Below, piece after piece: positions 1 to 51,730 of a stretch of DNA of 51,730 bases. Source of the stretch: Candidatus Alkanophaga liquidiphilum (lineage in GTDB: Archaea > Halobacteriota > Syntropharchaeia > Alkanophagales > B39-G2); NCBI GenBank assembly GCA_029259535.1, contig JAPHEF010000001.1, positions 87,399-139,128 of the forward strand. The letters run 5' to 3'. The translations under genes and the position numbers were made by a program. How positions within the stretch are numbered: the stretch's first letter is position 1; each line of letters opens with the position of its first letter. The notes under the pieces were generated by a model that saw only the letters and a program-made list of their open reading frames with translations, ran no database searches and was not told where the DNA came from.

Positions 1-363
1 ATAAACGCCATCACTGCCCTCTACGAATACCGTCGTGAGGTTTAAAAATGCAAATATTGAAAATATCGCGGCTGCGGCGATTACGGAAACGCTGCCGACT
101 CTTTCGTCCTCTTCAGCATCGCTTAGCGACACGTAACGCTTTAGGGCTGCGGAAAGCAGCAGAAGAATGAAGATTGTGGCGCAGATCGACGTTTCCGAAA
201 AACCAAGAGGCAGCGAGAATAAAAAGACGAGCCAAGACGCGCAGAGCATGCCGAAAGTTATGCTAAATGCAGTCGTTTCGAGCTTTCTTCTGAATCCCGC
301 AGCCAAGCCTACGAAGTGGCCGAAAACGAGAGCGGCTGTCATGAAAAGAGCGGCGAGGAGCAT
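1..363 (-). CDS. Integral membrane protein, N-terminal part (runs off window edge)
   Basis: Manual translation from ATG at 363: MLLAALFMTAALVFGHFVGLAAGFRRKLETTAFSITFGMLCASWLVFLFSLPLG..., several hydrophobic helices, open to position 1. Confidence 0.65.
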   Translation of the reverse strand, partial: MLLAALFMTAALVFGHFVGLAAGFRRKLETTAFSITFGMLCASWLVFLFSLPLGFSETSICATIFILLLLSAALKRYVSLSDAEEDERVGSVSVIAAAAIFSIFAFLNLTTVFVEGSDGVY

Positions 364-421
364 CAAGAATCTGAGGAGAAGTGCACATAAAAATTTTATT
401 TGTTTCTCTCAAAGTTGGATT

Positions 422-826
422 ATGGGAGAGGTTAAGCCTGTGTGTCTTTTTCCGTGTTCGGGGTTCAACATTCCAGGGCAGGCGGCGAGGGTCGCTTCCG
501 CCATAGTTTCCGAGAGGGAGCTTCCTGACGTCTGCGAGGCGCTTGGCATCGTGGAGCTGACGGTGGCGTTCATAGGCGGGAAGGCTGCAGCTTTTGAGAA
601 GAAATTGCGGAAGCAAAAGGTCATCACCGTAGATGGCTGCCCCTATCAGTGCGCCAAGAATCTGCTGCAGCGATTCGTCAGGGTCGAACCTGCAAGAGAG
701 CTTATCGTTGGCTTATCTGAAGACCGTCTGGAAGAGTCAAGTAAGCTGACGCATACGACCGACGAGGACGTAAGGCGTGTGGTGGACGCCATCAAGAAGT
801 GTGTGGAAGAGCTGATGCAATTCTGA
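422..826 (+). CDS. DGC-domain putative zinc-binding protein
   Basis: Likely start MGEVKPVCLFPCSG at 422; motifs PCSG and ITVDGCPYQCAK typical of the DGC family. Confidence 0.8.
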   Translation: MGEVKPVCLFPCSGFNIPGQAARVASAIVSERELPDVCEALGIVELTVAFIGGKAAAFEKKLRKQKVITVDGCPYQCAKNLLQRFVRVEPARELIVGLSEDRLEESSKLTHTTDEDVRRVVDAIKKCVEELMQF

Positions 827-848
827 TTAGACGCAGGGCGGAATCAGG

Positions 849-1568
849 ATGTCAGAGTTAGAGCTTTTGCGTTTCTGCGTGGGCGGTGCATTGCTACTCT
901 ACGCCAGCTACGTCGACGTGAAGACGCGGGAGATCTCAGATGCAGTTTGGGCGCTCATGGCGGCGTTTGGCGTTGCCTTTTTAGCTCTTGATTTTTCTTA
1001 CGGCGTTCTCCAGCCGTTTCAGGTTTTAAGGTCGGTGCTGACCGCCTCCGTCCTTGCGCTTTTGCTCTTATTGTTGAACTTTGGCGGTGCGGATGCAAAG
1101 GCGCTTCTCGCAATCTCTGTTCTTCTTCCGAGCTTTCCAGCGTTCGCAGCGAGCGTGCCGCCCCTGAACGTTTTTGTGCTGAGCGTGTTGACCAACGCTT
1201 TAATTCTCTCGCTTTCCACGCCGCTCGTCCTGTTCTTCTACAACGCGTTCAAAGGGAATTTTTCGCCGCTGATGTTTCTCGGTTACAAAGTTAAAGTTTC
1301 GGAGCTGCGGGCGAAGAAACACATTAAGCTGATGCACGAGTTGCGAAGCTTTGGCGGCGCGGGCGAAGGTAGCGGAGCGGTGAGCGGATACGAACTGAGA
1401 TACGTGTGGGGCGGCATTGAGCCGTCAGAGGGGGTATTGAAGCTTTTGGAGCGGAGTGGGCTCTCGGAAGCGTGGGTGACGCCGCAAATGCCATTTCTCG
1501 TTTACCTGACCGTCGGCTTTTTTATCGCTGCTGCTTACGGCGACATAGTCTTCAACCTCTTAACATAG
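849..1568 (+). CDS. A24-family prepilin/prearchaellin peptidase (FlaK/PibD-like)
   Basis: ASYVDVKTREI and FGGADAKAL aspartate motifs; C-terminal WVTPQMPFLVYL; multiple TM helices. Confidence 0.88.
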   Translation: MSELELLRFCVGGALLLYASYVDVKTREISDAVWALMAAFGVAFLALDFSYGVLQPFQVLRSVLTASVLALLLLLLNFGGADAKALLAISVLLPSFPAFAASVPPLNVFVLSVLTNALILSLSTPLVLFFYNAFKGNFSPLMFLGYKVKVSELRAKKHIKLMHELRSFGGAGEGSGAVSGYELRYVWGGIEPSEGVLKLLERSGLSEAWVTPQMPFLVYLTVGFFIAAAYGDIVFNLLT

Positions 1569-1593
1569 TATTTATTAGGACGTCGGCGAACCT

Positions 1594-3165
1594 GTGGAGA
1601 AGGGGGCTGTTAGCGTGGGTGGGAACGAGCGTGCGAGCGAGTTGTCTGCGAACGAATGCATGATTTTAACGGCGTTGGGGAAGCTCGGCGGAAGCGAATA
1701 CTTGGGAGCAGTTGCGGAAGCAGGCGGTTTGAACGAGGCTGCGGCGACGCAAGCAGCATTTCTGTTAGCGCAAAAGGGACTTATTAAGGTAGAAGAGGAG
1801 AAAGAAACGTTCTACGGGCTTACAGAGGAGGGGCGGCGGTATGTAGCGGAGGATTTACCAGAGCGTAGGCTCCTGAGACTCTTGCTCAAGCAAAAGAATG
1901 TGAGCTTGGAAGAAGTGGGCGCAGCGCTCGGGAAGCGGGCGAAGATAGCGATTGGTTGGCTGGTGCGGAAGGGCTGGGGCGTCGTATCCGATGCTGGAGG
2001 CGGCGGCGGCAAGACGTTGGTGCCTATAGTAGAAAGCGAGCCACTGAAGGGAGACGACGAGCGAGTTTTGAAAGCTTTAAGCGAGTTTGGCGCCGTGCGG
2101 AGCGAGGAACTTGTGAAGCGTTTGAAAATGCCGCTGGATGAGCTTGACAACGTTGTGAAGGTGCTAAGGCGACGGAACTTGGTGGAGGTTTCGGAGGTGA
2201 GGCGGCGGCGGCTTCTCCTAACAGAGAAGGGCAAGCAGCTTTTGGAGAGCGGCGTGACGGTTGAAGAGGAGGTAACGAGGCTGACGCCTGAGCTGCTGAT
2301 GACGGGGGCGTGGCGGGGCAGGAAGTTCCGGAGTTACGACGTGAGCGTGCCCGCCGCTCGTATTTACGTGGCGAAAATCCACCCCTACCAGCGGATTCTG
2401 GAGCGCATCCGCCGCATCTTCGTGGAGATGGGTTTTGTTGAGATAAAGGGCGACGTCGTCCAGCCGGCGTTCTGGAACTTCGACGCGCTTTTCGTGCCGC
2501 AAGATCACCCCGCCAGAGAGATGCAGGACACCTTCTACTTGCCGTTTGAGGAAGAGGCGGCGCCAGCAAGCCTTGAACTCATCAAAAAAGTGAAGGAAAT
2601 TCACGAGAGTGGCGGCGGGATTTCGACGGGCTGGGGCGGCGTCTGGAGCGAGGAGGTTGCTGGGCGTTGCGTGTTACGAACACATACCACGGCGGTCACC
2701 ATCAGATACTTGGCAGAGCATCCGGAGCCGCCGGTCAAGGTCTTTAGCATTGACAGGGTTTACCGCCGGGAGACGCCGGACGCCACACACATCCCAGAAT
2801 TCGATCAACTCGAGGGGATCGTGCTCGACGAAGGCGTTTCCTTTAAAAACCTTCTCGGCTGCCTCTCCACATTTTACCGCAAGATGGGTTTTGAGAGCGT
2901 TAGATTCCGCCCGGGTTACTTTCCTTACACGGAGCCCTCCGTCGAATCTGAGGTTTACGTGGAGGGGCTCGGCTGGGTGGAGCTCGGCGGCGCCGGCATC
3001 TTCAGAGAAGAGGTCACAAAGCCGCTCGGCATAAAGCACCCAGTGCTGGCGTGGGGGCTCGGCGTCGGACGCCTCGCAATGCTCGTTCTTGGACTCAAAG
3101 ACATTAGAAAGCTTTACCAGCCCGACATCAAATGGTTAAGGGAGTTTCCAGCGTCTAAGTGTTAA
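1594..3165 (+). CDS. pheS: Phenylalanyl-tRNA synthetase alpha subunit (archaeal type)
   Basis: FWNFDALFVPQDHPAREMQDTFY, LRTHTT, FRPGYFPYTEPS, ELGGAGIFR, AWGLGVGRLAM. Confidence 0.97.
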   Translation: MEKGAVSVGGNERASELSANECMILTALGKLGGSEYLGAVAEAGGLNEAAATQAAFLLAQKGLIKVEEEKETFYGLTEEGRRYVAEDLPERRLLRLLLKQKNVSLEEVGAALGKRAKIAIGWLVRKGWGVVSDAGGGGGKTLVPIVESEPLKGDDERVLKALSEFGAVRSEELVKRLKMPLDELDNVVKVLRRRNLVEVSEVRRRRLLLTEKGKQLLESGVTVEEEVTRLTPELLMTGAWRGRKFRSYDVSVPAARIYVAKIHPYQRILERIRRIFVEMGFVEIKGDVVQPAFWNFDALFVPQDHPAREMQDTFYLPFEEEAAPASLELIKKVKEIHESGGGISTGWGGVWSEEVAGRCVLRTHTTAVTIRYLAEHPEPPVKVFSIDRVYRRETPDATHIPEFDQLEGIVLDEGVSFKNLLGCLSTFYRKMGFESVRFRPGYFPYTEPSVESEVYVEGLGWVELGGAGIFREEVTKPLGIKHPVLAWGLGVGRLAMLVLGLKDIRKLYQPDIKWLREFPASKC

Positions 3166-3202
3166 TACTTTTATAAGTGAGCCGTTTTTAACCAATGCGG
3201 GC

Positions 3203-3379
3203 GAGAAGTCCCCTTCCGAAAGGGAGGGTGAAAGCCCGCAAATTATATATGCTTTTGGTGACACATTTCTTCGTCGGGGACGCCTCTGGGACCGAGGTCT
3301 CTGTAAAGGGGTTCCGTGCTGGAGTCCCCCGACGCTATGAAGGCACAGTCGGAGAAGCTCCTAGGGTGGAGGAGTTCAC
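3203..3379 (+). mobile_element. Possible IS200/IS605 (TnpB)-derived miniature remnant
   Basis: Hairpin CCCTTCC-GAAA-GGGAGGG, TATA-like ATTATATA, peptide remnant THFFVGD...EAPRVEEFT, and an end GAAGCTCC..GGAGGAGTTCAC resembling tnpB 3' ends; recognised by eye only. Confidence 0.4.
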
Positions 3380-3399
3380 CTTGGTGAGAGCATGCGACA

Positions 3400-3988
3400 T
3401 GTGACAGCCTTGGGGCTGGTTGCGCTGCTGTCGGCACTGGCGGTGTGTGTCGTGTCGTTGCTATTACAATGGTGAAGGCTGCGCACCCGAATGTGACATC
3501 CACGACGTGCTTGCGTTCGTAGTTGAGCGGCACGGTGACGGGGCGTTCCCACCGTCGCCGTTTACCGCTCTTACAATCCCGCTTGGGGCAACAAAGGTAA
3601 TGCTTTCAGGTGAGGTTGCCGAGCTTTGAAATCACACATTCCGGGGGCTTCCGCACGCATACATGACGGAAGACCTGAACGGTGATGGAGTTTTTGAAGC
3701 GGTCTCGGATGTCATGGACGGTGGCGACTGCATCCTCATAATTCTGCGAGGTAGCGACGGCTTCGTCGAGTGGCGTTCCGTTCTCGCTTACGTGAGCGAC
3801 CGACGGCTGGACGTATTCGGAGCCTGTCTGCTGGCGACCTAAATGGCGACGGTCTTTGTGGCCTCATAGTCTTTAGGTTCAGGCTGCCAAGCATCCCCAA
3901 GGGGGCCTACACGTGGCATTTCCAGTTGCTCGACCCTGCCACAGGTGCTGTCATCGCTGAGGACGTGGCATCATGGAAGTTCTCATAA
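3400..3988 (+). pseudogene. Decayed secreted FG-GAP/VCBS-repeat protein
   Basis: Two DLNGDG motifs (EDLNGDGVFE ~3670, GDLNGDGLCG ~3833) in different frames; C-terminal beta domain FRLPSIPKGAYTWHFQLLDPATG; interrupted by stops and frameshifts. Confidence 0.55.
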
Positions 3989-4038
3989 TTCCTCCCATAT
4001 TTCTCCTTTAGCTATTGCTGGTCAAGCACCAGCCGCTG

Positions 4039-4806
4039 TCACTTAAGCATGTTGAGTCGCCTGAGGGCATTCAAAAACTCGCTCCAAACGGCGTTTTGCG
4101 TATAAACCCTTGACACGTTCTCCTCGTAGGTTTCCTTGACTTCGGGGCATTCGGATGGCACGAAGTTCGTGACGACACTGCTCAGAATGCGGCGGTAACC
4201 CGAGCTCGGGCATGCGAACGCCAGCACGTTTTCAAACTTAGAGCGGTTGCGGGCGAGCCAGCGGCGGACGACGCCGTTCAGAATCCGCCAAACCTCCTCC
4301 GCAATGCTTTCATCCCATTTGTAGCCATAACGCTCAATCCACGGAAAGAATGGCGCATCGTAAACGAGATTCACGGTTTCGTCGTCAATCCGCCACGTGA
4401 AGTCCCAAAACTCACGAGGCTCCAACGCCAAAGGCTCAGAAACCGCGCACATGTAAAGGCGTAGTTTTGACCTTCGTGGTTGCGCTCGAGTATGTAGCGA
4501 GGTGGCGGTCGTCCTCAGCTTCGTAGCCGTCTCAGCGCCGTTAATGCGGCGTTCAATGTCCAAGAGCCGCTTGAAAAGCTCGCTCCTCGGCGGTTCATAC
4601 GGCTTTTTCGCATCGCACGGCACGAGTAATAAGAGCATGGCGGGCGGCGCCTCGTGGCGCTCCGCAACAAATTCCAGCCACCGTCTCACGATGCGATTCC
4701 CCTTTATTGCGGAAAGCACGTCTTGCGGCGCCGGGAAGAAAAGCTCAGAGTTAAGTTTCGGGTTCAGCTTGTGAGCATCTTCGAGCGTCAACATCTTTCT
4801 CGGCAT
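4039..4806 (-). CDS. DUF5591-like protein (related to the central domain of archaeosine synthase ArcS)
   Basis: LLVPCDAKKPY motif resembles the LLPCSxxKPY motif; VSEPLALEPRE and YDAPF motifs. Confidence 0.65.
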   Translation of the reverse strand: MPRKMLTLEDAHKLNPKLNSELFFPAPQDVLSAIKGNRIVRRWLEFVAERHEAPPAMLLLLVPCDAKKPYEPPRSELFKRLLDIERRINGAETATKLRTTATSLHTRAQPRRSKLRLYMCAVSEPLALEPREFWDFTWRIDDETVNLVYDAPFFPWIERYGYKWDESIAEEVWRILNGVVRRWLARNRSKFENVLAFACPSSGYRRILSSVVTNFVPSECPEVKETYEENVSRVYTQNAVWSEFLNALRRLNMLK

Positions 4807-4809
4807 CAG

Positions 4810-5139
4810 CTACTCGAACAGTATTTTGTAAAACTTCAGCAACCTCTCTGTTAAACGCTGCAATTCTTCTTCTCCCCGCCTCGTCAGCCTGTAGTATTTT
4901 CGGTGCCGCCTTTTATTCCCGTCCTTGCCGCCTCCGTCGCCGCAGCGTCGCCATTCGCCCACCGCCAGCCCTCGGCGCTCAAGCTCGTGCAGTATCGGAT
5001 ACACGATGCTCTGGCTCACCCGCATTTCGAGCTTCTCTTCCAGCACCTTCATGAGCTCGTAGCCATACATTGGACGTTCGCTTAGTAGCCGCAAGACGTG
5101 AAACTTGAAAAAGCCCGACGGCAGCCGCTCACTCAACAT
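4810..5139 (-). CDS. PadR-family transcriptional regulator
   Basis: LRLLSERPMYGYELMK...IVYPILHELERRGL...RKYYRLTRRG; divergent from the RND gene. Confidence 0.93.
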   Translation of the reverse strand: MLSERLPSGFFKFHVLRLLSERPMYGYELMKVLEEKLEMRVSQSIVYPILHELERRGLAVGEWRRCGDGGGKDGNKRRHRKYYRLTRRGEEELQRLTERLLKFYKILFE

Positions 5140-5172
5140 GTCAAAAACTTATATATGTCGCTATCATAAATA

Positions 5173-7416
5173 TTGAGCGGCATGCTCAAAAGGGTGCTCA
5201 GCGGCGTTGCAACGCTTACGGTGAGATACTCCATAATTGTCATCCTCGTGTGTCTTCTCTTCACGATAATTGCGGCGAACGGCATCACGCTCCTCAGCAC
5301 CGAGTCGAACATGGAGAAGTGGATGCCACAGGACATGATATCCGTCCAGACCGGCAAGCTCATAAGGTCGGAGTTCGGCGGCAGCGACATCGGCGTCGTG
5401 CTCGTGAAGGTCGTCCCGTCGGACGACCCGCAGGCGGTCCAAGACATCAGGGACCCGCTCGTCCTCGAAGCGATAGACAGACTCGAACAACGCCTCCACA
5501 CAGAAGAGCACGTTTACAGAGTTTTCAGCGTTGTCGACGCCGTCAAAGCGGCTTTCGGCGGCGAAATCCCAAGGGACGAGGAGCTTCTCCATACATTCCT
5601 GAGTGACGAGAGCTTCCAAGGTCTCATCTCTAAGGATTTTGGCGCCACGACCGTCATGTTCTGGACGGATGCCGGGATGAGCGACGTTTCTGCCAGCGAG
5701 CTTCAGAGGTGCGTCGAGGAGGACATCTCACAAGCTTCCTTTCCGAGTGGTGTCGAGGTGTATCTCACGGGCTTGCCCTCGATGATTTACGAGATTTCGA
5801 AGCTGATAAATGAGGTCAACAAACAGACTTCTACGGTGTCTCTGCTCTTCATTTTCATAATTCTGGTCTCTGCTTATCTTTCGGTACGCCTCGGCATCCT
5901 TCAGCTGTTGCCGATGATTTTCGGCGTTTCGTGGACGCTCGGCAGCATGGGCTACCTCGGGATCCCGCTGAATATTGTGACGGCGACGGTCAGCTCGCTG
6001 ACGCTCGGCGTCGGCATCGGCTATGCCATTCACATACTCGGACGCTACATCGAAGAGCGGGAGCGCGGTTTAAACGTGGAGGACGCCATTCACATCTCAC
6101 TAACGGAGACCGGCGCCGCACTAACAGCAGCGATGGGGACGACGCTCGCAGGCTTCGCATCCATGCTGGCTGGAAATTCGCCTATCGTTCGGCAACTCGG
6201 CGCATCCCTTTCCTTCGGGCTGATATACTCGTTTTTAGCGGCGATCATACTGTTGCCCTCCGTAATATACGTGCTTGAGCGGCGGGGCAGCCTCGTGAAG
6301 GGCGCAGAGATGAGAGGTGTTGTGAAGCTCGCAGAACGCTTCCTTTACGCGCTCGGCGGCTTCGAGGCTCGCCGCCCTTACGTCATCGCCGTCTTTCTCA
6401 TAGTGCTGACACTCGTTTCGTTCTATGGGATTAGCATGCTGAAAATCGAGGAGTCATACGAGCGGATGATGCCGAGCGACCTGCCGGTGATACGGGCGTA
6501 TCACAAGGTCGAGGACGAGTTTGGAGGTATAGACACGATGATGATTCTCGTGGAGGCAGAGGACGTGCGAGACCCCGAGGTTTTAAAGGCGATGGATGCT
6601 CTTCAAAAGAGGATAGCGACTGAAAAGTGGGTTGTCGATGTCACGAGCCCTGTGGATGAGGTGAAGCAGGTTTACGGCTACATCCCATCCTCGAAAGAGG
6701 ATGTTGCTACAGTGCTGAATCCCAACAACGCGGACGTCAGTGAGGATTTCCGCTATGCTCTCATCACTGCCCGTCTTTCTTATCCAAGGAGTCGTGAGCG
6801 TGACATTGATATTTCGGAGCGTTTTCTGGAAGCGATGAATGCCGTGCCGCTGCCCGAAGGTGTTGAGCTACGCATCTACGGAGACCCCTACGGGATGTAT
6901 GAAATGGAGCCGCTACGACAGGAAAACCTGCGGAGAATTAGTATGATTGGCGTGACGCTCGTCACGCTCATTGCCATTTTTTACTTCAAGTCGCCGTTCA
7001 AGGGTTTGCTCTCGCTCACGCCTGTCGTGCTTGCGACGCTTTGGACGTTCGGGATGATGGGACTCGCTGGCATTCCATTCGGCATGCACATGACCGGCGT
7101 GATTGCGATGACCGCTGGGCTCGGTATAGACTTCGGCATCCACATCACGCATCGCTACGGCGAGGAGCTGCGGCGCTCGCCGGACGCCGCCGTCCAGAGG
7201 GCGGTCGGGGGTGTCGGGCGGGAGCTCTGGGCGGCAGCCGCAGCTACGATTGCAGGTTTCCTTGCGCTCGTCTCCGCAAGAATCCCGATGATCGGCGACT
7301 TGGGCATCGTCCTTGCAACCGCCATTTTCTTCTGTTTCTTCGCCGCCGTCGTGTTCGTCCCGACGGTCCTTGTATTTGCTGGAAGGAGGAATATGATGAA
7401 AACGGGGGAGGTGTAA
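5173..7416 (+). CDS. RND superfamily exporter (HAE3/MMPL type)
   Basis: Two repeated halves, each with a large extracytoplasmic loop plus TM block; GVGIGYAIHILGRY and GLGIDFGIHITHRY motifs; start could be ATG 5182. Confidence 0.92.
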   Translation: MSGMLKRVLSGVATLTVRYSIIVILVCLLFTIIAANGITLLSTESNMEKWMPQDMISVQTGKLIRSEFGGSDIGVVLVKVVPSDDPQAVQDIRDPLVLEAIDRLEQRLHTEEHVYRVFSVVDAVKAAFGGEIPRDEELLHTFLSDESFQGLISKDFGATTVMFWTDAGMSDVSASELQRCVEEDISQASFPSGVEVYLTGLPSMIYEISKLINEVNKQTSTVSLLFIFIILVSAYLSVRLGILQLLPMIFGVSWTLGSMGYLGIPLNIVTATVSSLTLGVGIGYAIHILGRYIEERERGLNVEDAIHISLTETGAALTAAMGTTLAGFASMLAGNSPIVRQLGASLSFGLIYSFLAAIILLPSVIYVLERRGSLVKGAEMRGVVKLAERFLYALGGFEARRPYVIAVFLIVLTLVSFYGISMLKIEESYERMMPSDLPVIRAYHKVEDEFGGIDTMMILVEAEDVRDPEVLKAMDALQKRIATEKWVVDVTSPVDEVKQVYGYIPSSKEDVATVLNPNNADVSEDFRYALITARLSYPRSRERDIDISERFLEAMNAVPLPEGVELRIYGDPYGMYEMEPLRQENLRRISMIGVTLVTLIAIFYFKSPFKGLLSLTPVVLATLWTFGMMGLAGIPFGMHMTGVIAMTAGLGIDFGIHITHRYGEELRRSPDAAVQRAVGGVGRELWAAAAATIAGFLALVSARIPMIGDLGIVLATAIFFCFFAAVVFVPTVLVFAGRRNMMKTGEV

Positions 7417-7418
7417 GT

Positions 7419-8690
7419 ATGAAGTTGGAAGTAAAAATGAGAAAGTTGGCACCAGCATTGGTGTTCGTGGTCTTAGCGGCATCTCTTACGTTGTTTGCAG
7501 TAGCGACGGCGCAAACGTCCTTCGTGACGATTGAAGACGTGCATCCAAAGGTCTTGCATCCAGGTGATACTTACGAGCTAACGGTCGTTATAAAGAACAA
7601 CGGCGACAGGGACGCTCGTAACGTCATGCTCGCATTCTCGCCCGACCCCACCGGCACCGTGAGCGTCGTCGGCGTGAGCACCGTCAATATCATTGGGCTG
7701 AGCGGCTGGAGCGAGAAGGAAATCAAACTTGCAGTGCACGTTCGGGATGGTGCGCTCGAAGGCACTTATGTCTTGCCTGTGAACATCACTTGGGAGGAAT
7801 GTTACTACGTCACGGGTGTCGGGCGTATTTGCGAGCCGGGGCATTTCAGCTTCGCCACGCTTTCGCTGCGTGTCGAGGGCACGCCCACGCTTAATGTTGC
7901 AAGTGTCGTCGTGAAGCACGGCGAATATGGCAGCGAGGTGCGTCCCGGCTACGAGAACGTCCTCGTCGAAGTTTGGATTGAGAACAGCGGCGAGGCTTCC
8001 GCGGAGGACGTAAAGGCGGAGCTTATTTGCGGCGAAGGCTTCGAGCCGTCGGCGTCGCAGACGACCGTCGCATATATCGGGAAGCTGCTGCCGGGCGTAA
8101 GGGCGCAGACTACGTTCCGCATAGACGTTTCCGAGGACGTTACAGCGGGCGAGCATACACTGCCGTTGAAACTCACTTACAGAGTTGATGACGAATGGGA
8201 GGAGGAGACGAAGGACATTCAGATATTCGTGGAGCCGAAGCCGAAGTTTGAGATTGTTGACATTAAAACAGAGCCTGCGGCGGTGCGGGCGGGTGACACT
8301 GTTACCCTCTACGTCGAAGTAAAGAACGTCGGCACCGAGAATGCGAAGTTCGTTGATGTCGCCGCCATAAGGAAGGCGGAGCAGCCTTTCGACTTCGAAG
8401 ACCGCAGCGACTACGTTGGCGACCTCGACGTCGGGAAGAGCGGCGTCGCCTGCCTTAGCTTCGAGGTTCTGGATGACGCCACATCTAAAATTTACTTCCT
8501 CGATATCAGAATACGGTGCAGCGGCGACCCCGAAGTTGGAGACGACAACGTTTATACTTTTTATAAGAGTGTCCCAGTCGAAGTCCTGCCAGGTTTGCCA
8601 AAGACCACAAGATACCTGCGGGTGGCGTTCGTCGTCCTCGCAGTCGCCATCGTCGTCGCCATTGCCTACGTCGTTGTTAGGAGGAAATGA
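7419..8690 (+). CDS. COG1361-type S-layer/Ig-like domain protein with C-terminal membrane anchor
   Basis: Start reassigned to ATG 7419 after the RND stop; signal peptide, three repeats of the VxNxGxxxA motif, C-terminal TM helix plus RRK; typical partner of archaeal RND exporters. Confidence 0.85.
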   Translation: MKLEVKMRKLAPALVFVVLAASLTLFAVATAQTSFVTIEDVHPKVLHPGDTYELTVVIKNNGDRDARNVMLAFSPDPTGTVSVVGVSTVNIIGLSGWSEKEIKLAVHVRDGALEGTYVLPVNITWEECYYVTGVGRICEPGHFSFATLSLRVEGTPTLNVASVVVKHGEYGSEVRPGYENVLVEVWIENSGEASAEDVKAELICGEGFEPSASQTTVAYIGKLLPGVRAQTTFRIDVSEDVTAGEHTLPLKLTYRVDDEWEEETKDIQIFVEPKPKFEIVDIKTEPAAVRAGDTVTLYVEVKNVGTENAKFVDVAAIRKAEQPFDFEDRSDYVGDLDVGKSGVACLSFEVLDDATSKIYFLDIRIRCSGDPEVGDDNVYTFYKSVPVEVLPGLPKTTRYLRVAFVVLAVAIVVAIAYVVVRRK

Positions 8691-8735
8691 CGGCTCCACA
8701 AAGTCGTAAAAGTAAATAATGGATGGGGGAAACGC

Positions 8736-9917
8736 ATGGGAACTGCTGCAAAAGTTAGCACCGGCGTCCTCCTTCTCGGCTTAGTCAGTTTTATCACTGA
8801 CGTCAGCAGTGAGATGATTCTGCCGCTGCTTCCGCTGTTCATCGTGGCGCTCGGCGGCAGCGGCATCGCCGTCGGGCTCGTCAGCGGCGTCGGCGACAGT
8901 GTCGCTGACTTTCTTAAAATATTCTCAGGTTACTTCTCGGACAGACTTGGCAGGCGGAAGCCGCTTGTTGCCCTTGGTTATTTTTCCTCTGCGCTCGCAA
9001 AGCTCTTTTTCCCGATTGCCACGATTTGGGAGCACGTTTTAGCACTACGTGTCGTGGAGCGCATCGGCAAGGGTGTCAGGACTGCGCCTAGGGATGCGAT
9101 GATTGCTGGGTACGCAGCGATGGAAATTCGCGGTAAGGCGTTCGGCGTGCACCGTGCGATGGATACCGCCGGCGCTGTCCTCGGCTCCATCATCGCTTTC
9201 CTTCTCCTTTGGTTTTTTGCTCTCGACTTCCGGCAAATCTTCCTCGCAGCAGCGCTCCTCGCATTCCTCGCCCTCCTCCCCCTCTACTTCGTTAAAGAAG
9301 TGCGAAGCGAGCGCCGGCTGGAAAGCAGCTTCGCTCTCAGCTTGAAAAGCCTCCCCGCAGACCTCAAAGCCCTCATTTTGATACTTATGGTCTTTGCGCT
9401 AGGCAACATCAGCTACATGTTTTTCATCCTGCGTGCGCGGGAGGTCTTCGAAGCGGCGAAGCTCGCAGAGCAGCTCAGCCTCAGCCTGCCTGTCCTCCTC
9501 TACGTCCTTTACAACTCCGTGTATGCGACGCTCGCAGAGCCCTTCGGCGCACTCTCCGACCGGATTGGCAGGGCGAATATCATGCTCGGCGGCTTCCTCC
9601 TTTTCTCGCTCATGAGCCTTGGTTTCATATTTGTGGGTGTGCGCACGCTTTTTATACTCTTCGCACTCTATGGGCTTGTTTACGCTATGACTGAGGGGGT
9701 TGGGCGGGCTTTCGTCTCGGACCTCTGCTCCGAACAGTTGAGAGGGACGGCGCTCGGCGCCTACCACACCGCAACGGGCTTCGCCGCCATAGCCGCAAAT
9801 CTCGTTGCGGGCGTCCTCTGGGATGTTTTCGGCTCGGAAGCCACGTTCGCATACGCTGCGTCGCTTCCGCTCCTGGCGGCTCTCCTGCTGTTTTTCTGGA
9901 AAAAGAAGCGGCAGTAA
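8736..9917 (+). CDS. MFS transporter
   Basis: About 12 TM helices; SDRLGRRK and SDRIGRAN motif A; ERIGKGVRTAPRDA. Confidence 0.93.
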   Translation: MGTAAKVSTGVLLLGLVSFITDVSSEMILPLLPLFIVALGGSGIAVGLVSGVGDSVADFLKIFSGYFSDRLGRRKPLVALGYFSSALAKLFFPIATIWEHVLALRVVERIGKGVRTAPRDAMIAGYAAMEIRGKAFGVHRAMDTAGAVLGSIIAFLLLWFFALDFRQIFLAAALLAFLALLPLYFVKEVRSERRLESSFALSLKSLPADLKALILILMVFALGNISYMFFILRAREVFEAAKLAEQLSLSLPVLLYVLYNSVYATLAEPFGALSDRIGRANIMLGGFLLFSLMSLGFIFVGVRTLFILFALYGLVYAMTEGVGRAFVSDLCSEQLRGTALGAYHTATGFAAIAANLVAGVLWDVFGSEATFAYAASLPLLAALLLFFWKKKRQ

Positions 9918-10048
9918 GCGACCGTCGAGGAGGCGATGCTAACCCGCTTTAAAGAGTGCTAACATGCTTAACTCAGTAGGTCATATTTTTAGAGGGGGAG
10001 TTACGGGTCACGCTTGACGAGCTTGATGAGTATTTAGAGCGGTGGAAC

Positions 10049-10255
10049 GTGTTTAAGATGAGGAATGGACTGGAGGAGCTCTTAGAGCAAGAGCTTGCGC
10101 TGCTTTACGATATGCGAAGCTCGCTGCTTGACGCTTACATCGTGGAGCGGCTGCGTCGCGACTTCCTCAAGGAGTTGCTACATGGAGTTAAAGCAAGAGC
10201 GCTCGGCGACGAACGCTACCTCCGCTGGTGCTTCACCCAGTCTCTTCAAGGATAA
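10049..10255 (+). CDS. Small hypothetical protein or gene remnant
   Basis: Helical-looking 68-aa ORF; frame is open a little further upstream; no family recognised. Confidence 0.3.
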   Translation: MFKMRNGLEELLEQELALLYDMRSSLLDAYIVERLRRDFLKELLHGVKARALGDERYLRWCFTQSLQG

Positions 10256-10370
10256 AAGCAAGTCGCACCGAGCTCGTCCTCAAATACAAACCGTTGCGTG
10301 AGTATAAATGCTGCTTAGGGCGAGAATGCGATTTCTTTGATGACACATTTTCCGGCTCTTCCTTTCATAA

Positions 10371-13215
10371 ATTTCAATCCCACCTTGGTCTGATTTTCTC
10401 ATGAACTTTGCTCGAAACTGTCTGATAAATGCCTTCATTTCAATCCCACCTTGGTCTGATTTTCTCAACCTCTTCAGCCGTCTCCCTTATCGTAAATAAA
10501 AGATTTCAATCCCACCTTGGTCTGATTTTCTCCAAAAAGCTTGAGCCGAAGCGGACGGAATACAGCATTTCAATCCCACCTTGGTCTGATTTTCTCTCAG
10601 AAGTGCTTCAGATAAAGCCACCCAAGACGGCTCACGAATTTCAATCCCACCTTGGTCTGATTTTCTCACCTCTGCCAGCGTAAATGCCGACCCATTGCCT
10701 GCAATTTCAATCCCACCTTGGTCTGATTTTCTCCAACTGACGGCACGGCGAACGGCAAATATCAAGTAATATTTCAATCCCACCTTGGTCTGATTTTCTC
10801 ACATCTACATGCAGCTTTCGGTGGACGGCTTGACGTTATTTCAATCCCACCTTGGTCTGATTTTCTCGTGATATCAGCGATTGAAGCGAAACTTGCGCAC
10901 GTGAATTTCAATCCCACCTTGGTCTGATTTTCTCTGTTCTTGACGTGCGAGCACCTGCTTACGAGAAGAATTTCAATCCCACCTTGGTCTGATTTTCTCC
11001 TGTATCCTGTCATGCAGGTAATACACAAGAACTGTGATTTCAATCCCACCTTGGTCTGATTTTCTCGCGATGGATAATCGAGCGGAAGACTTGGAGCGAC
11101 CTCGATTTCAATCCCACCTTGGTCTGATTTTCTCTGCTCGAAGTAGTATCTATCGCTCTTCACCAGCATGAAAACATTTCAATCCCACCTTGGTCTGATT
11201 TTCTCTCGCTTTCGGTTTTCGCTGGTGTTAAGAAAAGAAGCAATTTCAATCCCACCTTGGTCTGATTTTCTCATGGAAATAAAAACCTTCCGGCCCGCCT
11301 GGTTAAGGCATTTCAATCCCACCTTGGTCTGATTTTCTCGTAATTAGGGTGAGGGTCGATGACTTGTTGGTATATATTTCAATCCCACCTTGGTCTGATT
11401 TTCTCATATAATGAGATACCAGTGCCTACATCGTGAATTTTGATTTCAATCCCACCTTGGTCTGATTTTCTCGCATCCAGAATCCGCTAAGGAAATAGAG
11501 CAAATGATAGATTTCAATCCCACCTTGGTCTGATTTTCTCGCCGATGTGCTGGAGATAAACGAGGCATTAGTAAATTTCAATCCCACCTTGGTCTGATTT
11601 TCTCTGTATCAATCACGTATGCTCTGTCATCTCCTAAGTCAATTTCAATCCCACCTTGGTCTGATTTTCTCGTTAGGGGGATTGCACGGCAGAGGCTATC
11701 AATCGATGCGGAGTATTCATTTCAATCCCACCTTGGTCTGATTTTCTCCGAGGGAGGTCATCAAGAAGATAGCAAGTGAGTGTGATTTCAATCCCACCTT
11801 GGTCTGATTTTCTCTGTCGCTTTCGGTTTTCGCTTGTGTTAAGAAAAGCAATTTCAATCCCACCTTGGTCTGATTTTCTCCGTTCCATCTCTTGAAGGGC
11901 GCTCTCAATGTGCCGTATTTCAATCCCACCTTGGTCTGATTTTCTCATCCACAACCGCAATTCGGGCATGTTCTCCCTGCGATTTCAATCCCACCTTGGT
12001 CTGATTTTCTCTGGGAGATGCAATACTTGAGCAGCAGATACTTTTGGATTTCAATCCCACCTTGGTCTGATTTTCTCCAAAAAGTTGCACCACAGGTATG
12101 CGTATGAGCCTCTACGATTTCAATCCCACCTTGGTCTGATTTTCTCGCCAAACTCGCACGTAAGAAAGAGCCCTGGGAGATAACGATTTCAATCCCACCT
12201 TGGTCTGATTTTCTCAGAAAAACACGTTTCCCATTGCAGGCGAGGAATCGGATTTCAATCCCACCTTGGTCTGATTTTCTCTAACCTGCAGCTTACAGAC
12301 GAGAAACCTGCCGATTTCTATTTCAATCCCACCTTGGTCTGATTTTCTCGACCGTAGTTATTCAATGTCTATATAGAACTATTGGATTTCAATCCCACCT
12401 TGGTCTGATTTTCTCACAGCTTTTTGTATCTCTTTTGCGACGTTAGCAACATTTCAATCCCACCTTGGTCTGATTTTCTCGCTTAGACCGTCTTGCAGAG
12501 CTTTTCCAAAAAAACTATTTCAATCCCACCTTGGTCTGATTTTCTCAAGAGTTGCAAAAAATTCAAAAACTACAAAACGAGCTAATTTCAATCCCACCTT
12601 GGTCTGATTTTCTCAAGAAAAGTCCCTCCACTGCCTCGCCCGGTGACAAGGATTTCAATCCCACCTTGGTCTGATTTTCTCCCCAGGATGGGCTTAAACC
12701 CACGCCCATGGAAAAATTATTTCAATCCCACCTTGGTCTGATTTTCTCTAACCTGCAACTCGCCGACAAGAAACCAGCAGATTTCTATTTCAATCCCACC
12801 TTGGTCTGATTTTCTCTTTACACCATTAGATTTTACAGTTCTATATACCCAGTATTTCAATCCCACCTTGGTCTGATTTTCTCCGACGTTTCTCAACGAA
12901 CTTGCGAAGAACACGAGAAATTTCAATCCCACCTTGGTCTGATTTTCTCTTCCAAAAAAACTCGTGTCCGAGAGCAGAATGTCAATATTTCAATCCCACC
13001 TTGGTCTGATTTTCTCGCGATTCGCAAAGAGCATATATATTTGATTGACGCATTTCAATCCCACCTTGGTCTGATTTTCTCTCAAGGAAAAGGCGAGCGA
13101 CATTTTTAAGCCTTTTTCATTTCAATCCCACCTTGGTCTGATTTTCTCGGCTTAAATGCGGTGGTCTCGTTCATACTCGGCGTAAATTTCAATCCCACCT
13201 TGGTCTGATTTTCTC
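10371..13215 (-). CRISPR. CRISPR array 1: 43 repeats (GAGAAAATCAGACCAAGGTGGGATTGAAAT in crRNA sense), 42 spacers
   Basis: 30-bp repeats counted by eye, spacers mostly 34-41 nt; leader on the right side; ATTGAAAT 3' end indicates minus-strand transcription. Confidence 0.99.
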
Positions 13216-13574
13216 AGGCAAGTTTCTTTTGCCTGCGCTCTGTTTAAAGTCATGAGGCGGCCCCATATAAAACTTACTATCTCGGATCAGTGATTCTCGT
13301 CCCCATATATAAAGAATCCAGACTCGCCATGTGGGAATTTTTTCAGGTTTACAGGGCTCTCGTGCAGTTTTTTAGAGATAGAAACCATATTTTCGGGGAG
13401 CGCCGACGTGGCGACGCCCTCCTTTCCTCTTCGTGTATTTTCCCCGAACTTCTTCACACCTTTAGGAATAATTGTGTTACCACCGCTACGATCCCAGATG
13501 CCATCTCCGCAGATATCTCGTAAATTTGCAGATTTCAAGCAATTAATTTTTGAAAATAATCGCTTTGTATAGGA
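13216..13574 (-). promoter_or_regulatory. CRISPR leader of array 1
   Basis: Non-coding, A-tract rich, two TTTATAT..GGGG TATA-like boxes near the first repeat; identical copy precedes array 2. Confidence 0.9.
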
Positions 13575-13658
13575 TTAGAGAATACTTTCAATGGAGCTTC
13601 TCTCTATTCCTAAGACCTCCTTCCTCATCGCCGCTTTCGTTCTCAGGATGTAGAGGAA
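13216..13658. repeat. 443-bp inverted repeat copy 1 (leader plus cas2 3' end)
   Basis: Reverse complement of 30692-31134; no difference found by eye. Confidence 0.93.
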
Positions 13659-13838
13659 GATGGAATCTTCGTCCTCGTTTATTATCTTCTTCAGCTCGCT
13701 CTTTATGCGTAGGAGCTCGCTTTCCGTGAGCTCACCCTCGAAGACAGAGTTCTGCACCCAGTTCATGTGCATCCGCAGGAACTTCTTGACCCTGTTCACC
13801 CGCTTGACGTTGACATCGTAGGTGATTATAACGTACAT
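13575..13838 (-). CDS. cas2: CRISPR-associated endonuclease Cas2
   Basis: MYVIITYDV...WVQNSVFEGEL...DEDSIFLY. Confidence 0.97.
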   Translation of the reverse strand: MYVIITYDVNVKRVNRVKKFLRMHMNWVQNSVFEGELTESELLRIKSELKKIINEDEDSIFLYILRTKAAMRKEVLGIERSSIESIL

Positions 13839-14683
13839 ACTAATTTTGCAAGACTCACCACTAATTCTTTCCTCCAGTACGGAGGCTTTGTAGCGCTATG
13901 AGCTAATACAGACTTTAATAATGAGCATTTTCTGTTCCTCAAAAGAGATATCACCTCAGTTGTAGTATGAGGTCTTAGAAGCTCCCGGTATTCACTCTTT
14001 CCATTTTTATACACAAGCCCCCTCTCATCAAGGGAAATATCGTCCTTACTTATAAGGTTGTAAATTTGAGTTTTCTTTAAGTCGCCCCATCCCATGTCTC
14101 TCTTCTTACCGATACTCATTTTAGCCTTTAATGAATTCTCAATATCCTTTTTTTCTCCTCTTGCAACTGCAGTCCAAAGCAGATTGGTCCTTTCGATTCG
14201 AACTTCATAAAATATATCTCTATAGGCTCCTTTTGTCTCCTGAATTTCGCTCAAACTCCCCCTCAATTTTACACCTACTGTTTCTTTCACCAGCAAGATC
14301 TTGGGAATCATGCTTTTCCTAGAGATGCAAATTCTCACTGCTCCGCCGAAGTGAGATTTTACTTCTCTTACGCTCTCTAAGCAGGCGGTTTCTCTATTTA
14401 ACCCGAAGCGCATCTCAGTGTTGTATGGAGTGAGCACTGACAATACGTCTCCCCCTCTCACTGACGGCATGAGGTAAGAAGTTGAAATCGAAGGCGTCCT
14501 ATCTGCTATAGCACGCGTGAGGTCTTCAAGGTAACGTTTGCGCCAATCCCTATTTGCATAATATTTTGCGAATGAAAAAACTCCATCCAGAGTTATCAAA
14601 GTACCCTCCAATATGTTAGGGTTGGAAAAGGTGGCTTGGAAGGGGGGTGTTCTGAAGCCGAGAGTTATAAGGAAAATTGTCAT
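13826..14683 (-). CDS. csf3: Type IV Cas5-like RAMP subunit (Csf3)
   Basis: TLDGVFSFA (LDGxL motif), G-rich loop IGKKRDMGWG and C-terminal KPPYW, all typical of Csf3; start reassigned to ATG 14683. Confidence 0.75.
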   Translation of the reverse strand: MTIFLITLGFRTPPFQATFSNPNILEGTLITLDGVFSFAKYYANRDWRKRYLEDLTRAIADRTPSISTSYLMPSVRGGDVLSVLTPYNTEMRFGLNRETACLESVREVKSHFGGAVRICISRKSMIPKILLVKETVGVKLRGSLSEIQETKGAYRDIFYEVRIERTNLLWTAVARGEKKDIENSLKAKMSIGKKRDMGWGDLKKTQIYNLISKDDISLDERGLVYKNGKSEYRELLRPHTTTEVISLLRNRKCSLLKSVLAHSATKPPYWRKELVVSLAKLVCTL

Positions 14684-14699
14684 GTCTTCTTTTCTCTCC

Positions 14700-15638
14700 T
14701 TACCTTCTTCTGCTTCTTTCTTTGATCTCTGGTGCATCATTCAATGCTTCAAATATCTGATCTATTCTGTCTTGGACGAGCTTTTCATAAGCTTGCTCAT
14801 AGTCCTGAGTATTTATTGATGAAGAGTAACTGACTTCGAGACTGCCAAAACCTCTGACAACTGAGCCACCGACGTTTGGGAAGTTTTTAAGAGTTTTAAA
14901 CACGAGCCCCCACTCTGCATCGGTCAGCGGAATAAGCTCCTCAATGTAGGTAACGAAAACTGTACCTGGAGCTATCGCCTCCCTTGTAAATATCTGTTGG
15001 ACTGCCGCCTCCTCGCGTCCTTCCTTTTCTAAGCCTAAAATTCTGTCAAGTTCCTCAAAGTTTGTTTTAATTTCAAGCTGCGATATCTTTGCTTTGTCGT
15101 CCTTTCTTATCATTTGCACTGAGATCAGAATATCGGAGAGTTTCGTCTTTGGTTGTTCTCTCACCAAGTCATCTATTAAATCATAAGTCTCTTCCACAAC
15201 AGGATACCCGATACCGAATTTCAACTTACTTGGCACCATGAATTTTGCAAGCGCACATCCCATTATGGAAAGTGGCAGGAGAGGTTTAACGTAACTCTCC
15301 ATCTTGTTAGATATCTTTTTAGCGGTAAGTTCCTGCTCACCAGCCCTTGCTAGAATCCCGCCACTAAATAACGTCATGAGAGTTCCTGCATTTGCTGTAA
15401 ATTCTCCAGCAGACCCGCTCTTCTTTGCCTCCCATACTCTTTTAACATCTCTTAAAAATTGAATTGCCATCTCGTCTCTAAAAGCTCCTCTGATGCTGTT
15501 CCCAGGGATTATGGGAACCTCCAAGAGTTCTCCATCTTCCTTCACTATTGGAAGTTTGTAGAGGAGCACGGTCGTCCCGACGGACTCGAATCCCACGCTC
15601 AGAGGCTCTTTTGCCTTGAGTTTAAGAACAACCCGCAT
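14700..15638 (-). CDS. csf2: Type IV Cas7-like RAMP backbone (Csf2)
   Basis: PIIPGNSIRGAFRD, LFSGGIL, PLSIMG and VGGSVVRGFG motifs of the Csf2/type III-like Cas7 group. Confidence 0.8.
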   Translation of the reverse strand: MRVVLKLKAKEPLSVGFESVGTTVLLYKLPIVKEDGELLEVPIIPGNSIRGAFRDEMAIQFLRDVKRVWEAKKSGSAGEFTANAGTLMTLFSGGILARAGEQELTAKKISNKMESYVKPLLPLSIMGCALAKFMVPSKLKFGIGYPVVEETYDLIDDLVREQPKTKLSDILISVQMIRKDDKAKISQLEIKTNFEELDRILGLEKEGREEAAVQQIFTREAIAPGTVFVTYIEELIPLTDAEWGLVFKTLKNFPNVGGSVVRGFGSLEVSYSSSINTQDYEQAYEKLVQDRIDQIFEALNDAPEIKERSRRR

Positions 15639-15639
15639 T

Positions 15640-15996
15640 TTATCCCTCCCCTTCTACCTCTATACCTTTACTTGCAGCGTAGAACACTACACTCAGATAA
15701 GGATAGCGTTTTACGTAGTCTAGGACTTCTTTCTCCATGCTTCTCGCTTTGTCAAGCGATACTCTCAGCGCGTTAGCTTTCTCTTTTGAAAGAAAAATTG
15801 CATCTCCGGCGAGCTCTTTTAACAGGCGCTCTGCGAAGTCTTCCACACTATTAACGGACCTTGAAAGCATAGCGACGCGTTTTGCTAGAATCGTATTCCA
15901 CTTCTTCCGTACGTCTTTTGAGATCTTGCTCCAGTCGATAAGCTCATTAATCGCCCCTAATAAATCTATTACCGCTTCCCTTGCATCTCCTCCCAC
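15640..15996 (-). CDS. cas11: Small alpha-helical subunit (Cas11-like) of type IV module
   Basis: About 118 aa, predicted helical; IDWSKI...W motif; between large subunit and csf2; GAGGTG RBS before GTG 15996. Confidence 0.65.
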   Translation of the reverse strand: MGGDAREAVIDLLGAINELIDWSKISKDVRKKWNTILAKRVAMLSRSVNSVEDFAERLLKELAGDAIFLSKEKANALRVSLDKARSMEKEVLDYVKRYPYLSVVFYAASKGIEVEGEG

Positions 15997-17554
15997 GCTT
16001 ACCACCTCTTTTCGGAGGTTTGGGTAGTACTCTCACCCCATATATCTCCCTCAGCCTCCTTAGACACTCTACTGCTTTATCCTTATTACTTCCTACGAAG
16101 TCCATGATTTCAGAAAACTCCTCTACGGTCAAATCCTTCTTCTCTCCCCAGCATATAACTCCGGATCTTAATGAGCTTTCTAATATGAACTTTTTACGTC
16201 GTCCTACTCTGACCGCTGGATGCATAAATTGTGGAATGAAACTTATGGTTAGAGGTATCAATGTGAATTTAGGATTTAGTAGGAAGGCAGCATCTCTGTA
16301 ACCATCTTCCGTCTTTGCTGCTTCAAGCCAAAGTTTACTAAGCGTCTTAAGCCAGAAGTTTCCGGAGATACTTAATGCGATTTCTTCTTTCACCGGGGCT
16401 TGCATTTGTAGTTGGTATCTTTCAACAAGCGCGGGACTAGGTATTACAGCCCCCTCCGTCCCTTGATCCTCTAATAAAAAGCCGCAGAAACAAGCAGGGC
16501 ACACGTGGTCGCCTGAAAACATCATCTGTGGCGCGTCTGCAAATGTTTTACCAAACTCATACCTGATGTTAGCTGGTTCCCCACAAAATACGCACATGTT
16601 ACTGCCCGTGAGCTCTCCACTGATTGAATTTCTCACACCGTCAGCAGATACTGAGATGTTTTTCTTCGTAGCCCAACTTTCTACTTCCTCCCTTAAAAAC
16701 TCTTCTATACATTCTTTGAAGCTCGCATCGAATCCCGAATCTACATAAATCAGCGCTCCGTCCTTGCTTCCACCAATAGTGAGCATTGAGAGGGCGTCAC
16801 CGTATGAAATTTTTACACCATCGCTTTCGATTAGCGTGTCCCCCTCATAATATTCAATGGAGAACTCCTGCCCGAACTCCCTCGCTACCGGTAGCTTTAT
16901 GCTAAGGGTGTCATCTTTAACCTCCACCCTAAACTCTCCTATATCTAACTCTTTCACAATTCCCTCAATTTCCTCTATTGATCTTATTCGGAAAGAAATG
17001 GTTGGTGAATATATGTATTTCACTCTACTTATACCTAAAACTTCTTTGAATCTTTTAGCATAAGCTCTTGAAAGCTTCTTTATTAAACGCTTGTGTAATA
17101 ACGACGCCACTGTAAATCTATACTCTCCTGAAAGCTTTAAGGGAATCAATTTCAGAAAAGGTGATTGTCCCTCTGTAAGGAAGAGGAAATAATTACCCTC
17201 GATTTGTTCCACCAACTGACTTCTCTCTATTTTTTTGATCGGATTTCCTCTATTATGATGGTGCTGTATTATGACATTGGTAGTTTTACCTAAATCTATA
17301 TTACCTTTAAGACTTTCAAGGATGTTATGATAAATAGAGGGATTTGGAGAGAAATGCCACCAATTTGCTCCTCTCTCTCCTTGATACCAGAGCATCATCC
17401 CTTTGAAAAAGTCATGGATCATGCTTGCTGCAGCTATTTCTTTATCATTCTTCTGTAAGCTTGCAGCAGAAACAACGAGCATGTGGTGGGAAAGGTCGTC
17501 TATCAGTGGAACGGAGGTTTTCTTATCCGTCCTCGCTAACACCCCACGGATCAT
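15947..17554 (-). CDS. Type IV-C-like large subunit: N-terminal HD domain plus Cys4 zinc site (Cas10-like)
   Basis: H...IHDFFK...QHHH HD-type motifs; CVFCG...CPACF zinc ligands; no GGDD; first gene of a csf module. Confidence 0.72.
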   Translation of the reverse strand: MIRGVLARTDKKTSVPLIDDLSHHMLVVSAASLQKNDKEIAAASMIHDFFKGMMLWYQGERGANWWHFSPNPSIYHNILESLKGNIDLGKTTNVIIQHHHNRGNPIKKIERSQLVEQIEGNYFLFLTEGQSPFLKLIPLKLSGEYRFTVASLLHKRLIKKLSRAYAKRFKEVLGISRVKYIYSPTISFRIRSIEEIEGIVKELDIGEFRVEVKDDTLSIKLPVAREFGQEFSIEYYEGDTLIESDGVKISYGDALSMLTIGGSKDGALIYVDSGFDASFKECIEEFLREEVESWATKKNISVSADGVRNSISGELTGSNMCVFCGEPANIRYEFGKTFADAPQMMFSGDHVCPACFCGFLLEDQGTEGAVIPSPALVERYQLQMQAPVKEEIALSISGNFWLKTLSKLWLEAAKTEDGYRDAAFLLNPKFTLIPLTISFIPQFMHPAVRVGRRKKFILESSLRSGVICWGEKKDLTVEEFSEIMDFVGSNKDKAVECLRRLREIYGVRVLPKPPKRGGKRGRRCKGSGNRFIRGD

Positions 17555-17585
17555 ACTTCCAACCTCCCTAAGAGCATATAAAACC

Positions 17586-18560
<975 letters not shown>

Positions 18561-18986
18561 TTAGCCTACATCTTTTACGTGCAGGGCTTCGACCACCCGC
18601 CAGGCTTTATTCACGACTTCTTGGTCTGCCGTCACCAGCTTCGCCCCAGCGAGCTTGGCGAGCGCCACATAACTGGCGTCATATAAGGTAATGTCGAGGT
18701 CGACCGCCGTCCTCACCACCTCCTCACAATACCTGCCCCGCAAGCCCCAAAGCTCAATCCCATACTTCTCCAAAGACTCAGCAGCCCTAATCAGCTCCTC
18801 CTTCGAGTATAGGTTGCTGTAGCGCAGAGCATTGAGCACCTCGTAGGGCATTAAACTCGGGCTCGCAAGCTCGACCGCCCCCCGTATGAACTTGTCCCTG
18901 AGAAGGAGTGCTTTTCCGCTGTGCTCCTCCTCCAAGAACCACTTTACGACCACGGAGGCGTCCACTACGACTTTCTCCGCCGCCAC
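18561..18986 (-). CDS. vapC: VapC-family PIN-domain toxin
   Basis: VVVDASVVVKWF, YEVLNAL, TLYDASYVALA, LVTAD acidic PIN motifs. Confidence 0.9.
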   Translation of the reverse strand: MAAEKVVVDASVVVKWFLEEEHSGKALLLRDKFIRGAVELASPSLMPYEVLNALRYSNLYSKEELIRAAESLEKYGIELWGLRGRYCEEVVRTAVDLDITLYDASYVALAKLAGAKLVTADQEVVNKAWRVVEALHVKDVG

Positions 18987-19195
18987 GCCCTTATCACCTC
19001 CGCGCTGTCCCAGCCCTCGGGCGCCTTCTTACGCAGCTTCTCGTTCAGAAGCACCGCCTCCGCAAGGTTCCTGCCGCTTTCCTCTTTAACCTTACGCTCT
19101 AAAGCCTTCCGAACCACCTCGCTCCAGTTTATATGGCTAAGCCGCTCCATCTCACGCTTCAACCGCTCATCCACACGCACGGTCACCAAAGGCAT
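18965..19195 (-). CDS. vapB: Ribbon-helix-helix antitoxin (VapB-like)
   Basis: VTVRVDERLKREM...INWSEVVRKAL; overlaps the vapC start. Confidence 0.85.
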   Translation of the reverse strand: MPLVTVRVDERLKREMERLSHINWSEVVRKALERKVKEESGRNLAEAVLLNEKLRKKAPEGWDSAEVIRAWRRRKS

Positions 19196-19228
19196 GTTTG
19201 TATATGTGTATATACGTGTATAAAAAGC

Positions 19229-19786
19229 TCACGCCGAGAAGCAAAGCTCGTAATAGGCGCACCGTCGGCAAATCGGCTTCCGCTCAGGCTTCGGCAGCCA
19301 CCCACGCACAACACGCTTGATGTCTTCAAGCACCTTTTCAAGCTCCTTTTCAGCCTGTTTGTCGAGCGAAAGCTCTTTCTTCTTCCTGAGCTTCGGGTAG
19401 CTGATCACCGCCTTTACCCTCTCGATACCCTTCCTCTTTTTCAGGAAATAGAGGTAGTAAAGCGTTTGCATCTCATGAGCTTTCTCCATTTTATCGGACT
19501 TCTTCACCTCGTGGATCTCAAGGACTTCGCCGTTCTGCATGAAATCCACCGCTATCAAATCGTCAATAATCACGTTCTTCTCACGTCCCTCATAGCTGTA
19601 TTCGTGCAGTAAGAAGCCCAACGCCACGAGGTCGGACTCCCGCTCCATCTGGATTCCGTGCGAGAACAGCCAGAGCTTCGTCCTGCACACGAAATAGTAG
19701 TTCACCTGCGTCCCCCTGACGAGAAGCTCGTGCTTCAGCTCCCGCTCCAGTTCCGGCTTTGATTCCAACCCCCGCTCGCCGTTCAT
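19229..19786 (-). CDS. cas4: CRISPR-associated Cas4
   Basis: VNYYFVCRTKLWLF, VDF, HEVKKS, QTLYYL, C-terminal CRRCAYYELC Fe-S cluster ligands. Confidence 0.95.
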   Translation of the reverse strand: MNGERGLESKPELERELKHELLVRGTQVNYYFVCRTKLWLFSHGIQMERESDLVALGFLLHEYSYEGREKNVIIDDLIAVDFMQNGEVLEIHEVKKSDKMEKAHEMQTLYYLYFLKKRKGIERVKAVISYPKLRKKKELSLDKQAEKELEKVLEDIKRVVRGWLPKPERKPICRRCAYYELCFSA

Positions 19787-19787
19787 G

Positions 19788-21728
19788 TCAAAGGATGAAA
19801 TCTTCGTCCGCAAGAACTTCTGTGACGATTAAGTCCTCGATCTCTATCCTCTTCTTGCTGTAAAGAGGCGCCAGCCCCCACAAGCATCCCGAAAGCCCCT
19901 CCGAAACCCTCGCATACGACAACCACCTTTCGAGCTTCTCCGAGTAGATGGATTCGATGTAGTCCGAATACAGAAACTTCATCCATTCGTTCCTGTCCAC
20001 GCCTCCGATCTCCGCAAACTCCTCATAAGGGTCTTCAAGCAGAGAGGGCGTAACGACTCCATGCACCACCTTCTCTCTCCTTTCCCGCCAGTCCCCCACT
20101 ACAACTTCCCGCCTCTTCCGGTCTATCCTCTCAATGAAGGCGTTGTCAAGAATCCAGATGAGGTCGTATTCCGTCTCCTCGCCGCCGTAAATCACCTTCC
20201 ACCGCAGCGTGTCCCCTCTGAACCTCCTGAAAGAGTTTTTGAACGACCGCCACCATCTCCTCAGGCTTTCAGCAACGTCCTCGTCCACATTTTCTCCCTC
20301 TAAATACGCCTCGACCATGCTCTCGACCTTAAACATGAACTTCGAAAACGGGAAGCTCTCCTGCAACTTCCTGAGAACCTGCTCTCTCCCGTAGCTCCTC
20401 AGCGCCTTTGAAATCGACCAGAGGACGGCGCCCATGAACCTCGGAATTTTCTCCCTCTTCAGCTCCTTATCCCGAAAGGCTCTACTCACGGCGTCCGAAA
20501 ACTCATAATAGCTCAACTTCCGCCCATCAAACCCCCTCAGAGCCTCGACGACGCTCACGTGCGCCACGCAGTATATCTCGCTCCGCTCTCCCTCTCGCCC
20601 TATCCTCCCAATTCTCTGCATGAAATTCCGCAGGTACCTCCCGGAATCGATGTATGCGAGGCAAACCGGGTAATTGACGCCCACCTCCGCCTTCGCCGTC
20701 GTGATGACTATGTCGTAGTCCGTAGGCTCGAACTCGAAGCCCTTTTGCCTCGTCTGGAGCCCCGTATTCACCCCTATTCGGGCGTCAGGAAACTCCGCAC
20801 GTATCTTCCTTTCCGCCAGCAAAGCCTCCCTCAAAGAGTCGAAAAGGAAGAAGGCTCTCTTGTTATCGTCCAGAGCCTCTGAGAGTCCCTCCTTTACCTC
20901 CTCTCTCAGACCGTCGCCCTCGAACAGCCATTTGTAAAGGGAGCCTTGCCTCGAAACCTCGATGAAATGAATTTCCTGCTCTCCTTGAACGGCGCGTCCC
21001 TCTCTCCCCACTTCTTGCCGCGCAAGCTCCCACTCTAACCCTTCCAAGTATTCAAACAAGACCCCCTCTGGTGTTGCGGAGGAGAAGAACCATTTGATGT
21101 CGAAAAATTCTCTAACCGACAGTAGCATCATCAGGACGTTGGCAATTTGCTCCTCATCGTAGAGATGGTATTCGTCGAAGACGATGTAGTCCAGCTTGTT
21201 GAAGAACTCCGTCCAGTCCGGGAAACTTAAGATGTAACGCTCCCTTCCGCTCCAGTCGGTATGGTAGCCGCCGTGAATGAGGAAATTTATGATGTCAGGA
21301 TTCGTCACCACGACCTCCGCCGCCGTCACCCGCTCAAGCAACTCCTTTGCTCTTTCAATGCCGTGCCGCTCCAGCCTCTGCCCCGTCAGAATTTCGACTT
21401 TGATGTATTTGTCGAGCGTCCTCGCCATGTCCTCGACGAGCGCATTGGTGGGAGCGACAATTAGCCCCCGCCTCGGCATCAAATCTTCTTTGGAGCGGAG
21501 AGAGGGCAGCATGAAGGCGAACGTCTTGCCGGCGCCCGTCGGCGCAACGACTACCGTCACCTCCTTCCGCTCGCTCAAATCCGAATAGAACACCTCTTGA
21601 AACTTGTGAAGCCGGAGCATGTCTCCGCCAAGCTCGATCTGAACGCTCCCGAACGGAATCCTTTTCTCCTCGACCGTGACGGTGACGGACTCCGAAGCTG
21701 GAGCTGTATCTGAAGGCGAGCCGCTCAT
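19788..21728 (-). CDS. cas3: Type I-D helicase Cas3' (no HD domain)
   Basis: APTGAGKT, TNPDI, FDEYHLY, SSATP, QRIGRIGR; no N-terminal HD domain. Confidence 0.92.
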   Translation of the reverse strand: MSGSPSDTAPASESVTVTVEEKRIPFGSVQIELGGDMLRLHKFQEVFYSDLSERKEVTVVVAPTGAGKTFAFMLPSLRSKEDLMPRRGLIVAPTNALVEDMARTLDKYIKVEILTGQRLERHGIERAKELLERVTAAEVVVTNPDIINFLIHGGYHTDWSGRERYILSFPDWTEFFNKLDYIVFDEYHLYDEEQIANVLMMLLSVREFFDIKWFFSSATPEGVLFEYLEGLEWELARQEVGREGRAVQGEQEIHFIEVSRQGSLYKWLFEGDGLREEVKEGLSEALDDNKRAFFLFDSLREALLAERKIRAEFPDARIGVNTGLQTRQKGFEFEPTDYDIVITTAKAEVGVNYPVCLAYIDSGRYLRNFMQRIGRIGREGERSEIYCVAHVSVVEALRGFDGRKLSYYEFSDAVSRAFRDKELKREKIPRFMGAVLWSISKALRSYGREQVLRKLQESFPFSKFMFKVESMVEAYLEGENVDEDVAESLRRWWRSFKNSFRRFRGDTLRWKVIYGGEETEYDLIWILDNAFIERIDRKRREVVVGDWRERREKVVHGVVTPSLLEDPYEEFAEIGGVDRNEWMKFLYSDYIESIYSEKLERWLSYARVSEGLSGCLWGLAPLYSKKRIEIEDLIVTEVLADEDFIL

Positions 21729-22369
21729 CCGAAAAGCCTCCTCTCTAAACGCTCCAAATCTTCCTCTCCCAACCCCTTTACCAAAATGTACTGCGCCAAG
21801 ACGGGCTCGAACGTTAGTCCATCTCTCACCTCAAGCTCCTCACCGAAGAGCTTCAGCACGTATATGTTCATCCAAGCTTCCTTCTCAAGCTTATCAACAC
21901 GCTCTAACAGCAGCAAGCACTCCCTCCCGTTGCCCACTCTCAGGGTGAAGCGTTCTGGTAACTCTAAATCGCCAAGTAGGGAAGCTTGAAACGTCGAACC
22001 CCCCTCTATCCCTTGAACGAGCCTGAAATCCTTATAGAGGGGCTGGTTACCCCCTCCTTTGAGAGCGACGAGCGTCGAGAAGCTCCTTGCCCCGTCGTTC
22101 CCGAAGCTACTGCTGTTTGCGAAGATGCGCGTCCTCCTGAAGTTGAGGGGGCGAGCGACGCTCCAGAGGAAGCCAAGACGCTTGAGCTCCTCGTATTCGG
22201 GCTTCTCCTTCATCAAATAGGTCAATTCCCTATCTTTGCAGAAGGCGAAGTTCGTGGCGTATGTCAGGGCGAGGTCGCCGATGAATGGCGAGGTTGAAGC
22301 CACGCCGCTTTCAGTCCTCGTGTAGTAAAAAAGAGGAGATAGGAGGGTTATTTTGAAGTGCTCGACCAT
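21725..22369 (-). CDS. cas5d: Type I-D Cas5 (Csc1)
   Basis: FIGDLALTYA, SVARP, LRVGNGRECLL; position between cas7d and cas3'. Confidence 0.8.
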   Translation of the reverse strand: MVEHFKITLLSPLFYYTRTESGVASTSPFIGDLALTYATNFAFCKDRELTYLMKEKPEYEELKRLGFLWSVARPLNFRRTRIFANSSSFGNDGARSFSTLVALKGGGNQPLYKDFRLVQGIEGGSTFQASLLGDLELPERFTLRVGNGRECLLLLERVDKLEKEAWMNIYVLKLFGEELEVRDGLTFEPVLAQYILVKGLGEEDLERLERRLFG

Positions 22370-22382
22370 CTCCCGCTCACCT

Positions 22383-23435
22383 CTAGAGGCTGAGCCTCTC
22401 AAGGTATTCGCCGATGTTACCCTCTTTCACCACCTTGCACTCGACCAAGTAGCGGATGGAGTCGTCGAGAAGCCTGAGATACAGCTGCTTCAGCTTTTCC
22501 TCCTCTTTCAGCAGGTTTAAGAGTGTTTCCGTCAACTTTTCCACCTGCTCGCCCTCCAAAACTCTCTGTGAGCACTCCTTGAGCTTCCCAACACAGTAGT
22601 CAACTACGGTTTCGAGACTCACTTCGCCGCCGCCCCACTCCTTCGTCAGCAGGTAAGAACTTATTGGAGGCTCAAACTGGTCGAGAGCGATGGCGACGAC
22701 GTGATTCCGCACGTTCGCGTCCATGACGTTGCTCTGCGCTCCGTATCTCGTCGTTTTCAGGATGGAAAGCATGACGTGCGCAAAGGCTTCGGGCGTCACG
22801 TCTGGGAATGTGACGAACTGCGGGAAGAAGGCTCCGGGCTTCACGTATTGGACATCGAAGAGCGTTTCTCGGTGCTCACCCCGCTCCTTGTCCCACATCG
22901 TCCCCTCCTCGCTCAGGGCGTTGTGCGTCAGCTCCTCGGTAATTTCAGCCTTGTCCCTGAGCGAGTAGCTCCACTCGTAGATGACCCTTGCGGGAAGCCC
23001 GACAGCCTCGCCGCCCTCCTCGGTGATGCTGTCGCCGAATGTTAACGAGTTCGGATTTGCAAGCTGCACCCGCTCCTTTGTCAGATTATACTCGACTGCG
23101 GGGTCCACGATCCCTAACTTCCTGCACAGCAGGAGCCCCGTGAGCTTCTCCCTCGACTTCAATTTCCTCGACGGGATGACAACAACCTCCCTGTCACCAA
23201 CTTCCGTGCTTACCACCTCATCAGGCTCCGTCGAGCGATTTATCAAGTATCCGACCGTCTCTCTCACTAAAAGCACCTTTATGACGTTCGGCGTCCTCTT
23301 TCCGAAACGCTCTTGGAAGAACTCTCTTGGAATCGTCTGGTAGAGGCTTTCTCTGAAGTCCCGGACGACGTCCTCATCGTATTCCACGAACGCCCTTTCA
23401 ACAACCCCCGCAGCGCTACCCCTCCTGCGTGGCAA
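22383..23435 (-). CDS. cas7d: Type I-D Cas7 (Csc2)
   Basis: IPSRKLKSREK, NPNSLTFGDS, RVIYEWSYS, THNA, VKPGAFFPQFVT, TTRYGAQ. Confidence 0.9.
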   Translation of the reverse strand: MPRRRGSAAGVVERAFVEYDEDVVRDFRESLYQTIPREFFQERFGKRTPNVIKVLLVRETVGYLINRSTEPDEVVSTEVGDREVVVIPSRKLKSREKLTGLLLCRKLGIVDPAVEYNLTKERVQLANPNSLTFGDSITEEGGEAVGLPARVIYEWSYSLRDKAEITEELTHNALSEEGTMWDKERGEHRETLFDVQYVKPGAFFPQFVTFPDVTPEAFAHVMLSILKTTRYGAQSNVMDANVRNHVVAIALDQFEPPISSYLLTKEWGGGEVSLETVVDYCVGKLKECSQRVLEGEQVEKLTETLLNLLKEEEKLKQLYLRLLDDSIRYLVECKVVKEGNIGEYLERLSL

Positions 23436-23814
23436 CTCCGCTCACCTCCTCAGCAGCTCTCTCCCTCCACTCAGCCCACCGCTCATCGGATTTCTTTGCA
23501 TACTCGAAGGCGAAGCCATAAGTCCAGTAGCGAAGTTCGTTCTTCGATGGAAGTCTGCCCTGCCAAATCTTCTCGTAAAGCTCCTCGTAGAACGCCTTGC
23601 AGAATTTCTCGACGGCGTCTCTCCGCCCGAACCTCGTCTTCCTCTCGATTACTCCTGCCATCAGGGAAATCACGTCCCCCTTCCCGAGATTCCGCCGAAT
23701 CCCGTGCTTCAGCCCCTCAAACGCCGCCCTGAACAGCCATGTCTGCTTGGAGCCGCTGCGCCCACTCCACTTGATGTCCGCCGCCAGTTCAGCTAACTTC
23801 TCAAGTACTCCCAT
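23416..23814 (-). CDS. cas11d: Cas11d small subunit from an internal in-frame start within cas10d
   Basis: Strong SD GGAGGTGA a few nt upstream of in-frame ATG 23814 (MGVLEKLAELAA...), 132 aa. Confidence 0.75.
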   Translation of the reverse strand: MGVLEKLAELAADIKWSGRSGSKQTWLFRAAFEGLKHGIRRNLGKGDVISLMAGVIERKTRFGRRDAVEKFCKAFYEELYEKIWQGRLPSKNELRYWTYGFAFEYAKKSDERWAEWRERAAEEVSGVATQEG

Positions 23815-26064
23815 CTTCTCACCTCCCACACGCTCGAAAACGAGCATAAGGCCATCTTCATGCGCTCTAACAAACCCCTCCCGTGAGCGGTCATCCAACC
23901 TATACAGGTAAAAGAAGAACGCTAAGCCCTGCGGCTCCGCCGAATAATCATTAAGCATCCTCAGAAGCTCGTTTTGATAATTCCTGCCGCCCACCCGTTG
24001 CGCAAGCCTCCTTAAAAGCTCATACTCCCTTTCAACCGCCTCCACCTCGTCCAGCCTTATTTCGTCCCAGCCAAGCCTCTTTAGCGCCTTCGGGGCGTAG
24101 TCAAAGGTCAAGGTCGCCCTCTTAACTCTGTCCGGGTTCATCGCATACGTCAGATAAACCTTGAAGCCCGTATCCTTTACAAAGCTCAGAAGCGTGCGAA
24201 AATGACGAGCCAAGAACTCAGCATCGCCCCCTATCGCTAACGGAGCCATCAGAAAGGGCGCAAGGTCTTCCGGGAGGTCTGCAGGGTCAAAACCGTAAAC
24301 AAACTTGCACATAGACCTAAAAGGGTCGAAAAAGCGTCCTAAGCCCCCGAATATCTCCGTTACTCTCTTCGTCACGCCCCCGACGTTCACAAGCGGGATA
24401 GTGTAATCGTAGGCGTCCACGTAAACCGTGTAAACCTCCTTACCCTGCCCGAAGGCGAGCCTTCTGAGCATGATTTCCGCCAAGCATGTCCCGCAAATAC
24501 GTTTCTCCCAGTTTTTTATGGAGACGACGGTGCGGTTCGTGAAGCCACGAGGAGAGAAGCCGAAAGCCACATCGTCCCTCGCCGCAACGCCCGCCTCACC
24601 CCCGCAGAGACAGCACATGTTGCGCTTGTCCGCCAAGCTCCTCGGCTCAAGCCTCGAAAGCAGCGGCTCGCCGTCAATATAAGCAAAGTTCAGAACCTCC
24701 CTGAAGACTTTGCGAAAACTCACCTGCTCCCCCTCATAATTTTTCTCCAGCAGCTCCCTGAGCTTCGTGATAAGCTCGTCCTTGACCTCCGCACCCAACC
24801 TCTTGGTCGCCCCTACGAGCTTCACGTAATTCTTCAACCCTGTGTCACGCCTCCCTAAAATCTCGGCGGCGTTCGGTAGAAAACTTAAGTCTAAGTCGGA
24901 GAAGTAAGCCTCCTCAGCCTCCCTTTTCAGCCTTTCGACCTCCCTACTGTCGACGGAAAGTTGCAGTATTAGCTTAAGAAGCACGAAAATTTCGAACTTC
25001 TCGGCGTCGAACTTTTCGATCTCCTTGCTAATTGCCTCCTTTAACCGCTCGTCCCTCGAAATACCGTAGTAAAGTGCTTCTTTATTCCTGAGAAGCCTCT
25101 CAAGGAACCTTGCCACGTTTTCCTTGCTTGGCTCAACGAGCCTGAAGACTCCAAGCTGTGCCTTCTGCCTATCGATTTTCACCAACTCTTCCATCCGCTC
25201 CAGAATTTTCGCCTCCAACTCTCCTGCAAGCTCCTCAACAGCCCCCTCAAGAAACTCCCTGCTTAAGGGCTCGCCGAGCCAGATGAAGCCCCGTGGCGAC
25301 ACGAGCAGAAGCTTTCCGGAAACTCGCCTCATGATTCCTTCCAGCAAGAACCTCGTAATCAACTCGTAAGGGGTGTCCTCAAAGTGGAAGGAGTGGACCC
25401 CATCGAAGTGTCTCTTAAGCCTTTTATGAAGCTCTCGGGACGTCTCAGCAAAGGATTCGGTTGGAGGGAGGGAAATTGTGTCTGCGAGGTGCACGACATT
25501 CTGCAAGTATTCCCTGACCACCCTGTCGAGTCCTCGTCTCCGAGGTAATGAGACGGTGATTTCCCGATCAGTGTATCTCGTTCTGTCTTCCGTGCTGAGA
25601 ACTAAGTAGCGGACGATGTTCTTTTCCTCCTCGGAAAGTTCTATACCGAGCCGCCTGATAACCTCAGAAAGCCTTTCAAGCGCCTCTCTCAGGTCGGTCG
25701 TTCCGAAGAGCTTGTTGATGTCGTGAAGGGCGATAGAGAGCATTGCGCACCTCACAAGCATCTGAAGGTCCGCATCTCCGCTCAACAAAAGCCCTGACAG
25801 CTCCCTGCTTTTGAGAAGTTTCTGCTCTAAAAGGAGCATGGCAGCGGGTATGCCGTTCAGAATATGCATCGGGTAGCTCATGTCTGGATACTCGCGGAAG
25901 CCGAAGCCGCCCTTTGCTGAGATGAGCCGAAACTCCTCGAAAAGTCTCGGGAAAACTTCGTTAAGAAACCGCCGCACCTCCTCCTTAAAGGGCTGCGTCT
26001 CAAAAACCTCCTCCACCTTGACCCTAATCCTCGGTCTCCGCCGCTCCTCGGACACTTCACCCAC
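23416..26064 (-). CDS. cas10d: Type I-D large subunit Cas10d (Csc3) with HD nuclease domain
   Basis: HILNG...ALHDINK...HLAD HD domain; CCLCG...FTNR...ICGTCLAE zinc site; helical C-terminal domain. Confidence 0.9.
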   Translation of the reverse strand: MGEVSEERRRPRIRVKVEEVFETQPFKEEVRRFLNEVFPRLFEEFRLISAKGGFGFREYPDMSYPMHILNGIPAAMLLLEQKLLKSRELSGLLLSGDADLQMLVRCAMLSIALHDINKLFGTTDLREALERLSEVIRRLGIELSEEEKNIVRYLVLSTEDRTRYTDREITVSLPRRRGLDRVVREYLQNVVHLADTISLPPTESFAETSRELHKRLKRHFDGVHSFHFEDTPYELITRFLLEGIMRRVSGKLLLVSPRGFIWLGEPLSREFLEGAVEELAGELEAKILERMEELVKIDRQKAQLGVFRLVEPSKENVARFLERLLRNKEALYYGISRDERLKEAISKEIEKFDAEKFEIFVLLKLILQLSVDSREVERLKREAEEAYFSDLDLSFLPNAAEILGRRDTGLKNYVKLVGATKRLGAEVKDELITKLRELLEKNYEGEQVSFRKVFREVLNFAYIDGEPLLSRLEPRSLADKRNMCCLCGGEAGVAARDDVAFGFSPRGFTNRTVVSIKNWEKRICGTCLAEIMLRRLAFGQGKEVYTVYVDAYDYTIPLVNVGGVTKRVTEIFGGLGRFFDPFRSMCKFVYGFDPADLPEDLAPFLMAPLAIGGDAEFLARHFRTLLSFVKDTGFKVYLTYAMNPDRVKRATLTFDYAPKALKRLGWDEIRLDEVEAVEREYELLRRLAQRVGGRNYQNELLRMLNDYSAEPQGLAFFFYLYRLDDRSREGFVRAHEDGLMLVFERVGGEKMGVLEKLAELAADIKWSGRSGSKQTWLFRAAFEGLKHGIRRNLGKGDVISLMAGVIERKTRFGRRDAVEKFCKAFYEELYEKIWQGRLPSKNELRYWTYGFAFEYAKKSDERWAEWRERAAEEVSGVATQEG

Positions 26065-26065
26065 C

Positions 26066-26121
26066 TAACCCTACTTTCCATTACCTATATAAATTATTAA
26101 CCCTTAACCTAAAAGTTAAGT
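26066..26121. promoter_or_regulatory. Divergent cas10d/csa3 promoter with palindromic operator candidate
   Basis: TATATAAA at ~26086; perfect inverted repeat CTTAAC-N6-GTTAAG at 26103-26120. Confidence 0.55.
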
Positions 26122-26712
26122 ATGAGACCGGCGCACGTCATCGTCATCGGTTTCCACGCCGCCCACATCTACAAGCCGCTCGTCGAGTTCGGCGCCTCGA
26201 AGGTCGTCTTAGTTTACTCCACCAAGGAGGAGGTCGAAGGGAGAGTCGCTGATGCGCTCGCGGAGGCTCGCCGCCTTTTCTCCGGCTTAGGTCTGCCGTA
26301 TGAGGAGCTAAAGCTCGAAGCTTACGAGTTCGAGCAGAACGTCGAGCTCCTGCGGAAGGTCATCAGGCGGGAGCGGCAAGTTATCGTCAACCTCACCGGC
26401 GGGCGGAAGATAACGTCGTTCGCCCTCCTCTACGCTGCACTCCTCGAGCCCGAGCATGTGAAAGCCATCGTTTACGTAAGCGAGGACGACGAAATCATAC
26501 GACTACCGAAGTTCCTGCCGAGCGTGAGCATCACGCCCTCCGAGCGCAAAGTCTTGAACGTCCTTGGTAAGGGGAAGTGCGTCTCCGAAATAGCCGAAAA
26601 GCTTGATATATCCCTGCCAGCGGCAATAAAGCTTGTCGGCAGCCTCGAGAGGAAGGGATTAGTAAGAAGCGAGCGAGTGGGGCGGAAAAGATTAGTCATG
26701 CCGCTTTTCTGA
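26122..26712 (+). CDS. csa3: CARF-wHTH transcriptional regulator Csa3
   Basis: N-terminal IGFH motif, VNLTGGRK CARF motif, C-terminal HTH (SEIAEKLDIS...LERKGLV). Confidence 0.88.
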   Translation: MRPAHVIVIGFHAAHIYKPLVEFGASKVVLVYSTKEEVEGRVADALAEARRLFSGLGLPYEELKLEAYEFEQNVELLRKVIRRERQVIVNLTGGRKITSFALLYAALLEPEHVKAIVYVSEDDEIIRLPKFLPSVSITPSERKVLNVLGKGKCVSEIAEKLDISLPAAIKLVGSLERKGLVRSERVGRKRLVMPLF

Positions 26713-27453
26713 TGTCTGCTGACGCCCCTTAACAACCTCCACCATCCCGAAGCCCATGGAGTTTTTCTCGCCGAAGCCAGCCTCATATCCGAACTTGAGA
26801 AGGGCAGGGTCGCCACGTGCGACGAAGCTCATCATCGTGCCCCGATGCCACGTATTTTTAATTTGCGTTCTGACGAGCTTTGCCGCCCCCCTCGGCTCCA
26901 CTTGGAAGTCCCCGCTCGGCGGCGTCCCGTAGAAATCCTCATACTTCCCCAAAAGGTTTTTGCGGAGGTTTTCGTAGAACTTCCGTTCCGACGGATATAG
27001 GTCCCAAGTTTTGCGCCGCCCATCGGCATCGACGACAGTCCGCACCACGATGGGCGACAGCGTTCTGAACACCACCTCACTTCCAATTTCGGGCGTTTTC
27101 AGCGTCTCGATACGTTCCACGACGAACCTCGCATTTGTGATTTGAAACTCCGGCTCTCCGAGGACGCCTTCGACGAACGCCGAGACCACGCTCGCCTTCG
27201 GCGACGAAAAGAGGAAGCGGCAGTCCTTCAGCCAGAGTTTGTCCTGCACGACCCTGCGGAAGCCTTCGGGGAACAGCCGTGAGAACGTGAAAAACTTAAA
27301 GCGCTGTTGGCGGCTGTGCAAGCCGAGCTCCGGGCGCACGCTCATAATCTTTCGATAAATGGCACTGGCTACCATGTAATTGTAGTTCAACGGTAGCTTC
27401 TGAATACGCTCCGAGCGTAAGCTCACTCTGACCCGCATTCTTCCCCCATTCAA
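26692..27453 (-). CDS. cas6: CRISPR endoribonuclease Cas6
   Basis: LPLNYNY, FKFFTFSRL, TLSPIVV, G-rich loop AGFGEKNSMGFGMV. Confidence 0.95.
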   Translation of the reverse strand: MNGGRMRVRVSLRSERIQKLPLNYNYMVASAIYRKIMSVRPELGLHSRQQRFKFFTFSRLFPEGFRRVVQDKLWLKDCRFLFSSPKASVVSAFVEGVLGEPEFQITNARFVVERIETLKTPEIGSEVVFRTLSPIVVRTVVDADGRRKTWDLYPSERKFYENLRKNLLGKYEDFYGTPPSGDFQVEPRGAAKLVRTQIKNTWHRGTMMSFVARGDPALLKFGYEAGFGEKNSMGFGMVEVVKGRQQTSEKRHD

Positions 27454-28012
27454 ACTTTAAGAGGAACATACATTTCCTGCCGCCTCGCAGTGATGCTGGC
27501 GGCGACGATGCCCACCTCGTAAAACGCAATGAGCGGACCGGCGACGCCCGCCTGTCTGAAGACGTCGGGCGGCGTGAAGAGAGCGGCGAGCGTGAAGATT
27601 GCCACACATTCGTGCTTGCGGAACTTTTTGAGCGTCTCCGAAATGAGCATGACGCCTTCGGGCAGCAAATCCCCCTTTATCCGCAGGATGACGTGATTCA
27701 TGAGCGGGAAGGATACGCACATGCCTCCTAATTATGCTTAAAATAATCATAAGCTTCTTCTTAATTACAAACTTGTGGTCATTAACATTCACATCATTCA
27801 GACTTAAAATAATCATAAGCTTCTTCTTAATTGCCGCAGTTATATAACCCAGCTCTCGAAATATGCTCACGGACGCACCCCCATGACCAAAGATAGAACG
27901 GATGCGCCGCAGGCTCGTAGCATGCCTCATCTCCCTACTTTCCATATTCGTGCCCCTCCATGTCTCGACGACTCCCACCTCTGCCAGCCGACTCATCTCC
28001 CTACTTTCCATA
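27450..28012 (-). pseudogene. tatC: Internally deleted tatC remnant(s)
   Basis: Start-like MESREM with GAGGGG RBS; RELGYITAAIKKKLMIILSII..SFPLMNHVILRIKGDLLPEG (TatC N-terminal-like) joined to LKKFRKH..VAIFTLAALFTPPDVFRQ..PLIAFYEVGI (TatC C-terminal TPPD/YE motifs). Confidence 0.72.
27737..27832. repeat. 30-bp direct duplication flanking a 36-bp insert
   Basis: CTTAAAATAATCATAAGCTTCTTCTTAATT at 27737-27766 and 27803-27832. Confidence 0.95.
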
Positions 28013-28024
28013 TTCGTGCCCCTC
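27926..28024. repeat. 33-bp direct duplication flanking a 33-bp insert
   Basis: CTCATCTCCCTACTTTCCATATTCGTGCCCCTC at 27926-27958 and 27992-28024. Confidence 0.95.
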
Positions 28025-28059
28025 TTCTTTTTTCGGGTCTGGTGCGCAAATCCCCCCTC

Positions 28060-28500
28060 TATTATTTTTTCCCAACACATGCTCTTTACGTTTACAGTCC
28101 GACGGAGTGGGTCGGTTTGCGGCTGAAGTTCTCGTTCCTATGTGCAGCTGTCACAATGCCCCTCTGGATATATGAAACTGCTTATCACTATCGTGGCGTT
28201 CCTGCTGTTCGGCGCCTCGAAGGTGCCGGAGCTGGCACGGGCGCTCGGTAAGCAATGGAGAGCTCAAGAAGACGCAAAAGGAGGCTGAACTCGACCTCAA
28301 AAGGGTTCGAAGCAGGAGCTGGTTGCAAAGGGCTTTGAGAAGAGCGGTGGCGAGCTGAACCTCGTAGAAATTGCAAAGAAGCTGCGGCTGTGGGACTGCT
28401 GAGAACATGCCAAGTCCGGCTGAACCTCGTAGAAATTGCAAAGAAGCTGGGCATTGCGTAACGTCGCATCAGCGCAGCAATCGCTTAAGAAGAAGTTGAG
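28060..28500 (+). pseudogene. tatA: Inverted tatC fragment fused to frameshifted tatA remnant
   Basis: LYVYSPTEWVGLRLKFSFLCAAVTMPLWIYE (TatC-like), then LLITIVAFLLFGASKVPELARALGK..ELKKTQKE (TatA signature) and LVEIAKKLGI. Confidence 0.75.
28354..28449. repeat. 31-bp direct duplication flanking a 34-bp insert
   Basis: GCTGAACCTCGTAGAAATTGCAAAGAAGCTG at 28354-28384 and 28419-28449. Confidence 0.95.
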
Positions 28501-28503
28501 AGC

Positions 28504-29240
28504 ATGAAGTTAAGGATTTTTCTCTGCACTTGTTACCGCACTTTGGGCGTCATCCATAAGGATGTCAAGCGAGACTTGGCTGAGGCTGAAGGCGTCGAGA
28601 TTATCGAAGTTCACGATGCTCTTTGCCTTGAGGACGGTCTCGACACCAGTCTCGGCGACATTAAACGCTTCGAGCTCGACGCTGTTATAATCGGCGCCTG
28701 CACGGAAAAACGTCGCTCCTTCGAACTTGCAACGCACGGGATTAGCACCTGCCTTGTGAACCTCAGAGAGCACTGTGGTTGGGTTCATGATAAAAAGGAG
28801 GCTACTGAAAAGGCAAAAAGTATGCTCAAGGCTGCAGTCATCCAGTCACAATGCAGCTCTCTGCCAGAGACTCTTATCCCGGACGTAGGAGAGGACGTGC
28901 TGGTCATCAGCGACGAGGAGGTAGCAAGAATCAAAGCTCGCAAACGTCCACCTCGTGACTAAAACTTCCAGGATGGAATGATTCTATCAAAATACACGTA
29001 GGAGAGGTTAAGAAAGTAAAAGGAGGCATAGGGAACTTCCAAGTAGAGATCAAAAAGCCTATAAGTTTAGAGCGGTGCATCTCCTGCGGGAAGACGTTCG
29101 CAACGAAAGCCGCCATCCAGAAAATAGCGGAGGCGACAGGCTGGCGACGACGAGCATCTTAACGCCGAAACCCGCTTAGAGCTTCTGAAATACTGCCAGG
29201 GGTGTAGGCCGCTGGTTGCATTAACGCGCTTACATTAACC
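28504..29240 (+). pseudogene. Truncated HdrA-like / 4Fe-4S protein
   Basis: IFLCTC, ALC, IIGAC, VNLREHCGWVH..ATEKAK (HdrA N-terminal motifs); after a stop, VKGGIGNFQVEI..ERCISCGK and CQGCRP fragments. Confidence 0.7.
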
Positions 29241-29289
29241 CCCTCTCACACAAATGCCCAAACTGCAAGAGGAAATACTCCGCACAGAG

Positions 29290-30015
29290 TTAATGTTCCG
29301 AAGCGTTGGGCTCGCTACTCAGGCACCAAATTGCTTTTCTCAGAACGCCTCTCAAGGCTCTAAGCTCCCGGCTTGTAACGGCTGCCCTGCCAAGTATTCT
29401 TTTCACTATTAAGAGCGTTCTCTCCTTTTTGTGCTCCGCATACTGAATACTGTCGAGGAAATGCAGGAAATGCTCGTAAAATTGCGCTCTTTCTTCAAAG
29501 CTCGCAGGCCTCCTCCGCATCACTCTTTCCATTTTCCTTTGACTTTTTGCAGCTAAGCTCAACTCGTAGAGTATTACCGCGGCGGCGTGCGAGACGTTCA
29601 TCACAGAATACCTTTTATCTGTAGGAATATGCACGACAACATCGCACAGCTTTAACTCCTCGTTGAGAAGCCCTATATCCTCTCTGCCAAATATTATGGA
29701 TACTTTGCCAACGCAGACATTTTTCAATTCCTTAGGCGTCAGGAAATTTCTTAGGTGCCTTCTTTCTGTTGTTGCGAGCTTTGCAGTAGTGCCAACGGCG
29801 ACGTCAGATCCGCTTAAAGCCTCTTCCAAGGTAGAAGCGATGTCGCAACGCTCAAGGACGTCGGCGGCGTGCGAGGCGACGACGAAGGCTTTTCTACCGA
29901 GCTTCCGCGGGCGCACAAGGTAAAGCTCCGAGAAGCCAAAGTTCTTCATGACCCTCGCAACAGCCCCTATGTTCTCTTCGCGCTTCGGCTCGACTAAAAT
30001 TACCCTGACACTCAT
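29290..30015 (-). CDS. trmJ: tRNA (cytidine/uridine-2'-O)-methyltransferase TrmJ family (SPOUT)
   Basis: VILVEPKREENIGAVARVMKNFG, IFGREDIGLLNEEL, MNVSHAAAVILYEL. Confidence 0.9.
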   Translation of the reverse strand: MSVRVILVEPKREENIGAVARVMKNFGFSELYLVRPRKLGRKAFVVASHAADVLERCDIASTLEEALSGSDVAVGTTAKLATTERRHLRNFLTPKELKNVCVGKVSIIFGREDIGLLNEELKLCDVVVHIPTDKRYSVMNVSHAAAVILYELSLAAKSQRKMERVMRRRPASFEERAQFYEHFLHFLDSIQYAEHKKERTLLIVKRILGRAAVTSRELRALRGVLRKAIWCLSSEPNASEH

Positions 30016-30208
30016 AATTATAGGTGGGGTGGGCTTTAGCTTTATTTTCGCTTGCAACTCCCCAGACAGCCTTGAACATGAATGTCGCTATTGGAAACAT
30101 TGGAAAGTCGAGATTCTAAAATGCTATTTTCTGAAAATGATAATACCCCAGTAAGAATTCAAGTTGATAGAGACAGATTTATATATAAAGGCAATAGTAG
30201 ATAAAAAC

Positions 30209-30499
30209 ATGGAAGCAAAACAAGAGGTAAAGAGGTATAAGTGCAAGTATTGTGGGGAGGAGTTCGACAAACCAGTGCGGCTTGCCCAGCACATAAGAGT
30301 GAAGCACAAGAGAGCGAAGAAACGGGAAAAAGAAAAAATAAAACGGGAAACTGCGTCAGAACGGATTAATAGAGTCATTGAAGCGGTAGGCATCCTCAAG
30401 GGATTGCAAGTATCCCCGAATCTCAGTGAAGGAGAGAAGAAAATTCTGGATGATGTTCTGAAGAGATTTGAAGATTTCATAGCAAGCATGCAAAAATAA
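30209..30499 (+). CDS. Small C2H2 zinc-finger protein
   Basis: YKCKYCGEEFDKPVRLAQHIRVKH; TATA box TTTATATA about 25 nt upstream. Confidence 0.8.
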   Translation: MEAKQEVKRYKCKYCGEEFDKPVRLAQHIRVKHKRAKKREKEKIKRETASERINRVIEAVGILKGLQVSPNLSEGEKKILDDVLKRFEDFIASMQK

Positions 30500-30691
30500 C
30501 AGGAATATCGAAACACGCTGTTTGCGAGCGCCATACGATTTCAAAGCCAAATTCATGAGGACGGACGGCGTAAAAAAGCAGATGGAGGTACCTATCGGTT
30601 GCCCTCCCCCACCACAATCCCAGCAGTAATTTCTATAATTTTTTCTCTCAATTTTCCCCTTTAATTATTTTGACATCTTGTTTTTTCACTT

Positions 30692-31134
30692 TTCCTCTAC
30701 ATCCTGAGAACGAAAGCGGCGATGAGGAAGGAGGTCTTAGGAATAGAGAGAAGCTCCATTGAAAGTATTCTCTAATCCTATACAAAGCGATTATTTTCAA
30801 AAATTAATTGCTTGAAATCTGCAAATTTACGAGATATCTGCGGAGATGGCATCTGGGATCGTAGCGGTGGTAACACAATTATTCCTAAAGGTGTGAAGAA
30901 GTTCGGGGAAAATACACGAAGAGGAAAGGAGGGCGTCGCCACGTCGGCGCTCCCCGAAAATATGGTTTCTATCTCTAAAAAACTGCACGAGAGCCCTGTA
31001 AACCTGAAAAAATTCCCACATGGCGAGTCTGGATTCTTTATATATGGGGACGAGAATCACTGATCCGAGATAGTAAGTTTTATATGGGGCCGCCTCATGA
31101 CTTTAAACAGAGCGCAGGCAAAAGAAACTTGCCT
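30692..31134 (+). repeat. 443-bp inverted repeat copy 2: orphan cas2 3' fragment plus leader of array 2
   Basis: Begins with cas2 codons FLYILRTKAAMRKEVLGIERSSIESIL*, then a leader identical to that of array 1. Confidence 0.93.
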
Positions 31135-34100
31135 GAGAAAATCAGACCAAGGTGGGATTGAAATTTTTCACCATGAATGCGTTCTTTACCGCCATAACTC
31201 AGAGAAAATCAGACCAAGGTGGGATTGAAATTTATTGAGAAAGCGCCCTGTTTCCCTCCAACTCCACGAGAAAATCAGACCAAGGTGGGATTGAAATTTT
31301 CTTCAAAGCATAAGTCGCCGCTTGTTACCGTGAGAGAAAATCAGACCAAGGTGGGATTGAAATACGACGGCGCCGTTTTGAGAGTGCTTAATCAGTTAGT
31401 GAGAAAATCAGACCAAGGTGGGATTGAAATCATCATATACAATTTTCATTTTTGCCACCACCTCTCGGAGAGAAAATCAGACCAAGGTGGGATTGAAATT
31501 AACATGAAACGGATTGGGACGTTTGGCGCAGTAGGAGAAAATCAGACCAAGGTGGGATTGAAATTATCCTTATCCATCCACACCACCATACCCTTTCATT
31601 GAGAAAATCAGACCAAGGTGGGATTGAAATCTCTGCTGCATTGATGCGTCCTCCCAATGTGGATGCTGAGCGAGAAAATCAGACCAAGGTGGGATTGAAA
31701 TGCGCTCCCAGAAAGTGGGCTTTAAATAGGATGCCACGGAGAAAATCAGACCAAGGTGGGATTGAAATTTCTTATCCTCGTCAAAGAGCACCTCTCTCCC
31801 TCTGAGAAAATCAGACCAAGGTGGGATTGAAATCTATCTGCTTCTCGTCTATCGGTTCGCCGTCATCGTGAGAGAAAATCAGACCAAGGTGGGATTGAAA
31901 TACGCTTGCACAAACCACCACCTCCTTCTGACCTCTCGGAGAAAATCAGACCAAGGTGGGATTGAAATATGGCTCGTCTATACCCTTTACTATCGACGCC
32001 CCTAGAGAAAATCAGACCAAGGTGGGATTGAAATGATTAGCATCGATTTTCTGAGCCACTGTTGATGCCGAGAAAATCAGACCAAGGTGGGATTGAAATC
32101 GTTTTGGGATGGTCTTTGTGAGGCAGCATAACACATGAGAAAATCAGACCAAGGTGGGATTGAAATACGTGATGATAAAGCGGTATTCCATCTCTGGTGT
32201 AAGAGAAAATCAGACCAAGGTGGGATTGAAATAACCATTCGGATTCCTCCAAGTGGGCAAGTGGCACGGGAGAAAATCAGACCAAGGTGGGATTGAAATA
32301 GTGGCAGCGTATCCCGTGAGATTCCAGGTCAGTTTTTGAGAAAATCAGACCAAGGTGGGATTGAAATCATACATTGCATTTATAGACGAGCCACCGACCA
32401 CGCGAGAAAATCAGACCAAGGTGGGATTGAAATCTCGTCGTATTCTGCGTGGCACCAAGGGCACCTTATTTGAGAAAATCAGACCAAGGTGGGATTGAAA
32501 TTACCCATCATGATGGTCTATGTAGAGAATCTCAGCGAGAGAAAATCAGACCAAGGTGGGATTGAAATTTCTCTCCCTGGGACAGGGACAGGTCCACTAT
32601 CCCGGAGAAAATCAGACCAAGGTGGGATTGAAATTCGTATCGTCGGCTACTTCGTTTCGACCAGTAATGCAGAGAAAATCAGACCAAGGTGGGATTGAAA
32701 TGACTGCCAGCAGTCCTTCATCTGCCTCGTTCAAGAAGAGAAAATCAGACCAAGGTGGGATTGAAATTCAAGGTGAGTTTCTGGATGTTGCCACCGCTTA
32801 CGTGAGAAAATCAGACCAAGGTGGGATTGAAATCTAGTAGCTCCGCCCAAAGATGCACGAATCGTGCAAGAGAAAATCAGACCAAGGTGGGATTGAAATC
32901 ACATCTTCCCATATCTTCGTTTTGAACACTTGTTCCTGAGAAAATCAGACCAAGGTGGGATTGAAATCATACACAGTGCGGTCAACTAGCAGAATTCTTT
33001 GAGAGAAAATCAGACCAAGGTGGGATTGAAATCGATAGTCGCCCTTCCGCCCATGCATTACGCCTTCGAGTGTTGGAGAAAATCAGACCAAGGTGGGATT
33101 GAAATCAAGACACGATGAAGAGTTTGTTTAAATTGCTGCGACGGAGAAAATCAGACCAAGGTGGGATTGAAATAAAAAATTGCACCAGGCTTAAAATTTC
33201 GATGCCTATGAGAAAATCAGACCAAGGTGGGATTGAAATTAATCTCGTTGTAAAGCTCATTCAAATAAGCTTCCGAGAAAATCAGACCAAGGTGGGATTG
33301 AAATTCATTTTTCATGCCTGGTGCAATTTTTCTTGGAGCACGAGAAAATCAGACCAAGGTGGGATTGAAATAAGTTACTATAACCGCTGATGCAAGCTGT
33401 GAAGGGGAGAAAATCAGACCAAGGTGGGATTGAAATTCTTGTTTATTTATTCCTCCTCATAAGCGCAAAGCGCGAGAAAATCAGACCAAGGTGGGATTGA
33501 AATAGAATCTCTGATGCGGCTATTAGCTCTTCTTTGTAGAGAGAAAATCAGACCAAGGTGGGATTGAAATCTTTGCAGCTCCACTTGCACATTCCATTTG
33601 CATCTCTGAGAAAATCAGACCAAGGTGGGATTGAAATATCGGGCAGTGGGCTCATGCCTCACATTGACGTGCTCGAGAAAATCAGACCAAGGTGGGATTG
33701 AAATCGTAGAGGCTCAAATTCATACCTCTCGTGTAACGAAGAGAAAATCAGACCAAGGTGGGATTGAAATTCGCTCGCTCTCAAGAGGATGGTTATTATA
33801 GTTTTGAGAAAATCAGACCAAGGTGGGATTGAAATGACGCCACGTATGAACCCATGGGGGAAATTCATGAGAGAGAAAATCAGACCAAGGTGGGATTGAA
33901 ATATCACGGGGATTTGTGAGACGGCACTTAGAAACTTCTGCCATGAGAAAATCAGACCAAGGTGGGATTGAAATCTCGATGCAATAAAGAGGATTGAGTT
34001 TAAAGAGAGAAAATCAGACCAAGGTGGGATTGAAATACCCTCACCACTTCAAGCTAAGACCATCGAAGACAATAACATCAGTTTTCTCGTTGGGTGGGAT

Positions 34101-34508
34101 TGAAATACCCTCACCACTTCAAGCTCGGCGTTCTTCCCTGCGTCGGAGAAAATCAGACCAAGGTGGGATTGAAATCTTCGGTCTGCCTATCTGCTTGCCT
34201 TCGAGGAGCGCGAGAAAATCAGACCAAGGTGGGATTGAAATAGGGAGCCGAGAGCGCCCAGAGCAATGCTTATTGTTGGAGAAAATCAGACCAAGGTGGG
34301 ATTGAAATTATATCTGTGAATCAATAAGCCTAAGACCTGGCCCAGAGAAAATCAGACCAAGGTGGGATTGAAATGATTTAGCCGCCCTCTCTGCTATCAA
34401 CAAGTCTTTCGAGAGAAAATCAGACCAAGGTGGGATTGAAATGATGGTGGAACGGGAGATAGATGCGGGTAATTGGAGGAGAAAATCAGACCAAGGTGGG
34501 ATTGAAAG
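31135..34508 (+). CRISPR. CRISPR array 2: 50 full repeats plus one partial repeat, same repeat as array 1
   Basis: GAGAAAATCAGACCAAGGTGGGATTGAAAT; terminal copy ends in ...GAAAG; anomaly at 34023-34125. Confidence 0.99.
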
Positions 34509-34649
34509 TAAAAAATTCTGCCAAAAGCACTATTACGGCTTTATTCGCATTGCCACTCACCGGCGGGGCGGCTACATAAACTTTAAGCCGCCCTGCTTCT
34601 TTTAAAACTTTGTTTTCTTTCGCATTCGGGACTACTCTCACCACCAGCC

Positions 34650-36143
34650 TCATTTCCCGCGGAATTGTCTTTGCTTCTGCTCAATAAATTGTTTATACGC
34701 CCAAAGCGCCCAGAGCGCCCGTGCGGCTCTGTCGGGAGAGTCGTAAACGGGGACGCCGCTGTTCTGGAAAGCTTTTACGGAGTTGCCGCCACGCTCGCCA
34801 CAAATCATGCAGCCGATGATCGGCTTCTTGTAGCGCTCACGCAGTCCGAGGAGCGCCTTTCCTATGTGGGATTCGAAACCGATGGTGATGGCTTTCAGCT
34901 TCTCACCCACACTCTTCAGCTCAGGCGGCAGATTCTCGCCGACGTCCACGCCTTCGAGGACGCCCACGCCGATGACGAGCAGCATGTCTATGTAATCCTC
35001 TCTCAGAAGTAATTCAGCGCACTTCGGCGGCACCCGCAGGTCGGCGAAGCCGTCGGTCATGTCCACGGGGTTGCGGTGCGACCAATACGGCGGGAGCATT
35101 TCGTTGAGCGTCTCGACGAGCTCCTTACTTATCTGCGGGACGTTCAAGCCGAGCCGCTCAAGCTCGTCGGCAGCCATGACGCCGCCTCCGCCTCCAAAGG
35201 TCAAAATCCCAACGTTCCCGCCTTTGGGCAGTGGCTGCGTCACGAGCGCAGCGGTGGCATCCACCAAGTCGTTGATGTTGCGCACCTGCAGCACACCCGC
35301 TTGTTTCAACGCCGCTTCATAAACACGCTCGTCGCCGGCGAGGGCGCCGACGTGGCTTGACGCTGCCTGCTTCCCAGCTTCTGACGTGCCTGCCTTGTAA
35401 AAGATAATTGGTTTCCTCTGAGAAATTTCGGCGGCGACCTCTACGAACTTCCTGCCGTCCTTTAACCCCTCAAAATAGCACGCAATCACTTTTGTGGAGG
35501 GGTCTTCGCCGTAGTATTCGAGGATTTCGTGTGGCTGGACGTCGGCGGTGTCGCCTAGATTTATGCATTTTGAAAAGCCGACGATTGGCGCATATTTCTT
35601 TGAGAGGTTAAGCATAGTGACGCCGGGCGTGCCTCCTTGTGTCACGACGCCGACGCTTCCCGGCGTTGGTCTCACAGGGGAGAGCATCGCCGCAAGCTTG
35701 GCTTCCGCCGAGAATAACCCGTTGCAGTTCGGACCGACGATTCTGAGCCCCAAACGCCTCGCAACCCTCACGAGCTCCTTCTGCTTCTTCTTGCCCACTT
35801 CGCCGGTCTCGCCGAAGCCCGAGGTTATGCAGATTACCGCCCGCACGCCGCATTCGCCGCATTCCTTCACAGTTTCAATCAAAACGTGCGACGGCACCGT
35901 TAGAACCGCCAAGTCCACTCTTTTCGGTATTAAGCTCACCTGGGGGTAATTCTCGACGCCGAAGATACGTTCGCCAGCAGCAACGCTCTTATTGCAGACG
36001 AAGACGTCGCCCTCGTAGCCGCCCGATTTTATGTTGATGAGGACGTTCGTGCTGATGGCGCCGACGCTCCTCGAAAAGCCGACGAGCGCCACGCCCTTCG
36101 GCTTGAAAAAGGCGTCAAGCTCCCCTTTTAAGCTACTTTTCAT
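34650..36143 (-). CDS. ADP-forming acyl-CoA synthetase alpha subunit (CoA-binding, NDP-forming superfamily)
   Basis: ITSGFGE, RIVGPNCNG, KAGTSEAGKQAASSHVGALAG (phospho-His), NPVDM. Confidence 0.9.
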   Translation of the reverse strand: MKSSLKGELDAFFKPKGVALVGFSRSVGAISTNVLINIKSGGYEGDVFVCNKSVAAGERIFGVENYPQVSLIPKRVDLAVLTVPSHVLIETVKECGECGVRAVICITSGFGETGEVGKKKQKELVRVARRLGLRIVGPNCNGLFSAEAKLAAMLSPVRPTPGSVGVVTQGGTPGVTMLNLSKKYAPIVGFSKCINLGDTADVQPHEILEYYGEDPSTKVIACYFEGLKDGRKFVEVAAEISQRKPIIFYKAGTSEAGKQAASSHVGALAGDERVYEAALKQAGVLQVRNINDLVDATAALVTQPLPKGGNVGILTFGGGGGVMAADELERLGLNVPQISKELVETLNEMLPPYWSHRNPVDMTDGFADLRVPPKCAELLLREDYIDMLLVIGVGVLEGVDVGENLPPELKSVGEKLKAITIGFESHIGKALLGLRERYKKPIIGCMICGERGGNSVKAFQNSGVPVYDSPDRAARALWALWAYKQFIEQKQRQFRGK

Positions 36144-36149
36144 CTTAAA

Positions 36150-36698
36150 CTACCTTTCAAAAGTCGAAAATATAAACTCCACGATTTTTTTTGCGCTCTC
36201 GGCGACGCCCAGCTTATCGCTCTCGACCACGACTTCCGGATTGAGCGGCTCCTCGTAGGGGACGCTGACCCCCGGCACTCTGGCACCCTGCCGGGCTTTT
36301 TCGTAAATGCGGGGCGGCGAGTGCTCCGCACGCCTTTTCCGCTCCCGCTGCATGCAGACCTCCAGCGGACACTTCACATGGACCTCTGCAAATCTGCTTA
36401 TCAGCGCCCGGGCACGCTCTCTATATTTGCGGCGGTGCGCCGTCGCATCTATTATAACGGGCACACCACACTCACAGAGCAGCTTTGCCATGTATGCGAG
36501 CGCCGCATAGACAATATCACGTTCCTCGTCCGTGTAGGTAGGATTTGGCGTTACAACCTTCCTAATCTCGTCAAGCTCAAGAATCTTAACGTTTATTCCC
36601 TTCTCGGCAAGAAGTTCTTTAACCTCTCTGGAAATAGCGGTCTTGCCGCAGCCCGGAAGCCCAGTGACCCAGAGCGCCCAGCCCTCCTCCCTCTGCAT
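36150..36698 (-). CDS. cysC: Adenylyl-sulfate kinase family protein
   Basis: WVTGLPGCGKT, ELDEIRK, EVHVKCPLEVC, PGVSVPYEEP. Confidence 0.8.
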   Translation of the reverse strand: MQREEGWALWVTGLPGCGKTAISREVKELLAEKGINVKILELDEIRKVVTPNPTYTDEERDIVYAALAYMAKLLCECGVPVIIDATAHRRKYRERARALISRFAEVHVKCPLEVCMQRERKRRAEHSPPRIYEKARQGARVPGVSVPYEEPLNPEVVVESDKLGVAESAKKIVEFIFSTFER

Positions 36699-36782
36699 TT
36701 TCTTAATTTTCTGCTGTTTATCTTCTGTTTACCCCATCTCAATGCCGAACGTGATTCTGACAAAAAAATGGAAAATAAAAAA

Positions 36783-38420
36783 TTAGAACTCAGATTCAGA
36801 TTCTTCACCGAGCTCAGGTCCCTTGCCACCGCCTTTCTCCTTTTCGAGCTTCGCAGCGGCGATGACGTCGTCGATTCTGAGAATCATGACTGCTGCTTCC
36901 GTCGCCGAGCTGAGCGCCTGCGTCTTCACTCGCAGTGGCTCGAGGACGCCTGCCTCCTTCATGTCCACGACTTTGCCCTCGAAGACATCGAGCCCAGCGT
37001 ATTTCTCGCCACGCTCGTGCGCCGCCCTGAGCGCGACGACCATGTCTATCGGGTCGAGCCCGGCGTTCTCAGCCAGCGACCGCGGGATAATCTCGACGGC
37101 TCGTGCGAACGCCTCGATAGCGAGCTGCTCACGTCCGCCGACGGTCGCCGCATACTCACGGAGACGCAGCGCCACCTCGGTCTCGGGTGCCCCACCGCCA
37201 GCTACGTATTTGCGGTCTTCGAGAGCGGCGGCGGCGACCCTGATGGCGTCGTTCAGTCCTCGCTCAAGCTCGTCGACGACGTGCTCGGTGCCGCCTCGCA
37301 GGAGTATCGAAACTGCTCTCGGGTCCTTGCAGCCCTCGATGAAAATCATCTCCTCGCCTGCAACCTTACGCTCCTCGACAAGTTCTGCCTCGCCAAGGTC
37401 TGCGGCGCTCAGCTCCTCAATACTCGTTACGATCCTACCGCCAGTGGCACGGGCGAGCTTCTTCATGTCGCTCTCCTTCACCCTGCGAACCGCCAGAATC
37501 CCAGCTTTCGCCAAGTAGTGCTGCGCAAGGTCGTCAATCCCCTTCTGGCAGAACACAACATTGGCGCCCGCCTCCGCAATCTTGTCCACCATGTTCTTCA
37601 GCATCCGCTCCTCCTCGTCGAGGAACGCCTTCATCTGCTCAGGCGACGTAATTTCAATCTTCGCATCAATTTCCGTCTTCTCTATTTCAAGCGCTGAGTT
37701 TATGAGCGCAATCTTCGCATTCTCGATCCGCTTCGGCATCCCGGGGTGCACGCGCTCCTTGTCTATAATCATGCCCTTGACGAGCTGTGACTCGTCAGAG
37801 GCTGCGCCCATCTTCTTCACTATTTTTATGTGGTCGGTGTCTATTTTCTTCTCGCCCTCCTCGACTATCGTTTTCACTGCTTTTACAGCAAGCTCTGTGA
37901 GGACGTCCTTTGCGACCTCCGCCCCCTTCCCGGTCATTGCCGTCATCGCTATCTTCTTCAACGTCTCCTCGTCGTCCGGGGAGAGGTTAATCGAAATGTC
38001 GTCTAAGACCTGTGTCGCCTTTTCCAGCGCAAGCCTGTAACCGGCAGCAATCACCGTCGGGTGGACTTCCTGCTCCAGCAGCTCCTCAGCCTCCTTGAGA
38101 AGCTCACCCGCAATGACAACGGCGGTCGTCGTCCCATCGCCAACTTCATCGTCCTGCGTCTTCGCAATCTCGACCATCATCTTCGCCGCCGGATGCTCGA
38201 TGTCCATCTCTTTGAGGATCGTAGCGCCGTCGTTCGTGATGACGACGTCGCCCATCGAGTCAACAAGCATCTTGTCCATGCCCTTCGGGCCGAGCGTCGT
38301 GCGGACCGCCGCTGCGATGGTCTTCGCCGCCAGTATATTACGGGACTGCGCCTCTCTACCTCTCGTCCGCTCGCTACCTTCTTTAAGTATGAGTATAGGA
38401 GTGCCACCGAGCTGTGCCAT
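36783..38420 (-). CDS. ths: Thermosome (group II chaperonin) subunit
   Basis: [38 protein letters not shown]. Confidence 0.98.
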
Positions 38421-38453
38421 CTCGCATCACCACTCCTGGTTAAATTTGCAGTT

Positions 38454-39689
38454 CTATATAAACTTTTCTGTCAGGAGAGAGACCTCCACCGCCTCGCCAC
38501 CCTCGACGATTTCCGTCTGTGCATCCACGAGCACGTAGCCGTCAGCGTTCGCAAGCGTCGTTATTGCGCCGGAACCCTTGAGGATTGGCGTCGCGACGAG
38601 ATCCCCATTTTCCTCAACGAGCTTCACGAGCACGTATTCGTGCCTGCCTTTCTCCGAAAATATGCGTGCTGATAACCTCGCTATTACCCTTGCGGGCTTT
38701 CGTGGCGGCAGTCCGCTTGCCCTTCTTAAAAGAGGGGCGACGAAGAGGCTAAAAGTAATTATTGCCGACGTCGGATGCCCAGGCAGCCCGAACACCGGCT
38801 TGTTCTCAACGACGGCGAAAATGAACGGCTTCCCGGGCTTTATGTTCACGCCATAAACGAGAATCTCGCCGAGTTCATCCAGCACCTCGTATAAAATGTC
38901 AGAGGCGCCCGCAGACGTCCCGCCGGAGATAATAACGGCGTCGTGACTCCCGACGGCGTGCCTTAGTGTTTTGAGAAGGGCGTTCGGTTCGTCCCCAAGT
39001 ATACCCAAGAATAAGGGGACACCGCCGCTCTCTGAGACCGCTGCGCTGAGCGTTTGCGAATTTACGTCGTAAATCTTCCCAGGTTTCAGCGGCTCTCCCG
39101 GCTCTAAAAGCTCGTTTCCCGTCGATATTACCGCAACTCTCGGCTTTTTAAATACCTGTATCTTGGAAATGCCGCACGCCGCAAGCACTCCCAAATCCCT
39201 CGGGCGGAGGAGCGTGCCACGCTTCAAAACAAGCTCGCCACGTTTTATATCAGAGCCGGCAGCCATCACGTTCTCGCCGGGCGCCACCGCCTTGTATATC
39301 TTGACCTCGTCGTTCTCAAGCTCTGTGAATTCCACCATGACGACAGCATCGGCGCCGCTAGGCATCGGCGCTCCCGTGGCGATTTCGACGCACTCGCCGC
39401 TCCGCACCTCAAGCTTCGGAAGTTCGCCGGCGTGCACGGCACCCACGACCTTAAGGGTTACAGGACGCTCCTCATCTGCGTAGAACGTATCTGAGGCACG
39501 CACCGCATACCCATCCATTGCAGCCCGGTCGAACGGCGGCACGTCCCGGTTTGCACGCACGTCCGCCGCCAGCACCCTGCCGAGCGCCTCGCCGAGCGAC
39601 ACTTCCTTAATTGCCCGCATCCTCTCGGCAAACGGCCAAATTAGAGTTTCGACCTCCTCGCGATCCTTTACTTCCAAAAATCTTTTCAT
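38454..39689 (-). CDS. moeA: Molybdopterin molybdotransferase MoeA
   Basis: [48 protein letters not shown]. Confidence 0.95.
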
Positions 39690-39748
39690 GGCTTGAGACG
39701 ACCGAGTTGCGAACGGTGTTCGGTTAGGTGCTACGGTCCCACGCCCCG

Positions 39749-40486
39749 CTACTTCCGCAGAATATCAAGGAACTCTGCAGGGAACGGTATGATGACAGTC
39801 GAGGCTTTTTCTTCAGTCGCCTCTTTTAAGGTCTGCAGCATCCTGATGAACATTGCCCCCTTTGCCTCACTGAGCACTTTCGCAGCTTCTGCCAGTTTTT
39901 TTGACGCCTGAAGTTCTCCTTCCGCTGCTATGACTCTCGAACGCCGCTCACGCTCGGTTTCAGCTTGCGTCGCCATCGCTCTTCGCATTTCTGCGGGCAG
40001 CTCTACGTCCTTGATTTCCACTGCCGAGACTTTTATGCCCCAGGGGTCTGTCGCTTCGTCTATTATCCTCTGGAGCTGCATGTTCAGCTTGTCCCGCTCC
40101 GAGAGGAGCTCGTCGAGCTCTGACTGTCCGACGACGCTCCGCAGTGTCGTCAAAGCCATCTGAGCGGTGGCGTAGTCGTAATTTTCGACCTGCGTAATCG
40201 CTTTCTCGGGGTCAATAACTCGGTAGTAAACGACGGCGTTGACTTTCGTCGTGACATTGTCTTTTGTAATGACCTCCTGCGGCGGGATGTCGAAAACCTT
40301 TATCCGCAAGTCTATCTTCACCATGCTCTCAAACAGCGGAATTACCAGAAAGAGCCCAGGACCACGTGCACCGACAAGTCGACCGAGGCGGAAAATCACG
40401 CCACGCTCATACTCCCGCACGATCTTTATCGAGGCGGCGAGCAGTATCACGACAACGAGTAAGATGCCAACAAGCCAGCCTAGCAT
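39749..40486 (-). CDS. SPFH/stomatin-family (slipin) membrane protein
   Basis: [43 protein letters not shown]. Confidence 0.93.
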
Positions 40487-40647
40487 TTTATCACCCTCCT
40501 TTATTTTTGTCTTGGTCCTATATAATACTGCTGAGGGAAATAATACTGCTGAGGGAATTTCTAACGCCTGATGATGCGTTTCCCTTTCTCGTAGTCCCTG
40601 CGGTTCTGGCGGGGACCCTCACCGTTTGCTACATAGAAGGCATCAGT

Positions 40648-41163
40648 CTAACCAAAGCCCCCCCTTTTCTTTAAGTAAGGAATCAAGCCGCCCTCTGCGA
40701 ATATTTCCATGAGGAAAGGCGGGAGCTTTTTGAATGCGAACTCCTCACCGCTCGTCAGGTTCTTAATCTCACCCCCCTCCATGTCTATTTCGAGCTCGTC
40801 GCCCTTTTTCACGTGCCCGGCGATGTCGCACTCCACGAGCGGCAGCCCTATGTTTATGGCGTTCCTGAAGAAGATGCGTGCAAAGGAAGTGGCAACTATG
40901 CAGCGCACGCCGCATGCCTTTAAAACGTGCGGCGCCTGCTCCCGTGAAGAGCCGCAGCCGAAATTGCGGGCAGCCACGAGTATCGGGCTCTTGAACTTTT
41001 TAATCTCGGCATAGAAACCCGGATATACGGACTCGAACGTGTGCACCGCCAGCTTATCTAAATCAAGCTCATCGTATTTGTATTTCCCTGATATTATCTC
41101 GTCAGTGTTCGTGTTCTCTGGGAATATATGAAAGACCCTCCCTTTTATCCTCGCGCTCTGCAT
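40648..41163 (-). CDS. 3-isopropylmalate dehydratase / homoaconitase small subunit
   Basis: NTDEII, NFGCGSSREQAP, SFARIFFRNAINIGLP, GGLIPYL. Confidence 0.92.
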   Translation of the reverse strand: MQSARIKGRVFHIFPENTNTDEIISGKYKYDELDLDKLAVHTFESVYPGFYAEIKKFKSPILVAARNFGCGSSREQAPHVLKACGVRCIVATSFARIFFRNAINIGLPLVECDIAGHVKKGDELEIDMEGGEIKNLTSGEEFAFKKLPPFLMEIFAEGGLIPYLKKRGGFG

Positions 41164-41284
41164 GTTTTCTCCGCTCCCATCTGAAATTCAATAAACATAA
41201 GCTTCTCACACCAATCAATATTTATATTTTGACGATTTGACACTATTAATGAGGGCAGAAGAGGCATAGGAGGACAGGTAAGAA

Positions 41285-42169
41285 ATGGCAATAGAATTGA
41301 CGCCGGTCCAGAAGCAAATACTGCTTTCGCTTATTAGTTTGTATCGGCGAGAGGGACGTGCGATTCGTGGCGAGGAAATCGCAGGGCTCATCGGGCGCAA
41401 TCCCGGCACCATACGGAACCAGATGCAGACGCTCAAGTCCCTTGGGCTCGTGGAGGGAGTCCCTGGTCCGAAAGGCGGCTACAGGGCGACCGGGAGAGCC
41501 TACGAGATTCTGGAGGTGAGCACTGAAAAAGAGGCACCGGTGCCTGTGTTGAAGAACGGGCAACTCGTGGAGGGCGTGACCGTCGAGGAGATAGAGTTCA
41601 AGATGATTCGGCATCCTGAGGTCTGCACCGCCCACATCAAAATCCTCGGAAGCGTAAGGGGTTTTGACATTGGTGACATCATAGAGGTTGGACCGACGCC
41701 TGTGAACAAAGTCTTGGTAAAAGGCGAGGTCATCGGCAGGGATGACACCGAAAACGTAGTAATATGTAATGTTATGAGTATAATATCGTTGCCAAAGAAA
41801 AAGATAATTGACTATGTTGATGGTAATCTGGTGAGAGTGCCAGCCACCGCCACCATCCAAGAGGCTTCTCGGATTCTGCTCAAGAACAACGTGGACAGGG
41901 CGGTCGTGACCTCAAAGGACGATGAAATAATTGGGATACTCACATTTAAGGACGTAGGCAAGGCGGTAGCTAGCGGGAAATTCAACGTCAAAGCCAAAAC
42001 GCTTGCGAAAAAGAGGGTGGTGACCATCGAAAGCGACCGTTCTGTTTACGAAGCCGTCCAGCTCGTGAACCGCTACGGGGTCGGTAGCCTCCTCGTGACG
42101 ATAGACGGCAAGCCGATAGGGCTTGTGCCGAGAACGTCACTGCTCAGAGAGTATTCGGTGTATAAGTAA
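41285..42169 (+). CDS. HTH transcriptional regulator with C-terminal CBS pair (COG2524-like)
   Basis: GEEIAGLIGRNPGTIRNQMQTLKSLGLVEGVPGPKGGY, VGPTPVNK, CBS domains. Confidence 0.9.
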   Translation: MAIELTPVQKQILLSLISLYRREGRAIRGEEIAGLIGRNPGTIRNQMQTLKSLGLVEGVPGPKGGYRATGRAYEILEVSTEKEAPVPVLKNGQLVEGVTVEEIEFKMIRHPEVCTAHIKILGSVRGFDIGDIIEVGPTPVNKVLVKGEVIGRDDTENVVICNVMSIISLPKKKIIDYVDGNLVRVPATATIQEASRILLKNNVDRAVVTSKDDEIIGILTFKDVGKAVASGKFNVKAKTLAKKRVVTIESDRSVYEAVQLVNRYGVGSLLVTIDGKPIGLVPRTSLLREYSVYK

Positions 42170-42229
42170 GGAGCATTTTGAGTAGGAATGCCTGCCGCAG
42201 CACAATCAAATTTCTCTAACTTTTGTAAA

Positions 42230-42802
42230 CTAACTTTGCTTTGATTGCAATTCAGTGCCCCAGCGGGGCACCAGCTCGTTTTCCATCCCGAGAGCGTCTA
42301 AGACTTTCATGACGATGAAGTCTACGAGGTCTGAGGTGCTCTTCGGCTCGTGGTAAAAAGCCGGGCACGCCGGCAGGATTATAGCGCCGGCACGCCGCAA
42401 TGCAAGCATGTTTTCGAGGTGAACTGTGCTTAGAGGTGTCTCTCTCGGCACGAGCACGAGCCGCCGTCCCTCCTTGAGGCAAACCTCCGCAACCCTCGTG
42501 ATAAGCGTCGCTGAGATGCCAGCGGCGATGCAGCCGAGCGTCTTCATACTGCATGGCACGACCGCGGTGCCGTCGTATTTAGCAGTGCCGCTGCTAACCT
42601 CCGCCGTCAATTCAGCGTTTTCGTAAACCCGTGACGCAAGCCCGTAAACGTCCTCGATCTTAAAACCTGTCTCCAAGGGTATCAGCTTTTTTGCAGTATT
42701 TGAAACTATAAGGATGGTCTCTGCCCGCTCTTTCAGCACTTCCAGCAGCCTGATCCCGTAAATCACGCCGCTTGCGCCCGTAATTGCCACTACTATCCTC
42801 AT
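42230..42802 (-). CDS. ubiX: Flavin prenyltransferase UbiX
   Basis: VAITGASG, VPCSMKTL, KEGRRLVLVPRETP, PAFYHEP. Confidence 0.95.
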   Translation of the reverse strand: MRIVVAITGASGVIYGIRLLEVLKERAETILIVSNTAKKLIPLETGFKIEDVYGLASRVYENAELTAEVSSGTAKYDGTAVVPCSMKTLGCIAAGISATLITRVAEVCLKEGRRLVLVPRETPLSTVHLENMLALRRAGAIILPACPAFYHEPKSTSDLVDFIVMKVLDALGMENELVPRWGTELQSKQS

Positions 42803-42842
42803 TTACCTTGCCCTCACAATTTAAAAATCAAAAAGTTGAAAA

Positions 42843-44381
42843 TCAGAACATGTCGTTCACATCGACCCATTCGGGGAACCAGCGGTATTCTTCGACTTTT
42901 GCTGCCTTCAGTCCTTTGAATGTTGCTCTTGTGAGCTCTATTTTGCCTTTTCGCCGGTAAAGCGTCGCAAGTCTCTTGCTTTCGAGCGTCGTCAAGAGCT
43001 CATCGAGTTTTTCGTCACTTATGCCGAGTTCTTCCTTAAGGTCGTTACGGTGCATGTAAAGTCCGGGGTTCACCTTGTAGTTCTCGGCGAGCGTCCTCAG
43101 CACGTCGTCCTCGGCGACGCTACGCTCCTCTGCAGCCTCGCTACTTACGGTGCCATAGTAGCCAACGGTAACTGGCACTTTCAGCTCCTCGTGGACTTTA
43201 CGACGGGGCGGGCGTAGCGCCTCCGCCCACGCTCTCAGCCCAAACCTGAAGATCACGAGCTTCATGATGTCCGTTGTCGTCGGGGCAAGCTGCCCTATTT
43301 TCCCGTTGCGGACGAAGGCTTCGACCGGGTAGAAGCGGGTGACGCCGTCGCCGCCCATGCATTGTGTCGCGTCCTCGAAGACTTTAAACGCAAGGTCGGC
43401 GTTGAAGCAGCGGGCAGCTGCCACCTCGATTATTGGCTCCTTGCCGAGGTCGAAGAGGTGGGCGGCGTGATACGTCATGAGGCGGGCGGCGTGATACCGC
43501 ATGAACATGTCCGCCACTTTGAATTGATTCGTCGGGAGGGCGAGCGTCGGCTGCCCGAACTGAATACGGCGGCTCATGTGGAAAACTGCGTAGCGCAGCG
43601 CCTCCCGCATACAGCCGAGAGGGACAGCAGACGCCAAAAGCCGCTCGTAGTTTGCCATGGTCATGAGGGCGCGCCAGCCCTCGCCCTCACCGCCGAGCAT
43701 GCGGTCTGCGGGCACTCGCACGCCGTCGAGGTCGAGGTAAGCATTGTAAATGTTGTCGAAGCCCATGAGCTCGTTGACTCGCTCGACGTGGAAGTTCTCC
43801 GCCTCTCGCTCGACGACGAATATGCTGAGATGGTTGTGCCGCCGCACTGCTTCGGGCTCGTCGCTCGTCCTCGCAAGAACGAAATAAACGTCGGAGACGC
43901 CGACGCCGCTTATGAAACGCTTTTTGCCCTCCAAGATATATTCGTCGCCCTCTTTGCGGGCGACAGTCTCAATGGCAGCGGCGTCGTTCCCGACGTAAGG
44001 TTCGGTTACTACCAACGCTCCGATGAGGTCGCCACGTGCCATTTTCGGCAAAAGTTCCTCCTTTAAGGCGTCGCTGCCATGCTTCAGCAGCATATATTCG
44101 TCACACAGGTGCACGACGCAATGCATGCCTGCCAAACTCACTCTCGAAAGCTCTTCTAAGACTATGCAAGAGCCGGTGAATCCTGTTTCTGGGGAGCCGC
44201 CGTATTCCTCCGGAATTATCGTGCCGAGCCAGCCTCGCTTTCCAGCTTCCTTTATTAGTTCTACAGGGTATTTGCGCCGCCACACCAACTCTTGCGCATG
44301 TAGCGTGAGTTCGTCTGCAAAACGCTCAGCTTCATCCGCTAACGCCCTCTGAGCGTCGTTCCACCACGGTAGCTTCTCCAT
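42843..44381 (-). CDS. Acyl-CoA dehydrogenase with C-terminal extension
   Basis: IPEEYGG, TEPYVGNDAA, GKKRFIS, RIQFGQP, QCMGGDG; start reassigned to ATG 44381. Confidence 0.9.
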   Translation of the reverse strand: MEKLPWWNDAQRALADEAERFADELTLHAQELVWRRKYPVELIKEAGKRGWLGTIIPEEYGGSPETGFTGSCIVLEELSRVSLAGMHCVVHLCDEYMLLKHGSDALKEELLPKMARGDLIGALVVTEPYVGNDAAAIETVARKEGDEYILEGKKRFISGVGVSDVYFVLARTSDEPEAVRRHNHLSIFVVEREAENFHVERVNELMGFDNIYNAYLDLDGVRVPADRMLGGEGEGWRALMTMANYERLLASAVPLGCMREALRYAVFHMSRRIQFGQPTLALPTNQFKVADMFMRYHAARLMTYHAAHLFDLGKEPIIEVAAARCFNADLAFKVFEDATQCMGGDGVTRFYPVEAFVRNGKIGQLAPTTTDIMKLVIFRFGLRAWAEALRPPRRKVHEELKVPVTVGYYGTVSSEAAEERSVAEDDVLRTLAENYKVNPGLYMHRNDLKEELGISDEKLDELLTTLESKRLATLYRRKGKIELTRATFKGLKAAKVEEYRWFPEWVDVNDMF

Positions 44382-44454
44382 CAAGCATCCCCTATTTAGC
44401 AGTGCTGGCGCCGTGTCGGAATTAAGCACGTCCGGCGCCGCCAAATGGCATATC

Positions 44455-45543
44455 CTATTTTCTCCTATATTTGTAAAATATGTTGCAACTCCCCTCTCTC
44501 GAGACCATACAGGGTCCGACAGGGCTCTCAGGAGTGCACCGCTTTGCAAACAACGGGCACTCTTCAGGGTATATCAAACCTCGCAGAATCTCGCCGCAGC
44601 GGCAGCCCGTAGGCTCTTTAAACTCTGCTTTGCGCTCCAACAGCTCCTTAAGTTCGTCCTCAAAAGCTTTCGAGGCGTCGTGCTCCTCAAAACTACGGCG
44701 CAGCGAGAGCCCGCTCTCTGGAATTTCAGGGAGCCCCCGCCATTTTGTATCCACGACGCTGAACACCTCCCGCATCATATTTTGCGCCTTGACGTTGCCA
44801 TCCGCCCTAACAACCCTTGAATATTCGTTTTCGACCTCGCACCGCCCCTCTTTTATCTGCCGTGCGAGCATGTAAATGCCCATCATCATGTCTAAAGGCT
44901 CGAAGCCCGCCACCACCTGCGGCACTCTGTATTTCGCGGAAATGCGCTCGTAGGGTGTAGTTCCAATGATCGTGGAAACGTGCCCCGGGTTTATGAAGCC
45001 GTCGATGCGCAGCTCGCCGAGCCTTAGCAGAGCTTCCATTGCAGGCGGTATCAGGCGGTGCGCAGAGAGCACGTAGAAGTTTGGCGGCGTCTCGCTTAAA
45101 AGGGCGGCGGCAGTTGTCGGCGCCGTCGTTTCAAAACCAACAGCGAAGAACACGACGTCCCGCTGCGGCTCCCGCTTCGCAACCTTTACAGCCTCCTCGA
45201 CGCTGTAAACGATGCGGACATCGCAGCCTTCCGCACGAGCGTCCAAAAGCGAGCCCCCCACCGACGGAACCGGCGCCATGTCGCCGAACGTCACCACGGT
45301 CTTTCCACAGCGAGCTAACGTCGTCGCCTGCGCTATCTCAAAAGGCGTGGTCACGCAGACCGGGCAGCCGGGACCCTGCCGCACCTCCACGCCCACGCTG
45401 CTGAAAAGTTCGTCAAGCCCGAAACGCACAAGAGTGTCTTGGTGCGTCCCGCAAACGTGCATAACTCTTATGTCCAAGTTCATCTCCTTAAGCCGTTCCA
45501 CAATTTTCTTCGCAACGCCCGAATCCCTAAACCTGAACAACAT
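44455..45543 (-). CDS. hypD: Hydrogenase maturation protein HypD
   Basis: HVCGTH, GPGCPVCVT, GFETTAP, PGHVSTIIG, GPCMVSREGSC. Confidence 0.97.
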   Translation of the reverse strand: MLFRFRDSGVAKKIVERLKEMNLDIRVMHVCGTHQDTLVRFGLDELFSSVGVEVRQGPGCPVCVTTPFEIAQATTLARCGKTVVTFGDMAPVPSVGGSLLDARAEGCDVRIVYSVEEAVKVAKREPQRDVVFFAVGFETTAPTTAAALLSETPPNFYVLSAHRLIPPAMEALLRLGELRIDGFINPGHVSTIIGTTPYERISAKYRVPQVVAGFEPLDMMMGIYMLARQIKEGRCEVENEYSRVVRADGNVKAQNMMREVFSVVDTKWRGLPEIPESGLSLRRSFEEHDASKAFEDELKELLERKAEFKEPTGCRCGEILRGLIYPEECPLFAKRCTPESPVGPCMVSREGSCNIFYKYRRK

Positions 45544-45572
45544 CTCCCGATCACGGAGCTGCTGCGGCTATG

Positions 45573-46226
45573 TCAAGAAAGCAATGCATTCTTGAATTCC
45601 GCCAACCCTTCGCCGCTTTTTGCGTTTGTGAGGAAGATCTTGCCGTTCGGCGAGATTTTGCGGAAGTCCTTGACAACGGTTTGCGGCTCGACGCCGACGA
45701 ATTCCGCTAGGTCTATTTTGTTAAGCACGACGATGTCCGCAAGCTGGAAGATGAGGGGATGTTTGCGCACGATGTCGTCGCCCTCCGTTACTGAAATCAC
45801 AACGACTCTTTTCTCGGCGCCCAGCGGGAAGTCCGCAGGACAAACTAGATTCCCAACGTTTTCTATGAAGAGTACATCTATTTCGCTCAAGTTGAAATTT
45901 TCAAGGGCATGGAGCACGAGATGAGAGTCAAGGTGGCACTGCTTCCCGGTGTTTATGTTCTTTGCGGGAATGCCGTGCTGCACGAGACGCTGGTAGTCAC
46001 AGTCACCTGCCACGTCGCCGGTGATTGCGGCGCAGCGCACACCCTCCGCCTTCAGCATGTCCACAAGCTGCTCGAGGATAGTGGTCTTCCCAGAGCCCAC
46101 GCTACCCATGATGTCGAACGCTCGGACGCCGCTACGTCTTAACAGCTCACGAACCTCAGCCGCCAGCTCCTCGTTCCTTCTTAAAATGTCCTTTTCCAGC
46201 GATATTACTCCAGAGCCGCCGTGCAT
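45573..46226 (-). CDS. hypB: Hydrogenase nickel-insertion GTPase HypB
   Basis: GSGKTT, CHLD, ENVGNLVCPADF, SVTEGDD, NKID. Confidence 0.96.
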   Translation of the reverse strand: MHGGSGVISLEKDILRRNEELAAEVRELLRRSGVRAFDIMGSVGSGKTTILEQLVDMLKAEGVRCAAITGDVAGDCDYQRLVQHGIPAKNINTGKQCHLDSHLVLHALENFNLSEIDVLFIENVGNLVCPADFPLGAEKRVVVISVTEGDDIVRKHPLIFQLADIVVLNKIDLAEFVGVEPQTVVKDFRKISPNGKIFLTNAKSGEGLAEFKNALLS

Positions 46227-46300
46227 CTTCTTACCCCCGCTTCAGTTACCCCCCGCACAGGGCAACAATCCTATCTGGCTCACGAGGCGTGGAGGAAAAG

Positions 46301-46374
46301 CGGGCCGGGAGGGATTTGAACCCCCGACCAACAGGTTAAGAGCCTGCCGCTCTTCCGGGCTAAGCTACCGGCCC
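46301..46374 (-). tRNA. tRNA-Lys (CTT)
   Basis: GGGCCGG acceptor stem, anticodon arm GCAGG-CTCTTAA-CCTGT, T loop GGTTCAAATCC. Confidence 0.95.
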
Positions 46375-46510
46375 TCAAGGAACTTAAGAGCTTTGCTATT
46401 ATTGATAGTGGCACCCGAAGTATTTAAATCTTCGTTCCTCCAGCAGCCCTGAGTTCCCTCTACTTCCCTGTCATCCCGCCAAATCCTCCACAGATAGAAA
46501 TAAAAATGGG

Positions 46511-48520
46511 TTAAAGCTCGCATCCAACTCGCCAGCCCTCGTGGATCGCCTCGAGGATTTTACGAGGCTCGACGCAGTCGCCGACTTCCACAAACTTCAC
46601 TTTGTCGTGGAGCGAGCGCTGAGGCTCTTCGTTGCGTCGCATTCCCACAGCAAGGACGACTGTCTCCGCTTCTATCTCTCGCTGTTCCCTGCCACCGTTG
46701 GCTTCGACGACGACGCCCCGGTCCGTCACGCTTTTGAGTTTCGCAGACGTCACGATCTGGATGTTCGGCGTCTCTCTGAGTCTCTTCACCACGGTCCATC
46801 TCGTTGTCGGTCCGATGTCTTCGGCGATTCTTTTCTTCATCTCCACAATCGTAACTTTTTTGCCCCGAGCCGCGAGGAACTCGGCAGTCTCGCAACCGAC
46901 CATCCCACCACCGACGACCACGACGCTCTCGCCAACTTTCTCGTCCGGAACTCTCCCTGCAAGGAGGTCCACAGCGGTGAAGACGCTCTCGCCAAGGCGT
47001 TCTGCGACGCCGTCCGCCTCCGGGATTGCAGGTGAGGCGCCGACTGCAACCACAAGTTCGTCGTAACCATCCCCCCGCATCAGCTTCAAAATCTCCTCTG
47101 CGGTCGCCTTCCGCCCGGTTTCTACGGCGATGCCCAGCTTTTTCATTTGTGTAGTCAAATACTGAATAATGTTGTTTATCTCAGACTTGTAAGGAGGGAC
47201 TGCCGCCAAAAGCAGGTTGCCGCCGAGCCTCTCGTCCTCCTCCAAGATTTTAACGTCATGCCCCCGCAACCTTAAAACACGGGCAGCCTCCATGCCTGCG
47301 GGTCCGCCGCCGACTATTAACACTTTTTTCGTCTTCTCCACTCTCTTCAACTTCTCAGCAAGCTCGAACTCCCGCCCGACTTCGGCGTTCAGCGAGCACG
47401 TAATCGTGGCTTCCGAACGAGGGTCCGCAAGAGCGAGCATGACGTTGTCGAAGCAGCGGCAGCAGCCTATACACATCCTTATCTCGTCAAAACGCCCCTC
47501 CCTCGCCTTGTTCGGGAAATACGGGTCTGCAAGGAAAGCTCTTCCCATCGCAACGAGGTCCGCCCGCCCCTCCTTGATGATGTTGGCGGCGAGCTTCACG
47601 TCGTTGATGCGACCCACTGTGGTCACGGGAATGCTCACGGCTTCTTTCATCGCCTCTGCAAGATGCACGAACGCTCCACGCTCCACCGACATCGGCAGCA
47701 TCGGAATCGGTGACTCGTGCCAGCCCGCCCATGCGTGAATTATCGAAGCCCCAGCCTCCTCTGCCCTTTTCGCAATTATCTTCGAGTCCTTAACGGAATT
47801 ACCTCCCGGCAGGTATTCATTGACGCTGAACTTGAAGGAAATCGGGAACTTGTTGCCGACCTTCTCTCTCATTCGCTGGATGATTTCCACGACGAACGTC
47901 GCACGGGCAGCAGCGTCGCCGCCGAAACGGTCCGTGCGCTTGTTCGTGAGCGATGAGAGGAACTGGCTGATGAGGTAGCCAGTGCTGCCCATGAGTTCGA
48001 CAGCGTCGAAGCCTGCACGCTTCGCACGAAGGGCGGCGTCTGCAAATTTATTGATGATAGCCTCTACTTCTTCGGTTGTCAGCTCACGAGGAGTTTCCTT
48101 CGTGTATCTTGAGGGTATGGGTGAGGGGGCAACAGGCTGTGTCCCCGTGATGTAAGAGCGGGAATAACGACCGCCGTGCGCAAGTTGCAGCGACGCAACA
48201 GCGCCCTCCGCCTTTATGGCTTCCGCTAGTCTCTGCAACCCCGGAATGAATTTGTCGTCGTCCACGAGGAGGTCATGCGGTCCGAGCCTCCCAACAGGCG
48301 AGTCTACGCAGGAAGCCTCGACGGTAATCATCCCGGCGCCGCCCTTCGCCCGTTCGGTATAATACGCAATCATGCGCTCAGTGACGAAGCCGTCTCTCGT
48401 GGCAAAGCCCGTCCCCATCGGCGCCATCACAATCCTGTTCCGCAGCTCTGCATCTCCAATCTTTATCGGCTCAAAAAGAGCCGCTACTTCCTCCGGAACC
48501 AAGAGAGCACCTCCTTTCAC
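46511..48520 (-). CDS. NADH:flavin oxidoreductase, OYE/2,4-dienoyl-CoA reductase (FadH-like) family
   Basis: NRIVMAPM, YLISQFLS..NKRTDRFGG, CIGCCRC Fe-S motif, VGGGPAGMEAA, VGGGMVGCETA. Confidence 0.92.
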   Translation of the reverse strand: MKGGALLVPEEVAALFEPIKIGDAELRNRIVMAPMGTGFATRDGFVTERMIAYYTERAKGGAGMITVEASCVDSPVGRLGPHDLLVDDDKFIPGLQRLAEAIKAEGAVASLQLAHGGRYSRSYITGTQPVAPSPIPSRYTKETPRELTTEEVEAIINKFADAALRAKRAGFDAVELMGSTGYLISQFLSSLTNKRTDRFGGDAAARATFVVEIIQRMREKVGNKFPISFKFSVNEYLPGGNSVKDSKIIAKRAEEAGASIIHAWAGWHESPIPMLPMSVERGAFVHLAEAMKEAVSIPVTTVGRINDVKLAANIIKEGRADLVAMGRAFLADPYFPNKAREGRFDEIRMCIGCCRCFDNVMLALADPRSEATITCSLNAEVGREFELAEKLKRVEKTKKVLIVGGGPAGMEAARVLRLRGHDVKILEEDERLGGNLLLAAVPPYKSEINNIIQYLTTQMKKLGIAVETGRKATAEEILKLMRGDGYDELVVAVGASPAIPEADGVAERLGESVFTAVDLLAGRVPDEKVGESVVVVGGGMVGCETAEFLAARGKKVTIVEMKKRIAEDIGPTTRWTVVKRLRETPNIQIVTSAKLKSVTDRGVVVEANGGREQREIEAETVVLAVGMRRNEEPQRSLHDKVKFVEVGDCVEPRKILEAIHEGWRVGCEL

Positions 48521-48599
48521 CCAGAGATTAATCTAGGTTATCTTTCACAATCATTAAGAAAACTTGTGGTGTTGAGGGGCAGACGCTTTGGAGCTGGCA

Positions 48600-49991
48600 A
48601 TTTCGTCCATTTCGGGGGCGCAATAATCGTAGCCGTCGCAGTTCCCTTACCATGCCTCTCGCAGAAAGCCTCGCAGGGCGGGATGCGGCGGGTATGGAGA
48701 GCGGTGGTGATGAGACTTAACTCATCTCTCCATACCCATATCCATCGTATATAACAAAAACATAGATATAGTTGGCGGTGATGAGACGGGCAAACACCTT
48801 CAACCTGAACCCGGGTAAAGAGGAAGAAGCGATACTGCATGAATGGGCAGATAACTGCTCTCGAATGTATAACGAGATAAACTATAAACGCAGAAATCAT
48901 TCTTCAGCGGCGAATTCAACTGGAACACCGACGAAGAATATCACAAATATAAGAAGCTTATAGGTTCCGCAACAGCCCAGCAGATAATAATTAAGAACAA
49001 CGAAGCTTGGAAGTCTTATTTTGCACTGCTTAAAGCCTACAAAGCGGGCAAGATAGAGGATAGACCGCACCCGCCGGGCTACTGGAAGGACAGGAATACA
49101 GGTAGACGGATATTAAGGATACTGGTAAGGAGCGACACTTATAAGCTCGATAATAAGTATCTGAGGCTGCCGTTCAAATTAAAGGTCAGGTGGAAGGGAA
49201 AAAACAGGTGGGAAGGTAAAACAGGGCAGATTGGAAATAGTTTATGATACGCTCTCGAACAGATGGGTGTGCTACCAGCCGGTAGAGGTGAAACCTCTAC
49301 ATCAGCCAATTGGAGATAAAAAGGCATACGTCGATCTGGGCGTGAAGTGCCCGATAATGGCGTATGTAGGTAGGAGGCGGGGAGGCATGGGGTTATAGAG
49401 CGAATTCAATGCTTGCCGACTGGGGGTATTGGACGCATAAGATGGCGAAGGTGCAAGAAGAACGGGATAAGATAGGGGAGAGGAGCAGCAGTAAGAGGCT
49501 GCGGCAGCTGTATAGGAAGCGGAAGAGGCGGTTTAGAGATAGTATAAACAAGGAAGTGGCGGATTTTGTCAGGAAATGCTGGGAGATGGGAGTGGCGGAG
49601 ATGGTATGCGGCGGCGACCTGCGAGGAATAAAAATGATGCAAAGTTCAACCCGAAGGCAAATGCATGATTCATAATTTCTGGCCTTCCAGCTATCTATAT
49701 AAGCGGATAAGCGAGAAGGCGGAAGAATACGGAATAAGAACGAGAAGGGCGGATGAAAGGGGCGGCACAAGCAGCGAATGCCCACGCTGCGACTCAAAAC
49801 ACGTAACAAAGAGAGGCGGACTGTTAAATGCATGAAGTGCAAGACAGAGACGCACAGAGACGCGGTAGGGTGCGTAAATATAGGGCTCGCTCAGGGGGAG
49901 AGACTCCCTGCGGGAGTCGTTAACAGGGCGGTGGCTCGCCCTCTGCTCCTTGAAGCAGAAACTTCTCACGCTTTAGCATGAGAGGATGTCA
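48600..49991 (+). mobile_element. tnpB: IS200/IS605-family tnpB-only element with frameshifted tnpB pseudogene
   Basis: Reading across frames: MRRANTF..MYNEINYKRR, SATAQQI..KNNEAWKS, PPGYWKD, VDLGV (RuvC-I), GDLRGI, CPRC..CMKC, HRDAVGCVNI; hairpin at ~48690-48737; right-end hairpin TCTCACGC-TTTA-GCATGAGA followed by GGATGTCA; left boundary approximate. Confidence 0.85.
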
Positions 49992-50100
49992 GGTTCGTTC
50001 AATTGGCGCACGTGCGACGTCAAGCGGATGTTCCAACACGCACGGCACATTCAGTTGCCTATCGTTAATATTAATCCAAACTAACTACAAATACATTTCA

Positions 50101-50478
50101 ATGAAACATCTCAGCTCTGACGAGACGAAGGAGTTTTGGGACGGTCTACGGCGGCGCAAGCTGCTTGCGCCGAAGTGCAGGCGTTGCGACGAAGTTTTCT
50201 TCCCGCCACGATCGCATTGCCCGTGTTGCCTTAGCAGAGAGAAGGATTGGGTGGAGCTCAGCGGCGAGGGCACGCTTTACAGTTGGACCGAGATTAAAAT
50301 CGGCGATGAACCTCTCGTGCTTGGCGTCGTGGAGCTCGCAGAAGGCATCGGACGCATGGTTTCAAAAATAAATGCGGAGCCTGAGGATTTGACCATGGGG
50401 ATGGCGCTGAGAATAGCTTATGAGGACGCTAACGCCCTCACGCTCTTCGTTTGGATGCCAACCCAAACTTTTAAATAG
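50101..50478 (+). CDS. DUF35-family Zn-ribbon/OB-fold protein (acyl-CoA binding)
   Basis: EFWDGL..KCRRCDEVFFPPRSHCPCC..SGEGTLYSWT..GVVELAEG. Confidence 0.88.
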   Translation: MKHLSSDETKEFWDGLRRRKLLAPKCRRCDEVFFPPRSHCPCCLSREKDWVELSGEGTLYSWTEIKIGDEPLVLGVVELAEGIGRMVSKINAEPEDLTMGMALRIAYEDANALTLFVWMPTQTFK

Positions 50479-50501
50479 GGGGAGAAGAGAAAAACTTCTG
50501 A

Positions 50502-50626
50502 GCCGCCGTAGCTCAGCTGGTAGAGCGTCCGGCTGTTAGCGTTGCATTGATGCATGCGTAGTGTTCATGCGTTAATGTTGCACGGCAGAGACCGGACGGT
50601 CACAGGTTCGAGTCCTGTCGGCGGCG
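50502..50626 (+). tRNA. tRNA-Asn (GTT) with 52-nt intron at 37/38
   Basis: GCCGCCG acceptor stem; anticodon GTT at 50535-50537; intron 50539-50590 with BHB motif; T arm GGTTCGAGTCC. Confidence 0.93.
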
Positions 50627-50651
50627 TCACCCCTCGAATGGAGGTGAAACC

Positions 50652-50828
50652 ATGCGGACCATAACCCGTATATTCTTGGGCTTGGGCGGGCTCCTGTTTA
50701 TCGTGGACGGTGTGCTGAAGCTCTATAATCCCGAATTCGTGGTTCCAGTCGTCAACCAGACGCTGCCCTGCGGGCTTGCCCTCCTAATCGTGGGGCTCGG
50801 AATCCTACTGCTCGCCACGGAAAAATAA
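50652..50828 (+). CDS. Small two-helix membrane protein (58 aa)
   Basis: Below the ORF-track cutoff; GGAGGTGA RBS; MRTITRIFLGLGGLLFIVDGVLKL...CGLALLIVGLGILLLATEK; T-rich terminator-like tract follows. Confidence 0.7.
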   Translation: MRTITRIFLGLGGLLFIVDGVLKLYNPEFVVPVVNQTLPCGLALLIVGLGILLLATEK

Positions 50829-50948
50829 CCCTTTTATTTTTCTCTTTTTGATAGGGCAGTTAAGGCTGAATACCCCCATCGCACTCATTCAATAACCAAA
50901 TACTATCGCTCTAATACTTTCGCCCAAAGAGCAGTTGGGACGACGCAC

Positions 50949-51494
50949 CTATTTCTGCACGTCAAGCATCGCAACCCTTTCAAGGACGAGCAATCCAAGT
51001 TTTTCCCCGCCAACCGCCTCCAGTTCCGCATCCGTTATGTCAAAAAACTCCATTAGAGGCTTTTTTTTCCTATCTGAAAGCCCAAGAACGGCGTCGTCAC
51101 GCTCCATAATTCCCAGGATTTCGTCCCTCGCAAGCTTGACGTTGTCAGCGTCGCCCACGAGCGTCACCGCCACCTCTTTCGTGTTTTCAGAAATGCCCAT
51201 TTCCAGAGCTTTGCTGACGTGCCGCCGCCCCGCCGCATACAGCAGAATCTCGATGCTGAAGTCGTTGGCTATGCATTTCTCACGCCGCCTCGCCCGCAGA
51301 GCCTTATCGACAGCCGCCCGAAGATGCTCGACGCCTGCCACTTTTAAAGCGTCGAAGACCTGAATAGTGACGTTATGCCGTCTCGCAATGTTCTTTAGAC
51401 GTGAGAGGAAGGAGTCCACGTCCTTTACTTCCGCACGTCCTCCGAAGACCTCACAGGCTTCTGCCATCAGCAGGGTTAATCGCCGTTGGGACAT
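50949..51494 (-). CDS. cgi121: KEOPS complex subunit Cgi121
   Basis: IQVFDALKVAGVEHL..A, IANDFSIEILLYAAGRRHVSKALEMG, ITDAEL, LVLERVAML. Confidence 0.85.
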   Translation of the reverse strand: MSQRRLTLLMAEACEVFGGRAEVKDVDSFLSRLKNIARRHNVTIQVFDALKVAGVEHLRAAVDKALRARRREKCIANDFSIEILLYAAGRRHVSKALEMGISENTKEVAVTLVGDADNVKLARDEILGIMERDDAVLGLSDRKKKPLMEFFDITDAELEAVGGEKLGLLVLERVAMLDVQK

Positions 51495-51730
51495 CTTAAC
51501 TTTTCGGTAAAATCTTAGACGAAGATTTTATGAAAGATTTGCCCACGTCCTTGTGAGTATGGGGGAGGTGCCCGTGCTAACTAAAGCCACGTCAAAGAGT
51601 AAGTCTTTAAGGACAACTATACTGATAGGGATCGTCAAACAGTTTAATCTCTCAGAAGGAAATAAACTTAATTGGTGAATTAGGGTTGGGGATGGGAAGC
51701 TTATAATTGTTGTGAGACCACTAAAGAAGG

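Follow-up and report, generated by a model that had tools for sequence, protein, structure and literature searches.

What is a type IV-C-like effector module doing between the cas1 and cas2 genes of a type I-D CRISPR-Cas locus? The question is raised by the genome of Candidatus Alkanophaga liquidiphilum, from which a stretch of 51,730 nucleotides was analysed (the window, to which all positions refer). The first-pass annotation, made from the sequence alone, described four genes of this kind separating cas1 from cas2, and the open reading frames in Table 1 and the Pfam assignments of both flanks bear it out. The minus-strand cassette at 13826-17554 consists of four intact genes and lies exactly between cas1 and cas2, downstream of a type I-D effector operon. 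We interpret it as an intact, selectively maintained IV-C1 effector cassette at the cas1|cas2 junction, fed, by a mechanism that we infer, by shared Cas6 and arrays, and assign this reading a probability of about 0.85.

Table 1. Features of the locus in order of their position in the window.
Feature	Position	Strand	Evidence
CRISPR array 1, 43 repeats of 30 nt, 42 spacers	10371..13215	-	crRNA-sense repeat GAGAAAATCAGACCAAGGTGGGATTGAAAT, 8-nt tag ATTGAAAT
Leader of array 1, between cas2 and first repeat	13216..13574	-	100% identical to sequence before array 2
cas2, 87 aa, GC3 0.739 (host-like)	13575..13838	-	Pfam CRISPR_Cas2 3.2e-23
Cas5c/Csf3, 304 aa as listed	13826..14740	-	PADLOC, PDB
Cas7c/Csf2 backbone subunit, 312 aa	14700..15638	-	PADLOC, NCBIfam, Pfam, PDB
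Cas11c small subunit, 121 aa as listed, start codon uncertain	15640..16005	-	PADLOC, PDB
Cas10IVc, type IV-C1 large subunit, 535 aa, N-terminal HD and CxxC...CxxC zinc finger	15947..17554	-	PADLOC, PDB, alignment
cas1/large-subunit gap, 31 nt, TATA-like TTTTATAT and GGGAGGT ribosome-binding site	17555..17585	-	sequence ggTTTTATATgctcttaGGGAGGTtggaagtATG; putative promoter
cas1, 323 aa, GC3 0.68	17586..18557	-	Pfam Cas_Cas1 4.2e-91
PIN-domain gene between cas4 and cas1	18561..18986	-	Pfam PIN 4.2e-11
cas4	19229..19813	-	Pfam Cas_Cas4 2.3e-53
Cas3' helicase, type I-D	19788..21728	-	NCBIfam TIGR03158 8.4e-25, 87.6 bits (cut-off 69.1); PADLOC Cas3d 1.7e-39
Csc1/Cas5d	21725..22402	-	NCBIfam TIGR03159 1.5e-13, 50.6 bits (cut-off 41.4)
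Csc2/Cas7d	22383..23435	-	NCBIfam TIGR03157 9.7e-26, 90.7 bits (cut-off 38); PDB 7sba_A Cas7d 2.5e-11
Cas10d, type I-D large subunit, divergent	23416..26064	-	PADLOC Cas10_Id 6e-14, Cas10d 2.1e-12
Csa3-like CARF + winged-helix regulator, divergent from cas operon	26122..26712	+	PADLOC CARF3 2.2e-59, Csa3 2.8e-20; Pfam Csa3_N, HTH domains
cas6	26692..27453	-	PADLOC Cas6 5.5e-77, typeIV_Cas6 PDLC01718 1.7e-63; Pfam Cas_Cas6_C 1.7e-37
Inverted duplicate: last 29 codons of cas2 and whole leader, before array 2	30686..31134	+	tblastn, DNA alignment
CRISPR array 2, 50 matched repeats and one degenerate copy, about 50 spacers	31135..34508	+	

Profile and structure matches identify a type IV-C effector module beside type I-D genes, with the HD and zinc-finger large subunit, small subunit, Csf2 and Csf3 first annotated. 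For each of the four proteins the match to the IV-C-specific profile and the alignment to the solved IV-C1 chain are full-length. The large subunit aligns over residues 1-525 with PADLOC profile PDLC01693 Cas10-like_0_IVC (4.5e-92) and with Cas10IVc of the Pyrococcus abyssi IV-C1 complex (11fs_A, chain 47-607, 2.6e-74). The small subunit matches PDLC01222 CAS-IV-C effector_SS (9.4e-24) and Cas11c (11fs_N, 3.4e-26). The Csf2-like protein matches PDLC01724 Csf2_0_IV over its full length (6e-56), Cas7c (11fs_C, 5.8e-82), Pfam RAMPs (1.1e-6) and, under that profile's cut-off, NCBIfam TIGR03115 cas7_csf2 (1.7e-14); the Csf3-like protein matches PDLC01219 CAS-IV-C effector_G5 (1.6e-60) and, over residues 23-298, Cas5c (11fs_D, 2e-39). 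The true start of the Csf3-like gene is probably M20 (14683) and not the listed codon, since residues 22-23 are the first to be aligned with the profile and with the PDB chain. The start of the small-subunit gene is uncertain; the listed one is a GTG giving a 59-nt overlap with the large-subunit gene.

An alignment of eight large subunits leaves H23, H24, H47, D48, K51, H67, H98, H99 and E110 invariant, together with the zinc-finger residues C321, C324, C352 and C355. The HD residues and both CxxC pairs are thus conserved with P. abyssi, D48 aligning to D94 and E110 to E159; D94 is the residue changed in the HD mutant of Pittman et al. (2026, PMC13676074). The motif in the zinc-finger region reads FAD here, as opposed to the FTD of IV-C1, which is found in six of the other seven sequences (FTS in one), and this we count against our reading. 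A roughly 46-residue disordered N-terminal extension of the P. abyssi protein is absent. Identity of the large subunit to representatives of cas6-linked relatives is 28-37%.

As first annotated, csf3 and cas2 overlap, with 13 nt shared between the end of the one and the beginning of the other (junction ATGTACGTTATAA). At the opposite end, the 31-nt gap stands in place of the canonical cas1/cas2 junction of 1 nt (TGGTGGTAG-C-ATG), and AT-rich gaps of 31-46 nt also precede the cassette in metagenome loci L034, L035 and L036. Both the TATA-like element and the ribosome-binding site annotated ahead of the first gene are present, but the box differs from the quoted TTTTTATA, an exact string that is found at the equivalent place in L034. 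The cassette would bring this AT-rich, TATA-like spacer ahead of its first gene while keeping cas2 tightly coupled to csf3. The annotated contrast in composition with the I-D genes is likewise real: GC and GC3 of the four IV-C genes are both 0.41-0.45, against a GC3 of 0.67-0.74 in cas6, csa3, the four I-D genes, cas4, the PIN gene, cas1 and cas2, and the shift is sharp, falling where cas1 ends and where cas2 begins. Whole-genome GC is 0.515.

The new element is that the cas1|IV-C|cas2 layout recurs and is not unique to this locus. The same arrangement of cas1, four genes and cas2 is present in L034, L035 and L036, the last from the same organism as genome G250, which has an identical Cas1 and the order cas4-cas1-large subunit. 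A single clade (SH-aLRT 99) unites the large subunits of embedded loci, whereas the Cas1 proteins beside them are not monophyletic (AU p 0.0005) and group broadly by host family. This disagreement between the trees supports an acquired cassette, in the sense of a history unlike that of its flanks. The embedded state is derived, since cas1 is followed directly by cas2 in 28 of the 29 genome loci with the closest homologues of this Cas1. In our reading, the cassette is a member of an IV-C1 sub-lineage whose place in several archaeal lineages is the cas1|cas2 junction.

The same loci could be read as self-contained IV-C systems with adaptation genes and an array of their own (array-cas4-cas1-[IV-C]-cas2), the I-D operon of this genome being a neighbour added or retained. 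L036 has this order, with the array directly upstream of cas4 and no I-D gene detected by tblastn within 14.4 kb, and the monophyly of the embedded cassettes is in keeping with it. The derived state of the layout and the scattering of Cas1 across host families argue against such a unit. Moreover, the GC3 of cas4, cas1 and cas2 is markedly above that of the four IV-C genes in every embedded locus, which is unexpected if all of these genes had been inherited or transferred together, and we regard this explanation as unlikely.

That the cassette was inserted horizontally into this very genome in recent times, the meaning first given to its AT-richness, is quite improbable. Such an event would account for the GC3 contrast and its sharp boundaries, and for a sister species (G227) in which the same repeat family occurs but neither the large subunit nor Cas1 finds a match. 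The G227 assembly, however, is 88% complete, and the entire cas region, beyond IV-C alone, is absent or unassembled. Among 11 loci containing a flanking cas gene, mean IV-C GC3 falls below every flank in all 11 (gene by gene in 10), and by this comparison low GC3 characterises IV-C cassettes and does not point to recent arrival. L034, an 88%-identical relative (dS 0.2-0.4), has the same layout and GC3 contrast. Compared with the window it shows dS values of 0.21-0.38 for the cassette, 0.57 for cas2 and 0.44 for the C-terminal part of cas1, and the insertion is therefore older than the split between the two. Neither terminal repeats nor a target-site duplication were found at the cassette boundaries. 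Of the annotated acquisition, the separate history stands and the compositional argument for recency falls.

It is very improbable that the cassette is an inactive passenger of the operon, yielding no working effector. None of its four reading frames is broken in this locus or in L034, L035 or L036, dN/dS against L034 is 0.14-0.21 for all four genes, with no stops, and every HD and zinc ligand is kept; the passenger explanation can draw on the FAD motif in place of the conserved FTD and on RNA-library contigs that span the whole locus at flat depth, the two-copy leader standing at twice the depth in two of four runs, as expected of DNA. Kinship with type III or type I-A/I-B, which the first-pass annotation had set against its own proposal and which would make the cassette a divergent module of one of these types, is effectively refuted. 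For each of the four proteins the best match is IV-C-specific and surpasses by tens of orders of magnitude the weak secondary matches of Csf2 to Csm3/Cmr4 profiles (2.2e-9 at best), which are no surprise given that type IV descends from type III; the sole PDB sequence match of each is the corresponding IV-C1 chain of 11fs, 11hc or 11hd, and the large subunit sequence has no GGDD motif.

The set of four type I-D signature genes is complete in the neighbouring operon, and three of the four exceed their NCBIfam cut-offs; the likeness to type I-D (Synechocystis Cascade, PDB 7SBA/7SBB) belongs to this operon and not to the cassette. Its divergent Cas10d has no PDB sequence match; the string ALHDINK is present in the N-terminal translation. 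The assembled genome, 90% complete, has one match each to Cas6 (PF01881) and Cas1, and its only RAMP match (PF03787) is the Csf2-like gene itself; csf5 was not found, and the first annotation of a single Cas6 and no csf5 holds for this assembly. This Cas6 is 37-48% identical to Cas6 genes adjoining IV-C cassettes elsewhere. The annotated figure of some 90 spacers is matched by the 42 of array 1 and about 50 of array 2, which have none in common. A further 30 spacers make up a third array, on contig C32 of this genome, and one repeat family occupies all three arrays. The orientation given for array 1 is the one suggested by its leader position and ATTGAAA tag.

It is plausible that the single Cas6 and the shared arrays serve the IV-C1 cassette. 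By analogy with Thermococcus onnurineus and P. abyssi, the IV-C complex would load crRNAs cut by this Cas6 with the 8-nt tag ATTGAAAT; Cas5c, Cas7c and Cas10IVc would grip the tag and a Cas7c/Cas11c filament the guide. Binding to double-stranded DNA would take place beside a PAM, with NGG as the probable motif of the target strand, and the resulting R-loop would allosterically activate the HD domain of Cas10IVc to cut nearby single-stranded DNA and RNA. Two effectors, I-D with its Cas10d HD and Cas3' helicase and IV-C as a collateral nuclease, would in that case draw on a single spacer repertoire and a single Cas4-Cas1-Cas2 module. The tag, ATTGAAA[T/C] in this genome (C in array 3), is comparable to ATTGAAAG in the arrays beside L036 and L037, which speaks for shared parts; its last base, a G next to other IV-C loci, counts against this reading. 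An NGG PAM is given for arrays of a Ca. Alkanophaga genome in the available text of Pittman et al. (2026, PMC13676074). Directly 5' of two protospacers, placed by overlapping spacers, stand CCC and TCC, a PAM hint from n=2. The PAM of characterised type I-D systems is GTN, and were this valid here, the two effectors could not make equal use of a single set of spacers. Three spacers scanned out of about 122 gave no IMG/VR hits, array 1 spacers gave none against phage records, and no self-targets of spacers were found.

Plasmid-borne type IV-A3 systems use the adaptation machinery and repeats of host type I-E systems, and IV-A acts in trans from the plasmid, has DinG and lacks a nuclease. The present cassette would resemble IV-A3 as a type IV effector dependent on the Cas1-Cas2 and compatible repeats of another system, and differs from IV-A in being chromosomal, in its HD nuclease and in its place within the adaptation operon.

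The find is genuine but, judging from the accessible text of Pittman et al. (Cell Rep 2026, PMC13676074), largely known, as the mechanism of IV-C, a rare type, and its occasional pairing with I-D were published there. IV-C1 borrows host crRNAs, binds double-stranded DNA in a PAM-dependent manner and cleaves single-stranded DNA and RNA collaterally, and the annotated pay-off, a route to IV-C guides and targets, has thereby been overtaken. The IV-C1 systems of P. abyssi GE-23 and T. onnurineus NA1 (PDB 11FS, 11HC, 11HD) share all four subunits and their order with this cassette and are likewise chromosomal, in genomes with another CRISPR-Cas system; the large subunit here is of the short IV-C1 variant without a Cas11-like C-terminal domain. 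The T. onnurineus cassette follows cas6 (TON_0326-0322) and the partner system there is III-A, whereas the present one lies between cas1 and cas2 beside I-D, in a separate sub-clade. A common association of IV-C with type I had been stated by Pinilla-Redondo et al. (2019, PMC7038947), and five IV-C loci co-localised with I-D appear in Figure S1 of Pittman et al., in which, as here, IV-C adjoins I-D in one locus. The present locus may be one of the five, because Candidatus Alkanophaga liquidiphilum is among the IV-C genomes listed there. The main text of that paper, as available, contains neither 'cas2' nor 'between cas1' (0 occurrences of each), and the cas1|cas2 position, its recurrence and the incongruence of the trees apparently go without verbal description in it.

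The leader region of this locus also exists in an inverted second copy. The Cas2 fragment before array 2 corresponds to residues 59-87 with 96.6% identity by tblastn, and in the DNA alignment the stub and leader are identical throughout to the cas2 end and leader of array 1.

Gene order confirms that cas1 and cas2 of this locus are parted by four genes, as the first-pass annotation had proposed from the sequence, and the stop of csf3 and the start of cas2 overlap by 13 nt. A TATA-like box and ribosome-binding site had also been placed ahead of the first of these genes; the 31-nt gap after cas1 does hold TTTTATAT and GGGAGGT, and the box quoted at the time, TTTTTATA, is one base off.

Features of the CRISPR-Cas locus, in window coordinates
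Feature	Position	Strand or direction	Remark
cas6	26692-27453	-	head of the long cas gene run
Csa3-like regulator	26122-26712	+	divergent from the cas run
Cas10d	23416-26064	-	after cas6 in the run
Csc2	22383-23435	-	
Csc1	21725-22402	-	
Cas3'	19788-21728	-	
cas4	19229-19813	-	
PIN-domain gene, VapC-like	18561-18986	-	between cas4 and cas1
cas1	17586-18557	-	
Four IV-C genes	15947-17554, 15640-16005, 14700-15638, 13826-14740	-	
cas2	13575-13838	-	
Leader, 359 nt	between cas2 and array 1	-	
CRISPR array 1	10371-13215	-	43 repeats
CRISPR array 2	31135-34508	opposite to array 1	~51 repeats

As judged from protein sequence, matches to the solved Pyrococcus abyssi type IV-C1 complex (PDB 11fs/11hc/11hd) settle the identity of the cassette. 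Profile searches return IV-C-specific PADLOC matches, full-length in every case, for all four proteins, and each protein has a single solved-structure relative, the corresponding P. abyssi chain. The large subunit matches PDLC01693 Cas10-like_0_IVC (4.5e-92) and 11fs_A Cas10IVc (2.6e-74); the small subunit, PDLC01222 CAS-IV-C (9.4e-24) and 11fs_N Cas11c (3.4e-26); Csf2, PDLC01724 (6e-56) and 11fs_C Cas7c (5.8e-82); and the Csf3-type Cas5, PDLC01219 (1.6e-60) and 11fs_D Cas5c (2e-39). With these matches the earlier assignment to type IV-C stands, and the clustering with I-A/I-B or type III subunits that had been named as its refutation is not borne out. Pfam and NCBIfam are almost blind to the four proteins: TIGR03115 gives Csf2 53.8 bits against a cut-off of 130, because the model was built on other type IV subtypes. 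Csf2-type Cas7 is the diagnostic marker of the type IV subtypes, while DinG is the signature of IV-A and a CysH-like protein that of IV-B. No DinG occurs among the proteins scanned between 13.5 and 39.7 kb of the window, where the sole helicase is the type I-D Cas3' (Cas3d profiles 1.7e-39, DinG profiles 4.8e-7 or weaker), and none of the scanned window proteins gives a CysH-like match. By its predicted gene products the neighbouring operon is of type I-D, with an HD-bearing Cas10d, Csc2, Csc1 and an HD-less Cas3'. Csc2, Csc1 and Cas3' score above the cut-offs of TIGR03157, TIGR03159 and TIGR03158, respectively; Cas10d is matched by PADLOC profiles only (6e-14), and the HD motif is found in its N-terminal translation.

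In place of Csf1, the cassette has as its large subunit a Cas10-like protein that bears an HD nuclease domain at its N terminus. When the window protein is aligned with seven full-length homologues drawn from a library of 1.84 billion proteins, the HD residues H23/H24, H47/D48, H67, H98/H99 and E110 are invariant, as are the zinc-finger cysteines C321, C324, C352 and C355 (CxxC...CxxC); the FTD motif between the CxxC pairs reads FAD in the window protein. By alignment, D48 corresponds to P. abyssi D94, mutation of which abolished interference, and E110 to P. abyssi E159, an allosteric switch, both according to the main text of Pittman et al. 2026 (PMC13676074). The 535-aa protein contains no GGDD cyclase motif and no Cas11-like C-terminal domain, and aligns to the end of the 608-aa P. 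abyssi protein; being short and ending where that protein ends, it belongs to variant IV-C1 and not IV-C2. It falls in an archaeal clade, apart from three longer and distant outgroup homologues, and a thermosome encoded in the window agrees with an archaeal host. Type IV-C is very rare: of 1.84 billion protein representatives, only 12 clusters (50% identity) match the large subunit, and it was detected in 4 of 401 genomes sampled from the phylum.

The embedded arrangement recurs. A metagenome scan with the large-subunit alignment yielded ten loci, annotated by tblastn, three of which have the order cas1, four IV-C genes, cas2: L034, L035 and L036, with large subunits 88%, 49% and 48% identical to that of the window. 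The sampled genome G250 reads cas4, cas1, large subunit up to its contig end, and since its Cas1 is identical to that of L036, the two represent one organism. Another locus, L033, with a 99% identical large subunit, starts inside the cassette and is uninformative on the layout. Five other loci of the scan, the genome G310 and a Thermococcaceae MAG carry cas6 directly upstream of the cassette, as does Thermococcus onnurineus, and two further cassettes (genome G184 and locus L038) have neither cas6 nor cas1 upstream. In L036 an array lies directly upstream of cas4 and no type I-D genes are found in 14.4 kb; the embedding is therefore tied to the adaptation operon and not to type I-D as such. A scan of genome contigs with the large subunit as a single protein gave 28 pattern matches and no confirmed relative, and a three-sequence Csf2 alignment used as query found only three loci.

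All four embedded loci (the window and the three metagenome loci) share an altered junction, with the canonical TGGTGGTAG-C-ATG replaced by an AT-rich, TATA-like spacer of 31-46 nt. In 28 of 29 fetched genome loci cas2 starts about one base after cas1, G250 being the only one with the cassette, so that the embedded state is derived. The four embedded loci form one clade in the large-subunit tree (SH-aLRT 99), which comprises 13 sequences with three distant homologues as outgroup; its rows are HSP translations with upstream stop codons treated as gaps, and L019 and L033, being broken or redundant, were left out. Cas1 proteins of this family are common: at E<=1e-80, 68 of the 401 genomes sampled from the phylum have a match. 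The Cas1 tree tells a different history. A branch with support of 96 parts the window Cas1 from those of L035 and L036, which lie inside an Archaeoglobaceae clade, adjoining a non-embedded locus, and by an AU test on a quick tree, monophyly of the Cas1 proteins from embedded loci is rejected (p 0.0005). The embedded cassettes thus form one clade and their Cas1 proteins do not, and the cassette and its flanks differ in history. Either the cassette travelled between lineages to the same slot, or it is the adaptation genes on its flanks that were exchanged.

The cassette shows no hallmarks of a transposon-like mobile element: no terminal repeats or target-site duplication are found at the borders (a repeat search of 13700-17700 gave short, imperfect pairs only), and none of the four genes encodes a recombinase, integrase or transposase. 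The sister species G227, the only sampled congener (assembly 88% complete), offers no usable empty site: it has the flanks, but synteny is lost over the entire 10.3-29.3 kb region; this segment and that at 30.5-34.7 kb are absent at the syntenic sites. Large arrays of the same repeat family lie on four G227 contigs (C33, C51, C14 and C70); in this 88%-complete assembly a genome-wide search gave no match to Cas1 or to the large subunit, and the six contig stretches fetched yielded no cas gene. In one RNA-library run (X1), a contig matches the window from 17578 upward, that is, from the end of cas1, and continues on the other side into unrelated sequence for more than 255 nt. This break falls 8 nt beyond the cas1 stop, exactly at the cassette border, and could be a cassette-free variant, the cas1 of another organism or an artefact of the assembly graph.

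The four genes had been described as AT-rich; this is correct, and sharper than was stated. Their GC3 is 0.41-0.45, against 0.67-0.74 in all ten neighbouring genes of the cas locus. The GC3 of cas2 is host-like, its low overall GC stemming from second codon positions. The contrast extends across the family and is independent of host GC. In 11 of 11 fetched loci with a flanking cas gene (cas1, cas2, cas4 or cas6), mean IV-C GC3 lies below that of every flanking gene, and in 10 of them this holds for each IV-C gene singly; across these comparable loci the deficit relative to operon neighbours is 0.1-0.45, L022 having a smaller gap.

GC3 of IV-C genes and of flanking cas genes in fetched loci
Locus	IV-C GC3	Flanking cas GC3
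L034	0.40-0.44	0.82-0.84
L035	0.24-0.32	0.56-0.63
L036	0.25-0.32	0.36-0.51
Thermococcaceae MAG	0.35-0.58	0.70-0.78
L037	0.34-0.47	0.75-0.80
L042	0.42-0.49	0.82

Between the window and L034, both of which display the contrast, dS is 0.21-0.38 for the cassette, 0.57 for cas2 and 0.44 for the C-terminal part of cas1; dN/dS of 0.14-0.21 for the four cassette genes indicates purifying selection. Since low GC3 is family-wide and persists across this divergence, AT-richness gives no date for the insertion. The persistent contrast may stem from repeated transfer out of AT-rich donors, from slow amelioration or from selection on codon usage.

These observations lead us to a tentative reading, to which we give roughly one chance in four. 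The IV-C1 sub-lineage may be a guest cassette specialised for the 1-nt cas1/cas2 junction of resident archaeal adaptation operons, bringing its own TATA-like promoter spacer, taking over the translational coupling of cas2 and maintaining AT-rich codon usage as a trait. It would have moved between lineages into that slot, because the cassette tree is monophyletic and the tree of the flanking Cas1 is not. If this were true, the position would guarantee co-expression with spacer capture and make loss costly, and the AT-rich codon usage would possibly throttle translation of a collateral nuclease.

Until 2026 the only class 1 subtype still uncharacterised was, to our knowledge, type IV-C. Passages of Pinilla-Redondo et al. 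2019 (PMC7038947) describe IV-C loci as commonly associated with type I systems and often without arrays and adaptation genes. The main text of PMC13676074 catalogues 31 unique IV-C loci, with co-localisation counts of two for I-A, five for I-D and one each for III-A and III-C. It reports that the Thermococcus complex takes up crRNAs from host arrays of one repeat group, that DNA interference by both tested systems depends on a PAM (5'-GGG-3') and on the HD domain, and how activation is explained by cryo-EM. Among its IV-C genomes is Candidatus Alkanophaga liquidiphilum, the spacers of which led to 15 exact protospacers with an NGG PAM; as the congener G227 has no large-subunit match, the window locus may be one of the five published I-D co-localisations. 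The kind of system, its mechanism, crRNA borrowing and occasional co-localisation with I-D are, going by that text, all already published. We found no effector cassette described as lying between cas1 and cas2 in the main text of PMC13676074, in reviews, in the 2025 classification paper or by phrase search. What the first-pass annotation observed is confirmed, and its interpretation was essentially right. The cas1|cas2 address of one IV-C1 sub-clade, the incongruence between cassette and Cas1, and the family-wide GC3 deficit seem to go beyond print, and are incremental to the published framework. Together they suggest a testable idea of how minimalist effector modules might spread and then remain linked to adaptation genes.

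The genome as assembled (90% complete) encodes one Cas6, one Cas1 and no RAMP protein besides Csf2, and therefore no type III system is found in it. Its three arrays belong to a single repeat family and total ~122 spacers, none of them common to arrays 1 and 2; outside the arrays, no spacer matches its own genome, bar one 18-nt match at chance level. The crRNA-sense repeat ends in ATTGAAAT, and arrays beside other IV-C cassettes end in ATTGAAAG. The window Cas6 is 37-48% identical to Cas6 proteins beside IV-C cassettes elsewhere, and also matches the type IV Cas6 profile (1.7e-63). The IV-C complex would then use the same Cas6-processed crRNAs as the I-D complex, and crRNA-guided, PAM-dependent binding of dsDNA would lead to collateral cutting of ssDNA and RNA by the HD domain, by analogy with the systems of PMC13676074 only. 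Two mechanistically different effectors, a I-D complex that degrades its target and IV-C as a putative collateral ssDNA/RNA nuclease, appear to have one Cas6, one adaptation module and ~120 spacers in common, and the locus is suited to asking how labour is divided between them and whether both can work with one PAM.

From two overlapping-spacer pairs, CCC and TCC are seen to lie directly 5' of a protospacer; CCC is an exact fit to NGG on the target strand, and TCC fits at one of the two G positions only. Characterised I-D systems use a GTN PAM, which neither trinucleotide resembles, and with n = 2 this is a hint only. Array 1 has no match in 50,697 phage records, an exact scan of 3 of the ~122 spacers in IMG/VR gave none, and array 2 gave only array-to-array matches in 68 genomes of the order. 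In four RNA-library runs of one study, examined as contigs, the contigs span the whole locus at a flat, DNA-like depth. In two of the runs, depth over the duplicated leader is about double that of the adjoining sequence, which is compatible with DNA carry-over; flat depth and doubled leader depth mean that these contigs are no basis for claiming transcription.

The last 29 codons of cas2 and the entire 359-nt leader are present as an inverted duplicate before array 2, with identical DNA (13216-13660 and 30686-31134). With one copy on either side of the entire 17-kb cas locus, the pair could serve to invert it. As arrays 1 and 2 have no spacers in common, both have grown or been replaced since the leader was duplicated. 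The third array, on contig C32 of the same genome (5311-7341), has 31 repeats with the same core and different end bases (GTTTC...TTCAC), and has one near-identical and one overlapping spacer in common with array 2. PIN genes also occur just past cas2 in five related adaptation loci fetched (L049, L050, L052 and L063 among them), those of L050, L052 and L063 being 50-56% identical.

In runs X3 and X4, strain variants differ from the window by ~0.5% SNPs across the locus and by a 12-nt insertion in the region of the cas4/cas3' overlap (19735-19743), with gene order unchanged. Perfect tandem duplications of 66 nt and 65 nt lie at 27737-28033 and 28354-28449, within an ORF (27457-28080) that is unannotated and lies upstream of cas6. 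A mini-array at this site, suggested by 66-nt joints in RNA contigs, is rejected, as these are duplications within the ORF and unrelated to the CRISPR repeat. The X3/X4 variant lacks one 66-nt unit at each of two places, and the ORF encodes a copy-number-variable repeat protein.

Follow-up and report, generated by a model that had tools for sequence, protein, structure and literature searches.

Three units in a decayed tat operon next to cas6

The DNA analysed here (a stretch of 51,730 nucleotides, referred to as the window) belongs to the draft genome of a marine-sediment archaeon (1.91 Mb in 89 contigs, with 5122 N; 90%-complete). It carries two CRISPR arrays, a spacer adaptation module whose cas1 and cas2 genes are present and intact, a cas4 gene, and a cas6 gene that directly adjoins the remains of a tat operon:

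10371..13215, minus strand: CRISPR array 1, 43 repeats of 30 nt; leader at 13216-13415
12078..12116, minus strand: canonical spacer of array 1, 39 nt, matching contig L007
13632..13838, minus strand: cas2 (PF09827, 81.6 bits), 106-aa open frame (G000:C1:101030-101236)
17586..18557, minus strand: cas1, type I-B-like (TIGR03641, 471 bits), 323 aa, full-length
19229..19813, minus strand: cas4 (PF01930, 181 bits)
26692..27453, minus strand: cas6 (TIGR01877, 155.7 bits)
27450..28450: decayed tat pseudo-operon (Pfam TatC and TatA fragments; tblastn fragments of 48-55% identity)
about 27450-27900, minus strand: tatC remnant
about 28030-28180, plus strand: second tatC remnant
28142-28450, plus strand: tatA remnant
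31135..34508, plus strand: CRISPR array 2, 50 repeats of 30 nt; leader at 30935-31134
33705..33740, plus strand: canonical spacer of array 2, 36 nt, matching contig L007

The leaders of the two arrays are identical over at least 200 nt, and cas1 has a single match in the 90%-complete genome. The canonical units (n = 120) combine a 30-nt repeat with spacers of modally 36-37 nt; their periods run from 62 to 77 nt with a mode at 66 (42 units) and 67 (37 units), so that 91 of the 120 fall within 65-67 nt. That all 120 spacers are distinct suggests that adaptation is active. A further array, on contig C7, has a 36-nt repeat and a period of 70-74 nt. The exact CRISPR repeat had no match in the representative genomes of other species, and when the genomes of the order were searched with array 1, the matches consisted of arrays in G000 and G001 plus a single weak repeat-like one.

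A tblastn comparison showed that the genome has another tat operon, on contig C16, which is intact. The copy next to cas6 is decaying, as is also seen from strain-specific deletions of 1-2 nt at positions 28303 and 28305. Three short units lie within 713 bp of this pseudo-operon:

27737..27832: S1, copies 27737-27766 and 27803-27832 (30 nt, 100% identical), insert 27767-27802 (36 nt)
27926..28024: S2, copies 27926-27958 and 27992-28024 (33 nt, 100% identical), insert 27959-27991 (33 nt)
28354..28449: S3, copies 28354-28384 and 28419-28449 (31 nt, 100% identical), insert 28385-28418 (34 nt)

The first-pass annotation of this DNA, made from the letters alone, had described these perfect direct repeats and their inserts, and its coordinates proved exact. 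It had also likened their size to that of the local CRISPR unit, and this holds for the periods of 66, 66 and 65 nt when they are set against the modal 66-67 nt of the 120 canonical units. Each of the three consists of a repeat-length duplication and a spacer-length insert outside any CRISPR array, and the duplications fit the arrays with the 30-nt repeat, not the C7 array with its 36-nt repeat. The direct repeats are unrelated to each other, and so are the inserts, which share no common termini and encode nothing. The bases at the repeat ends are C/T (S1), C/C (S2) and G/G-or-T (S3). With a GC content of 67% and 62%, respectively, the S2 and S3 inserts lie above all 120 canonical spacers (29-61%). 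A second copy of any insert was not found in the genome, where the best chance matches measured at most 16 nt; hence, the inserts are neither adjacent chromosomal DNA nor degenerate tandem copies, either of which would have spoken against an insertion.

The duplicated segments had been read as ordinary tat gene sequence. For S1, which lies within the N-terminal remnant of tatC, and for S3, which lies within the tatA remnant, this reading was confirmed; S2 sits in the stretch that separates what is left of two divergent tatC genes, and the claim that it covers the ribosome-binding site and start of tatC found no support. In the loci of the relatives, the target segments of S1 (IKKKL) and S3 (VNIREVAKYMGI) are present as a single copy in five out of five cases, and these two segments are likewise single-copy in the genome's own intact paralog on C16. 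The expectation that relatives would carry the sites without the duplication was thus borne out for S1 and S3. We infer that the insertions were neutral, and that the scars persist because the tat operon they hit is a second, dead copy.

Empty sites and the period of isolated repeats

Four metagenome runs were examined for the tat locus (X1, X3, X6 and X7), two of which (X3 and X6) come from two other studies, while X1 may represent the window's own sample. In X4 and X5, which stem from the sample of X1, a fraction of 0.78 of the sampled words was present. Contigs carrying the tat locus were recovered from X3 (1745 nt, depth 12) and X6 (1863 nt, depth 20). Both are collinear with the window over positions 27200-28383, with 6-7 differing letters (about 99.6% identity), and both skip exactly 66 nt at S1 (27736>27803) and at S2 (27925>27992). 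At each of these empty joints, the whole repeat can be placed on either side. Empty alleles of S1 and S2 were therefore found in two of the four runs examined; X7 has no cover over positions 27717-28068. The filled alleles of S1 and S2 occur only in the window and in X1, and the X1 depth ratios are too noisy to yield a share of empty alleles. A unitig with the S3 insert (28355-28448) was detected in all four runs, which represent four studies, by a search with 31-mers, in which an empty S3 allele is undetectable. The X1 unitigs cross all junctions at a depth of 250-350x, so that, together with the S3 unitigs from four studies, the junctions are spanned by sequences independent of the assembly, as the first-pass annotation had asked. 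S3, common to all strains seen, is the older event; the insertions at S1 and S2 are of recent date and polymorphic. The empty alleles probably represent the ancestral state of S1 and S2; a precise deletion between the repeats could in principle produce them as well.

To judge how unusual such units are, the whole genome was scanned for perfect direct repeats of at least 20 nt with periods of 40-120 nt, which gave 156 rows. Apart from the four CRISPR arrays and tandem coding repeats, S1, S2 and S3 are the only isolated repeats of at least 28 nt with a gap of 30-42 nt, and they likewise are the sole isolated cases among repeats of 28-34 bp with gaps of 30-42 bp, the class proposed for such a scan. 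Two candidates of the same size class, C2:75784 and C2:75925, were rejected since they belong to a multi-copy coding repeat. When single isolated imperfect pairs of any period from 35 to 200 nt were considered, S1, S2, S3 and one pair each on contigs C12 and C18 had a period of 65-66 nt, and the only pairs off the CRISPR period were those on C20 (69 nt) and C54 (77 nt). Five of seven isolated pairs thus fall into the periods 64-68 out of 166 possible ones (P about 5e-7, hand calculation); the value is about 5e-3 (hand calculation) when only pairs found after the hypothesis had been formed are counted (two of four). For the sequences enclosed by the C18 and C12 pairs, viral_contigs contained no match.

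Three of these five candidate units adjoin cas6. A unit found in the sister species is 4.8 kb away from an array; genome G001 was examined over 145 kb. The P value for clustering is about 6e-4, with neutral DNA crudely estimated at 140 kb, a set from which the tat region is partly excluded.

The S2 insert and its source on a CRISPR-targeted contig

The S2 insert has one exact match in metagenome_contigs, a contig of 1164 bp (L007). The identity extends beyond the apparent 33-nt insert to 39 of 39 nt (L007 619-657, corresponding to positions 27953-27991 of the window), and this implies that the true borders of S2 correspond to a spacer of 36-39 nt and a duplication of 27-30 nt. On L007, the S2 protospacer is flanked on both strands by CCA, the putative PAM as known from one canonical protospacer site; since CCA is found on either strand, the S2 spacer could be oriented either way. 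The same protospacer context recurs on a 261-nt contig of run X3. Exact searches with the S1, S2 and S3 inserts gave no match in viral_contigs, nor did the S1 insert have one in genome_contigs. The suggestion that the inserts might be traced to foreign DNA with a shared PAM accordingly held for S2, while S1 and S3 had no counterpart in viral_contigs.

The fragment at S2 derives from a foreign element that is also targeted by a genuine spacer of array 1. This 39-nt canonical spacer matches L007 969-931 at 38 of 39 positions, with the 5' flank TTCCA; its site lies about 275 nt from the S2 protospacer, and CCA stands beside both. The canonical spacer of array 2 aligns to this L007 site as well, beginning at the identical position, and agrees with it at 26 of 36 positions, which indicates a diverged relative of the invader. 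Neither of these two L007-matching spacers had a match in viral_contigs, and the host genome contains no other DNA match of L007 beyond S2 and the array 1 spacer. A comparison of the canonical spacers with their own genome outside the arrays gave no true match (7 chance matches of 16-18 nt).

On L007, the stretch that matches S2 lies inside a protein-coding gene. The 297-aa ORF of this contig could be assigned to no family in Pfam or PHROG, TrmB being the sole hit (E = 0.091, below threshold); relatives were found neither in viral_contigs nor in the 68 genomes of the order, nor among plasmids or phages, and an index of 5.8 billion proteins returned solely the ORF itself. L007 is foreign DNA (its ORF being an ORFan) and is CRISPR-targeted; the label 'virus' or 'plasmid' has no support.

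Type I systems are capable of primed adaptation, in which new spacers are taken from an invader that is already matched by an existing spacer. As in primed adaptation, the source of S2 lies less than about 300 nt from the protospacer of a spacer with 38 of 39 matching positions and is flanked by the same CCA; unlike in primed adaptation, the product was placed outside an array. The capture of S2 fits an immune response to the L007 element, in which priming was possibly involved. One feature of S2 is not predicted by plain transesterification: at one joint, L007 and the target share an identity of 6 nt (CCCCTC), with a chance of about 5e-4 (hand calculation).

Origin of the units

We consider S1, S2 and S3 very probably to be three independent natural off-target spacer integrations by the host's Cas1-Cas2, probably assisted by Cas4, the catalyst being deduced from its product. 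The integrase would carry a spacer-sized fragment of invader DNA and attack ordinary chromosomal DNA, not the leader-proximal repeat, with two staggered strand transfers spaced by about 30 bp. Gap repair would then double the roughly 30 bp between the attack points, and the product would mimic a repeat-spacer-repeat unit whose 'repeat' is tat gene sequence. The empty alleles of S1 and S2, the PAM-flanked source of S2 and the CRISPR-unit period all speak for the natural ectopic integration that the first-pass annotation had put forward.

That annotation had also seen weak echoes of the CRISPR repeat end at two of the target sites, a reading that is not supported: the identity to the repeat does not exceed chance (14/30 for S1, with a genome null P of 0.0085 per test; 12/30 for S2; 11/30 for S3). 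Nor did an alignment reveal any leader-like stretch at the units (the score of 11 equals the null median). Its further idea that such events seed new arrays found no backing either, as each unit is still a singleton with one insert. Cas6-type repeats, a leader and more than one spacer, the marks of a functional CRISPR array, do not come together at S1-S3. Likewise, the units do not look like transposable elements of the IS or MITE type, given that their inserts are unrelated, unique in the genome and devoid of inverted arms.

It is very unlikely that the units are functional neo-CRISPR seeds that are transcribed, processed and growing, a reading which would be compatible with an origin by off-target integration. 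Each unit does have the form repeat-spacer-repeat, and papers citing Nivala 2018 put forward off-target integration as a source of arrays in E. coli (10.1101/148544; PMC6698737). Yet each holds a single insert, S3 has not been extended, and the later events S1 and S2 took place at new sites 400-600 bp away; moreover, the units have no leader, and the duplicated sequences have no significant identity to the repeat recognised by Cas6. Microhomology-mediated template switching during replication or repair, in which Cas1-Cas2 would play no part, appears highly improbable. A stalled 3' end would anneal to invader DNA, copy about 35 nt and return about 30 nt upstream, and the CCCCTC identity between L007 and the target at an S2 joint is what one would expect of such an event. 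However, neither the other S2 joint nor either of the S1 joints displays microhomology, and the S1 repeat measures exactly 30 nt. Under template switching, one would expect no fixed length and no PAM, whereas these three events and two elsewhere in the genome share the CRISPR-unit period of 65-66 nt, and the S2 fragment ends at CCA, a motif that also flanks the canonical protospacer on L007.

A direct duplication around an insert is a general signature of transposition, and the units might accordingly be read as footprints of an as yet undescribed mobile element or of another integrase generating target-site duplications of about 30 bp. We find this scarcely credible, for the inserts are unrelated, non-coding stretches of 33-36 nt without common termini, and that of S2 corresponds to the interior of a protein-coding gene on L007; furthermore, we know of no element family with target-site duplications of 30 bp. 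The chance that the units stem from an assembly error, or are what remains of a degenerate CRISPR array, is close to nil. The draft state of the genome (89 contigs, 5122 N) and the restriction of the filled S1 and S2 alleles to X1 might raise such a suspicion, which is largely refuted by the X1 unitigs that run over every junction at full depth and by the presence of S3 in four studies. An artefact would not choose a PAM-flanked protospacer from a CRISPR-targeted contig, and what is repeated here is not a CRISPR repeat but tat coding sequence, for which relatives have homologues.

Off-target integration by Cas1-Cas2 can be set beside several known systems. The casposase is a homologue of Cas1, and casposons integrate through staggered cuts with a target-site duplication of about 14-15 bp. 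S1-S3 differ in that they comprise neither a casposon nor terminal repeats, in their inserts of only 33-36 nt and in a duplication of 30 bp. In E. coli cells overexpressing Cas1-Cas2, non-canonical integration and 'neo-CRISPR' loci have been described, as reported in papers that cite Nivala, Shipman and Church 2018 (10.1101/148544; PMC7054753; PMC11788318; PMC9456107). Both cases share a spacer-sized insert between repeat-length chromosomal duplications, located outside arrays in a cell with an active adaptation module. The events reported here differ in being natural ones, in an uncultured archaeon with type I-B-like Cas1 and Cas4 and no overexpression; in that three of them lie within 713 bp, with empty-site alleles in wild populations; and in that one insert can be traced to a PAM-flanked protospacer on a canonically targeted element. 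For organisms other than E. coli, one of these citing papers, a preprint, calls the evidence only 'circumstantial', and it concerns two species (10.1101/148544).

A close parallel comes from Pyrococcus furiosus, whose Cas1-Cas2 performs off-target full-site integration in vitro and whose CRISPR repeat has 30 bp (PMC6698737). The paired attacks in non-CRISPR DNA are 30-31 bp apart there, a spacing like that of S1-S3, and the attack points are mostly G or C, to be compared with C/T, C/C and G/G-or-T at the ends of S1, S2 and S3 (PMC6698737). The off-target sites of P. furiosus contain positionally conserved repeat-like bases, whereas the identity of S1-S3 to the repeat is not significant; and they are products of a reaction in vitro, while S1-S3 arose in vivo and are fixed in a genome (PMC6698737). 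We found no report of natural, polymorphic and source-traced ectopic integration in the literature searched; one may already be in print.

The documentation of off-target Cas1-Cas2 integration comes for the most part from overexpression and from in vitro work. The locus described here offers a natural and datable series, in which one event is old and the other two are recent and polymorphic, and S2 ties an off-target event to an invader that is also targeted by canonical arrays. S1-S3 represent in vivo off-target sites of an archaeal Cas4-Cas1-Cas2 system without obvious similarity to repeat or leader, and they can be used to test specificity models derived in vitro. The S2 hexamer, situated where the cut-point of the fragment meets its integration point, hints at a possible role of base pairing in the choice of the site, in that an untrimmed 3' end of the prespacer may pair with the target. 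We regard it as unlikely that off-target integration is a regular, measurable and non-random mutational process in wild archaea that is concentrated within a few kb of cas genes and leaders, with its sites selected perhaps by base pairing. If such a process were real, adaptation would have a local, sequence-guided mutational cost, and natural scars could be mined for the target rules of the integrase and for the birth of arrays. Two-repeat 'mini-arrays' that CRISPR finders report near cas loci may be such scars and not arrays.

Three duplication-plus-insert units in a dead tat operon

The window spans C1:87399-139128 of a draft genome (1.91 Mb in 89 contigs, 90% complete) that is from an archaeon, as seen from a full-length archaeal SSU rRNA match and the presence of an archaeal histone; the public sequencing runs in which the locus occurs carry marine or sediment metagenome labels. 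When we re-measured the three units reported in the first-pass annotation, their coordinates, lengths and periods matched exactly:

27737-27766 and 27803-27832: S1, two repeat copies of 30 nt around a 36-nt insert, period 66
27926-27958 and 27992-28024: S2, two repeat copies of 33 nt around a 33-nt insert, period 66
28354-28384 and 28419-28449: S3, two repeat copies of 31 nt around a 34-nt insert, period 65

Within each unit the repeat copies are 100% identical, there is no kinship among the three repeat sequences, and a whole-genome search found no second copy of any of the three inserts.

The target of these units is a dead tat operon. Directly past cas6, two divergent tatC genes and one tatA gene persist as remnants; their order [tatC(-)|tatC(+)-tatA(+)] is intact in five genomes of the neighbouring family. 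An intact tat operon is present on contig C16 of the same genome and shares 66-67% identity with these five relatives; the window copy consists only of fragments of 22-58 amino acids (48-55% identity) in differing reading frames. Contigs from the sequencing runs reveal strain-specific deletions of 1-2 nt at 28303 and 28305, as expected of a pseudogene. S1 duplicates codons of AIKKKLMIILS and S3 duplicates LNLVEIAKKL; the former segment and VNIREVAKYMGI, the homolog of the latter, are each present once in the tat loci of all five relatives, and this alignment establishes the single copy as the ancestral state of both targets. The placement of S1 in tatC codons and of S3 in tatA codons proposed earlier therefore holds, while S2, which had been assigned to the start region of tatC, is positioned between the two tatC remnants, where the relatives offer no alignable counterpart.

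The units are surrounded by the following CRISPR-Cas features:

10371-13215, minus strand: array 1, with the same 30-nt repeat as array 2
13632-13838: cas2, between the two arrays
17586-18557: cas1 (I-B type), between the two arrays
19229-19813: cas4, between the two arrays
26692-27453: cas6, between the two arrays, adjoining the tat remnants
31135-34508, plus strand: array 2, with the same 30-nt repeat as array 1
Between the two arrays: cas3', csc1 and csc2; a csa3-like regulator; a candidate large subunit of 882 amino acids that matched no family

The cas1 gene of the window is the only one found across the 90%-complete genome. A third array, on contig C32, carries a variant of the 30-nt repeat, and a separate array on C7 has a 36-nt repeat. 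Spacer length in the 30-nt arrays (120 canonical spacers) is 32-47 nt, with modes at 36 (42 spacers) and 37 (37 spacers), and the unit periods range from 62 to 77 (mode 66-67).

Several further traits of this region were recorded. Arrays 1 and 2 have inverted leaders (13216-13415 and 30935-31134) that face inward with the cas region between them and show no difference over at least 200 nt; the C32 leader has conserved blocks in common with these two, including CTTCTTTATATAT and, immediately before the first repeat, AAAAGAAA. The cas2-cas1 interval (13826-17554) holds two RAMP genes with weak, below-cut-off similarity to Csf3 and Csf2 (type IV) and a cysteine-rich ORF of 535 amino acids without a family match; these genes may constitute an effector module, either type IV-like or divergent in some other way, that has been inserted among the adaptation genes. 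The interval from cas1 to cas4 (18561-19195) contains a PIN-domain (VapC-like) gene overlapped by a 76-aa ORF; the two resemble a toxin-antitoxin pair (VapBC-like). Within array 2, a 33-nt direct repeat at 34023-34055 (period 70) spans a repeat end and a spacer start; it is a spacer unit that has been duplicated in full or in part.

Empty alleles and the source of the S2 insert

Contigs assembled in Logan from four runs of four studies were aligned to positions 27200-29000. Run X1 shows zero differing letters, and its unitigs run over all S1, S2 and S3 junctions at a depth of 250-350, compared with 300-390 in the flanks; it may be the window's own sample. Runs X3 and X6 yielded a contig each (X3, 1745 nt; X6, 1863 nt) covering 27200-28383 with 6-7 differing letters, from which exactly 66 nt are absent at 27736>27803 and likewise at 27925>27992. 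Since the whole repeat of 30 nt (S1) or 33 nt (S2) fits on either side of these joints, the repeat is present once in both contigs and the insert is missing. The unitig across the S3 insert (28355-28448) occurs in each of the four runs. Coverage of S1 and S2 is lacking in X7. An empty S3 allele would escape detection in contigs built from 31-mers, the S3 repeat having the same length of 31 nt. Given the ancestral single-copy state in the relatives, the simplest reading is that S3 was inserted before the strains diverged (~0.4%) and that S1 and S2 followed later in the window's lineage.

The S2 insert had a single match in the metagenome contig search: L007, a foreign contig of 1164 bp. The identity extends over 39 nt (window 27953-27991, L007 657-619), lies inside an ORF of 297 amino acids and is bordered at one end by CCA and at the other by TGG, which reads CCA on the complementary strand. 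A 261-nt contig of run X3 has the same context around this source, which places the element in two or more data sets. When the 120 canonical spacers were compared with L007 by blast, one full match was obtained: a 39-nt spacer of array 1 (12078-12116) corresponds to L007 969-931 at 38/39 positions, and TTCCA precedes the site. Array 2 has a 36-nt spacer (33705-33740) that aligns to this site too, starting at the same base, with 26/36 positions matching. The host genome contains nothing of L007 beyond the S2 and array 1 spacer matches, and no relatives of the 297-aa ORF were found in any collection searched. From the 39-nt identity, the CCA borders, the array spacer match and the foreignness of L007, the S2 insert appears to derive from an invader already targeted by the host arrays, as a PAM-flanked piece taken ~275 nt from the canonical protospacer. 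It is the kind of cargo an adaptation complex would carry. As the canonical spacer is slightly mismatched (38/39), primed adaptation is a reasonable, if unproven, context for its capture. Altogether, five of the 120 spacers touch L007 931-969, three of them by the 13-14-nt motif GGTGCAATTTTT only; the site is a conserved, repeatedly sampled position in an ORFan element family.

Rarity, period and clustering of isolated repeat pairs

A whole-genome scan for perfect direct repeats of at least 20 nt (periods 40-120) returned, besides S1-S3, only CRISPR arrays and tandem or coding repeats. With mismatches allowed (at least 25/28 matching; periods 35-200), 19 clusters were found outside the arrays: 13 tandem or multi-period repeats, the S1+S2 pair and five single pairs, these being S3 (period 65), C12:26796 (65), C18:10820 (65), C20 (69; its motif is common with a coding repeat family of C2) and C54 (77). 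Judged by these five and by S1 and S2, isolated pairs of this genome have the CRISPR-unit period almost exclusively. The C12 and C18 pairs turned up after the hypothesis had been formed, and it is on such pairs that our hand calculation for two of four falling within periods 64-68 out of 166 (P ~5e-3) is based.

Both lie outside the window. The C12 unit (26796-26890) has a 30-nt repeat with two mismatches and a 35-nt gap, the C18 unit (10820-10913) a 29-nt repeat with one mismatch and a 36-nt gap; both occupy non-coding DNA without conservation in G001, the genome of a sister species in the same genus, and are candidates for older ectopic integrations. Their gap sequences gave 0 matches against viral_contigs. 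Beside the C18 unit, ~280 nt (L008 1156-1432; C18:10955-11231) with 13 matches in the sister genome at 68-80% identity form a multi-copy element.

All five candidate units of the genome reside in non-functional DNA (three in the pseudo-operon, two in non-coding DNA); hence, purifying selection elsewhere must shape the observed set. The clustering of three units in 713 bp exceeds what survivorship alone predicts (P ~6e-4, with a crude neutral target of ~140 kb, taken as the DNA outside any 100-codon frame). In G001, a scan of 145 kb around the arrays and cas6 (periods 35 to 200) revealed one isolated pair: a perfect 32-nt duplication with a unique 36-nt gap and a period of 68, compared with a mode of 67 in that genome's array. 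This pair (L035 1205-1304; G001:C1:71205-71304) is located ~4.8 kb past the leader-side end of a CRISPR array; the 1.4-kb stretch around it is without counterpart in our genome. Nearness to the cas and leader region may thus matter for integration, the events being few.

Probable ectopic integration by Cas1-Cas2

Each unit has the same form: flank, a target of ~30 bp, foreign DNA of spacer length, the same target again, and flank. Cas1-Cas2 duplicates its target through two staggered transesterifications followed by gap repair, and these steps would leave such a duplication around a spacer-length insert. The empty alleles, the traced PAM-flanked source of S2 and the CRISPR-unit period support the earlier proposal of ectopic spacer integration, and we consider it highly probable that S1-S3 arose in this way. 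The duplication length suits the system with the 30-nt repeat (its cas1, cas2 and cas4 genes lie 8-14 kb away) and not the array with the 36-nt repeat. A relic array or an assembly artefact is ruled out by the independent unitigs covering the junctions and by the repeats being tat coding sequence; a transposon footprint is ruled out by inserts that are unrelated, unique and non-coding.

Features of the targets do not explain what drew the integrase. The echoes of the CRISPR repeat end claimed initially did not stand up, the duplicated sequences being only 14/30, 12/30 and 11/30 identical to the repeat (S1, S2, S3; genome-wide null, per test: P = 0.0085 for at least 14 and P = 0.05 for at least 12). 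No leader-like stretch is present in 27400-28600. The duplications end mostly in G or C, in loose agreement with the in vitro work on P. furiosus, in which Cas1-Cas2 favors "guanines and/or cytosines 30 bp apart" (PMC6698737).

The 39-nt identity between S2 and its source exceeds the 33-nt insert by CCCCTC, the hexamer in which the duplicated target ends. The borders could correspond to a 39-nt spacer with a 27-nt duplication, or to a 36-nt spacer with a 30-nt duplication, read either with a CCC PAM on the plus strand or with a CCA PAM on the minus strand. Under all three options the same hexamer stands at the cut point in the invader and at the chromosomal integration point, with a chance of ~5e-4 by hand calculation. 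An untrimmed 3' end may have paired with the target, or one joint may have been made by annealing and repair. S1, at exactly 30+36, shows no comparable extension.

The suggestion that such insertions seed new arrays finds no sign here: S1 and S2 occupy new sites instead of extending S3, and each unit is a singleton. Off-target integration has been demonstrated in vitro for several systems (PMC6698737, PMC13769266, PMC13748974) and, reportedly, by Nivala et al. (2018) in E. coli that overproduced Cas1-Cas2; papers citing the latter study describe the genomic events as rare and speak of "circumstantial evidence" in two other species. Our literature search found no natural case combining empty-site alleles with a traced protospacer, although one may still be in print. 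In contrast to the E. coli events, seen under overproduction, S1-S3 are natural and come with empty alleles for S1 and S2 and a traced source for S2. They probably constitute an unusually well-documented natural example of the known off-target integration by Cas1-Cas2.
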